Assembly (NCBI RefSeq): GCF_002571385.2
Contig: NW_019218004.1
Coordinates: forward strand, 347,241-411,240
Direction: 5' to 3'
Source of the DNA: Stylophora pistillata
Lineage: Eukaryota
Length of the DNA: 64,000 nt
The position numbers were made by a program, and so were the translations under genes. Below the pieces are notes generated by a model. It saw only the letters and a list, made by a program, of their open reading frames with translations, did no database searches and had not been told where the DNA came from. Positions 1 to 64,000 of the stretch are shown here, piece after piece (the first letter of the stretch is position 1; each line of letters opens with the position of its first letter).

Positions 1-218
1 AACCATAGCGACAAATACTCGTATGATATAATTAACTGTCAGTGACTACCAATATAGAAGGCCAATGACTAATGCCAAGCCGGCCACAATGACATTTCAT
101 TTTAAGACTATTAATATGCCGATAATAGCAGCAGTCGGCAGTTATCACTCGCAAAGGAAAATTTGTGTAGCATTTGACGAACAAGGTGAATGCCTCTGGC
201 GCTGCACAAAATAAGAAC

Positions 219-1178
219 ATGCCTCGCCATCGCCATCGGAAAATCGAAAACTTTACAACAATGGTTGAGCCAACGCAAGCAGTAGACAACATGCCACAAT
301 CGGAGCCTACGCCTGATTGGCGCCAAGGAAGGAAAAGTTGGGGAATAGCTTGGGAGTTGCACTGGATTGGATTTGGTCTTGCATTCAGTATTTTGGCATT
401 TCTTTCTCTCATTTCCTTGATCCAAGCCAGGAAGAAGAGAGGATTTGGACGAAAGCCTTTCGTGATCACAGTGAACGCCTTGTTGTTCGCTTTTGGGGTC
501 ACACGAGCTTCTTATCTCTTGATAGATCCCTATGGATCTCAACAGAATGGTATCGAGGTGCCTTGGTGGTTTTTACAATTCCTTTTCAACATCGCTTTCC
601 CGTGCCTGACCTCGTCGTTCAGTTTGATCTTTTTAGCTTTTCTTGAAGTTTCGAAATTGCAATTGGTGCCAACCAAGTTACAGAATGCTTACATACTTGG
701 TTCAATCTTAACGTTTCACTTTGCCATAGTCCTTGCTAGTGATTTTGCCTCGGCATTTGACGCCGATATCGTTATTTTATTACTCATCTGCCAAGTTTTT
801 GCTATTGTTTGGGGATTTCTTCTTTCCGCCAGCTTTATCTACGGTGGGCTGAAAGTTATATATCAAGTGAGAAATGTTGAGAAACGCCTAGGACTGCAGA
901 ACAGAGCGAACACATCCAAAGTTGCAAAAGTCACTATTGGCACGAGTGTCTTAGGAATTACAAGCAGTATTTTGCAGTTGTATTCACTGGTAAGTGTTTA
1001 CAAATTCTACAACGATGTTCAAGAGCCTGATGTGTGGATGTGGTGGACTTTTCATACCTGTTCTCGCCTTGTAGAAATTGCCATGGCGTGCACACTCACA
1101 TACAGTGTAAGGAGACCTTCCGAAAAGAATCGCCCCGTCAGCGTTAGCAGAAAATTTACCGTGACAGAAACAGTGTGA
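219..1178 (+). CDS. PRRT3/PRRT4-like seven-transmembrane protein, paralog 1
   Basis: Intronless ORF with ~7 hydrophobic segments. Motifs EPxPDW..WGIAWELHWIGFG, TRASYLLIDPY, FPCLTSSF and KVAKVT match the PRRT3/4 TM core as recalled. First ATG is 219; ATG 261 (ACAACAATGG) has better context, so the start is uncertain. Confidence 0.8.
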   Translation: MPRHRHRKIENFTTMVEPTQAVDNMPQSEPTPDWRQGRKSWGIAWELHWIGFGLAFSILAFLSLISLIQARKKRGFGRKPFVITVNALLFAFGVTRASYLLIDPYGSQQNGIEVPWWFLQFLFNIAFPCLTSSFSLIFLAFLEVSKLQLVPTKLQNAYILGSILTFHFAIVLASDFASAFDADIVILLLICQVFAIVWGFLLSASFIYGGLKVIYQVRNVEKRLGLQNRANTSKVAKVTIGTSVLGITSSILQLYSLVSVYKFYNDVQEPDVWMWWTFHTCSRLVEIAMACTLTYSVRRPSEKNRPVSVSRKFTVTETV

Positions 1179-3767
1179 CGAGAGAGAACAGGAATGAGAA
1201 GCAAGCCAGAACTCTATGGAAAGCAAGCTTACTTCAGTGTAATCCACATTACGTGATATTTATTTGGAAAGATTTTACGTTATCTAAGAGATGCTCAAAG
1301 TGAGTTAAAAGTCGTGTCGAAAGTAATCGAAGTACGCTAGTGCTTTTTCGAGAAGAAATTATTCCCACGGATATACCGGACCTTAAAAGGAGAGAGCGGA
1401 AATATATTTAACCGCATTCGCCCGGCAAAGCTGACATTGGCCAAAGTGGTACCTTGTCGACTTCTCACGTACCTCAGTTTGTGTTTTTCTCAAACTAAGA
1501 CACATTTGTAAACTCTTTAATAGCACGAACAACTATAGATAATGTAAGTTGCCGGTAGCAAGTTAATTCCTAAATGGCAAATAGCGACGGGTCGCGAAGT
1601 AAAAAAATTAGGAAAAAAAGCAGTAAATGCTTTACTGGGTACGTTCCCGTTAAAGAAAAAGAGTTCGTTAGTTTCCTACAAATGCCAGGATCTATTCTGT
1701 TTTGTTCTATTTGGTTTTATTCTTTTTTATTACTTTTATCATTTTATTATTTTCAACTGTTTAGGTCAGTTTTTGTTACGTTATGTAACTCCTATTGCAG
1801 TGTCACGTGGCAGGTGTCAGGATGCCGCCAAACGAATATTTTTAATGACTGTATTTTTCCGGAAATGATCCAGTTTTCATTCCTGCCCACACTTACGTTA
1901 GACATGTATATAAAGACAGAATTGGGTCAACAGCCAATGAAATGTTTGTTACAGACGAAGCCATTGTTTTCATTGACTCAATACGCAACACATCTGTAGC
2001 TACGAATTTGACGTTTCATTGGTTTGATACTTAAGGTTTTTTTTCGATAAGAGGAAAAATGGCAGACGTGTCTCGCTTACATAACCAAAATTACATATGT
2101 AGACACGTGCAATCGTTTCCACGAAAATAGAGATTTACTTAATGTCGAAATACTACGGCGAATTTAAACTCAAGTAAGAGGGGTGCTTTGAGATTTTTCT
2201 AAGATTTTGTGATTTGCAAACCTTTTGTCAACTCGGTCGGGAACGAAAAACTATTAGTTCGGTTGGAAACGTATGGGCGGGGGGGGGAGGGGGCAGAAGG
2301 GAAGGAATGGGATGTTGAAGATAAAAACTGTGACGTTGCCGGTCCTTTAATGATGTTATAAAAATCATAATCATAGGACGTTATAATGATAAAAAGTATT
2401 AAATAAAGACTTCTAAACAGGTACATCAGTCTCAAGGTAATGTGATGAAGAGACTGTTATGGCGTTTATTAAAATCACTGAAATTAGCAAGCCTCCAAGC
2501 TGTTTCAAGCGCATTGCTTTGACAAAAAATTGCTCATTCGTGAAACGCCGTGGGCGAACTAATTGTGATACGTTCTATTAATATCGTGGTTGTTCCGTTA
2601 CAGTTATTTACGGCTGGGAAGCCCGCATGCTATGACGTTCGAGAAAGGGAAGTACTTCTGACTAAGCTATGTTGACTTTAATAATATGCTCAGTCTTTTT
2701 CTGTATTTTCTTATTCGCTAAACAATGAAAAGGTGTACTTTTAGATGACTCACGTTCGTTTCGCTCTCGTACTTCCACCTTTTCAGTCTCAATCTACGTC
2801 ATGACATTGTGAATTTGGTCAGTCGTTGAAACCAAATGACTTGTCCTGTCCAAAGAAGGAAACTTAAAACTTAAAATAGTTTGCTCGATCAATGAGGAAA
2901 ATATTTGAGAAGAAAATAAAACCAAAAAAGGGTAAGGATGGTCAAGATAATAAAATATTAATGTGGATTTCCGAAGGGGAACTTAAAGTACTCACGGCTT
3001 AATTTTCTCCTTTATTTACCTTTTCTTTAGAGGACATTTAAAAACAAAATCGTTGGCTATGGTTAAAAAGAAGAGAAAACCCCGGAAATGCGAGTATTTT
3101 CAATGATGTCAGTTAGACTAACCCTTTCACTGCAAGTGGTTATCAGCAAGTAAATTTATTTTGCAACTTTCAAGGATTGAGAAAACTACAGAATAGTAAT
3201 AATTACGGATTAACAAGTGCGTACGATCAAGCATAGGAATGAATAGTTTTGTCTCGGCGTAACAGATCAAAGTGTCATTAAACCTACGAACATGTAGGTT
3301 CTGATTTGTGATAACTCATTTCGTTAGATCAAATGACTGCAATTTATCTACGTATCGTACTTCCCATGGCATCCAGACCGAAGCACGCCGACCCGCGGGA
3401 TTTCACTTAGCCAGCGGGATTCGAAGCTTACACATGAAACCGAGGCTGGTGGTCAGCTATTCCAAGATGGCGCTCAAACTCTGAGATCGAACAACATCTA
3501 GAAAGAAGTGATACGATTTGTATGTGTTCTCCTAACGTTGAACGCAACCAGAGAATATGGCCTCGATTACAGACTAAGTTCTCAGGAAGAGCTAGCGAAC
3601 AGTATATGATTATCAATTAAAAGACCTTTTCAGAATTTGCAATTGAAAAGGCCAAAACGTCTTAGAGACGGTGAATTTGAAAAAATATTGAGCTCAATTT
3701 TTAAAGATGGTCTTTCCTGTCTCCCTCCCCTAATGTCGCTCCTTTGATACCCCTTCCCCACTTATGC

Positions 3768-5230
3768 TAGCCTGCGAAGCAAGCCCTGGGGGAGAGGAGG
3801 GGGAATTGGGGCGAGCGGAATGTGCGGAGGGGAGAGGGAGGGCTTGCCACAGACCCCCACTAACCAACGAAATTTCCGATCTCGTATGGACGAAAAATTC
3901 CCATTGGCTGAGAGCAACACGTTGTCAATCAACCCTCGGACTAAACTGTCTTCGTGGCGATTACCTTTTAGAAAATGGCGGACGACGGTGATTTCGAGAA
4001 GTTCTGCCCTCAAGAATCGATGTCGAAGTAGAATATTTGTGGCAGCCATCCACTTGTTCAAGCTCAGGGCCTTGATAAGAATGGCGTCTTCATTCTCAAA
4101 CTTGCCCTTAACCACAACATTGCAAAGCCGATGGATGTTGCATCCAAATTATCAATGTTTAAATTTATATCCATCGCTGAAGTTGAGGGTTGTCCTTTCG
4201 TCGGAGAGTCAAACAACGCTTCCCTGCTAGATGTAGGTTTTGCATGTGCCGAGCAGCGGACACGCAAGCTCTTTCTACCTAGACTTTTTCCTGTCGGTGT
4301 TGAGAACTTTCATTTCGACGGAACATCACGGGAATCCGGACATTGAGAAGCGGCCTTATTCAAAAATTCATAAAACTGGCAAAAACTGTTAGCTTTTCTT
4401 GCACAAGGAAGGCATATAATTTAAGATATGTGCGACTTATTTTCGAAGTGAAAACCGACCGTTCGAAGGCGATCGGCGAAGACACACTGAAATTATTCCC
4501 TTTGACTCTGATTAAAAATGTTTACAAAACTCTTGAAGCCACTTCCAAATTTAATTCTTTTAAGAATTAAATTTGGAAGATTTAAAAATCTAGTTTTAGT
4601 TGTTGTTTTACTTGTTGCTGTTGGGTAGATTTAAAGATCTACTCCACAAAACCGGCATTTGCTGGACTCCTCCGGCCGCTGGAGACAGTATCCAAGACAA
4701 GTCACAAATTTGATGTTAACGTGTTTAATAATCGCAAGATTCTCAAGGTCTTCGCACAATCACGGTCAATCTAATTCTCTTGTTCAATAGATTCGAATTA
4801 ACAACTTAAAAGGGTGGACAGGCTCTTAATAATACGCACGAGCTCCCGTTGTCACGGGTTACATAATTACGTAATATGTGCCCCAGTCCCCGACAGGCAA
4901 GCTACGTCTTCTGGATTAACTCTTGGCTTTCTCCCTCTCTTAGATTTTGATACCAAATTCTCCTTGTCGTCTGACATTTCTCGCTCACGTGGAGCAAGTT
5001 TTAGCTGTTGTTTTGACAGTTTGCATGGTTCACTGAGCTCTCGCTAACGGCGCTTCCTGATTGGTTAATTTTAAGAGGCGCTGATTGACACATGCAAGAC
5101 GATATGAATATGAAAATAAGGGGCGTTTCGTTAGCTTGTGGGGGTCTGTGGCAAGCCCTCCCTTTCCCCTTCGCACATTCCGCTCCCCCCAGTCCCCCCT
5201 CCTTTCCCCAAGGGCTTGCTTCGCAGGCTA
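3768..5230. mobile_element. Non-autonomous DNA transposon with ~105-bp TIRs (TAG...CTA) and 9-bp TSD; Academ/AcademH-like
   Basis: TAGCCTGCGAAGCAAGCCCT... at 3768 is the reverse complement of ...GGGCTTGCTTCGCAGGCTA ending at 5230. CACTTATGC is duplicated at 3759-3767 and 5231-5239. Superfamily inferred from termini and TSD length. Confidence 0.85.
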
Positions 5231-5539
5231 CACTTATGCGGGTGAATGTATACATGCATTTTTCTCATTGCACAGAACGCCAGGAGGAAAGTCTTTTGAA
5301 CAATTTTTCTCATGCCTAACTTTTAATGATAACTTGCAGGTAGATAAATTGAAGTCTGCCGAAACTGCGCCACTTTGAAAGGAAATCATTAACTTGTCTC
5401 CCTTTTCAATCCTAAGCTCATCGGTGACGTCGGCAGTGTGAGTTAGTGTTTTCAGCGGTCTTTTACAGGGCTATGACGTCTTTCAATATTAAAATAATTA
5501 TGTCGCTTAGTGTGAACCTTCATATTTCAAAACAGAGAG

Positions 5540-5543
<4 letters not shown>

Positions 5544-5595
<52 letters not shown>
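5544..5595. repeat. (GT)n microsatellite
   Basis: Perfect TG dinucleotide run, seen directly. Confidence 0.95.
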
Positions 5596-5597
<2 letters not shown>

Positions 5598-5616
5598 TCG
5601 ATCTGGTATCGTTTAA

Positions 5617-7163
5617 AGTGCTACTGAAACGTAATTTTCATATCCGAGATTTTGCAAAATAATAGAGTTTGAACGTTATTTGCAAACGCTGTGTACTTTT
5701 TTTGGGCCAACGCATAGCCGAAAGTACATTTTTAACCATTCGAAGTTGACCGGCTGAGATCAAAATTGGCGGCCATCTTGGCGCGGCCAAAACAGCCCTG
5801 TGACGTCACTGGTTGTGTACTTCTGTGAAAGAAGGGTAAAAGCATGGAGTGTGGCTTGCATGTTGGGAGGCCGAAAAAGAGGATTTCGGGCAAAATGCCA
5901 TCCTNNNNNNNNNNNNNNNNNNNNNNNNNNNNNNNNNNNNNNNNNNNNNNNNNNNNNNNNNNNNNNNNNNNNNNNNNNNNNNNNNNNNNNNNNNNNNNNN
6001 NNNNNNNNNNNNNNNNNNNNNNNNNNNNNNNNNNNNNNNNNNNNNNNNNNNNNNNNNNNNNNNNNNNNNNNNNNNNNNNNNNNNNNNNNNNTCGAAAGAC
6101 ATTATAACGGCAGATGGGCTACTAAACGCCCCGGGCCAAAGCAATGCCATTCAGAGAATGAAGAAAACATGGAAGCCTCATACGACACCGCCACTGAAGA
6201 TGATCTACTCGGCAAGTCTGAGGATAACGAACAAATCCCTCTGTACCAAATGCCTAGCAGAACATGCCCAGAATCCCTACAATATAGGGCGAGGGCCAAA
6301 ATAAGAGCAGACGAGGATTTCAAAAATGAGATAAAGCAAATCCTTAACAACGCGGAGCAAGAAACAGTAAAGGCGATCATGTGCTTCTATGAACGTGAAA
6401 TCGGTCGTTTTAATACCGAAATAAAGAAAAGAAAACGAGCCAAAACGGCTGGAACACTGAACACTAAGAACTGTAGTACGATCGAATCAGCGCGCGTGGC
6501 GCAAGCTGAAAGCAATCAAGACAACTTAACGATCGAGACAGTCAAAAAAATAGCTGTACATCTACAAAGGCGAACGATTCGAAAAAGACGCAATCCCTGA
6601 TGTGCGTACTCAGTGCCACACATAAAGCAAATTCTCATGAAAAACTGGCATTTAATAGAAACACAACCACTACTGAGCGAACTATACAAAAATCCGCCGC
6701 TCGTATCTTACAAAAGAGGGCGGTCGCTCAAAGACATACTCGTGAGGGCTAAACTTTGAATAGGCTACTCTAAACACACGCTTGGGAGTCGTGTAGGCCT
6801 GTCAACCCCATTTTACGCCACCATCTTCCTCTTCGCTACTGGAGACAACTTCGCTTCGTTCAGAAGAAGATTCACTTGACAAAACTTCAATATCTGCCAT
6901 CTCCTTCGCCCACGAATACAAACAAACAGTGAGTGAAATAAACCACGCTATCGGAGTGAACACAACCAGTGACGTCATCAATCCATTTCGCTCGGTACCA
7001 GGGCCCGGACATGGTTTTGTGTAAAATTTTTGATTTGAACGGTTAAAAAAGATATCTTTCGCTTCTTTTTGGCCAAAGCAAATTATCTCATGATGATCAG
7101 CATATTCAACACTACAGGTTAGAGCAAATATTTCAGATACGAAAATTTCGTTTCAGTAGCACT
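5617..7163. mobile_element. Kolobok-like non-autonomous DNA transposon, copy 1, with Penelope-like cargo
   Basis: TIR AGTGCTACTGAAACG / CGTTTCAGTAGCACT flanked by TTAA at 5613-5616 and 7164-7167. AG...CT termini with TTAA fit Kolobok better than piggyBac. Near-identical copy at 38147-38880. Gap at 5905-6091. Confidence 0.8.
6092..6815 (+). mobile_element. Internally deleted Penelope-like element fragment (N-terminal region plus RT C-terminus, no GIY-YIG)
   Basis: Encodes ..CPESLQYRARAKIRADEDFKNEIKQIL.. and, in another frame, ..IKQILMKNWHLIETQPLLSELYKNPPLVSYKRGRSLKDILVRAKL* (stop 6757-6759). The latter resembles the PLE RT thumb/linker also seen at 12760-13152. Confidence 0.6.
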
Positions 7164-8846
7164 TTAACGACGATTATCAGTTTATTGTCTTTGGTTTGAA
7201 GCGCGTAGAATCTCATTTTCTTTGTTTTGTTGGTGTCATATCATACCCTTATAAGTCATAACTTAGGGCTGTCAAGAATAATTCAATTTCGCGTCCTTAA
7301 AAAGCTTCCTTAATATAATGGGGAAAAATGGAGTCCAGTTATTAAGTCTTACTTGTGTTCGGCTTTCTGTGATCTGGTAATGATTTTACTTGGATAGGGG
7401 TTATTTATTAGACCTAGACCTCGAGATTTTGAGGACTAGAAGCTATGATGAGTTTTCCAAAACTTTTTTAGAAACAATTTTTTATTCTATTTCAAAGACG
7501 AGCTTTACGAACAAAACTAATGTTTTTGACCGACTCTAATTTCTTAATTTTGAGGATATAGTTTTTATTGTAGATAAAAAATTATTTAAACTTTTCTATC
7601 TCTACATCAGCAAGCCTATTCATCAGTTGTTTTATTAATTAATTTGAAACAGAAGTTTGAAGTGTCAGAGGCAGGCTAAATTTTGGTGGTTTAATTTCAA
7701 TTGTAGCTATAACTCTCAAAAGCTTTAGCTATCTTGAAATTAACTTATGTCAAAGTGGTTCAATACTCATCAATAATTACAAGCTGCTCGTGCGTTAACA
7801 ACAATTTTCAATAGCCCATAAACCGTGTCCTCAAGTCTGTATGATAACTACATTTCCATTAGGAATCATATTTTACGAAGCAGGCGGAAAATTTCAATTA
7901 CGAAAAGCCTTTGCGCAGCTTGCAGTCCATTGCCGAAGTTTTGCCTATTTACAAAAGGTTTTGAAACCAGTCAGAAATGATATGCCATATTTACATAGAA
8001 ACAAAACTGTACAAACTAGCTTGACAGATTTTGCTCTTCATTTCGTTTTCGCATTTGGTCGTGCGTGGGCAAATCCATTATGGAAATAGCATATTTTTCG
8101 ACTAAAAGGAACGCAGTATTGTTATTAATTGTATGGCTAATGACTAACCGGGTTAATTGGAATTATCTTTGAACAGACTTGAAGCTTCCTTAAGCTGTAT
8201 CTATCAGTTGCCAATATCCGGTAAGAAGTAGGTGGTTCGGTTAAAATTACACCCTGCATTTGATTTTGAGCTATATTAAAATTATCACTTTTATTTATTC
8301 ATCGCCTTGAAGGCTGCCTTGGCCTCGGAAAACGCTTTTGCGGTATTCTGAACTGAAGGATTAGTGGCGGCCGAGACAAAGTGAACTTTTGAAAGATCCT
8401 AGGCGACAGTGCCTGCTGGACGAGATTTTCTCCGTGAAGACCATTGTTTCTAATTGTGTCTTGTGACGTTTTTGTTTCTGTCTCTTAAGAAGGCTGGTTT
8501 ATATTAACGGCCACAGCTCTCAAAGGCGCCTCGATCAACGTCACGAAATCTTGCACATAAAGACACAAGTCGATAACTTAGTAAAGATTCAAGAAGGTAT
8601 CTGCAACAGCAAGTTATGTCCATGATTTGTTAAGCGTTTGGTACTACTATTTGCTGATATCCAAGGCAACAAACAAGATCGGCAAAGCGGCTGTCTTTTA
8701 GAATACGTATAGCATTTACAGCTGTACAGCTTTGGGTAATAAGCATTTCCAAGACAGTAGAGCGGATTTTAAAACCGCACTTCCGCTATTAACCTACCTT
8801 GTCTCCAAACACAAGATCTTTTTCTTCAGTACAGTTTCTTTCAGTT

Positions 8847-9854
8847 ATGTCTGATTCTACGTTGGTAACGAACACAACATCTTCGCAGGCCACTACGGAA
8901 CCTCGCGCCGAACCACATGCTGAGCCAGGCCCTGACTGGGAAATAGCGACGCAGAAATGGGGAGTAGCTTGGCAAGTGCATTGGGCTGGATTCGGTGTCA
9001 TTTTCAGTATGTTAGCTCTGCGCTCCGTTATCGCCCTATCGCAAGTCAGAAAGAGAGAAGGATTTGGTAGAAAGCCCTTGGTCGTTGCTATCAACGCGTT
9101 GCTCATGACACAAGGAATGACACGAGCCTTATTTTTGTTTCTAGATCCTTACGAATCAAGGACGAATGGATTAAAAGTCCCATCTTGGCTGACGAATTTA
9201 CTCTACGGTATCACATTTCCTTGTTTGACTTCCTCTTTCTGCCTCATACACTTGGCATTTGTTGAAGTCTCCAAGGTCCAAATTGGATCTAATAAACTTC
9301 AAAGTGTGTCCTTCTTAAGCGTGGTTATAACGATTCACTTTGGGGTGGTCGTAACGGCAGAAACAGTAACCGCTCTGAGGGCGGATCTTACACCCTTGAT
9401 TATTGTGTGCCAGTCGCTTTTCATCCTTTGGGGCTTCCTCCTCTCGACGAGCTTTATTTACAGCGGATTAAAAGTCATTCAACGTGATGTCGCTGTTCAG
9501 AGGGAACTGCAAATCGTCCAGATCGACAAGGCTAGTAAGATGGGGAGACCAAAACAAACAAAGAGAACTATTAAAGTTGCGAAGATCACCATGGCAACTA
9601 GTATTTTAGGATTTGCATGCTGTGGACTGCAGCTGTATTCACTATTTGGCGTGTACACCTTATATAGTAAAGTTGTAAACCCTGCTCCTTGGCCGTGGTG
9701 GACATTTCAAACGTGTTTTAGACTGGTGGAATTCTTCATGGCTTGCACCATAGCCTACAGTGTTATGCAACGTTCCTCAGCCAGAGAAATAAGCGAAGCC
9801 AACAAACAAAGCAACGACATCAGCCAAAACATAATAAAGCCTGGGAACCACTAG
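8847..9854 (+). CDS. PRRT3/PRRT4-like seven-transmembrane protein, paralog 2
   Basis: ORF with AEPGPDW..WGVAWQVHW, LDPY, FPCLTSSF, KVAKIT and PWPWW. First in-frame ATG is 8847, just after a pyrimidine tract plus CAG. Confidence 0.85.
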   Translation: MSDSTLVTNTTSSQATTEPRAEPHAEPGPDWEIATQKWGVAWQVHWAGFGVIFSMLALRSVIALSQVRKREGFGRKPLVVAINALLMTQGMTRALFLFLDPYESRTNGLKVPSWLTNLLYGITFPCLTSSFCLIHLAFVEVSKVQIGSNKLQSVSFLSVVITIHFGVVVTAETVTALRADLTPLIIVCQSLFILWGFLLSTSFIYSGLKVIQRDVAVQRELQIVQIDKASKMGRPKQTKRTIKVAKITMATSILGFACCGLQLYSLFGVYTLYSKVVNPAPWPWWTFQTCFRLVEFFMACTIAYSVMQRSSAREISEANKQSNDISQNIIKPGNH

Positions 9855-10627
9855 GATTGTTCGCGCTGCAACTTATTGCCCTTTAGACGAGTAAGCATAC
9901 ATACATACATACATACATACATACAGATCTTTATTTGATAGGTAGTTAAAAAATTGGCAACTTTACAGCTGATGTGGACCTACCATATTATCTACGTAAA
10001 ATAAGATAAATAAACCCAGAGTAAAGTGTTAAATAAGAAACAGAATAAATATAAATATAAATGTGTCATAATATATCAGAAATAGTAAAAATTTGAGTTC
10101 TCATTATAAACAACAGAGCCACCCCCTTTCCAAAATTTATATTTACAAAATCATTTTTTGCCATTTTAAGCCTATTTTTACAAGCACTTGGATTAAAAAG
10201 TGTCTTAAATTACCTGGTAAGAAATTCCAAGCAATTGCTGCTCTGTGTACAAAAGAACTACGGCAAGTTCAGTATTAGGTCCATCAATTAAAATATTTAG
10301 CGATTTTCTAAGATTATAACTATTAGAACACTTAACAACGCAGGAATTTACTTCATTTAAGCCCAAGCCATAAAATGCCATGTGAGTAATAGTTAGATAC
10401 GAAACTTATAGAAATACTCAAGAGGCATCCACCCAACTCTTGCTAATATATCATCATCCCTCATACATTTTTGTAACTTATGTATCAGGCTAGCAGCTCT
10501 AATATTTATCATTTCCAGCTCTTTAAGCTTAGTGCGAGACCCCCAAATCACAATTCCATATAAGACACTTGGGATTACTGTCTTAAAGCAAATAGTTTCT
10601 AAAATAGATTTAGGTACAAATCTCATA

Positions 10628-10848
10628 CAATTTTTTAGTGTAATAGAAAAAATCCGAGCCCCAGATGGGACTTGAACCCAATACTTGGCTGTGTAGCCGG
10701 GCGATGCGGTTCCAGTCGAGGCCCACAAATTGACCCTTGCTCACTATAGAGTCTCCAGTAGCTCAGTGATTAGAGTATCCGACTAGATCACGGAGGGTCG
10801 TGGGTTCTAGTCCCATCTGGGGCTCGGATTTTTTTCTATTACACTAAA
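10628..10848 (+). mobile_element. tRNA-derived SINE-like insertion with inverted duplicate of its 3' end and 10-bp TSD
   Basis: A-box-like TAGCTCAGTGATTAGAG and B-box-like GGGTTCTAGTCC. 10631-10679 is an inverted repeat of 10802-10850. AAATCTCATA is duplicated at 10618-10627 and 10849-10858; removing the insert restores the LINE frame (KMLTHMRFVPK). Confidence 0.8.
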
Positions 10849-11340
10849 AAATCTCATATGTGTCAGCATTTTTAACTTTCGTGTGAAATGAAGAACGAGT
10901 TAATTTGATATGCTGAGACCAAGATAACTGGTCATCGATTGTAACTCCGAGGAACACAGAGGAGGATATATACCGAATTATGTCCTCACTTCACTTCAGA
11001 GGTTTCATAGGACCTATGAAGGGCTCAGTGCTCAAAATCATCGCTTCGAATTTACCTTTATGAACCAGTCTATTCTTAAGACTCCAGGAATTAACCTGGT
11101 CTAAGACTTCTTGTAAGATTATGACAATATCGTCAACAGAATTCCCTATAACATAAATTGTTGTATCGTCTGCATGCATAGATAATTTCCCATTGGTCAC
11201 GTGATCCGGTAGGTCATTAACATAAGTAGCAAATAGTCTTGGGCCTAGCAAAGATCCTTGAGGAACTCCAACTCTAACAGGTTTTAGATCTGGTCTAACA
11301 TTATTGACTTGAGTCCCTTGCATACGGTTGTGAGATAAGC

Positions 11341-11628
11341 ATTGATCGAGCTTAATTGAGAAGAATTTGCTACCTTTCTGTAACATCAAGAAATGATTAG
11401 ATATTCTAGTCTTGTCGGATAGGGACGAATAAATGGAGTTCCCGTCTCCTGCAGGGTTGGGGTAGGAGACGTAAAGCTCCCACAAACGAGATTAGTGTGA
11501 TGGATGTCCTCCCCTGGGGTGGGATGGGTGGGAGGGTGGACTAGCACGAATGGTTTGTATGTTCCTTTCTAGTCCTTCCCCACTGCAAATAATGCAATGA
11601 AAATGGAGTAGATTAAATTAAATTAATT
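11341..11628 (+). mobile_element. SINE-like fragment nested in the LINE
   Basis: Non-LINE segment interrupting the RT between the AFD and PQG motifs, ending in a (TTAAA)n-like tail. Family assignment uncertain. Confidence 0.5.
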
Positions 11629-12640
11629 ATGTGGTCCACGCAATCAAAAGCTTTGCGAAAATCAATGAATAAGACTCCAACCTTGTGACCTGTATCCAAA
11701 GCTCTCCTCCAGGACTCAGTAGGATGGAGGAGAAGGCTTTCAGTAGAGTACCTTTTGTCTATTAGTTAAGATACCATTAGAAATAATATGATCATCCAAA
11801 GACTTGCATACTACCCTCTCGAGTAGTTTCCCTGGGGCACTAAGCAAAGATATTGGTCGAAAATTGTTAGGGTCCAGTCTATTCCCTTTTTTAAATATAG
11901 GTAGAACTGAAGATACTTTCCACTGTTGGGGGAACTTACAACAGAACTTAATAGAGGAAATGTTGCAATCTGCAACACTCGGTCTGTACTGAACTTTTTG
12001 TGACAGTAGTTTGGACGATATTTTATCCATGTGGAAAACGTAACAGTTACTATGGTTTTCAGATAAGTGTACCTATGAGGACTTTCTAATAGAGAAAATT
12101 TACAAGTTTTTCAAATTTGCTATCAAACCAGTTACGTAAAGACCGGTATGGTAGTAAGCTGCGAATGCAGCTCTTGTACCAACGCGGAGATAAACATGTC
12201 ATCAGTTAAATGTAGCAGTTTGATTTGATATATGAAACGGACTTCGATGATCAGGATGCCCTGGGGGACTTCATGTAATCGCTTGTATTACATCTCATCT
12301 TATCTATCAAGGATTTCAGATATTCCCGGCCCAGAGAATATTTTTGAGGTTATCTTCCCTAACGGAAAAGAACGTCATATCTGAGTCGTGTGATGATCGT
12401 ACAGTGAGTATGCCCTTGACACGACCGGGCCGGCTAGGAAAATGTCGTCGTATCATTTAGATACAATCTTACGCTTTTGCAATCGTAAAGAAATGAAGAA
12501 AAGTGGGAAGTTGCTGGCGCAGAATGTACGCAAATATGAAAGTATTAGTGAAGCCAATTCCCTTTAATAAATGAGTTAATCCTTTAACTCTTATGAGTGA
12601 CCAAGGCAAAATTTCTCCTTGCAATATCAATACAATATCA

Positions 12641-13314
12641 TTGGTTATATCAACTAAGTTGAAATTGTAAATTGGCCACCGTAACGAACAAAAAAGCTGA
12701 CGTTTCGAGCGTTAGCCCTTCGTCAGAGCAAATGGAGGAATTGTGGGTTGTGTGCGGTTTTATATGCAGAAAGCGGAGCAATAGATAACGTTGGCGGAGG
12801 TGCACTTGAAGTGATCGGTGATCTTAATGGATCGCTTGAGTCCCGATATTTTCTGAGCGTTGTGAATGAAGGGAAAAGTTTTGCATCGGGCGCGAGCGCA
12901 TTGAAAAGTGCCGGCTTGATCATTAGTTTGGAATGAACGTCTGACCAAAAAATTGCCTATGTTTTTGTCGCGTTTGAATGAATTAAGTGGAGATTGCGAA
13001 AAGATAGTGCCAGTCTCTGGATCGTTTTGAAGTAATTTGAAGTTTTTAAGAATAATTGATTTAACTGAGTGGTTATGAGGGTGAAACGTGAGAGTGAATG
13101 GAATGCGGTCGGAATTTTCCTTGTGACGTATGTATTGCAGACTGTCGATCAATAAGTTGGACGCGGTGATGACCCGCTTGAACGACAGAAACAGGGTAAC
13201 CGATCACTTCAAGTGCACCTCCGCCAATGTTATCTATTTCATAACTTGCACATATTGCAAAAAGTTATACATCGGCGAAACAGGAAGACGACTAGGTGAC
13301 CGATTCCGAGAACA
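12641..13314. mobile_element. Penelope-like element (Neptune-type) fragments in inverted arrangement: pseudo-LTR, RT C-terminus, start of GIY-YIG
   Basis: Minus ORF ..RIPFTLTFHP..FKRDKNIGNFLVR..CARARCKT..; plus frame TDHFKCTSANVIYFITCTYCKKLYIGETGRRLGDRFRE (GIY-YIG). Hammerhead-bearing terminal repeat at 12641-12780. Confidence 0.9.
12696..12729 (-). ncRNA. Minimal type I hammerhead ribozyme motif (PLE-associated)
   Basis: Minus strand reads GCT-CTGACGA-AGGGC-TAAC-GCTC-GAAA-C-GTC-AGC: CUGANGA and GAAA core, stem II, GUC site. Confidence 0.75.
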
Positions 13315-15171
13315 GAAGAAGTTGACTAATCAGGTGCTAAGGAAAAACAAAGTTTCCAAGCTTGGTCCAGTTATGGATTACAATGATAAGCTACTAACTG
13401 ATGATCTAACAAAAGCAGAACATTTCAATGATTTATTCATCAATGTCACTGAAAGCCTAACAACAAAGTTAAATCCTCTAGACGAGTCAACCCTATCGAC
13501 CTTTGTTACTAGGATTACTCCCACTAAAGATTGCATAGATTTTAATTGGGAGCTAGTCAAGAGTATTACCCAGAAGGCAACAAATCCTAAGAAGGCTATG
13601 GGTCCAGATTTGGTCTCACCTAGGGACCTTTTTTTTTTGTATCGACTGATCTGGTTACCCACAGCTTACTTCCACTTTATAAGAATAGCTTAATCTGTGC
13701 CTCCTTCCCCTGTGATTGGAAACTATCTCGTGTTACTACTGTGTTCAAGAAAGGCAAACCAAGCGATGTGAACAATTACAAACCGATATCTCTGTTCAGC
13801 ATTCCTGGGAAAATTCTCGAGGCTGTGGTGTGCAATTCCATAAATAATCATTTGCAGTCCCACAATTTATTAAGCCGCAACCAGTGGGGCTTCAGAAAAA
13901 ATCGCTCTACTGAGGGCCTCTTGCTTCATATGACAGAAACTTGCAAGTCAGCTCTGGATCAAGATTTGGTAGTGGGTGTACTATTTGTTGACTTTCGCAA
14001 GGCTTTTGACTCAGTTAACTATTCAATCCTGTTGGAGAAACTGAAAGCCACTGGAATATCGGGGTATCTATTTTCTTGGCTTACCAATTATTTGTCTAAC
14101 CGAAATCAGTTTTAATATCTGGTGCACAGCCAACAGACTAAATGCACACGAATCAAAGAATAAAGCAATGATACTATCTAGATCCACCTTTATAGGCCCT
14201 CTGCCAGCTTTAAGATATGGCACCAAGACCATCGAGCTCAAGTCTTCATCTAAGTGTCTTGGCTTAACTATAGACAATAAGTTATCTTGGCAGGATCATA
14301 TTAGGAATGTTCGTATTTTATTTAACAAGAAATTGGCTGTTTTGAAGCGAATCAAATTCCTGCCTCAGTCCATCTTGGAATCTATTTATTTCAATTCAAT
14401 TATTCCTAGTGTTGTATATAATATTGTTGTTTGGGGCTCTGCTTCCCCATCACTTATGGAGGATATTGAACGTATTCTNNNNNNNNNNNNNNNNNNNNNN
14501 NNNNNNNNNNNNNNNNNNNNNNNNNNNNNNNNNNNNNNNNNNNNNNNNNNNNNNNNNNNNNNNNNNNNNNNNNNNNNNNNNNNNNNNNNNNNNNNNNNNN
14601 NNNNNNNNNNNNNNNNNNNNNNNNNNNNNNNNNNNNNNNNNNNNNNNNNNNNNNNNNNNNNNNNNNNNNNNNNNNNNNNNNNNNNNNNNNNNNNNNNNNN
14701 NNNNNNNNNNNNNNNNNNNNNNNNNNNNNNNNNNNNNNNNNNNNNNNNNNNNNNNNNNNNNNNNNNNNNNNNNNNNNNNNNNNNNNNNNNNNNNNNNNNN
14801 NNNNNNNNNNNNNNNNNNNNNNNNNNNNNNNNNNNNNNNNNNNNNNNNNNNNNNNNNNNNNNNNNNNNNNNNNNNNNNNNNNNNNNNNNNNNNNNNNNNN
14901 NNNNNNNNNNNNNNNNNNNNNNNNNNNNNNNNNNNNNNNNNNNNNNNNNNNNNNNNNNNNNNNNNNNNNNNNNNNNNNNNNNNNNNNNNNNNNNNNNNNN
15001 NNNNNNNNNNNNNNNNNNNNNNNNNNNNNNNNNNNNNNNNNNNNNNNNNNNNNNNNNNNNNNNNNNNNNNNNNNNNNNNNNNNNNNNNNNNNNNNNNNNN
15101 NNNNNNNNNNGTATGTATGTATGTATGTATGTATGTATGTATGTATGTATGTATGTATGTATGTATGTATG

Positions 15172-15200
<29 letters not shown>
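13315..15200 (+). mobile_element. CR1/L2-group LINE (5'-truncated, gapped) inserted into the PLE GIY-YIG domain
   Basis: RT motifs FKKG..NYKPISL, QWGFRKNRST and DFRKAFD; (GTAT)n tail at 15111-15200. AACA lies at both junctions (13311-13314, 15201-15204), and the host frame rejoins as RFRE|HLRDV. Confidence 0.9.
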
Positions 15201-15202
<2 letters not shown>

Positions 15203-15420
15203 CACCTTCGCGACGTGGAAAGGAATGACAAGGACGCATCTAAACCAGTCGCTAGACACTTTAATTTACCTAATCATTCTAAACAACATGTGGCAATCTG
15301 CGGTCTTTCCTTACATTTAGGCAACACGGAAAGTCGCAAAACTCTTGAAAAAAATTTAATCTTTCAAATCGCACAGGTATCAACGAACGCTTTTCATTCC
15401 ACTAATTTATTCGTGTTTTC
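15201..15420 (+). mobile_element. Remainder of Penelope-like GIY-YIG endonuclease
   Basis: HLRDVERNDKDASKPVARHFNLPNHS..RKTLEKNLIFQI continues the domain interrupted at 13314. Confidence 0.85.
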
Positions 15421-15580
15421 ATCCTTTCACTTCCACGGACGGTCTCATTAGATTCTTCTTACTGTCTGCCGTACAATTCTTATGAACTTATTGTAGAGAA
15501 TTTTGTGATGGATCAACTAAAAAATTCCCTCATCGATATTTTTCTTTATCCTCATCTCTTGTCAGCTTGATATTGTATTG

Positions 15581-15699
15581 GCTGAAAGTTTCTAAAGAAA
15601 CTGTGGTGCTGCCTCGGTGGGGGGTAACAAGATAATTGGTTATATCAACTAAGTTGAAATTACAAATTGGCCACCGTAACGAATAAAAAAGCTGACGTT

Positions 15700-15731
<32 letters not shown>

Positions 15732-15812
15732 GGAATTGTGGGTTGTATGTGGTTTTATATGCAGAAAGCGGAGCTACGCCATTAGTGGGAACATGGCAAC
15801 GAGAAGATTGAA
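15581..15812 (-). mobile_element. Penelope-like pseudo-LTR with hammerhead motif (15691-15724)
   Basis: Near-identical to 12641-12780 and to the 32.6-kb and 61.4-kb copies; intact CTGACGA...GAAACGTC core on the minus strand. Confidence 0.85.
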
Positions 15813-15979
15813 AATTAAGCAAACCATGGAGCGCGTGAGCTGCTATGGATAACTATATTGGTCTTATTAGGCCTCAGGAATATAGAATATCTAAGAAGAT
15901 GGCTTCGGGCTCTCTCGTAGATATAGTAGGATGTCAGAAAGATACTAGCGCATGTATGATCATGATACTCGTAGTGAGG

Positions 15980-16059
15980 TCGACTTCGTTCCCAGGGCCT
16001 TTTCCCTTATTGGGGGTGGCCCACCCCCAACTAACAGAAAAGGTCCTGGGAACGAGGTT
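15980..16059. mobile_element. Tiny MITE (CAACCTCGTTCCCAG-type termini)
   Basis: CTTCGTTCCCAGGGCCTTTT ... AAAAGGTCCTGGGAACGAGGTTG inverted termini; same family as 61086-61137. Confidence 0.65.
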
Positions 16060-17463
16060 GCTTGTGAAGTGTGGCTGGTGTAAAAGAAAGAAAGATTCGA
16101 ACCGGTTGCCGGCCTTTTTGAACACAATCACTTAGTGAGTCTTACGTAAAGAAAGACTGACTTCCAATAGATTTCTGTTGACGGTCAAATTGATAGAATT
16201 CAAGTAAACCCTTTTAGTAAAACCGATCAGTCATAAGAGTAAAGTATTGTCGCGCTTGTTAGCTCCCTACCGACGAGGTAAATTTATATCGAAAGGGTTA
16301 GGATAACAGGATAGCAAAATGGTGAGAAAAGCGAAGTTTTAAATTACGGAAGTGACCTGGCGTGCATTTGCGATCTGAAAAGTTGCATGGTATAAACGAT
16401 AAATTCGTTTTCACTAATGGTTATTCTCATGCAAATCAACTGAATCTTTCTATTTTTTTTATTGGTAAGCTTTAATTATCCATCACGAAATCGAGTGAAG
16501 GACCTTAAAATGAACCATTGCGCAATGGTCTAGCTTGTTAGTGTCAGCATTTTTACACCGGTCGGCACGGAAATCTTTTTAACCTTTTCATCTAGTTTGT
16601 TAGTCGTTGACACTAAGTTGTTCAAGTGGGAAATATATCATAATATCTTTTTTTTCACATCGAGAAGTTGTTTAATTCTAAACTTAATTTCCTGTCAAGC
16701 TCGCCAAAATAAAATATATCTTGGACTTCTATTCACAAAGCTAACAATGAATGGCTGGCACGCTGCGCTTCAAGCTGTAATAATTCTTCTTGAACCAATC
16801 GATTTTCGGACACCTTAATGGAAACTAATATTAACAAAGACCTCAGGATTATCCTGGAATACCAGTCATTAAGTCTCTTTGTTACTCAAATGTAAATAGA
16901 TCTTTTGTAAAGGGAAGCTTTGTTTCAGAAGTCGAGAGTCCCCCACGAAAATTGTTGTTAAGTTCCTGTGAGGAGAGAATTTTGGTGGTAAGTTCATCTG
17001 TGCAAAAAAAAGTAAACTACCCAAAAATGTAATAGTGTTAATCGTTAATCTCGGTGATACTAATAGCGATAAGGTAAATTTATCTGGTTTATCTTGCCTA
17101 ACCGGCGAATGGAGAAAATAGCTACATGGGTCGTTTATTTACTCAAGGTCTAACCTAAACCACGGTTTTACGCAATCATTGGGTCTTAGGCTTCCTCTTT
17201 AAAAAGGTTGAATCAATTATAAAAATGTCCTTCCACTTTCGGCCTTCTTGACACTGTTCACAAAAATAAATGCTCGGATGAAAAGTTCAGCTTAAGTGAG
17301 GAATATTTAGTACGCAGTTTTGCTCAACAAGGGCTAAACTTTGTTTTAATAATCAGACTATATGAATCTACTGATGTATTGCAGAGATCCCAAAATTAAG
17401 CACCGTAAGGTTCAACAAATAATTTTCTAGGAACATTGCAAGGTAAACTGTAATTAATTCTGA

Positions 17464-17801
17464 CAGCTTTTAATATAGGTGCTACGCCGAATATGAAAGA
17501 TACAAAAAATAATTGCGTTGTGGACTTATTACGGTTATGTAAGCAGGTGTTGTAAATTTGTCAGGTGCAAGTTTTTAGCAGCTTTAATATAGGTGCTACT
17601 CCTAATATAGAAGATACAAACAAGAAAATTGCGTTGTGGAATTATTAAGCAAGAGTTGTGAATTTGTCCGTTGCAAGTTTTTAGCGGTTTCAATATAAGT
17701 ACTGCACCTCAGTGATATAAAAGATACAAAGAAGAAAATTGCACTGTGGACTTATCACAGTTATGTAAAAAAGTGTTGTGAATTTGTCAGGTGCAAGTTT
17801 C
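17464..17801. repeat. Degenerate tandem repeat, 3 copies of ~110-120 bp
   Basis: The unit TTTAATATAGGTGCTAC...AAGATACAAA...AATTGCGTTGTGGA...AATTTGTCAGGTGCAAGTTTT recurs three times. Confidence 0.8.
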
Positions 17802-20800
17802 ATCTCCCCTGTGGCATTCCGTGAAGTTAGCCGAAGGATGAACTTATCATGCTTTCTTTTGATAAACATTTATCCTTGTTCTCGTAATCACTGTCGGTGG
17901 TCGATGAATTCAGGCATCGAATCATTTTAGATCGGTTTTTCGGTTATTGTGCCAAAAAACTTCGTTTTTTCGGTTTTGGTGTCAATTACGATTTGCGGAT
18001 TTTCCGTTTTATAAGCATTCGGTTTTCGGTTTTCGTCAAAAACGCTAACGGTTTTCGGATTTGGTATCCCATGCGGTCACTGGTTTTTCCTATTTGGTTT
18101 CGGTTCCTCTTCGTTCTGAGTCGGTGGCAATTATACACATTCCCTGGATTCCAGCCTCATCTGAATTATAACCAATGAGACATGGAAAAGGTGCTGACGA
18201 GACTTGAATACTTGAAAGCTTTTTTCAGTAATAAAGGCTCAATAGAGGTGACGTATGATTGATTTGTCTTCACGTTCAAAAACTCGATCGGCTTTGAAAA
18301 TTACAGAAATTTAAAGCTAGGGAAAAACTTTTCGGGACTTTGACAACCGATCGCTTAATACGGTTCCGCTCAAAACGTGTTCGATTTTAGATCCATTTTT
18401 AAGAGGGAAAAAAATGCGGGTGTAAAATAACCCTCTGTCTTTTCACTGTCCGCTCGACGATCAGTGAATATCAATTCAAATCCTTTTCCTGACTCTCCGC
18501 CCTTTATTTTCCTAATGTAGTCTGCAAATTAATGGTCAGTCGTTACAATTTAACAACCCTTCAATAAATTTTCTTTTAAAAGTAGAGAAGTTATTAAATG
18601 GCGAACAATTTGCATTTGGACGTGTATTTTCAGTTATGTTTTAACTAATTATTAATAATAATAAGTTTATTGACAGAAATTTTTTGACATCAATTTCTTC
18701 AATTGGAAACACGACTGCAGAAATTAAAAGATATGCAAATTAAAACTAATAAATGTACGTTATTTGCTGTCACGTCTCAACCAAGTTTATCGACAGCCAT
18801 ACGGTGATGATATTAAGCTGCCATAGATTGCTTCTCTCTCATTTGTAGCCGTTAAAAAGTCGTTTCTATATCTTAATTGTAGTGTTAAGCTTCTCTAAAA
18901 GCTTCGTGTCAGTCATTTCCTGGCAACGTTATTCTTACCATTTAATATCTTAAAGTCTCTGTAATTTCAACGACAGGCCATTTTATATTAATCAGAAAGC
19001 CTTCTGTTTTGACATTTTCCTCCTAATGGTGTCATTAGTTTCCTTTGTGCAGTCTTTCAAATCCTTTTTCAAACTTGCGTGGCGTCTATGTTTTTTCACC
19101 CCGCTTGGCAAAAGAACACACCAAAGTGAACCTTCGACTAGGATAAATCCATCGTTTCGAGTGTTATCCAACGGGATCGCTTTAACCCTGACGCACTGAA
19201 TTGACCTTGCAAGAAAAATTTTCAATTGCACGCGTCCCAACAATCTTGAGATTGTCAGATAATAAATAATACAATAGTTATCCTTATGACTATTTATCTT
19301 TCCCCGCAACCAGCGGGATGGATCAGTAATATAAGTTATCACACAGTGTCCATTCAGAAACGCGGTTTTCAAGAAAGAGTTGGTTTCACTGGTAAGTAAC
19401 GCCGCACTTTGAAATGGCTCGCCTAATTGAAATATTTAATGCAAAAAAAAAACAACAACACAATTTCAATTTATAAGTCGAAATGAAATATCATTTGCAA
19501 ATTCATGGAAGCATGTAGTTGCTGCCTTCGTCGAGAGTAAATAGTTACATTGGAATACGATATTATCCGTTCGCTTTATCACTATTTGGGTTGGCGTGGC
19601 GCGAAATATTTCATTAAATGTCTCGCGCCATTGTTTTTTTGTTTTGTTTTGAAAAATTGGATCACCAATGGGATAGAGGTCTTTAGAGAGGACATTTGAG
19701 TAAAACCGAGTAATTACACCCGTTTTTAGTTTTCATCGTCGAGCAGCTGAGCCATAAAAGAATCTAAAAACATTCATCCAAACTCTCTTCTCTACTTCGT
19801 TTCGATAATTCATCTCCTGATATATCAGAAAGTTGACGGACATGTTCTAATCAAGTGATGCTCACGACCACGCCGCTCAAAGAACAAGCTTCTGCCGGAA
19901 GAAACAGATTGATTGCATGATAGGTATCATATACCAAGTTCAGAGGAAATCAGATATTGGAGCTCTCTTGGTCTTTTCTATAAGTTGATTCTTTTCTTTT
20001 TGAATAAGAAAAGGTTCTCTTTTCGCACCGAATTTGGTTCCTTGAATCAACGATCTCTTCCTAAGGAAACCAACTTGAATACTGTGATAAGTTTTATCAA
20101 TCAATATGATCAGTATAACCTAACATGATTTCTTTAAGTTACATTGGGAAGATTTTATAAGTTAAAACGTACATCGTGTTTAGTGCTCTGTATCAAAAAT
20201 AGGCCAAATGTTATTAAGTGCGGGAAAAAATGAAAGAAGCAATTTTGCTATGACCGATTCTGATCTACTCAGTGAGAGCAAAAGCGCAAAGAAGTTTACG
20301 ATGCAGAATTAGATCACATCAGCTTTGAAACGCAATTTAGACTAGGCGAGAAGCCTAGGATGAACTCATTTAAGAAGCTAGCATCTTATAGTGAAATTGA
20401 AAGATTAACGTTGGATATCTTCCATTTGGATGATCTTTAAGCCAAGAGGCATGTGTTGAAATGGGCAGAGCCTGAAAGTTTGGCTTTGCTTTGCGTGTTA
20501 AATCCCAGTTCAGATTTAGATCAGTATCTCCGAAAAAAGTATGCTAAGTGTATAAGCCTTTTTTGACAAGTTTGCAGCGATAAGCCAAGTTTATATAAGT
20601 ATGATTTATCAGATATCATTGTGACGAAGACAAGTTTACATTTGTACGCGTGGGTTTTGACGACACGTTGGCATTTTCTTGTCATATAATGAATTGATTA
20701 TCTTTGGCCACTTTTCTTATCATGTTATTCAAGTTAATTTGAACAGCGATTTTGCTTGAAATAAATTCTGGATATTTAAGGAAGGTTGCTCACTCATCAC

Positions 20801-23800
20801 AATCGTGGGTCCATAAATGTGTCACTATACTCCGGCCGCGCCGATCTGATTAACACGAATGATTGCTTCATCTCACCAAAAATAGTCGTCATATAGTAGC
20901 AGCAGCTGTAATTGATCAATAAAACTGTTTAAAGCGTTTCAAAATTGACCAAATTTATACAACGAAACAGTCGGATATTCAGTAAAGATTTCAGCAACTG
21001 TCGTATCGGCAGCAGTTGAGCAGAGGAGTCTCAAGAAGACGATTTTGTATGCCGTGTTGGTGAGTACAAATTCCAAAATCTCACTCACACAAAACTCAAC
21101 GAAATTACAACTTCAGCAGTCTTATTGATCTACCAATTTAAAGTCTTCAAAGAGGACTTATTTAAATTATGATCTATTCTTTTTTTGCGGCGTGAAATCC
21201 TCAGGGTTTTAGAGCCCTCTTTAGTGTGCTTAGTAGTGCACATTCCAAACTTAGATTAACAATAAGGAAATATTCTATCGCACGAAAACCTGTGTGTGTA
21301 TCGGTCATATCTTTTTATAGCTTGTTCTAACCTAAATCCATCTGTTTATTTCTCGCTCTATTACGCCGTGATACCCAAAAACCGAACTGAAATGAATTTG
21401 GTCCTGACTTCAGCAGGGCAGTGACTACAAACCTCGATAATCTAGTTGCAATCAAATTTTCCTCTCATTTCTTACTTAGTAAAGGATATGATAATCATGC
21501 TCTCCGTTCGGCTCGCAACGCCGATTGAAACCAATCGTACCACCTCAATACTAAGGAGCCCAGCCGAACTTCGTTCAACCTACTGAACTGAATAATTTCA
21601 AACTTTTTTTTTAACGCCTTATCTAGGCCAAACACATTCTGAAAGGTAAGGCACGCCAGTAGCGCATCGTCGGGAGCAGGTCTTTGAACAGAACAGACTG
21701 CTTGGTGACAAAGTCTGTACGGGTGAAACTCGCGGAACATCGTCCTGCATAGAAAAGCAACCAGACCATTGTAAACATGTTTGATCAAAAAACGAGTGCG
21801 AGAGGTCTCACTTAATCTCAGCAGCAGTATTTTTCGCATTTTTTTCGTTTTCCTCTCTGACGACAGCCTGCATGCAATATGCAATATTACGGGTGGCAGC
21901 TAATTATATACATGGGTGGCAGCTAATTCTAATCGTCTGAAAACAAAATAATTTGTCGGTTACTATATTTAATGCTTTTTTAGTATCTCTATATTGGTTA
22001 GTTAATCTAAAGGTTGTTTTGCGGAATACTAGGTCATAAGAAAAATCTGTAAAAATTAGAAATATTTTTTTCACAAACGGTTTTGTTCTAAATCATTATG
22101 GATCTGAATCTGAAAACGATTCCTGGTTTTCACTGGTACTAGTCGAAGAATGAAGCATACTTCATGAGAATTATCAGAAAAAGGATTTAACAGATCGATA
22201 TCTGATAAAAATTTTAATAGTTTATTCGTCTTAATTCATTATCTAATGCGGTGCACCTTAATCTCATCAAGACACTTTCCTTCGACTGATGGACAGCCCA
22301 TACTCATTCAATTCTTAATCGATTTAATTTTTAATTCTCAAACTCTGCTGAACAGTGTCCTGGGGTCTTTGCAAGTGGTTGTTTAACTAATTTCAAAGTT
22401 TTTTATGAGCCCTGCTTCGTTTCCACGCAGTTTTTTCAGGATAGCTATCACGGGACTTTCCCCGTTTTAGATGTCATATTTCTCCGTTCAAAAATGTTTT
22501 CCCTAAGGATAAAAATAACAGATGAGTTTACTTACTAGATTTATATCTCTTTTTAATTAGTAATACACCAACCTGTTCTCAGTTTTCAAACATCAATTAT
22601 TCAAAGGTTTTCATAAAGTGCAGCTCACGTACAAGTGCAGCCAAAGAATAGAGCAAAATGAAAGTGTATCACATTTGAATTTTTTTTTTCGAATTTAAAT
22701 CACACCCTTTATTTAAATTTTGTTGTGAATAAAACTTGTGCTTGAGGTATAAGAGTGAACTTGGGATTTGTTGTTCAGAGCTTTTGGTACATTTTATTGA
22801 CAGCCTAAGCGTAGGTTGATTTATTTTATGAAGTAATAAGGTGTTTAAGATGGTTGAAACTCATACGGTGTTCGGTTGACATTGTTGACAGCCACCCTTA
22901 AGGACAGAACGACTAAAAAATGACTCCGAAAATTGCAGTACAACTTTAGAAATCTACGTAAGGTTCGTTAATGTCCCGTTAAGTAATCATTTCCAGAGTA
23001 AGATCTGAACATAAAGAAGATAATCTCAAATGCAGAAATTTGCCGCGAGAGTCTTCTTGCGGAACTAGAGCTGTAGTATTGAATTGAAAATGGGTCATAT
23101 TATTCTTGCAACTAGAAAAAAGGTTATCGTTTAAGAAGTTAAAATTATGTTGCTGATGTTCACGGGTGAGTGCGTATTAGTTCAAACTTTTGTGAGGATA
23201 ATATATATTTACTGAGTCGTTAGTTTAAAATTATATGCAGGCGCTCTTTTTATTTTCATATATTTTTTAAGAGTTTGAAGCTGAGAGCGACAATTAAAAA
23301 CATGACGACATAAGTAATAGGTCAGGTGCGTGTGATGTATAAGCTTATCTCAGTTCTATGCAAACAAAGTGAACAAGTGGGAAAGAGAAAGTATCAGTGC
23401 TGCTCATCTCGGTACAAGTTTCTTAACTTTTAGGAACATGAATTTGAAAGGCATTGATATCTCTCGGGCTGCATTCTACAAAGTAATTTTAAATTTGTTT
23501 TCAAAATGCAAACCCACACGCTAAATTTAGTTTTGGCGAAGGGCATGAAACGTCAATCATATAAGACGCCTGTTGTGTTATAATTAAGTTTCCATCATCA
23601 GTGATTTCCGTTACGCGACGGTCATTTTTCTCGTGTGCACCAATGAAAATGTCCATCCAAGCTCTAAATTACAGTGAGCGTATTCCCCCGCGACGTCATC
23701 CTTTTTGGCAAATAAATATTGCCCTTAGACACTGTTTTAATCAGTTGTTGATGAGGAGGACCTTTCGAAAGCGTTCAAGTCGAACAAAAAACAGTATTGA

Positions 23801-24292
23801 ACAAGGAGGTGAGAAAGATAAGGTTTTGGGCGGTTTCTTAAGTTAGCAATTATCATTTTATCGTTACGTCCCATTTAGTGTAACTTTTTCTTTATCCAAA
23901 TAATACAGGCCAGCATTTGAAAATTTATTTACATTCGTCCATTTTCCATGAGAGTCGCTTTTAGTTTATATTAAACTCGTTTCTCGTTCTTCTTTATGTG
24001 TTTTGGTTTTGTTTACGAATAATTTGAAAACTCATAGCAACATTGTCTTTCTAACTGATAAATTTTAACTACGGTTAAATAAGAAGTTATAGTGTGGTTG
24101 ATAATAGCGGATAATTAGATCAAGTTTTATCGGTCATCTCATGACGTAAATTAACATGATGAAAATACCATCGAAGGTAAATTCATCCACAGGAAAAAAA
24201 AACAATTTAGAAACGTGCTTCACACGCGGCGATAGAAATAGACATCGAAGAAATAAGCATCCTTATGTTTGATTTGCAGAGCTTCATCCCCA

Positions 24293-25267
24293 ATGACGAA
24301 TTCTGCAAGTAAATCTGTGGAACAGCCGACAACTGCGGCCGTAGCAGAACCGGGTCCTGATTGGCCAGTTGCAAAGGAAATTTGGGGATTAGCATGGGAG
24401 CTACACTGGGTTGGGTTAGGGATCCTGTTTGGCTTGCTGGCCGTTCATTCCTTTGTTGCCATAGTGATGGTGAAGCATAGGAAAGGATTCGCTCGCAAGC
24501 CATTGTTTGTGGCTATAAATGTGATGCTGCTTGTGCTCGGAGTAACCAGATCCGTGTATCTGTTGTTAGATCCTTACGAATCCAGAGAAAATGGCGTGCA
24601 AGATCCACAGTGGATCACACTGCTTCTCTTTGGAATCGCTTTTCCTTGTTTAACTTCTTCGTTTTGTTTGATTCATCTGGCTTTTCTCGAGGTCACGAAG
24701 CTGAAGGTCGGTCCAAGCAAGCTGCAGAATGTGAAATTCATTTCTGTTATCATTGTAATCCACTTCATCATTGTCTTGGTTGCAGAGACCTCCGCCTCCA
24801 TGAAGCCAGAACTGGACCCCCTGTTGATAGTGTGTCAGTCTTTCTTCATTCTCTGGGGCTTACTGCTTTCTGGTAGCTTCATCTACAGTGGATGCAAGGT
24901 TATCAGGCGGGTGGAAAACGTTCACGAGCAGCTGAATTCTATCGAGAAAAACGAGCAACTGCGGAACAAGAAAGTTAAATCTGGCACGACCAAAGTGGCT
25001 AGGATAACCATTTGCACGAGTGTCCTGGGAATTGCTGTTTGCGCATTGAATAGCTATTCCATGGTGGGCGTCTACGGTTTGTACAGCAAAGTGGTCCATC
25101 CTTCTCCTTGGCCCTGGCTAGCATTTCAATCGGGATTTCGCCTCGTTGAGCTTGCCATGGCAGGTACGATAGCCTACAGTGTGATGCAACGAGAAGGGAG
25201 CACGAAGAAAGACAACATGGTGAGTGCGACCAAGGGAGTGAACATGTCTTCAAGAATTAAGTCATAA
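24293..25267 (+). CDS. PRRT3/PRRT4-like seven-transmembrane protein, paralog 3
   Basis: Same motif set (AEPGPDW, WELHW, LDPY, FPCLTSSF, KVARIT, PWPW). ATG 24293 follows the acceptor-like TTTGCAG. Confidence 0.85.
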   Translation: MTNSASKSVEQPTTAAVAEPGPDWPVAKEIWGLAWELHWVGLGILFGLLAVHSFVAIVMVKHRKGFARKPLFVAINVMLLVLGVTRSVYLLLDPYESRENGVQDPQWITLLLFGIAFPCLTSSFCLIHLAFLEVTKLKVGPSKLQNVKFISVIIVIHFIIVLVAETSASMKPELDPLLIVCQSFFILWGLLLSGSFIYSGCKVIRRVENVHEQLNSIEKNEQLRNKKVKSGTTKVARITICTSVLGIAVCALNSYSMVGVYGLYSKVVHPSPWPWLAFQSGFRLVELAMAGTIAYSVMQREGSTKKDNMVSATKGVNMSSRIKS

Positions 25268-28200
25268 ATAGAATGCGGTCTGTAATAATCATCACCCGAG
25301 ACTGTGATGGAGCTGATGGAGCTAATGGAGCTGGGTGAACGTAGTTTAATGAGCGAAATCACAAAAGTATTCAAACATGAGCGACTCTACACACTACCTC
25401 TAGCTGCATGTGTACCACATTGTAGAAATAGCGCCGATCATTACACCGTACACTCATATAAAAAGTTTCCAATCATCAATTGTTTACCCAAAATGGGTTT
25501 GCCAAACACTGCACCGAGTGAACCACGCTAAGATGCCACTTGAATTTCCGTAATATGTATGCCATGACATGACGTAACATTTTGACATTGCTTGGTGAGA
25601 AATTTTACGACGCAGTATGACTCGACATTACAGCGCATTGCATAGAAAGATATCACAGAAAATTTCTACTTGGACTACCTAAACAAGGGAACTAATGGGA
25701 GTATAAACCAAGACTTCTACTGGTTATTACAAGGCTGGCAAAGACTTAAAAAGATGAAAAGTGAGCAAAATAGGTGTCTGTTGAAAGCTAACGTACTTCC
25801 TTTCCTGGGCTTTTGTTGTTTTTACGTAAATAGAAGTTATACCCCGAAGACAATGAAAGAACGGTGAACTCATATTGGGAAGTTAATTTTTTTTGGTCAA
25901 CAATAACACCAACAACATTAGTTTAACTATGTGCGTACCCAACAACTGCCGACTAACTGGTCAACGGTGTTGACTTGAAAGCTTAGGGGAGGCAATTTGC
26001 AAGGTAGCGAGTCGTTTTTGCCCCACCACACACTTTTTTGATCTTTTATGCTTGCAGGTAGTCTAACACAGGTTTATAAAACTACCACTAGTTGAAGAAC
26101 AAATTTCTGGGCTTTTCAGAAAGGGGCATCTTGTAATAGTTAAGTAATCGTTTTAAGGCTGTTAGTAAAAGAATTTTAGAACACTCAAGCTCAAAAGTTA
26201 CCAACTTTCTTACTCTATCATGTTCGCATATATATAACGCTTTCGACACAACTGATCCTAACGGTAAACAGAACGCATGTCCTATGAAGATTAGCTGACC
26301 GTGAGTCTCAGGGGCTCAGTGGTAGAGCGCCGGTCAGAGTGCAGAATCCCAACGTGGAACCGCAGAATGTTATCTTTGACCCACAATTTGGACAAAACGA
26401 AAAAACATCTCAAAAACTCTCTTTCTCTCTTTCTGTATCTATCTTTCTTTTGAATACTTTCATTTCATCTCTTTGTTCCAAACGGAACGTTATTCATTTA
26501 CCAGAATAACGTTGCTATGACTGACAAGAAGAAATGCGTGGGTTAAAATCTGAGAATTGGATTCCATTTGCTTGAAGGGCACCCAAGATACAGATAGCGC
26601 TGTCAATTTGAAGTGCATACTGGTACTGACATAAGCGAAAACTAGGATATACCGACACTTTACTGAATTGTTACTGATTGTTGACTCTTCATTTAAAATT
26701 ATATGGAATGCTTGGTGAAGTGCAAAAATATACTTGAGAACACTAACTGTGGTGAGCTTAAGTTCACTTTCTGCCGGGGCGTCAAGTTGGATTTACAACA
26801 GATATTTCAAACGAAGGGCCACCCTCAAAGCTCCTTTACGGCACTCTCTCCAGACACAAAATACTTATGTTTTGGTGTCATTTTGTAATTTTTCGTCCGT
26901 CCATTTCCGCTCATGCAGTCTAAAGCGTAGCAGTTCGGAACGAATATTTATCAAGTAGATAAAAAAAATGGGATGACAGGAATTTCAAACCGTGCAGATG
27001 GAATCATTATCACAATCAATATTGAAGTTTTTCAAGTCATAAGAAACGAACCAGAAAGAAAGAAAAACAGTCTTCAAAGAAGATACGAACAGCATCTGCA
27101 TTTGTGTGCAGTAAAACACGCTGTCTTCAGATGGAAATGTAAGACTTGAATCATTTGATGAGGTAAGAACTTCTAATGATCGAGCGCTAGCTAGGAATAG
27201 CATTTCAAAGCGAGGAAACTCAAAAGATCAACTGAAGTCTGTCATGAAATAAGTTCAAATCAAAAAATGAGAAGCTGAAAGTAATGAAAGCATAGTGTCT
27301 CAAGGAATCAGTTATTAAGTCACAGTACTGAATCTGTTACATTGAATAATATTTTACCTGAACTAGGGTGCCGCCGATATTTTATGCTAGTCTGTAAAAG
27401 TCATCAAAAAGTGCATTAAGCAAAGCAAATAAGTCCACAGCAAAGTATATTTTGCATAGAAGTCACGATAAACTAATTCATCGGCGTAATATAATTATTT
27501 GGTGAGCTTAACGCTGGATTCTCATCATCGAAGAGAAGGACAGGTATAGAATAATCAAAATAGCTTCTGCATGTTTCCTCAAATATTCTCGACCTATCCG
27601 GCGTCATTTGAGAAAAAGTAACACTTTATATACGAAACGATTAAGATTTTAACTCTATACCCACACGGACACTTTTGAAGTTGCTGGTTCTAGAAAAGCC
27701 TGGCTCGTGAAAGAGTTCCGCTCTGTGGCTCGTTGGTACTTTTATCTGAATGCGAGAACATCCGGGAATGCTGAGGGTTGGAATTCCCACAGGAGAGCTG
27801 GCAACTTCATTTGAGTCTTACTTTCCTATCCGGGATAGCACCTCTATTTGCTAGAGCGCAGATACCATCTTAACACTAATTTTGACACAAGAAATTTATA
27901 ATTTTATAGAACCTGGTATTTCTCCTGAAATTATCAACGATCGATAGTGCTTTTGTATTTGTAAGGAAAAAGTACTTCCTTTGTTTTAACTATTGCCATG
28001 GTTTGCTATTTTTTTATAATATCTTAGCCCCGTCTTAAACACTTAACTTGTAGGGTCTTAGGTACGAATAAAATATTTGGTTAAAGTTATTTTGAGATTC
28101 TGCTGGGTAGTAATTAAGGATTCCAAATTGTTCCACCTGTGTGTGATGAGCCATGTCATTTTTAACACGAGCGTCAATCATCTTATTTAACAGAATTGAA

Positions 28201-30375
28201 TCGTGTACCATAAAACGCGAAATATGACGACCGTTATACTTTAAGAAGAAGAACCTTCCCTTTAATTTCTGTTGGTAGAGTCCTCTTTGTCTCCCCGTCC
28301 TAATTTTAACGACACAGCCTATAACTTAGTGATCATAATCTGACGGATCCGAAGTTTCACTTTATTAAATTTTATTTGACTTGGCACCTGTTCCATGAAA
28401 TCTAACTGTTTGAATATCATATATGATAATGAGTTTTCGTCAGAGAGTGACTCTATCCAAGTTTTTAACGCACACTGCGTCTTGAGAGATTAAACTTAAT
28501 TAAAATGTTTCAGTATCGCCTGAAATTAAGGAAATTGCTTTTTCGGCTCGTCCTGAGGTATATCATTCCTAGAAGTCGTTTCAATAAATTTTTTTTAGAG
28601 CGGTTAAGGAATATAGTCATTTGTTAGTTATGTTATTCCATGGGATTGTAACATGCAATGCGAAAATTAATCATTTTAACCGCTCTCCCACTGAAAATTG
28701 TTCTATAGCATGGAGGTCGTTATATTGCATGGAAGTCGAGACGTGAGGTGAATTATTTAATCAGGGAACAAAGTTGATAGGTAATGGGGCGAGCGCAGTG
28801 GGCCAATATCAAAATATTTTTCGTGTCTTTTTGTTTGTGCATAGTAAAGAATGAAGTCTTGAAAATCTAGTTAACTTTTACATTGTCACCTCTTATCTTG
28901 TTTCCCCGCCCTGAATTGTTCTAGTGATAATAATTATATCTTTGGGGAGAGATATCCTTCAAGGGCAGTGAAATATTCAATTGAAACTCTACTGTCTTGG
29001 TGCTCAGCTTTATTTATAGCCTACATCCCATGATGCATCAGCCCTCAACATCCCAGGAGAATAGAAATATGATTAAAATAGGAACTGACTCAACCGGTAA
29101 ATGATATCACTATGCTTGATGACACCCACTCTATCAGCTGGTTTTTTCCGTAGAAATATCAGAGTCGCAGAATTTTTAGGGTGGTAAGTACTGAGGAGAG
29201 CTCAGAGTATTCTTTGGATTCATTTGCTCATAGAAAGCGGTTCAAATATAACAGTGGAAAAAATTGAGAAAAATTTCTTGTTGAGGCAGATCATTTTTTT
29301 CAGCATTGTACAAACAGCTCAAAGCAGACAGCAAGACTGAGGTCAAATTTTTCCCGGAAAAAGGTTTGCCATTTTGCTCTTACCATGAACATCCTGTTAA
29401 CCTATGCTATGGGTCATTTTTGGAGCCCCTTCAAAACTTGTAAACGTAAAAGTAGATAACCACTTCTGAAACATATAGGAAAGATGATGGCCATGGGTAA
29501 CTAAGACCACAACTAAGTGCAGTCAACCAGTGTGAAAAATATCAGCGAAAAAAGCTCTTTAAAAGTTCGAGTTCCTCGCTGAGAAAGGATTACGAATCGT
29601 CATCTTAAATATGCAATTTTTTGCTTCGACGTTTCAAAATGCTGACAGAACATATAGCTACTTTATAACAGGAGTCTAGAGCGCCGGAAAAAAAAATGGG
29701 TATTTCTTTTAATGCAACGGCAAGATCGCCATGATTTAAAGAAAATACTGTTCTAAATCAGTTAATTTTTTTTTATGCCTTTCTCGAAGTTCATGCTGAG
29801 GGAGTCTTTGCGCATCCGGAAGTCATTTTTCCCAGGTGAGCTGTGAAAATTGAATAAAGAGTTTTTTTCAGCTGCTGGTAGCTGGAGATATCCGCCTTTT
29901 TGAAAATGCTTCATCACGCTCTGTTAACAATTGAGGGATCAGCGTCAAGCAGTTTGTGCAAAAAATTAAAGTTTGTCCGATTTGAAAGTACATTCAATCT
30001 TTTCGATCCTTAAAGAATTCTTGCTCTGTATCGGTTTCACTCCCATTTTGGTGTTTTTTTTTTTTTTACCTAACCAAACTAAAATTTTCTGATTGACTTC
30101 ACGTTGAAGATAATGCTACTCAGCACTTCACAGCAACAACTCTAAAAACCTACTGGAAGTTGGCAAAAACTAATTTCTAGAATATCAAACAATGATACAC
30201 TTATCTTTGCGTCCGTTATTTGCAATTTTTGTAAGTTCAAGCAAAAATACCTGATATTCAAACCACCTTTGACTCAATTCCAATCTTCAATTTCGATATA
30301 TATAGTTCTGTTTTTTTTTTTTTTTTGATTGGACTCCTTCAAAGTTCAATAAAAAGTAAAATTTCTTATTAGGTG

Positions 30376-31401
30376 ATGTCAGGCTCAACAGTGACAAACG
30401 ACACCAATGAGGTGCTCACGGAAACCTTGCCTGAACCGGGTCCTGATTGGCCAGTTGCAAGGAGAATTTGGGACTGGGCATGGGAACTACACTGGATTGG
30501 GTTTGGCATCTTATTTGGTGTACTGGCCATTTACGCATTCATTGCCGTAGCTTTCGCTAACCGTAGAAAAGGATTCGGTTCAAAGCCTTTTTTCATTGCC
30601 ATTAACTTGTTGCTGTTCGGCTTAGGATCAACTAGATCCGTGTATCTGTTGTTAGATCCCTACGAGTCGAGACAAAATGGTATCGAAGATCCAAAATGGT
30701 TGACGCTACTTCTCTTCGGAATCGCTTACCCTTGTCTGACATCAGCGTTTTCCCTGATTCATCTTGCTTTTCTTGAAGTCACTAAAATGCAGATCGTCCC
30801 GAGCAAGTTGCAGAATGTGAAATTTTTATCTGGTGTCATTTTCCTACACTTCATCATCGTTTTCATCGCAGAGACATCAGCGTCCATAAAACCAGAGTTG
30901 GACTTTCTTCTGATCGTGTGTCAGTCATTCTTCATCATCTGGGGTTTGTTTCTATCCGGTAGCTTCATCTACAGCGGATGCCGTGTCATGAACAGTGTAG
31001 AGAACGTTCAGCGGCAGCTTATTGCTATGGAGAGTAATGCACGTCCTTCACTGGGTACGACAAGCAAGACCAGTACGACAAAAGTGGCAAAGATTACACT
31101 TGGTACGAGTTTCCTAGGCCTTGCCGTGTGTGGGTTGCAGTTCTATTCCATGCTAGGTGTTTACGGTATGTACAGCAAAGCTGTCCATCCTTCTCCATGG
31201 CCGTGGCTTGCTTTTCAGTCGAGCTTTCGCTCCGTGGAACTTGCTATGGCGGGTACGATTGCTTATAGTGCAATGCAAACGGAAAGAGGGAAGACAAAGA
31301 TTAGCAGTTGGGCTGAGCGACGAGTTATGTCGACGGGAATGATCAAACCATCGCTTGTCCCAGTGGAGCTCGTGGTTCCCAACGTAGTGGCTGCTGTTTG
31401 A
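30376..31401 (+). CDS. PRRT3/PRRT4-like seven-transmembrane protein, paralog 4
   Basis: Same motif set, closest to paralog 3 with long shared nucleotide stretches. ATG 30376 follows TTATTAG|GTG. Confidence 0.85.
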   Translation: MSGSTVTNDTNEVLTETLPEPGPDWPVARRIWDWAWELHWIGFGILFGVLAIYAFIAVAFANRRKGFGSKPFFIAINLLLFGLGSTRSVYLLLDPYESRQNGIEDPKWLTLLLFGIAYPCLTSAFSLIHLAFLEVTKMQIVPSKLQNVKFLSGVIFLHFIIVFIAETSASIKPELDFLLIVCQSFFIIWGLFLSGSFIYSGCRVMNSVENVQRQLIAMESNARPSLGTTSKTSTTKVAKITLGTSFLGLAVCGLQFYSMLGVYGMYSKAVHPSPWPWLAFQSSFRSVELAMAGTIAYSAMQTERGKTKISSWAERRVMSTGMIKPSLVPVELVVPNVVAAV

Positions 31402-32592
31402 ATTTTCTGCTTGAGCTTATGTTTGTGGACTAAGACCATTTGCGATGGAGAAATTGGTTAGGTTTATTAGCCAAATTGTTAAAGACTGAGGATATGTTCA
31501 CGATACTTTAAAGAGCTCAGTCATCCTGAGGTACAATGGTTAACTTGATAAAAGTACTTAGGTGCTAACTCGAGAGAAGAAGATTTAGATTGAAGGCACT
31601 CGGATCGACAGAGTAGAAGAAGAGGGTTCAGCAATCGCTTCGCGACGGATTCTTAAGCACCTGGCAAATGCTTCCTTCTTGTAACTGCCTCCAAGGTTTA
31701 TGTCACGAGCCAACGCTCTTAAAGATGAATTTCAAACTTGAATAAAGGTAAATTGGAGGCATAGTAGAATTAGGGAACAACATGCATGAGTCAACTCTTG
31801 GTTTTTCATACGCTGAATAGTTACTCCAGTCCTCGTCGTACCAACTGCTGAGGACTTATCGGCTGTGTTCATTGGACAACGTGACTGGTTGAAAAATTAC
31901 TTGCTTTTAATAGTGTTACGAAAATGAAACTAAATCAGTAACCTTTGTTTAGCTTTGAAAAAAATTTCATCTGCATTATAAATTAGAGAACACTAACTCG
32001 AATTCGTTACTTGTTGCGCTTATATCACACGGTGTTATTTACTTCCTTCCTAAATCTCTATGGAGAAATATTGAATAAAAGGAAGAGGTATACTGTGGGA
32101 AGCTTTTAAGAAGGCAAACAGACCTTGCGAATTTTCTGCGTGAGACTTTTTGTTCAATTTTTTGTACCAAGACTAATTACTAGAGCCTAATTACTTCCTT
32201 CTTTCCGTATTGGACTCTGAATCAGTGAGGAGATCTTTGAATGTTCTCAGGCTAGTGAAAGAAAGTTTCCCTCGTACTGTGAAAGGAAAAATTATTACCG
32301 GTCAAAATTACCCCCAGAATACTGAAATTATCATTGCACAAAAGAAACTTACCAATTAATCATATCATACGAATCATTGTTCTCCGTTCCAAATTCAAAC
32401 ATTGTCATAAATATCCGTTGGAGTTTTTTCATCTTAATTTTATAAACGATTCAATGTTTTAAGAATTTGAGCTGAAGACATCTATTATTTGTAAGCTGTG
32501 TTTAGAACTTGAGTTTATATAGGCTAAGACTGCCCAAACAAGAAGTTGCCAAAATTAATGATGATTATCAGCTAATGAACTAATTAATCAAG

Positions 32593-32833
32593 TAATTTGA
32601 ATATATCAACAAAGTTGAAATGGTAAATTGGCCACCGTTACGGTTATAAAAGCTGACGTTTCGAGCGTTAGCCCTTTGTCATTCGCTCCGACGAAGGCCT
32701 AACGCTCGAAACGTCAGCTTTTATAACCGTAACGGTGGTCAATTTACCATTTCAACTTTGTTGATATGTTCAAATTATTTCGTTGCCCTCACCGACGCAG
32801 CGCCAAACAGTTTCTTTAGAAACTATCAGCCTT
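32593..32833. mobile_element. Palindromic Penelope-like pseudo-LTR remnant with opposed hammerhead motifs
   Basis: 32593-32777 is a near-perfect hairpin (~90-bp arms) followed by the pLTR terminus ..CAGTTTCTTTAGAAACTATCAGCC. Plus-strand motif at 32685-32718 has a CCGACGA core; the minus-strand copy is damaged. Confidence 0.85.
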
Positions 32834-34876
32834 AATGAATCGTGTTCATTAGTAATTTGGCTAGTTTGATAGATACATCCTGTGATATCTCCTGACCTTG
32901 TTACACTGCTCCTTCAACAACCTCGAAATCATCATCACGGCAGAATCTTGCACAAAAAACATAAAGAATCAAGTTATATCAATTTCTGAGAGGCTAGTTT
33001 TGAATAACAAGCACACGGTGTTTCAATACTTTAATCAAACTAGTCCGCAGTCCGGCTGTAATCCTTCTAAAGGTCAGATCACAAGTGTGTTTCAGAATCT
33101 AAAGTTCATGCTCCGTGTTCACCAAACAATGATAATGGCTGAAAAGTGATTAGTAAGAGCATTACTGTTACTTCGAACGTACACTGAAGAGAGACAGTCT
33201 TCACTATCTAAGGTCTTATGACGGTCTGTGCAATGTTCGTTGTAGATTGGTTTAGGTTTTTTCGATCAAAGGTGACTTTTGGTGGAGTTGCAGAGGAACA
33301 GGAAGTGTCTAGTCTCCGGTGAATTTGACCTCCTGCTTAATCGATCTCGCATGAACGGCTAAAAATAAGATGGCAATTGAATTGCGAACTTTCTTGACTT
33401 CGATACCACATCCTGTTTATGCAATTTGTCAGTTTTTTCTTCCAGAATATAACAACACGAAGCAAAGACTTCACGTTTTGATAGGAAGTTAAGGTAATTA
33501 ACAGATTTAATGAATCTCGTAATAAAGGTTGGACCTCTCTTGACCTTCACTTAGCTTGTGCATAATTAAACTTAAAGGCACTTACATGTTGTTTGCCAAA
33601 CGCACCCCTTAGGCAATATTATTTCGAATATTGTTTGAAATAAAAAACGAGCCCTTGATAAAACTAAGTACGAGTAAATAAGGGATAACGAGTATTTTTT
33701 TAGTGGTTCGCACGGCCCTGCGATCATTACAAGTCCATCGGTTCACAGCGTGTCGCAACAAGCCTTGAAAAGTCTCAGTACTCACGTGCGTCGAAGCTCC
33801 GTTTAGGAAGCTTTCAAGACTAATAGTAAATGCTTTCCGTGAAACAGAGCTTTTCGTTACATTTGAAATAAAACCTTTCCTAAATCTAGGCAACAACGGC
33901 GAAGTTCAGGAACTGTTGTATTTGTGAGCGACAAGCAGAGTCTTATAAAATTGTAATTGAGTCAACCAGCTTAATTTATTGGGATACCTTCGCGCGCTTT
34001 TGAGCCAAGAGTTTTGACAGAAAACCGCGATAAGTTTCAGTGGAAACTGGAGCAATCGCAGGATCACGGAATAGCCGAGCTTTGAAAGCAATGAACGAAC
34101 TCAGAACAGCTTCTAATTATACAGCTCTAATATGTCCAATCAATTTACAACTAATACTTCCATTCACAAGGTTTGTCGCGAAAATCGGAATAGTCTTATC
34201 ATATTCTGACTCATTCAATGAACGCCGCTTAATACTGAAGCTGTTGCTCATGGAGGCGAAATAACACACTGCAGTCACGCTACGGAAATATTGACAAATA
34301 AATTCACAATGAGGTCGATGAGGTATTTAAGAAAGAAAACTTTTTCCTTCGCTCAAATATAAAAATTCTGCAGGTGTTTGCTTTGTACTTTGAAAGCTTT
34401 TGTCTCGTCATAAAGGTCACTTCGACTGTTTTACACGCGACGTGAAGTAGATGTAACTATCCATTAGGTTTAATTAAATACAGCAACTTATCAAGAAATG
34501 AATAACACTTTCTTCAAATCAACTAACTAAAATCTACATCTATGAAAACGCTATTATTTAGTTATAAAAATGTACATTGAATGAAGACTCACAGCGTTGC
34601 CAATTTAAACACGATTATAAACTTGACGCGATTTCTCGAGCAGCCGATGAAATCGATTCTCCCACCTGGCATTCGCGATGAAACGTTCATGAATTAACAC
34701 ACTTTCAATTAGCTCTCGTCTGAATAAAATTCCATATTCAGTCGTGTGCATTCAGCGAGCAAAATCAAGCATTTGTGGCAGCTTTAATCAAGCTCAAATA
34801 CCTTAATTTCCGAGTTCAAGGACAGCAGAGAGAACCTAAGAGATTTGTGTGTATTTTGTTCATGGTTCAGGTTCAG

Positions 34877-35374
34877 CTACTCTTTTCCGGTGGTGTTTTC
34901 AGCGTTTACATCATCATACTCGCAAAGCGAGGACGTCCGTGCGTTCCTCTCTTTGTCTTTTTTCCCTTCCCCTCCTTCCTTGCTCGATTCGCTCTCACTT
35001 CTTGCTTTTTTTACTTTTCTCCTCTCCCGCCGATGCTCCGCAGTCTCAAAATGTGTCTTGTGGCTCAGAGCACCGGCCTCTGCCGCTCTCTCCAGCATAA
35101 CCGAAGCGAAGTCTTTCTTGGTCGGGTCGCCGAAATGCCTCTCGCCACTCTCTTTTCGACCTGTCTCAGAGACTTCCCATGGCGGCAAGCGGCTGACTTT
35201 CCTCCCAAGGTTCTTCTCGTACATGCTTGTCCAAACAGTGGCTTGATCATCCCTGAAGTCAGAATATTTCCGTGCGTACGTTTTCCCATACTCATGGACT
35301 GCCTCGGCTTCCCTGCTTGACATCGGTACAGCTGGAGAGTCTTCGTCAACCTGCATAGCAGGACAGTTGGCCAT
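34877..35374 (-). CDS. Hypothetical 165-aa hydrophilic, charged protein (unrecognised)
   Basis: ATG in good context (ACAGAAATGG), uninterrupted, GC-elevated relative to flanks, no transposon hallmarks. No family recognised. Confidence 0.55.
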   Translation of the reverse strand: MANCPAMQVDEDSPAVPMSSREAEAVHEYGKTYARKYSDFRDDQATVWTSMYEKNLGRKVSRLPPWEVSETGRKESGERHFGDPTKKDFASVMLERAAEAGALSHKTHFETAEHRRERRKVKKARSESESSKEGGEGKKDKERNARTSSLCEYDDVNAENTTGKE

Positions 35375-37307
35375 TTCTGTGCAAAGTTTCCGTGGAAAAT
35401 TCGCTTAAATTAAAATGCCACTCGTGAAATTAAGAGTTCCGCTGTACGACGTATCTTATTAAAATTCAGCCGCGTGTATATTGGCCTCGAGCAGTTTGCG
35501 TGACTACGTGATGTTCGCGTTTCACTTTACTTGCTATGTTTATTAAGTAATCATTGGCTCACACAAACGAAGATAATGGGTATTTTGTATTGTTACGTTC
35601 GCGAATTACAACACGTGTCAGCGATAGCTCAGCACCAGTCAAGAGGTGCTAATCGAATTAGGGGCTGGGGTAACCAAAAGAGCTTGAAATAAAGAAAACA
35701 AGGTCGTTCAAAATAACATGCTCAATTTCGCTTCATTCATATCTCGTCATATCTGATTCTTGGAAACAAATCAATTTTGTGCCTTCAAATCGCTGAAAAT
35801 TGCTCAGTGGCTAGTGCCGTTTTTTTAACTTTCTCTCTATTTTCGACGAATCACTCGTTTAGAGAGGATAATAAATGTCTGTGAACTTGCAACATTTCTA
35901 TGAATTTTGAATTGTTGTTTAGAGTCTAAAATTCACACGGTAGAGCGATTAAGCCCCTCGACAACGAGATTGGGTATCTGTATTTTCTGTGCCTGCAGGC
36001 TAAAACTTTATGCTTATGGCCGCAACAAAGATTGCAATTTCCACAACAGGGCGAAGAGAACAAAGTGGAACTGAATAATGGCATGCAAACCGCAGTCTTC
36101 CCGTTAATTGTGTGGTCAATGAATAGTTCAGATATTGGCCTATCTACGACCTCCGTAGAAGCCGGTTTCAAAAAGTTTTGCGCGTGTACAGTTCAACAAA
36201 GAACCTCTTCCGCTTAAAGATGAAATATACTGTCTTTTTTGTTATTGTTGTTGTAGTAATTGTTTTCTTTTTCTTCAAGAAAAGTTTCGCGTTTGTAAGC
36301 AATGTAGGATTCGCAGAATATCCATGAATTTCCTGAGCCGACGTATTTCGATCGGTGTGTTGAGATGATCTTACAAACTCGATTTTACTGTTCAATGTAA
36401 CCCGACTAATAAGTTGAGAAAAAGAGGTAAAGTCAAATGTTAATCACAGACTCACCCGGAATGTCGTCTTTAATTTTTCTCTACGAAAATATGTCCCCCC
36501 ACCCCCACACATCCTCCACTTACCACATACCCTCTAAAAAACACTCCTAAAATCAGAGAAAAAAAGGGGAGAGGGAGGGGGGTAGGGTTAGTCTTTCCAC
36601 AGTTTGAACTTTTGTGTGTGGTTGTTGTTGTTGCTGAAGTTTGCCCAGATGTTGTTCGTGGTTCTTTATCCAGATTTTCTTCAAGGGTTGTAAACTTGAA
36701 ATTTTTCCGTGGTATACCAAGTGTTGGAAAAATTGCGTCCGTAGTAGAGAAACAAGAGAACTACACAAAGTTGTCTTGATGATGATGATTTTAGACGGCA
36801 AGGTTTATAATCCATTCATGTGGACCAATTCATAATAGAAAAACTTCAAAACTAACCTTTTTCGCATATGAATATAAAAAATAGGCGGAGTCACTTTTAT
36901 CCTAAACACCTGGAGAGCTAGCTCTGTTTACCCCCTGCTTCCAGCTTTGCGGGACTCTTTTTTTTGTAACTTTTACCCGCTATAATTAGCACGTATTTAA
37001 CTCTTTCGAGAGAGAGAGAAAATTCTTACTAAAGGCACTGGAGCTCTCGTAGTATTTGTGTTTTTTTCAGTGGCATGGAATGAAAAGGCTTCCCCGTTTC
37101 TGGTGCAACACTATACAGACATTGCATGGATGCTTTGTGAGCTGAACCGACCCGAAGCTAGGTCACGCAAGAACAAAATTGTTTAGATACTAGACTTCAC
37201 TGATTTATGATTCATGATAGTTTAGCATATCTGAAAAAACCGAATTCAGAGAAATTTCAAAGCTGGAAATTACGAAATACGACTCTATCGAAAAGATATA
37301 AAGCTCA

Positions 37308-37338
<31 letters not shown>

Positions 37339-37486
37339 GGACAGATACGGGGACACCATGTGCAGGTTTAAATGATATTAAATCAAAATAGACTGGGGCG
37401 AGCATTCGCTGCAGAGATCTTTCTCTTTTCTATGTCGATTACTCAGCAGGAGAAATCGCCTAGATGTGGTCCAATTCCTCGCTGTA

Positions 37487-40400
37487 ATGGCGGAAAAGGA
37501 CTTTCAACCGTTGACACAGAATGTTGTTCGTGGTTTGAACGATAAGCTTTACGATAAACGTAAAACAGCGGCGTTAGAAATTGAGCGGTGAGCATGTGAA
37601 GTCATGACCTGTTTTTAGGGAACAGGCGTACTCGTAGTTGTGATCTTGTTGTGAGTCGTCAAATCGCGTGATTATTTTTGGATATCTCTTACTCAATTTT
37701 CGTTTATTTATGTGCTGTGTACCTCTGCAAAGAGGGAAATCGTAACAAACTAAACTTTAGTTCGCCGATCAGGTGAGGCGCTCCGCTAAAATGTTTGCAA
37801 ATGAGGTACCTTTCTCACTTGTTGAAATGTTTGTTTTTTCTTTGCTTCCTCGTCGTGAATTCTTCTGTTCAATTGCTTTAGAATGGTAAAAGAATTTGTG
37901 GCTAGTAATGATGTGAGGCAAATTAAACGACTGACTGCTGTGCTCGCTGAAGAATTTGCAGTTTCACACAACAATCACTCAAGAAAGGGAGGTCTTATTG
38001 GACTAGCCGCTACTGCTATAGCTCTGGGAAAGGTAACGATATTTTGCTTTCTTCTAATTGATTTGTGATCGATGTTTGGTTGTTGTTTTTAATTGTCAAG
38101 GGCTTAAACACTACTCTAATGTTATTGAAGGTCAGTTTATGTTTAAAGTGCTACTGAAACGTAATTTTCATATCCGAGATTTTTGCAATATAATAGAGTT
38201 TGAACGTTATTTGCAAACGCTGTGTACTTTTTTTGGACCAACGCATACCGGAAAGTACATTTTTAAGCATTCGAAGTTGACAGACTGAGATCAAAATTGG
38301 CGGCCATGTTGGCGCGGCCAAAACAGCCCTGTGACGTCACTGGTTGTGTACTTCTGTGAAAGAAGGGTAAAAGCATGGAGTGTGGCTTGCATGTTGGGAG
38401 GCCGAAAAAGAGGATTTCGGGCAAAATGCCATCCTCTTCTTATTCATCGGCGGCCACATCGGCATCTTGGCTATCTGCGAGAGGTTCGCCTGGATAGGAA
38501 GCAAAATTCCCGACTGATACCGAGAACGAATCTCTACCAGTCTATATAGTTAATCGGCAACTGACGAGATCCACCNNNNNNNNNNNNNNNNNNNNNNNNN
38601 NNNNNNNNNNNNNNNNNNNNNNNNNNNNNCGAATACAAACAAACAGTGAGTGAAATAAACCACGCTATCGGACTGAACACAACCAGTGACGTCATCAATC
38701 CATTTCGCTCGGTACCAGGGCCCGGACATGGTTTTGTGTAAAATTTTTGATTTGAACGGTTAAAAAAGATATCTTTCGCTTCTTTTTGGCCAAAGCAAAT
38801 TATCTCATGACGATCAGCGTATTCAAAACTACAGGTTAGACCAAATATTTCAGATACGAAAATTTCGTTTCAGTAGCACTTTAAGGAAGTTTAATACATT
38901 GGTCTCGCTACCCCTAAGGTAGCGGTAATGACTAGTTACTAGATAGTCTGCATTTTGCACAATTGCTCTGGACCGGGTTGATCAAAGCTGCGTTAAGATA
39001 ACCCAGGATTAAAGTGAAATCTGATCTCAGATCTGAAAGCTTAAAAGAAAATTCAGTATGGTTCTTTTTGTCTAGACTTTGATGATTGGATGCTCTAAAA
39101 ATAATGTAGAAATCATATACCAAAAAGGTTTTTTTGTCACAAAGGAATAAAGAAACCCAGGTTAAAATTAACCCTGGTATAGGGCTAATCTGCCTTTCAA
39201 ATAACTGGGTCCCACTGGTTATAGAGAATTTGTGTCATAACCCACTATAATCACCTCATGCAAGGTGTTACGTAGGTGTTACTGAGGAATTGTTGGATGT
39301 GATAAAGAAACTTCAATTTGGAACATTTTTCTTGCTATTCTCCTGTTATAGTACTTTCTACTGAAAACTCTTAATAACTCTTAGACAAAGATTTCTGAGG
39401 GCATTTTGAAAAAAAAATTTAGCTAAAAAATTTTCAAAGAGCTGCGAATTGAAGACCTACTGTTTATTTACTATCATAACGATATTTGGTAACTTTGTAT
39501 TTTGATTGTAATGCCGTTGTGAGTTAAAACTTTTCAATGTAATGTTCTTTCCAGGATGCTGGTCTATATTTGAAAAGTCTTATACCTCCAGTGTTGACCT
39601 GTTTCTATGATCAAGACAGTAGGGTTCGTTATTATGCCTGTGAAGCACTTTTCAACATTGCCAAGGTTGCAAGAGGCTCAGTGTTACCATTTTTCAATGA
39701 TATATTTGATGGGCTGAGCAAGGTGAGTCAAAGTTAAACTACAGATAGTCAACAGCAAAAATGCCCTTAAGACATGTGCTTTGATACACACTTTTTTGGG
39801 GGGGGGGGGGTGAAACATGAAAAATGTGTAAAGCTTTTGCATGTGTGCTAGCAATTAACTTTTAAGCTGTAATGCAGTTAAAGCTTCTATAATTATAATA
39901 ATAGTTTGGGCTAGGGGTTTCTTTTCACTTGTCACAATGGATGTTTTCCGTGGTACCAAGGAGGAAACATATAGGGATTATGAAATATTGTACAGATTAA
40001 AGTCCTACATTGGGTGATTGAATTTTGTCAGTTCATAATGGATGTATAAGTGGTAATTGAATATGCAATTTTGTTCTGAAATAATTTTTGCGATTTCAAA
40101 TCAAACTGAAACTGCATGCTCATCTGATTTTGAAATCACACGTATGGTTTCAGACCAAATTGCACTGCACTCAGTTTGATTACCATAATCAATTGCACCC
40201 TAAGTTGGCAATTATTCCATCATGTTTATCTCTAATTAAAGTTAAACTGAGATTAACAATTAATATGTTTTTAATACCTGTTGGTTGTGGGAATGTTGAG
40301 CCCTAAGTTGTAACTTACAGGAACCTCTAAAAATGCTTCAAGGGGAAATGGGTTAAAAGGTTTAGACTACTGTATACCTTCATGTTATATCATGTGTCCA

Positions 40401-43400
40401 TCATGCAGGTAGGGTTAGATGCACTTCTTTTAAACTTAGATCTCATGTTTTTTTCTTTCAGCTTGCTGCTGATCCTGATATGAATGTAAAAAATGGAGCT
40501 GAGCTACTTGACAGATCAGTTAAGGTACCAGTAAACCTTTTCACCCCAGCATCGTTCAGTATACCGTAAAAGCCTGCAGATAAGCTGCACCCTGAATTTA
40601 ACAGCTCAAATTTTGGAAAAAAAGTATTTTGAAAGAATTCAAAAGAAATCTGAAGTCGAGTCTTGAGAAGTCTTCTTCATCCACTGTTCGATTTGAACGT
40701 AAACTCAGTAATAACATTGCAACAGAAAATACTTCAAAGTCTTACCCACAATTTTTAGCATCTTAATATAATGAACATGTTTCTATCAGCTTTGACATCT
40801 GATTGGTCTTATTCTGGGATTTGTTGACAGGAATTTCTTCACTCAACACAGTCTTTCCCTAGATTTTTGCATTACAACAAGAACACAAGCAGAACATTAG
40901 AAGCTTAGTAACCAGGCATTAGATCGGCCGCGAAAATGGAAATTGGCATCCGCATTCATGACACCTTTTTCAAATGTTCCTGCAGATAAGCCACACCCCT
41001 AATTTCTAGCGACGACTTTTGGGAAAAAAGTGCGGCTTATACGCGGGCTTTTACAATATATATTCTCCATGGCCTTCTCTGTTTATTTCTAGTGGTATTT
41101 ACAAGGAGAATTTGTTTGACAATCAAGAGGTTGTTTAGTTGGCAACCATTTCTTTTATCCCTCTTACTCAAATGTTTGATATAGCAGTAGCACTGTAAGG
41201 GGAATTCAGATATTAGTCACTTTTAGTATATACTAAAACAGTGGATAGCACTGAAGGTGCGCCCTGATTGGCTAGTCAAACTCCGAATATCCTTTGCTAT
41301 TTACCTCCGAGCAACTCTGGAAAAAATTGTGTCCCGGTTTGCATCCTTGACAAGCGAAGAAATCACTCAAATTAACAATGGTGGTGTATATTATCTCACT
41401 GTTTTAGTATAATTATACTAAAACGACTATTCACCTCAGTGTCGGTGGTTAGCAGTGGATATCGCAGCTCTGTAAATATCCACCACTAACCACCTCCACT
41501 TCGGTGAATAGTTGTTAATTATGCATCAGAGGGTTAACCGAGAAGTAGTTCACTAGCTTGTAACTTCTCTTGAAAGAAAATATGCGGCAACTCTTTGTTG
41601 AAGGATACGCTCAGCCACTTGAGGTTCGAATTTTGTCCTTTTAATGTTGAGAACTTCTTTCACCTCGGTTCAATAGTAAGTTTTTCTTGTTTTTAGATTA
41701 CAACAACAGTAAATGTAATGAAGAACAAAGAAAATGAAAGTGAAACTGGTCTGAAAAAATTTGAACAGAGAAATATCTGAACCCGGAAGTGAGAAACTTA
41801 TCCCTTAACCTCTAGTTAAAGACCAAATTCTCTGATTAACTAGTTTTGAAAGAAATGTGTAACAGCAAGGTGTGGAAACTCTAACTAATATCTTGTGAGT
41901 ATTGGGGTTAGGAGAAGAATAACACAAAAGTTTACTGGTAAATAGACTGAATACTACCAGATAAACTTGTACTTCTACTGAAGATGGTGAAAATGAACTA
42001 ATTGACCACTACCATTAACTGGCTACTAAGTTTTTTTTTTACTAAGTTTTTTTTTTATGTTCTGAGTTTTTTCACCCTTGAATAAAAATGCAAAGGCCAA
42101 GAGAATAAATGGTTAAGATAATCATCAATTTAAGAAGCTCTTGATCTTCAAATGAATTCTAGGAAATGTAGAGATAATTGTGTGAAGAATATGAAGAATG
42201 TTAGGTTGTGAAGGTGTTCTTGGAAATCACAGTTACATTGTACAGTTACCGGTATATGTGCCATGTTAAGAATCTGAAATATTCTATTTCCTCTGCAGGA
42301 TATTGTGACAGAAAGCTCCTCATTTGACCTAGTTTCCTTCATTCCATTGTTGAGGGACAGAATTTACACAGCCAACCCATTTGCAAAACAATTCTTGGTC
42401 TCGTGGGTGAGTACAAAGGTCTTATACCACTGCTAATTAGGAGATGCATACATCTTATTGAAAAGTTGAACTGAGATATGATATGATTTGAATATAAAAT
42501 TGACTCTGGGCATGTGTTCTTTATTCAGTTGATGGTGCTTGATGCTGTTCCAGATTTGGATCTTGTTGCACATCTTCCAGAATTCCTTGATGGTCTCTTC
42601 AACATTTTCAAGGACCGCAATCCTGAGATAAGGAAAATGTTAGTTGTTATATTGTACATTTAAAATAATTATAGCCATTATGAAACCTGAGTGTTAAAAG
42701 TAACTTATGAATTGAATGGAAGACATCAAGGAGAATAACTAATAATATTTTGGGAGTGAAAGGGTTTCAGTACCACTCAGGTATATATATCTTATAAGAC
42801 GTTTTGTTGTGTAGTATTGCTGAGTATTTTTACGAGTTGTGCTGTATTTTGACGAGCCTATAGGGTGAGTGGAGGAACGTAACGAGGACGAGCCCATAGG
42901 GTGAATCAAAATACAAATAATGAGTAAAAATACTCAGCGATACTACACAACAAAACATCTAATAAGTTATTTATTATCCAACACGCCAAACTGTTATTTC
43001 AGTGCGGGCGAATTTCGCGGATATTTATTTATGGGTAGTGCATGACAGAAGTATGCGAAGCGGAACAGAATTGGTGCGTTGTTGTGTTGCTGTTTCTATT
43101 TTCTTCAATAAATGAAGAAATTTCCAGGTTGTCTAGCTGTCTTTCTTCGTTTAATTTATCCAATAAACTTGGATGTATATTTGCCAGCCATTCTAACTCT
43201 TCGTCGTCGGAAATATGATTTAAATTGTCCGCCATTTTTTTTATTTGTAACTACAATTCAATTCTTTGCTTGCACGTTGCGAGAAAACCTGTTTAACCCG
43301 TACTCTAGAGTACAAATACTACGTGATATTTGTACTCGTCTATGGCGTTATTTGTACTCTATGAAGTGTAGTTGGATAATAAATGTTAATTGCACAGACA

Positions 43401-46400
43401 CATTTTTTATGCTCAGACCTAGGGTACTATGATTTTTATGTACACACAAACAAAAGGCATGCATGACTTATGTGTCTTTGTTATTCAGTGCTCTTAAGTT
43501 TCCTTTGTGATACATTGCTGTGTTAGTAAAACAAAGAACTTTCGGGTTTGAAAAAGGTGGTGACTGTTCTGTTTTGTAGGTGTGAAGCTGCACTTGGTGA
43601 GTTCCTGAGAGGAATCAAGAGGGAAACCAAGAATGTTAATTTTGCTGACATGGTCAATATTTTGGTTATCCATTCACAGTCAGAGGGTAGGATCATTTTG
43701 AAAGTTTCTATCTGTGGAACCTCAGTTACTAGACAGTCTTGATGATGTTAGTAAGAACACAGTTATAGAAAAGTTTTTTCTTATCTTTCCAGATGAGGTC
43801 ATTCAATTTACTGCTATTACTTGGCTGAGGGAGTTCATCACACTATCAGGACGGACTCTGCTGCCCTTTAATGCAGGAATTTTAAAAGCAATATTGCCTT
43901 GTATGGCATATGATCAAGATAAACAGAATATCCTTTAGTGATAGCACTGTTATCGTGGCTTTGTGTGAAGACTCTCTTTCTTCCATGCCTATCTGATTAA
44001 CATTCTTTTTCCTGTGGGGAGGACAGGAAGGAGGGGGGGTGTGGAAGGGAGGGAGAAACCTCACTTTTCTCCCTTGCCTTTTGCACTTTTGACCGTCATG
44101 TCCTTTTGTGAATTACTCTATATGCGGGAAGGACACAGAATGGGATAGGGAGAAACATTTGCTTCCCTTATCTCTACCCTCCCTTTGCCTTTTGCCTCTT
44201 TAACTCTCATGTCCTCTTGTAAATAGCAAAACTTTGTGCACTCCACCTTGACTCTCCAATTTCTTCCACCCCACCTGCTCATCCCCTCCCCCTTTTTCCC
44301 TCTACTTACACCTGTGTCTGCTTCAGTTTTCCTCTGGTGCTGCTATGGTAGAAGTCAGCAAAATCAGCCTTGAACTTTCTTAGTGAGGCTGCCTTTCAAG
44401 GATATGTATTTGGCCCACGTGCCAGGTAATGTTGACAGGTGCAGTGTACCTCTGACCATTTTAAACTTAGTTAATCATGAATCAAAGCTCTGTCCTTGAC
44501 AGTTTTTCACATATCAAAGAAGTGGCCAAGACAGTCAATCAAAGTCTAATGCGACTAATCACAGAAGATGACGACAAGGATGTTGATAGTGACACTGTGT
44601 CTATGGATTGCGACAATGACTTTGTACAGCCTCAAACTCAAACTCAGCTGGATCTTGGTCCAGTAGTAAATGTACTAACAGTGCAGTTGTCACACAAGTC
44701 TATACAAACCAGGATAGCTGTATTACGATGGGTGTTATTGCTTCACATGAAGACACCCAACAAGGTGAGTCTAATAATCATTCTGGATTATTCAGCCCCT
44801 TTGCCCTTCAAGATCTCCTTCATAATTCTTCTTACTGTCTGCTTTACAATTCTTATATAATGTTGTTTTGAGAATTTGGTATTGGATCAACAAATGTATG
44901 GTATTGATATTCTAAGGAGAAATTCTGTCCTGGTCACTAACGTTATGTATGTCTGTTAACCCTTCAATTCGCAAGATATGATTTTTATTTTTCCCTTCTA
45001 GCAGCTACACATTTTCTCATCAATTAGTCACGAGTTTGGTGTTAGATAGTTCAAAATAACAACCTCTACCTGATAAGTTTGAGTATTCTCGTGACCTGTT
45101 TGCTAGATAATGTTTGGATAAAATTATTATAGGGAGAAGTAGCATGTTAGTCACCTCTGGGAATTATAGTAATGATAATAATAATAATAATAATAAATGT
45201 TTATTCACAATCAATAAAAAGTGAAAAGGAGATAAAAGAGGTTATCCCTTTCAAGTGTATCTCCTGATAAAATAGAGTACAACATTAATTTAGATACAAC
45301 TATATAATTTATATAATACATCAAAAATGAGAACTCAGTCAATTCTTAAAAATATTCAAGTTTGCTGCCTCAGCAACTTCCTTTGGCAGATTATTCCAGC
45401 TATTAATTATACATATAAAAAATGAATATTTAAAACTATTTAAGGTCGCTGATGCAAACTTAAGTTTAAAACGGTGATTGGCTCTTAAAGGCCAAAAATT
45501 GTGTACAATCATGAAAAATGCTGAGGGATCAAGTCCATTAAGTCTATTTATTGTCTTATAACACTCAGTGAGTGATGAGAATAATCTTCTTTACTCAAAT
45601 GTTGGCCATTTAAAAAGTTTCAAGCGCTCTTCATAGGTCATATCTTGCCCAATTTTTTTTAGGGGCTGCTAATATTTTTATTTTGAAGAAACTGTGTTGG
45701 TAGAGACTTAGTCTTGTACATTTGACTTTGTAGCCCTGTGATCACACTTCAATATTTTCAAAAAGTATATTTATTTAGTAATCAAACCAAGGATTGAATT
45801 TGATGCCAGAGTCAGTTATAACTTCCTCTGTGGTATTTAATGGGTGAAATGAGAGTGACATGATGCTTGTAGTGGGGAAGAATCTTGGCTTTTATACTGG
45901 AAATGGTTGCTTCAGTCTTACAGTTGTGTAAGGTGTTTCTAGAGCCTGGGCATTTCTAAATTTGTGTGATGGTGCGTTTACACTGAAATGTAAAATATGT
46001 TGCAGATATTTGGTCAAATTGAGCAGCTTTTCCCAGAACTTTTGAAGACCTTGTCAGATCCATCAGATGAGGTAAGAGGGGCCCAGTGGGGTCACACTTG
46101 ACTCTGGATCAATAGTTAAAGTCTTGTCAATGTGTAAATGAAAGTATATAATACTTGCATTTTTCTTTAGGTTGTTCTTCTTGTCCTAGAAGCACTTGCA
46201 GAGATTTCAGCCTCTCCAGCTGGTCCTCCGAGGAACAGCCCCTCTCAGAGCATATCCGAAGGAAGCTCCCCAGGCTCGGAGCAGAATGCTGCCCCTCACA
46301 GGCAGCTCAATAAATACTTTCATAAGTTCATGAACAATGTCATGTCACTTTTTAGAACTGATAGGAAACTTTTGGAGGAGAGAGGTTCTTTTATTTTAAG

Positions 46401-49400
46401 GTAATGCTTATTTTTTTAGGGAAATCATCAGCTGAGTAGGTTGTTGATGTAATGTGAACAGTTTGGCAAAAAAAAGGTTCATCCTCGGTGTAAAAACCTG
46501 ACGAGGTTTTCTTTGTTTCATGAGGTATTGTTTTGCTGTACGCTATTGTTTATAATGTTTTGTTGTCTTTGTTTTACGTCACTCGTGAGCTTCACTGGTT
46601 TTTACACCGAGGATGAGCCCAAAAAAATGATCGAATTATGTGAACATTGCAAAGTGGCTGTTATCCGCCCAGCAATTGTCCATTTTTGTCACATTCTACT
46701 CATACTATAAGCCTGCCCTTTGTTGTGTGTGAGATATTGTTAATAATTTGGCTTAGAATTAATAAAGTATGTGGAATAGCCCATCCTTTCTCCCCATTAA
46801 CAATGTACTGTGCTGGGGACCTTTTCTTGAAGGTCCTGGCAACTTAACAAGCCCAAAAAGCAGTTCTGTTTTCATTCATGATGTGGGTTTCAAAAGGTTT
46901 AAAAATATTGAATAAAGAAACTAGATAGCTGAAGAAGTTACAGCTTTATCTTAAGAAACAAAATGGACTGGCTAGGGTGTGAGAAACTGCTTCTCTGTTC
47001 CTAAAAATATTGATTTTAATATGGTTTTCAGCCCATTCAGTGACTGACTTTCTAGAAATGGGCCCTAATGGTTTGTTGTGATTAATTTTTTTGCAAAAGT
47101 GTGGTGATAATTACTAATTATTGAAGCTTAGTTACTCATTTATCTCTTTGAGAAGCCAAACTGTTTCTGTCCAATGTCTTAGTATTTTAGAACACTAAGA
47201 GTTCTTAGGCTTAACTGGTGTCTTTTTTGTTCTTTTTCTTTGTACAGACAGCTTTGTCTTTTGTTAAATGCAGAGGACATATACAGAGCAATGTCGGAAA
47301 TACTCCTTCAAGAAAATGACTTCCAATTTGCATCACTAATGGTGCGGTATTTGAATATGATTCTACTCACATCCAGTGAATTGTTTGACCTAAGAGATCA
47401 GCTGAGGGAGCTGGCAACAGCAGTAAGCATTTTAGTTATAAAATTTTTTACTATAATTATTATTTATATTTATTTATTATAATATTTTAAACTTATCTCA
47501 TAATTAGGATATATTTAGCTAGTGGGTGATTAACTGTGATTATGATATTCATATGTTTCCAGGAGAGCTGTTCTCTATTCTGCTGTCTATACCAGTCTTG
47601 GTGTCATAACCCTGTGGCAACAGTATCCCTGTGTTTACTTACACAGAACTACCAACATGCCTGTGAACTGCTGATGATCTTGTATCCTTATTATGCCCAG
47701 ATAGTAACTGTGGAATCATTTGTCTGGCCTCAGTCTTGCTCCACTCAGTAGTTTGAACAGGTCAGAAAACCGATACAGAAAATAAATGAAGTGGGGTGGA
47801 GAGGAGGTGTGTGTATGTGTGTGTGTGGGGGGGGGGGAAGGGGAGGGGATTGGAGGCAAGGGAGTTTGGAGTTACCCTGTGATGGACTACACACTTTACA
47901 CACTTTATTTTCTTTTTCTTACAAAATAATTTAGATTATGTTGACCCGCAGATAGCAAATTTGCTATTCGAGGCGGGTCAATCATCAACAAACATTATTT
48001 ACAATATATAAAGAAAATTAAAAACTAAATAATTAGATATTGTTAAATTATAAAAAGAAGCATAGCTGGCAAATACATCAATAGTTGTTCAATAAAGTAT
48101 AGAAGCAAATACATTAGTACTGAAAGCAATCGGATCAATTTGTTTTAATTATGCAGTCCTTAAGTTTAGAGGAGATCTTTTCAACATCAAGATAAGAATC
48201 TTCATTATCTAGTATCTGAAATAAAGACGTTTTAATTTGTTTATTAAAGGAATGTTTTGATAACGTTTTGAATTCTTTCGGTATCTTATTCCAAATTTTG
48301 ACACCAACACGCGAGAAAGCCTTTTTTTGTAGGTTAAGTCTAGAGTACTTTGTACTAAAGAGCTGCGATTTGGATGATCGAGTATTGTAGGTATGAATAT
48401 GAGATGTTTTAGTAAATAGTTTCAAAATATTAATGGGAGCCCTCTGGTTGTGCACGTCAAACATAAGTTTACTTACGGCTTCATAATATAGGAACGTAAC
48501 AGGCAGAATTTTTGCTTTGGCAAATAAAGGGATGGCATGCTCTCTTCGATCGGTGAAATAGATTAAGCGCAAAACTCGCTTTTGAAGAACTAAAATCTTG
48601 TTTAAATAAGCATTTGACGCATTGCCCCAGGCAAGGAGTCCATAAGTTATATAAGGTAGAATTAATGAATTGTAAATATTTACAAGGATAGTAGAGGGAA
48701 CGAAGTACCTCAGCTTTGCAATCATCCCTATTGTTTTACTTATTTTTACGATAACAGAGTCAACATGGTTTTTCCATGACAAATTTTGATCAATTAAAAC
48801 GCCTAGATATTTGATATAACTTTTTTGCTCTAAACTAACTCTTCGGTTTGTCTCACAATCTAAAATACCTATTTGTGGAGAAAAATGCATTTTTTTCTGA
48901 TGAGGACGAAAAATTAAGAAATTTGATTTTTTTGTATTCAATGTCAACCTATTTGTAGTTAACCAGTCATGTACGTTATTCAACTCTACATTAACCGTTT
49001 GCTCGATCGCCTTAAGATTCTTATCAGCATAAAGTATATTAGTATCATCCGCAAAGAGATAAAATTTTAGTTTATCAGAACAAAGGTGAATGTCATTTAT
49101 GTAAAGTAAAAATAGAAGAGGTCCAAGGACTGATCCCTGGGGGACACCACAGGGGGAGATAAGTTTTGTTGATAAATGCTCTCCAATCTGAATTGTTTGT
49201 GTTCTATTTTTTAAATATGATTGAAACCAGTCATTTATCAATCCACGGAAACCGTAAAAGTTCAATTTATCGAGTAATATTTCATGATTGACCGTATCAA
49301 ATGCCTTTTTCAGGTCAATAAAGACACCGCATGAGAAGTACCGTTTATCCATATTACGTAGTATATCTTCGACAATATCAAGTACTGCATGCTCTGTGGA

Positions 49401-52400
49401 ATGTGACTTGCGAAAGCCATACTGTGAGGAGTACAATAGGTTGTTTTTGTCAATAAATTCCTTCATCCGGAAGTACAAAAGTTTTTCAAAAATCCTATTA
49501 AAATTAGACAAAAGAGATATTGGTCGATAGTTTGAAGGGTCGGTCTCGTCGTCACTTTTATATATTGGCGTTATTTTAGAAATCTTAAGTTTTGAAGGAT
49601 AGACACCAAGGATAACAGATAAATTGAAAATATAAGAAAGAACTGGAGATATGATATTGCAAGAAGATTTAAGCAGTTGTGTAGGGCAGGAGTATAAGCC
49701 ACAGGATTTATTATTTGGTAGGGATAATATTTCCTGTTTAACTTCTTCTGGTGTAATGGGTTTGAAAAAGAAGGAAGAATCAGGTGATTTCAATTTACCA
49801 AGATAACTCATATAGTTATCTTTCTTTGGCAATTTACTTGCTAGTAAATTACCAACATTTGCAAAATGCTTATTTAGAATATTTGGTAATCTGGAAGGAT
49901 TTTGTGTTATTTGATTGTTATTGCTTGGGTCTTTCAGCTTCGTTAACACTCTGCTTTTTGTCCTTTGGTTATTTATTAATTCATTTATTACTTTCCACGT
50001 CTTTTTCATATTATTTGTATTTTTCTCAAAGAAATCATAGTAATAACGTTTTTTACTCAAACGAATAAGGTTTGTAATTTTATTTCTATAATATTTATAT
50101 TTACTATGTATTCCATTAACATATAGCTTGTTCTTTATTTTTATTGATGTCCTTATTCCTTTTGTTATCCACGGTTTTGCAAGTTGTTTAATTTTACGTT
50201 TGGATAAAATTTTAACAGGCGCATGGTTATTCACGACTGAATTTAATTTTCTGTAGAAAGATGAGAATAGTTCATCAATATTATTTGTTTTTGAGGCAAT
50301 AATAGCATCCCAGTCGATCGCGGACAAATCATTTTTAAATTCCTCATAGGAGAATTGAGAGAAGTCGCGTTTTTTAATTGTTTTCTTGATAGGTTTGTCT
50401 CGCTTAGATTTCAAAATACAAAATTGAGAAAAATGATCAGAGACATCGGTAATAATGTTTCCACTAATTAGAACTTGATCAGGATTATTAACGAAAATAT
50501 TATCAATAAGAGAGGCTGAGTTATTACGTACGCGTGTTGGCTTGTCAATAGTTGGAACAAGATAAAAACTTTGTAGGGCCAGTAGGAAATCCTGACTATA
50601 TGAAGATGATTCCGTCTTTAAAAGACATAGGTTAAAGTCACCCATTAAATAAAGTTAATGGACTAGTCACTTTATGCAGCAAAACTTAAGATTGGCAGTG
50701 TGATGGGTTTGACTGGGGTATAGGTGTAAGGAACAACATCAGATAATTAACTTTTTCCCTTGGGTATGGCAAGATTGTTCATAACACTTTAGAGATTGGA
50801 GAATTTTGATAGCCTTAGCTATTTGTAGTCATACATAGAGAATAGTCTCTTGTTATCTTGCACTATCATTCAGCCAGTCATTTCTTAAATAGGAAAACCC
50901 ATCATTACCAACATTTTCAAGAGATCTCCTTGACTTTATTTCTATCAGTGGACATCTTGAGGTAAATGTAGAGTTTCTCATTCAGATTGATAAACTGGTT
51001 CAGCTTATCGAGTCTCCAATATTCACATGTGAGTAATACCTTTTGTATAAATTTCAATTATTAAATTAAAATAAAATGATCTTGAGTGTTGAACCCTTAC
51101 TGTAACGAAATGATTTTAATTAATGCTATCAGTGATTTTCTTTAGGTTGGTGAGACTACACATTATAATGTCCTGCACATGTAGGTAGCATGTATCTCAT
51201 TGGTTTAGAGGATAGTTTTCTCTACCAATCCCAAAGGAATATAGATTTAACTAGTGCAGTCCTGCATTCCTTTTGACACTCAGTACAACATTGCTCCAGG
51301 TCATATATTATCTCAGATGTTTTGGTGTGTAGTATCGCTGAGTATTTTTAAAAGTTGTGCCCTATTTTGATGGGCCTGCAGGGCGTGTCAAAATACAAAC
51401 AAAAGCAATCCAAATAGAGGAGCAGTTTGTGACAGGTCTTGCATGACACTAACCTTAGATAACAGTAAAAAATAAACGATTATGTTTGTTACAGTTTTAC
51501 GTCTCCAGCTCTTGGACACACAACACAACCATTTTCTTTTGAAGTCCTTGTATGGCTTGCTGATGCTCCTTCCACAAAGTGATGCTTTCACAACCTTAAG
51601 AAACAGATTGGACTGTGTACCAAATGGAAGGGCACTACCATCTGACATAAGGTGAACTATAAAGTCAGGTCTCCTCTGTTAAGCACTGAAGTTCATTTTG
51701 ATCAGGGCCCAACACTAACTTTTTAACTTACTAGCCAAGCGGCTAGTGAAATCTTTCATGTTTTGACAGTTTCAGTTTGTTTACCAGCCAAACTGGCTTG
51801 TGGAAATAAAAAACCACCAGCCAAAACTGAATTTCTACTAGTCAGTGGCTAATAGGCTATGGTTAGTGTTGATCCCTGACAATTCTGGGACCATGTTTAG
51901 GGTATGTTATCAGTTCTTGCCCTAAGTTGGCAGAGATGATAAACCTTCAGACAGGGCTTGACACTAATGGTAGCCCACTAGCCACAGACTAGAAGAAATT
52001 CAGTTTTGGCTAGTGGTTTTCAATTTCCACTAGCCAGTTTGGCTAATAACCAAACTGAAATTATTGTAACATCTAAAAATATCTAAGATGTCACTAGCCA
52101 CTTGGCTAGTAAGTTGAAAAGTTAGTGTCGAGCCTTGCTTCAGAGATGTCAACTTTTTAGATTTTTTTTTCTGAGCCCCTTCCCACTATGTATCTGTAAC
52201 TTGACAGTCACCCCCTGTTAATGATGTCTACTGCCACCTGCATTTTCAACCAATGTTATTTTGGATGTAAACTGTTTGTGAGAGGTACCGTGGCCTCAAG
52301 GTGAGACTGATGTACTTCAGGTCAGGACACTTGACTCTGTCACCCAGTTTACCTTTCTCCATCCCATTGTAGAAATAGGTACCTGAAAAAAAAATGCTGA

Positions 52401-52764
52401 TGGATGAAGGGGGGGGGGTGGTGAGTAACCTGCAATGGACCAGCATCCCATGCAGGGGGCATGGCAACACTTCTAGTTGCTTCATGCTACAGAAATCAGA
52501 ATAACCCCTGCATTTGCCATTTTGGCCAGTGTACAAATTTTGCCTTTTTTCAAGGATTGTAAGACAGCCTCAATGGTGCATGGTTGACTCTGTTGTTTTT
52601 ATTTCAGTGATACTCATGGTGCCCATGACTTTCCATTGCGCGAACATGTTCAAAGAATAAATTTCAAGGAACTCCTACACCAGTTCAAGACTGTACAACA
52701 GAAACATTTTATAAACAAACATTCTCGCTCTCCACACTTGGCTAAGAATTTGTTGAATATGTAG
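37487..52764 (+). CDS. VAC14: Protein VAC14 homolog (PIKfyve/FIG4 scaffold), 16 exons, 726 aa
   Basis: Exons 37487-37587, 37882-38032, 39555-39722, 40462-40524, 42299-42406, 42529-42638, 43580-43686, 43793-43927, 44511-44764, 46006-46071, 46171-46400, 47248-47422, 47563-47681, 50949-51028, 51495-51651, 52608-52764; phases consistent. Peptides [61 protein letters not shown] and [11 protein letters not shown] are VAC14 hallmarks. Confidence 0.97.
38147..38880. mobile_element. Kolobok-like non-autonomous DNA transposon, copy 2 (VAC14 intron 2)
   Basis: Same TIRs and TTAA flanks (38143-38146, 38881-38884); arms nearly identical to 5617-7163; gap at 38576-38629. Confidence 0.85.
38969..39213. mobile_element. 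Degenerate MITE, possibly PIF/Harbinger-type
   Basis: Imperfect inverted ends GGACCGGGTTGATCAAAG / CTTTCAAATAACTGGGTCC with internal AACCCAGG/CCTGG motifs. Confidence 0.45.
40532..41536. mobile_element. TTAACCCT...AGGGTTAA (piggyBac-like) MITE carrying two nested insertions
   Basis: Halves of the recurrent family (also near 12576, 15421, 44790, 44957, 53298, 59885) are split by a TA-flanked TIR element (40562-41058, TACCGTAAAAGCC../..GGCTTTTACAATA) and a hairpin-ended element (~41226-41519). Confidence 0.65.
42790..43383 (-). mobile_element. Crypton-like non-autonomous element (hairpin plus TTATTATCCAAC inverted ends)
   Basis: Hairpin at 42792-42966; inverted TTATTATCCAAC/GTTGGATAATAA at 42971 and 43371. 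Minus ORF ..[15 protein letters not shown] resembles the N-terminus of Crypton-type tyrosine-recombinase proteins. Partial copy at ~51315-51400. Confidence 0.55.
43928..44510 (+). other. U12-type AT-AC intron (VAC14 intron 8)
   Basis: 5' ATATCCTTT, branch site TCCTTGAC at 44493-44500, 3' ...TTCAC. Splicing gives in-frame DKQNIKEVAK. Confidence 0.95.
45168..45650 (-). mobile_element. CR1-like LINE 3' fragment with (TTA)n tail
   Basis: Minus strand ..[27 protein letters not shown].. followed by a trinucleotide tail. Confidence 0.75.
46461..46637. mobile_element. Short insertion with internal inverted repeat and 9-bp TSD
   Basis: ATGTGAACA at 46452-46460 and 46638-46646; CATCCTCGGTGTAAAAACC / GGTTTTTACACCGAGGATG inverted pair. 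Confidence 0.7.
47682..50948 (+). other. U12-type GT-AG intron (VAC14 intron 13)
   Basis: 5' GTATCCTTA, branch site TCCTTGAC at 50927-50934, 3' TCAG. Splicing gives [13 protein letters not shown]. Confidence 0.9.
47890..50657 (-). mobile_element. Young 5'-truncated CR1/L2-group LINE with intact 836-aa ORF2 remnant (APE C-terminus plus RT)
   Basis: ORF 48135-50645 with GDFN, SLIDNIF and SDH (APE); [30 protein letters not shown] and FADDT (RT). 3' stem-loop at 47941-47981, tail (TAAAGTGTG)2, TSD ATGGACTA at 47882-47889 and 50658-50665. Confidence 0.95.
51704..52137. mobile_element. Two hAT-like MITEs (CAGGG termini) in opposite orientation
   Basis: 51704-51878 and 51952-52137 each have CAGGG..ACACTAA / TTAGTGT..CCCTG-type ends and are reverse complements of each other. 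Confidence 0.75.
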
Positions 52765-54496
52765 ATATTTTGACAGGTTTTTTTTTATAAGAACGTGCAA
52801 AAAAAATTACAAATTTTATTTTGAAGTGTAAAATAATGTCATTTGTTAATAAAGATCATTGATTGCCAATGTAGCTGGATAAAATATTATTAAAAAGATT
52901 ATCCTTTTTAGAACCCAGTTGTTTTGAAAGACAAGTGTATTTTGATGTTTTACCACATTAAGACTGTCATGAGACATTATTATATGGCTATGTCTCACAA
53001 GGACTGGGAACTACTGAATTCACAAGTTTGATTGGCTGAAATCAATATTGAAAGCGGTCTAGATTTTTTCATCTAGACCGGCATCTAGATCGGTCTAGAA
53101 AGAAAAAAAGGTACAAAGAATATAAAAAATTAGCACGGCCATACAATAAACATCTTATTAACCAAGCTAGGTCGGTCTGTAGGGGAGAATATTGACCTTG
53201 GTTTCTGGTACAGACCTCACTGCGTTCGGTCCGCACTGGTGACCTTGGTCAAGATTCTCCCATACAGACCTCCTGCTTGGTTGATAACAACTAATTATTA
53301 ACCCTTTAAACGATCTTAACATCAGTTTGCAAGTTCTCCATTCATTTCTGATGGTAAATACAAGCAGGGCTGTGGTCCAGCAGTGCCTGGGGGCCCCTGG
53401 CACTTTACTTTTGCTCTTAGGCGACTCAGGAATCTAATTTTTTTCATAAAAATCATATGCTGGGCACCCTGCATTTTACAGTTTCAGAGCACTGGGCTCC
53501 CTTCAACTTTTCTTAGAACACAGCCTTGACAAGGAGCATTTGTTGAACAATCAAGAACTTTTTGAGTTTGATATTGCTGGGAGAAGTCAGATGCTCATAA
53601 TTCTTAGGGGTTCCTGACCAGTCAAGCCAAAAGGTATTGAGAGTAGCATCTAATTAGTTTTAAGAGGTAGAAATCTTACAAAGGTTCTGCCTCTAGTCCA
53701 ACATTTACAAATGCATTATTTACTACGCTTGTTCAGTCAAGGTAACTGGATATTAGCAGAGTTCTTTTTTGCATTTTTATGGACCAAGACTAAGTGAAGG
53801 TCCATAAAAATGCGAACAAACAAAAAATGAACTTACCGTAAAGGATTTATTACATAGCAAAAAGATTGCACTTTATTAAGAATCAAGAGTGACTTGTTTA
53901 TTTTGAGAGGCAGGAAAGAAAGCTTACTCTGATTGTAGCACAATAAACCCACGAGAGTGGTTTATGATTTCTTTATAATTATTTTGACTGTCTTCCCCCA
54001 CTTTTTGTAACTCCATTGTCCAAAAATTTTGAAGACTTTAAGTCTGCACCACCTGATTTTTTTCTTGTGTGGAATCTAAAAGGGCAATCCTAAGTGGGTA
54101 CCCAATCAGAACATGGGATTTGTTTGATAAAAGACCACTTATAGATTGATAAGTTAATGAAACCAAAGTACATGACACATAAAGCACAAAGCAACAATAA
54201 GAGTAGTACAAATCAGTGTGGATTTCAAACCATTTATCAATTATTCAGGCACCCCTCTCATCAAGTCAAGTAAATTTATTTTTTGAAACTTCCCAAAATT
54301 TCTTCAGTCAGTGAAAGTGTTTCCTTACAAAAATTACTAAATTTGCCCCTCAGAAGATACAGTGTAGAAGGTTAGCATTTGACAATTATAAGCTGATGTC
54401 AAGTAAAAGTCACACAGCTGTTAGTATTTACATTGTCATTCAAAGTGCTCTTAGTTATTTGATAGTATCAACAAAGAACAGGTCCATCTTCTTTCT

Positions 54497-56889
54497 TCAA
54501 TGATGATCAGCAGCCATGACATATCTTAGTCCACAATAGCCACAAGGGTGAGGTCCTTCCTGGTCCTGCAGCACATCAAAATTCATTTATTAATGTTGTG
54601 TTGTGCAATCTTTACAGAATTCTAATTATGGTAAACATCATTAAAAATCTCCAGTAGAGGGCCATGTGTGACAGTGTGAGCAGGGCTGGATAGCCCACAG
54701 CCTTGCAAAATGTAGGATAACTTAGTGCTTGAGAAGATAGGAAAGAGAAAAAGTGAGCCAGTCAATAAGTATGGTATGGTGTGATAAGCAAACAAACATT
54801 ATCCTTAGACCTTGCCACATTAACATTAAAAAAACTCTCAGTTTAGTAAAAGGATATGAATCCCCTTAATAGTTAATTGAAAATGTAAGAAATTAAAAGC
54901 AGGCATGGAAAACTGTGATCTGACATTACCATAAAAAAAAAAACAGCAAATAAAATTTGGAAAATATCTCATTCAGATTCTATGCCTTACAATCTTTCCA
55001 TGAGTGAAATAGTTGTACCGGTAATGCAAGAGCTTATCCCATTAACAGATCCCACCTCAAGCAGGGAAGCTTATTTCCTTTTCAAGAGATGGCATCCCTC
55101 CCAATTTGAAATATGAGGTCCTGAATTCATTCACAGGTAAACCTTCACCCCATCCTACCTCATTCCCTTAGTAAATTTCTAGCCAAATTTCCTTCCACAC
55201 TCCTGATGGGAGAGGGGGTGTGATCACAACACAACACTTTTACATGTAACACACTGAGGTTTGTTTTAACTCACAAACATAAAGTTTGCACATAATAATG
55301 TAATTCCTACCAAGTTGATGTACACCTTAGGATGTCCAAGAGGTCCTCCTCCTAATTTTGAAAAAAATTAATCTATAGGTTGTCTAAGTTTGACAGTAAA
55401 TATCTTGTTCTGCCTCCCAAAAAGTAAAAACATTAAAAGCTTTAATGAAGGTGAACAGATACATATGACAGAGGAACAACCAAAACAAATCAGGTGTGTG
55501 TGGCTGGAAATGATTAACAAAGTTTTTAAGTGAACAGGCTGAGTTTTTTTAATAATAATAATATAATAATAAATAGATGCTTATAGGGTGCATTTCTAAT
55601 CTCAATGCGCCTAACAACAGATTATTTAGACTTAAGAATAAGTAATTTATTAACAGTAATGTTTTTTAAACAAAAATGTCTTAAGCCCAGTTTTGAATGT
55701 TTCTACTGTTTCCGCTCTTTTAATATATTCGGGAATTGAGTTCCATAGTTTCGGTGGAGACAAAAGTTTGCCAAGTTTTCTTAGGCATCTGTTAATTTCA
55801 AGTAATGCAGAACACATGTTCAACAAGTAATGTAAGACATGCTATTAAATTGATTGTGAAGTATGATCATTTTATAAAGTATGGTCCTGAAAAGACTGTT
55901 GTGGGTAACAGTGAATGACAGAGACCTCCCTGAAACACCAGTTTGATACCAACAGCAGTCCTTATTTGCAGCCCTCTTGGCAAGGTTTCCTTACAATCTA
56001 ATACTTTCTTATGCATGCAATTCAAGGATAAAAAATGGCAACAGTTATTATTTACCCTTGGTCCTACGACCTCATCTTGACATGGGGTCGCAAAAATCAG
56101 AAATATTTCCAAATAACCTCATAATATTCTCAGACAAAGCCACAGTCCCACTGGCAAACTTTTGTTTTCGCCAAGAACTGTATGCATACCAAGGATGGGT
56201 TTGTGCAATGATCTTGCCCAAAAATCTTTTCCATACTCTCACTCACGCGATCAGACCACACAATTTGCGATCACTACTCGGTTAAAACCATATAAAGCAG
56301 TAAAACAAGAGAAAAAAATCTGACCTCCATCACACCATACATGACGCCCATGAATTTCCTTTGGTGGTTCTTCTGCGACAAGGTCAATAGCAAACTTTTC
56401 ATTTACCTATACGTAAGCGAAATTTAGAACTTAAATTTACATGATAAACTGCATGTGTTTCAATATAAATGAATACTACACTGCCATTGCATGTATGATC
56501 TAAATGTACTCTGATGAATACCACCAAGTTAGCTTTTTTCTAAGTTAAAGCTTGCCTTATAATGCCTTGCTGTAAAAAAATGCCTTACCTCCTTTGGCCT
56601 GTCTGTAAAGCGGGCCATTCTGTAGTCGCTTGGTCCCCATTGCTACAAATTTTGGGGGAACATTTTTAACAATTAACATAAGTTAATGCTCACAGCAATC
56701 ATAATTTTAATTTGTTATAAAAATTTTTGTCAGTGCCATGATTACAACGAAATCCTTAATCACCTGTCCAGTGTGAGTCACTTTATCTGGAGTAGCAGAA
56801 TTTGGGGCGGAAAAGTGGAGGGCCACGACGCAACGGAAGTTGTTCCGAACAAGTAATCGTCGAGAAACAACTCTCAAGGGGGCCGCCAT
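54497..56889 (-). CDS. NDUFS6: NADH dehydrogenase [ubiquinone] iron-sulfur protein 6, mitochondrial; 5 exons, 123 aa
   Basis: Exons 56889-56764, 56642-56589, 56406-56325, 55351-55311, 54565-54497. Arg-rich presequence, THTGQ, DYRMARF, VNEKFAIDLV, WCDGGGGPLGHPKVYINLD and CGYCGLRY (zf-CHCC). Confidence 0.97.
55550..55758 (-). mobile_element. L2-like LINE 3' fragment in NDUFS6 intron 3
   Basis: Minus strand PKLWNSIPEYIKRAETVETFKTGLKTFLF followed by a (TTA)n-like tail. Confidence 0.7.
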
Positions 56890-56974
56890 TTTGACCACAG
56901 GAATCCCACAATGCTGTTCGTTACTCTGAAGCTAGTCATGTAAGGGTCAGCGGTATACTGCAATCAACAACAAC
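56890..56974. promoter_or_regulatory. Bidirectional promoter NDUFS6/RP9 (85 bp between ATGs)
   Basis: Divergent start codons at 56889 and 56975. Staf/ZNF143-like TCCCACAATGC at 56904-56914; YY1-like AAAATGGCGG and AACATGGCGG overlap the two ATGs. Confidence 0.8.
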
Positions 56975-59900
56975 ATGGCGGACAGGTCGGTAGATAGGAA
57001 AATAGATAGAAAAAGAGAAAAAGGCGAAAGGAAAGAGGAGAGAAAGAAGAGGAAACGCAGTGAAAATGAAGAAATAGAACTTGCCAAACACTATGAAACA
57101 TTGTAAGGGAAAAATCTCTTAAATTTGTCTTTAGATAAATTGGGAACGCAATATTGTGATCATGTACATGAGATATGTTGTTAGGCTAGCAAATTATCTG
57201 AAAAGTTTTTAAAAATCCATTCAGTTCAAACGGCATCTATATTTACGTGTTATTATGACTGTGCTTGCATCTATAGCTATGAACAGCCACCCCCTGGGAT
57301 CATAAAGGTAAGAGCCTGGTATCTAACAAATTCTGATTTGTCTTAGCTTAGCTCATTGCCCTGGAATATAAGCACATTAGTGAATGCTCCCTTAGGTGAA
57401 CTCTAATGTAAAATTTCTACATGCCACCATGTTCATTTCAGACAGTTGGGATCAAAGAGTTTCCCCCTTGTGACATTTTAGATATGGTCTACACAGTTTT
57501 GTAATGATATGTGATTTGTTGACAGCTTGCCTTATTCAGTAATCTGCCTAATGAAATAAGCAGTGATTTTATTGCTCAAAAGATTTGCCTCCAACATGAC
57601 TTGTTGAATGTTTTTTACAACACAGAACAACACAAAACAGTTTTTGAGAATGTTCTACATGGGTTTTTATATTGCAGAAGGTTAACTTGACAGGAAAGTG
57701 CAAACCTGCCATCAGCCATGTTGCAGCATTACTGCACCAAACAAACTTTACAACCCAATGATAATGAATAGTGTACAGAGTATCTAAAATGTCTGGTATA
57801 ATACCTTATCCAAAGTTAGCCTTTGCAACTCTGTTTGGTAATTTAGGGATACAAAATTCTGATTATTGTGATTGCTCCTTCTCAACTAGGAGAAAGTACA
57901 AAGTTAGCCTTTGCGACTCTGTTTGGTAATTTAGGGATACAAAATTCTGATTATTGTGATTGCTGCCTTCTCAACTAGGAGAAAGAGGACCTTCCAGAGG
58001 AATGTATACCTGATTTACCTGAAAACCAGGGTGCACGAGATTTTCTTTCTCATGCCCCCACTAAAGGCTTGTGGATGCCACTTGGAAAGGAGGTCAAAGT
58101 TATGAAATGTGAGTTATATTAGAAACTTAATATTCTTGAATGAGTGTATGTGTTGTAGTTCAATTTTATCCTTGGTTCAAATTTTATTTTCCTTTGTTTC
58201 AAACTCATTATCATACATTAACATGACCGAGAAAAAAGGAAAATAAAATTGAACCAAGTTATAGAATTGAACTACAACATATATTACATTACAAGGGTTT
58301 ATTTTCTCATGAAGTGGGTGATACAGTATCATGCAAAGCAGGTATTTCTGTCTCCCTTTCATCCAAGTAGGGAAAGTGTTAGCCCTTCATTCCCTTCCTA
58401 ACCTCCCTCCCCCCTCTTCCCACTAATGGCTGTGTGGCCAAAACAGGTAAAGCGTGGGGATTTATTTGGCAGTCTTTGTTTTCATCTCTCAAGTGTTACT
58501 ATGTAGTTATTGACTGAGTGGGGGGGCCAGACAAAAAATATTCGGCTGGCGGTCATAACATGCAGACCTTACTGCATTGGTCCTTGCCCTATGATCAAAA
58601 ACCAAATATTTTCCCATTTGGCCCAACCAAACTCAGTTGATGAGTATTTTATCATATGACCACTAAGTGTTGAAAATTTCAACCTTAATTGAACAAGATA
58701 GACAGGTACATGCAGGCACACAAGCACAAGAAAATTTTGATATGAGGACAGCAGAGTGGCATGGCTTTTTCAGGATGGGTTCATGCCAACCTGTGCAGCC
58801 CTGCACATGTCAGCTTTCACTATGGTTTTCTTTGGGATTGTGCAAGCGGGGCCAGACAGGTCATATGATAATTTGACATCTTTGGCCTAGTGAGAGAGGC
58901 GGTGGCTCAACAGTTGGTGAGCTGGACTCTGGATCGAGAGGTGCCGTGGGATTTTTGGGCAAGAGACTTAACTTTCATAGTGCCACTCTCCACCCAGGGG
59001 TGTAAATGGGTAACAACAAACTGTCAAGGAAACCTGACAAATGTTGGGGGGGGGGGTGGATAACCTGCAGAGAACTAGCATCCTATAGAAACCCGAATAA
59101 GCTCCATACCCACTTACTTGGCTTTAAAATTTGAATGATCCCTTATATAGGTTGGCGATGTAAAGCCTATGGTCACAGGACAGGTGACAGGGAGTGTCCC
59201 ATGTTTATCAGTGGCAACAAAAACAGTGAAAAGTTTCGAATGGTGAGATCTTGTTGACTTAACGAGGTACCAAATATTACGAAAGGTACATGGAGGTGAA
59301 AGTGACAAACTACTATTAAATAACTATATATTAGGGTCCACTGCAAATGCTTTAATCTGATTGGTTTCACAACTCACTTTGTAGTTTTTGATGATGAAAT
59401 TCAGTGAATAACTTTTCAGTAAACAGTTGTAAAGATTAAAAAATGAAGGCACAAGCCTGTTTTGTTGTCAGGTTTTAAATTGCTAGTAAGTTTTGAATGA
59501 CTGTTGATTATCTGTTAATTATGTACATTTTGTGTACCCTAATGTAGATAAATTTTTGATATACAAATCAGGCACATGAAGACCCAATGCATGAGTTTAT
59601 TCAAGATAAAAAGAGAGCAGAAAAAGAAAGCAGGTAGTATACTGTTTTGGGCCTTGTGTACACTCAGTGATGAAGTTTATCCATTAATTTTTATTACCGA
59701 ATGGAATATTTCAGAGCTGTAGTCACTTGGCTTGATGTGACATTAGATGTACTGTCTTGTGAATAACCCACCATCATTTTGTATGGCTGCCCTGAAAATT
59801 GTCGTGGTGTGAAGAGGTGCTCTGTAGATTGAATATATCTCAGTCTTGCTGAAGATTTTTAAAAATGAAACTACTGGTATACAGTCAACCCTTGGAGCCC

Positions 59901-60544
59901 AAATGGTGACCAGCATCTGATTTCTCCTTACAATATCACCCCTGAATCACACTTTAAGGTCAGGAGAATAAAGGAAATGATCACCAATTAAAGAAGCTCT
60001 TGATTCACTGTTAAACTGATTCTCCTTGTTTACTTGAACAGAATGGAGAAAATGCATACTGATGTTAAGGATGTAATGGAGAATTTCCTTAAATTGTTTT
60101 TCATGCCATTACTATACAAAATGTTATGTACTCAGCAATGTCACATCACTTCTTGCTGGTGTCAATTTTACAACGTTTCATGACTTGTAATGTCACTTTA
60201 CAATGTCACAACATGACATGTCACTGTATCAGGTGATGACACTTCATCATACCAAATCAACCCAAAAATAGATTGCAGCTTAAGTTGGTCATTTTAATTT
60301 TTTTTTTTTCAGAATACAACAGCTCAAGGCCTTACTTGAGGAGTCAACAACAAGTGAAAGTGATTTAGAAAAAAGCAGCGAAGACTCAAGTGATGAAGAC
60401 AGAAAAAAAAGACATAGAAAATCCAAGGTGAAACGTAAACGGAAAGAGAAGAGTAAACATGGACATAAACATCGGAAGTTATCGAAACATAACGACGGTG
60501 ATAGAAGGGAAGATGATTCAAGGGAAAAGAAGGAGAAGAGATGA
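56975..60544 (+). CDS. RP9: Retinitis pigmentosa 9 protein homolog (PAP-1, splicing-associated); 6 exons, 224 aa
   Basis: Exons 56975-57102, 57277-57307, 57979-58108, 59151-59242, 59572-59633, 60313-60544. Peptides FYEQPPPGIIK, FLSHAPTKGLWMPLGKEVKVMKCWRCKAYGHRTGDRECP, AHEDPM and RIQQLKALLE; Lys-rich tail. Confidence 0.97.
57811..57985 (+). repeat. Tandem duplication (~87 bp x2) of the RP9 intron 2 acceptor region
   Basis: 57811-57896 and 57899-57985 differ by one substitution and one 1-nt indel; both end CTCAACTAG|GAGAAAG. Confidence 0.92.
58892..59105 (+). mobile_element. Degenerate tRNA-derived SINE with CORE-like middle
   Basis: tRNA-like head GGCGGTGGCTCAA..GGACTCTGGATCGAGAGGT, then TTGGGCAAGAGACTTAAC..CCACCCAGG..TGTAAATGGGT. 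Related copy at ~52280-52510. Confidence 0.6.
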
Positions 60545-61085
60545 GATTTTTTTAGGGTAGGGGACATAGCATGACATGCGTTATCAAGTTATTATCATTT
60601 GTGAAAAGGCACGTGAGTATATTTGTTGTAGCCTACTGTACCACTCCCGTTCATGTTCAGTGTGTTATACCCGAGACAGGAACGGTGGTCCGTGTGTGAT
60701 CATGTCAAGAAGAGGCTTTTGGAAAACACATTAAATGTGATCCCTTCACCTTGATGGAGTAAAGCCCTGTACGCCAATGCAAATGAATCTGAGATCACAT
60801 CTGCTATTTCCCAAGAGTTTACGGTCCCAGATAAAACAAACATTTCCAGAAACGGCTCTCCCACTCAGCCAGTTGGTACATGTGGATATTAACTTGAGGG
60901 TCAGTGTCAAAGAAACGACGGAAACGTTTTGAAGAAAGACAAAAGTTTAATCCCGCAGTATTACCTAGTCAACTTAGCTACCCATTATTACACATCTTAT
61001 GCTTACAGAATTCAGTCTCTACCGACGGAACACACTCATTTCCTGTCATACGTTCAGTATACCACACTACTGGTGCCAGCTCGAG

Positions 61086-61137
61086 CAACCTCGTTCCCAG
61101 TCCCCAGCTAAGAGAAAAGGAAATGGGAACGAGGTTG
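61086..61137. mobile_element. 52-bp micro-MITE with 14-bp TIRs and 10-bp TSD
   Basis: CAACCTCGTTCCCA...TGGGAACGAGGTTG flanked by CCAGCTCGAG at 61076-61085 and 61138-61147. Confidence 0.88.
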
Positions 61138-61244
61138 CCAGCTCGAGAAATGTGAACCTGTTAAACAGTTGTGGGATGAAGGCAGGCCACTTGAAGCCCA
61201 CCACTTCAAGTAAAGCAAACATCCTCTGTTGAGATCATTTTCCA

Positions 61245-63762
61245 TCAGTTCCCTTTCTGTGTAACCATGGCAACAAATTCTGCAAGTGAAAAATCGTTTT
61301 TAGTAAAGATAGATTTGTTTATTTCTCGTAGACGAAACGATTCGCAATAGGCCACCGTAATGATTACAAAAGCTGACGTTTCGAGCGTTAGCCCTTCGTC
61401 GGAGCGAATAGAGGAATTGTGGGTTGTGTGTGCTTTCAAAGGCAGAAAATGGAGCAACGTTATTGGTGGGAACATGGCAACGAGAAAAATTTATTCTTGT
61501 TTTTCTCGTTGCCATGTTCCCACCAATAACGTAGCTCCATTTTCTGCCTTTAAAAGCACACACAACCCGCAATTCCTCTATTCGCTCCGACGAAGGGCTA
61601 ACGCTCGAAACGTCATCTTTTGTAATCGTTACGGCGGCCAATTTACCATTTCAACTTTGTTGATATATCCAAATTATTTCGTTACTCCCACCGACGCAGC
61701 CCCAAACAGTTTCTTTCGAAACTATCAGCCTTTATGATTCGCAATAGGGTTAGTTTACAGGTTTTCGAAATATAAAATATTTTAATCGTCCGTGCCGTAA
61801 ACTGCTAATACAAGAGCAATATTTAATAATGAAAGGGAATAATTATATGAATCCTCTAGGGTACCAATCGACTCCAAATTGTTATCACAAAGATCCCCTG
61901 AGAAACGCAGATAAAAATAAGCAAACTGGCTGAAACGCGGAAAAAAGCAAGGGACGAAGTCCCAATGTTTTAGTGTTGTATCTGATTGTTTGAGAGAATG
62001 GTACAAATCTCATGGACCAATCACGGAGTAGGGTGCAGCAAGAGCAAGCAAACCCGGTTTACATTCAAGATAAAGTTGAAAATTGCGTTAAAAGCGCGGA
62101 GAGTTAATGAATAAAGAGGGGCCTGGGAAAGAGGTTAACTGAAAGCTCGGCTCCAGTCCTGCACTCAGTCAAGTACCTTTGTAACTGACTTTTCCATCGC
62201 TGTCCGTATCAGCCTCCTTGATCATGTCATCGATTTCTTTCTTTGAGTAGGTTTTGCCACCAAACGTTTTCATCACCAGTCCCAGTTCGTCACTAGTTAT
62301 GAAACCATCTTCATTTGTATCAAACTTCTTGAAGTAGTACTTGAGGTCATCACCCGTCATCGGTTCTCCAATTTGGCTGGCCATCATGTCTTCAAACTCA
62401 CTATATTCTACTTTACCATTGCCTAGAAGAGAAATGGAAAACAAGATTAAACCGTCACAGAAGGACCGCTGACCGCTAACATAACTTGTAATGGCGCGGT
62501 ATCGAACACGTAAAATCCACCTCAATACAGTTGAGGAAAGTTAACACATTACTACTGAGATCGTAATATTCTGCAATAGGACAATAGTGTTATCCCAGTT
62601 TTTACACATTTATACACGTTTCTTCCTCCTTCCTTTTTAAAATTAGGGAGAGAGCGATTTTGTACCATTGCGATCCACTGCTTTGATCATATCTTTAATA
62701 TCCTCGATTTGCATCTCCTGTCCAGCTTGCTTCATAGCTTCACCTAACTCCTCCACCGAGATATGCCCATCACCGTTTTTGTCGAACAGCTTAAAAGCTG
62801 CCGTTATTTCTAGAAAGAAAGAAAGGTCAAGTAACATTACGAAATTTGCCAGGAGAGATAGGTTATCTTAAAGAGTGTATTGTCGACCAATAGATGGGAT
62901 GGTAACACTAATTCTGGGTCGAGTCACCACTTAGAAGCTTTTAGCCGTATCTTTTTATCTCAGTTTACCAATATTTTTTTTTTGGGGGGGGGGGGAGATG
63001 GGGGAATAGGCATTAAAAGGTCACTTCGAATAGGTCCTTAAAAAAGAATGTCGGGTAGATCGTAGAGCATCAGGCTTCTCCTCTGACTTACCGCGGGCTC
63101 AAAATTTTAAATTGTGATTCTAAATTACTACTTTTCTTTTTACATTTCTACAAACCTCACCTTCACGCTGGGCTGCAGTCAATCGTTGAGCCTATCATTT
63201 AAAAGAAGAAAGAAAGCTTAGCATTTATTTCAGTTTTTTCACTGTCATGTTTTGTTACAGAATTTCTTTCACCAAAGCGGCTTGTAATTATAATAATCCG
63301 ACCACCTGCTAATGAAAGTATTACAATATTGTAAACGTTTTCAACAACATTAGGTGCTTCGCTCTGGAACAATATTTAGACACGGCAGCTGATAATTGAT
63401 CTATTGGAAGGAAATGATTCCACTAGCGCCTTGATGTTGCTCGTTAAATGAATTGTTCGCGTTTCGTTCAAGAAAGCCATTTGCACTTTGTTCCGTCTCC
63501 GCTGTGAGCCTGAATAAGGCTGAAATAAGGTATCAAAAGATGTACGTATTAAATTTAATGACGCAGCAAGTACTCGAGACCTCTCAGGACCACCTAGGCC
63601 TTTTTCGCATTTGATTTATACTACTTTGTTATTAAGAGGTGAAAATATCTTTAAAAAAATTGTTGTGCCAGGTTTTTCGTGTTTAAAGGTTTTAACTATG
63701 ATGTTAGTAATTTTTCTCTAGAATGCTCTCCAGAGTGCTCTAGAAATCGAAAATCTAACCAT
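61245..63762 (-). CDS. Calmodulin-like four-EF-hand protein, 152 aa, 5 coding exons
   Basis: Exons 63762-63760 (ATG only, CAAACAATG|GTTAGA; least certain), 63191-63161, 62809-62666, 62422-62177, 61279-61245. EF loops DKNGDGHISVEE, DRNGNGKVEYSE, DTNEDGFITSDE and DTDSDGKVSYKE. Confidence 0.9.
61352..61735. mobile_element. Palindromic Penelope-like pseudo-LTR insertion with two hammerhead motifs and 13-bp TSD
   Basis: ~138-bp inverted arms (61351-61489 / 61500-61639). Motifs at 61372-61405 (-) and 61584-61617 (+). GATTCGCAATAGG at 61339-61351 and 61736-61748. Confidence 0.9.
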
Positions 63763-64000
63763 TGTTTGAAAATCGTTTTCCGTGTTTCGGTTTTGAATAT
63801 TTTGAACTGATTTGCTTAAAAAAGGCAAACAGCTGAAAAATGGGTGATAATGAAGACAATTTAATTTGTTTCCCTGTGCCTTCCTAGAATACAGTATGGT
63901 ACGAACATTAATTATTAACCAAGGGCAATAACGAAAACTGTTAGTCAATATTTTCCATCCTTTTCATCTCTGGTCGGTGAAAATGTATTGTGGCCCAATA

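Follow-up and report, generated by a model that had tools for sequence, protein, structure and literature searches.

The window, the whole stretch of 64,000 nucleotides from Stylophora pistillata that was analyzed, contains two copies of one transposon, at 5617-7163 and 38147-38880, each bounded by TTAA tetramers. Both had been recognized in the sequence-only reading of the window and were confirmed: their arms are 97% alike, with TIRs of ~40 bp and the termini AG..CT. The TIRs of the carrier match at 39 of 44 positions, TTAA counted in. In copy 1, the left TTAA TSD lies at 5613..5616 and the left arm at 5617..5981 (+ strand; TIR ~5617-5656), of which 5905-5981 falls in an assembly gap and was deduced from the paralogous locus L004. 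This gap (5905..6091) consists of 187 N, and L004 has exactly 187 nt there. The right arm (6815..7163, +; TIR ~7124-7163) is followed by the right TTAA TSD at 7164..7167. Copy 2 including both TTAA extends over 38143..38884 (+) and is interrupted by a gap at 38576-38629, in which 54 N stand in place of an expected 868 nt. TTAA was found on both sides, with distinct and unrelated flanks, at 28 of the 34 two-ended loci (hand count), which supports the TSD read from the sequence of copy 1.

TTAA combined with RR..YY ends distinguishes Kolobok from piggyBac, according to the available text of PMC9587614. The AG..CT termini are of the RR..YY form, and piggyBac was therefore ruled out as the carrier class. 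It is highly probable, as part of the joint composite scenario set out below, that the carrier is a non-autonomous Kolobok-type DNA transposon of ~730 bp when empty. A 278-bp deletion derivative of the composite's Kolobok, which retains both ends and the TTAA, was observed at L081 302-579.

A sister family possesses the TIR AGTGCCACTG, nearly the same as that of the composite, and arms that are 65-75% alike. Its copies measure 1.45 kb or 3.5-3.9 kb; the long ones are degraded and contain THAP (E 7e-12) and DDE (PF20700, E 2e-7; C/DxxH motif FFDQWH) domains and an acidic frame on the reverse strand. The corresponding frame of the carrier is 55% identical to that of the sister family, which continues into a Cys-rich part. 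Its 5' part in copy 1 (MADIEVLSS.., 6815..6900, - strand) runs through the empty sites and is likely a remnant of KolX; the candidate KolX frame had no matches in Pfam or PDB. We take the reverse acidic frame to resemble KolX, the P2X7 ballast-like second protein of Kol0. An intact transposase or autonomous partner with the exact ends of the composite was not found in the genome, and the mobiliser was likely the sister Kolobok family with its nearly identical TIR.

The elements lie among a tandem gene family of four paralogous frames of 335-353 codons (171-1175, 8793-9851, 24257-25264 and 30373-31398, all +), which are hydrophobic and membrane-protein-like. The window further contains an 839-codon frame resembling a LINE endonuclease/RT (48138-50654, -) and palindromic MITE-like repeats, those at 61346-61743, 32590-32842, 15580-15805 and 12632-12781 belonging to one family, with another at 51703-52137.

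The deleted Penelope-like cargo and its RT-only parents

The cargo of copy 1 is a non-coding derivative of a Penelope-like element (PLE) at 5982..6816 (+), comprising 833 bp plus a shared AC. It accounts for 54% of the length of the composite and replaced 15 bp of the carrier. Compared with the full-length parent, it lacks about 190, 1350 and 290 bp through three internal deletions, located near 6259, at 6557-6566 and at 6610-6612. The remnant of the N-terminal frame (6094..6600, +; ATG at 6169) is cut by deletion 2, and a 55-nt middle piece of the RT (6557..6612, +; YKGERFEKDAI.DVR) is read in another frame. The RT thumb end (6610..6759, +) terminates in ..LKDILVRAKL*, with the stop at 6757-6759, which is the natural C-terminus of the RT-only family. 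The 3' untranslated end follows at 6760..6816 (+), and free copies end at the identical point. Thus, the N-terminal frame and the thumb end described in the sequence-only reading are both present in copy 1, but the two are not simply joined, because three deletions separate the pieces and the 55-nt RT middle is retained between them. Inverted PLE pieces were seen beside L153 and L071, and none within the composite.

Four annotated coral gene models (P0003-P0006) incorporate PLE sequence with 82-100% identity to the cargo, and these fusions are likely annotation artefacts. Annotators should be aware that both the copy number and the apparent activity of the PLE are overstated here, where most copies move as DNA cargo.

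A hammerhead was predicted at ~6025-6072, inside the gap of copy 1, as read from L004. The motif would form a complete type I hammerhead, with stem I GGCAA/UUGCC, CUGACGA, a 5-bp stem II, GAAA and a palindromic helix III. It matched Rfam HH9 (E 3.6e-4; 27.1 bits, under the gathering score of 52), 16 of 20 composite copies contain it in identical form, and its region gave a fold z of only -1.8. A hammerhead core, as suspected earlier from the edges of the two gaps, is thus present in full, but the proposed reconstruction was wrong, since the true GAAA lies within the gap of copy 1. The TCGAAA at 6092 was rejected as part of the core; it is a second copy that occurs by chance 38 nt further downstream. 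Hammerheads with a short palindromic helix III are described in the available part of PMC4209133 as inefficient in cleavage when monomeric. At L004 1896 and 1961, contigs in each of the three RNA runs contain the hammerhead but directly after it diverge into other sequence, possibly that of another PLE subfamily or a retrozyme.

Full-length versions with a complete RT, which the sequence-only reading had proposed to look for, were recovered outside Kolobok: the free parents L063, L064, L069 and L070 (2.4-2.7 kb) contain the N-terminus, RT, thumb, stop and 3' end, and terminate ~60 nt past the stop, at the same point as the cargo. Free deleted copies of ~1.1 kb, also outside Kolobok, have the same 5' end and deletions 1 and 2. 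One or both of these deletions occur in the free copies L152, L153, L149, L112, L146 and L154, and by alignment in L079; deletion 3 was seen only in the Kolobok composites. The 5' region of the free PLEs was considered as a THAP start and rejected, since no TIRs accompany it and only PLE copies have it in common. By position, the long free PLE at L070 2170-4834 lies within a palindromic MITE, with ~85 bp of flank repeated on either side, and that at L063 2222-4798 is flanked by tRNA-like genes (by eye).

Within their last 260 aa, none of 120 close homologues possessed a Cys linker or a YxG motif, whereas in the EN+ comparison set the Cys linker was present in 113/120 and the YxG motif in 108/120. 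The exact LVRAKL-type stop occurred in 99 of the 120 homologues. A Pfam search of three full-length proteins for GIY-YIG gave no match, and the RVT_1 domain was found in two of the three full-length homologues tested. Accordingly, the view that full-length relatives lack GIY-YIG was upheld, which sets them apart from the EN+ PLEs (Neptune, Nematis, Poseidon, Hydra, Naiad) with their in-frame endonuclease. The named homologues among the RT-only set are from corals, and in trees the RT-only proteins group among the GIY-YIG-bearing PLE RTs; the first RT tree (25/108 and 30/105 rows) came from a quick search only, and the second was a FastTree tree without named references. When the search was broadened, 43 of 111 core-covering cluster representatives were seen to end <=35 aa past the thumb, although incomplete records may account for some of these short rows. 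The coral group falls, with other RT-only rows, in one branch (support 86; unrooted FastTree tree) that contains 34 such rows, and the tree forces at least 7 changes of endonuclease state. Distant relatives (P0248-P0397) are often RT-only PLE proteins of ~640 aa, which cluster in deep branches; one such cluster, P0257, is multicopy with many members from pearl oyster. Judging from these sequences, the RT-only relatives appear to form a deep clade that reaches molluscs.

A search for TSDs at free PLE copies gave best repeats of 3-6 nt, none of them consistent. An EN+ PLE with a Zn-finger linker and GIY-YIG is present in the same genome (L080), and the 1.1-kb copies moved without a protein of their own, so that the RT-only family could have been mobilised in trans by an EN+ (Neptune-like) PLE, with nesting in transposons occurring by chance. 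However, intact RT-only frames of 830-900 aa at 50-90% identity occur across many clusters, consistent with selection acting on the RT that they encode; further, identity to the sampled EN+ proteins in the RT core reaches only 28-38%, and a consistent TSD is lacking. We regard mobilisation in trans as rather unlikely.

No pair of telomere hexamers (two within 110 nt) was found at any of 59 PLE 3' ends, in an assembly that does not resolve true chromosome ends. PLE copies are dispersed deep inside large scaffolds, and no tandem chains occur in the fetched loci. These observations make it very improbable that the family is a telomere-associated EN-minus PLE of the Coprina/Athena type with interior copies as strays, despite the C-rich AACCC run at the PLE 3' end and the weak clade that Neptune forms with the EN-minus Coprina in the available part of PMC8557442.

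Junctions, empty sites and probable amplification of the composite

The genome was searched with the left arm and with the cargo, which yielded 40 and 44 scored places, respectively. Among the loci fetched, six gap-free composites of 1548 bp were found elsewhere in the genome, with their own flanks and 2-4% divergent, and the closure of the gaps, proposed earlier, was achieved for copy 1 through such gap-free paralogues, the 187 N being filled by an equal length of L004. From the same paralogue, the left junction between carrier and PLE in copy 1 was placed at ~5981/5982, inside the gap. In copy 2, a PLE stretch precedes the gap at 38513..38575 (+), with the 5' PLE junction at 38512/38513 (C221:385737); copy 2 thus does carry PLE sequence. 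Genome-wide, with <=3 mismatches allowed, we counted 69 3' junctions and 48 5' junctions, versus three empty carriers. A common cargo and identical junctions are thus found in many TIR-flanked copies, as looked for in the sequence-only reading.

Many copies adjoin gaps and the cargo shows 100% identity, as would be expected if the composite were an artefact of collapsed repeats; the near-100% identity and the many gapped copies may indeed partly reflect assembly collapse. RNA contigs from three poly(A) runs of two studies nevertheless span the element and both junctions; such contigs are not proof of transcription, strand or level. Six gap-free copies that are 2-4% apart and have their own flanks, together with independent contigs that cross both junctions, leave an assembly artefact with almost no likelihood.

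In empty carriers, 15 bp occupy the place of the 833-bp cargo, which indicates loss of target without duplication. The same empty joint with the same 15 letters is also present in an independent RNA run (X17). At each side of the junction, 1-2 nt are common to the cargo and the carrier target, and the lost target resembles the PLE 3' end over 7 nt. TCCTCTTC, which had been read as a TSD at both edges of the cargo, is not one: both octamers, of the form TCCTC(G/T)TC, belong to the empty carrier, where they lie 70 nt and 12 nt off the true junctions. Further, of 25 left arms, 22 show TCCTCGTC as the left octamer and none shows TCCTCTTC, and the TCCTCTTC at 6827..6834 (+) corresponds to acidic codons of the carrier.

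The arms of filled carriers differ by 2.9% on average among themselves and by 5.0% from the empties (the third empty carrier, L096, was left out of this table), and three diagnostic arm sites separate filled from empty carriers (n = 7 filled, 2 empty). All Kolobok composites have a single junction pair, one private deletion and these three arm sites in common, which argues for one insertion event. The acidic reverse-strand frame is continuous across the insertion site in empty carriers, and the empty state is therefore the ancestral one.

We consider it very likely that the composite entered by this single insertion and was then amplified passively to ~70 sites by a trans-acting transposase. 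The series would have begun with an RT-only parent PLE of about 2.8-3 kb, from which a 1.1-kb non-autonomous PLE, moving on its own, would have arisen. This element would then have inserted into the Kolobok carrier, with deletion 3 occurring then or later, and the composite would have been amplified by cut-and-paste with transposase supplied in trans. As to the entry itself, we favour, with some reserve, a break already present in the DNA as the primer of reverse transcription, aided by 1-2 nt of microhomology, with the loss of 15 bp and no duplication; the priming step is deduced from one junction pair. The EN+ PLE at L080 could have been the source of the nick.

Of the two routes first proposed, hitch-hiking in and targeting of a cut-and-paste element, the repeated occurrence of PLE cargo in such elements was substantiated, while targeting of this Kolobok was not. 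Because free 1.1-kb copies and full-length parents exist outside Kolobok, passive amplification is likely rather than targeting. Nor is an RT-only lineage dispersed as a coding element by the carrier, since the cargo cannot encode RT.

Penelope-like pieces in other transposons

There are 138 exact PLE 3' ends in the genome, and 40 of the 100 listed are Kolobok junctions (hand count). Among 52 further listed ends, 37 lie in seven multicopy families (18, 7, 3, 3, 2, 2 and 2 ends) and 15 are single. All seven families have inverted repeats (IRs), and one of them is built of tandem units. With Kolobok included, eight multicopy carriers with inverted repeats thus account for 77 of the 92 PLE 3' ends examined. 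For single insertions (the 15 listed plus five fetched earlier), an IR spanned the insertion in 5/20, compared with 11/171 random points (p = 0.016); at an L2-like LINE control, the value was 0/16 usable loci of 30 (p = 0.053).

Two of the seven families, carriers B and C, and the single copy L108 are related THAP/exonuclease-type elements, which we presume to be ISL2EU-like. They are 71-75% related, and their PLE pieces are 88-93% alike, in one orientation and positioned within ~45 nt of a homologous site. In carrier B, the PLE is located at a deletion breakpoint of the parent transposase frame. Empty right arms of B, C and L108 were sought and none was recovered. The PLE of L108 (3074-3329) and those of B and C are three separate insertions, and ATTG comes directly after many of the PLE 3' ends.

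A second composite of 1.14 kb with the TIR AATAGCGCTTTATACT was observed in ~25 copies (L110 ~234-1377 on the minus strand, L106, L114, L117, L247-L260). It consists of a THAP remnant and a 174-bp PLE 3' piece at a deletion breakpoint, and its PLE-free parents (L261/L262) contain a 558-aa THAP-transposase frame. A third composite (L127 ~2418-3950, L263-L292) is 1.5 kb long, with a related THAP/exonuclease carrier and a 744-bp PLE piece; 21 of its 30 fetched right arms adjoin the PLE 3' end.

These carriers raise the question of whether the RT-only PLE prefers cut-and-paste elements, priming on their breaks or hairpins and so borrowing the transposase as an endonuclease. Eight unrelated or distantly related multicopy IR carriers hold PLE 3' pieces, single insertions are IR-spanned more often (5/20 versus 11/171 random and 0/16 LINE), and B, C and L108 have PLEs at near-homologous positions, in B at a breakpoint. 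However, multicopy clusters lie in mobile repeats by definition, and 15 of the 20 singletons have no spanning IR. The samples are small, the control windows overlap, and repeats preserve insertions better. Further, the position in B and C may represent the shortest arm still able to transpose. Since the samples are small and repeats shelter insertions, the IR nesting excess of single insertions is a hint and not a result; it is suggestive only, and we hold such borrowing to be fairly unlikely. A broader form of the idea, in which a deep, dispersed RT-only PLE clade of corals and other marine invertebrates outsourced its endonuclease to transposon breaks, filling or creating internal deletions of the transposons and spreading with them until chimeras made up most of its copies, seems to us distinctly unlikely.

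We concluded that the Kolobok composite is a genuine retro-in-DNA chimera, probably from one event of ordinary nesting, and that its cargo belongs to a little-described RT-only PLE lineage. The genome offers a dated series, from the parent through a deleted copy mobile as RNA, the empty site and the filled site to the amplified composite, and its many independent junctions make it testable how EN-less elements obtain a 3'-OH at sites other than telomeres.

Comparison with known retroelements and composite transposons

EN-minus families arise within EN+ clades, and dispersed and rDNA-targeted ones have been described; those away from telomeres must use some alternative means to obtain a 3'-OH (PMC8557442, available sections). 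Dispersed EN-minus families such as MjPLE01 and PLE-X are thus already known from that source. The coral family shares with Neptune-like PLEs and these EN-minus offshoots, as far as the accessible descriptions go, the PLE thumb end and a type I hammerhead near the 5' end, but differs in that most of its copies are fragments in DNA transposons. In its nearest EN+ relatives, the Cys linker and GIY-YIG come directly after the point at which the coral family stops. With Athena and Coprina it shares the absence of an endonuclease; in contrast to them, 59/59 of its 3' ends are without telomeric repeats, and its copies occur singly and dispersed. A name for the coral RT-only group, its deep relatives or the composite was not found in the portions of the literature available to us, and Repbase, Dfam and subscription journals, which lay outside that scope, may list them.

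The carrier resembles the Kol0 lineage in its TTAA TSD, RR..YY ends and short TIR, and the sister family likewise combines a THAP + DDE transposase with a second frame on the reverse strand (PMC9587614, in the part available). Unlike Kol0 as described there, the carrier is without coding capacity, and over half of the composite is retroelement cargo.

Targeting of DNA transposons by retroelements is exemplified by the Tx1 non-LTR retrotransposons of Xenopus, which encode an endonuclease and insert time and again at their target. Their location in Tx1d is alike in that a retroelement lies inside a non-autonomous DNA transposon (PMC6719617, accessible text). In contrast, the Kolobok composite would represent one insertion of an EN-less element that was amplified by the carrier, with no repeated insertions at one site.

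The 2026 coral preprint (bioRxiv 10.64898/2026.07.22.740005) treats only EN+ PLEs in the part of its text that was available. Like the animal retrozymes described in the available parts of that preprint and of PMC4209133, the cargo is non-coding and derived from a PLE, and its type I hammerhead has a short palindromic helix III. The cargo differs from animal retrozymes in that its hammerhead is single and non-tandem, in that it retains coding remnants, and in that it now moves as DNA.
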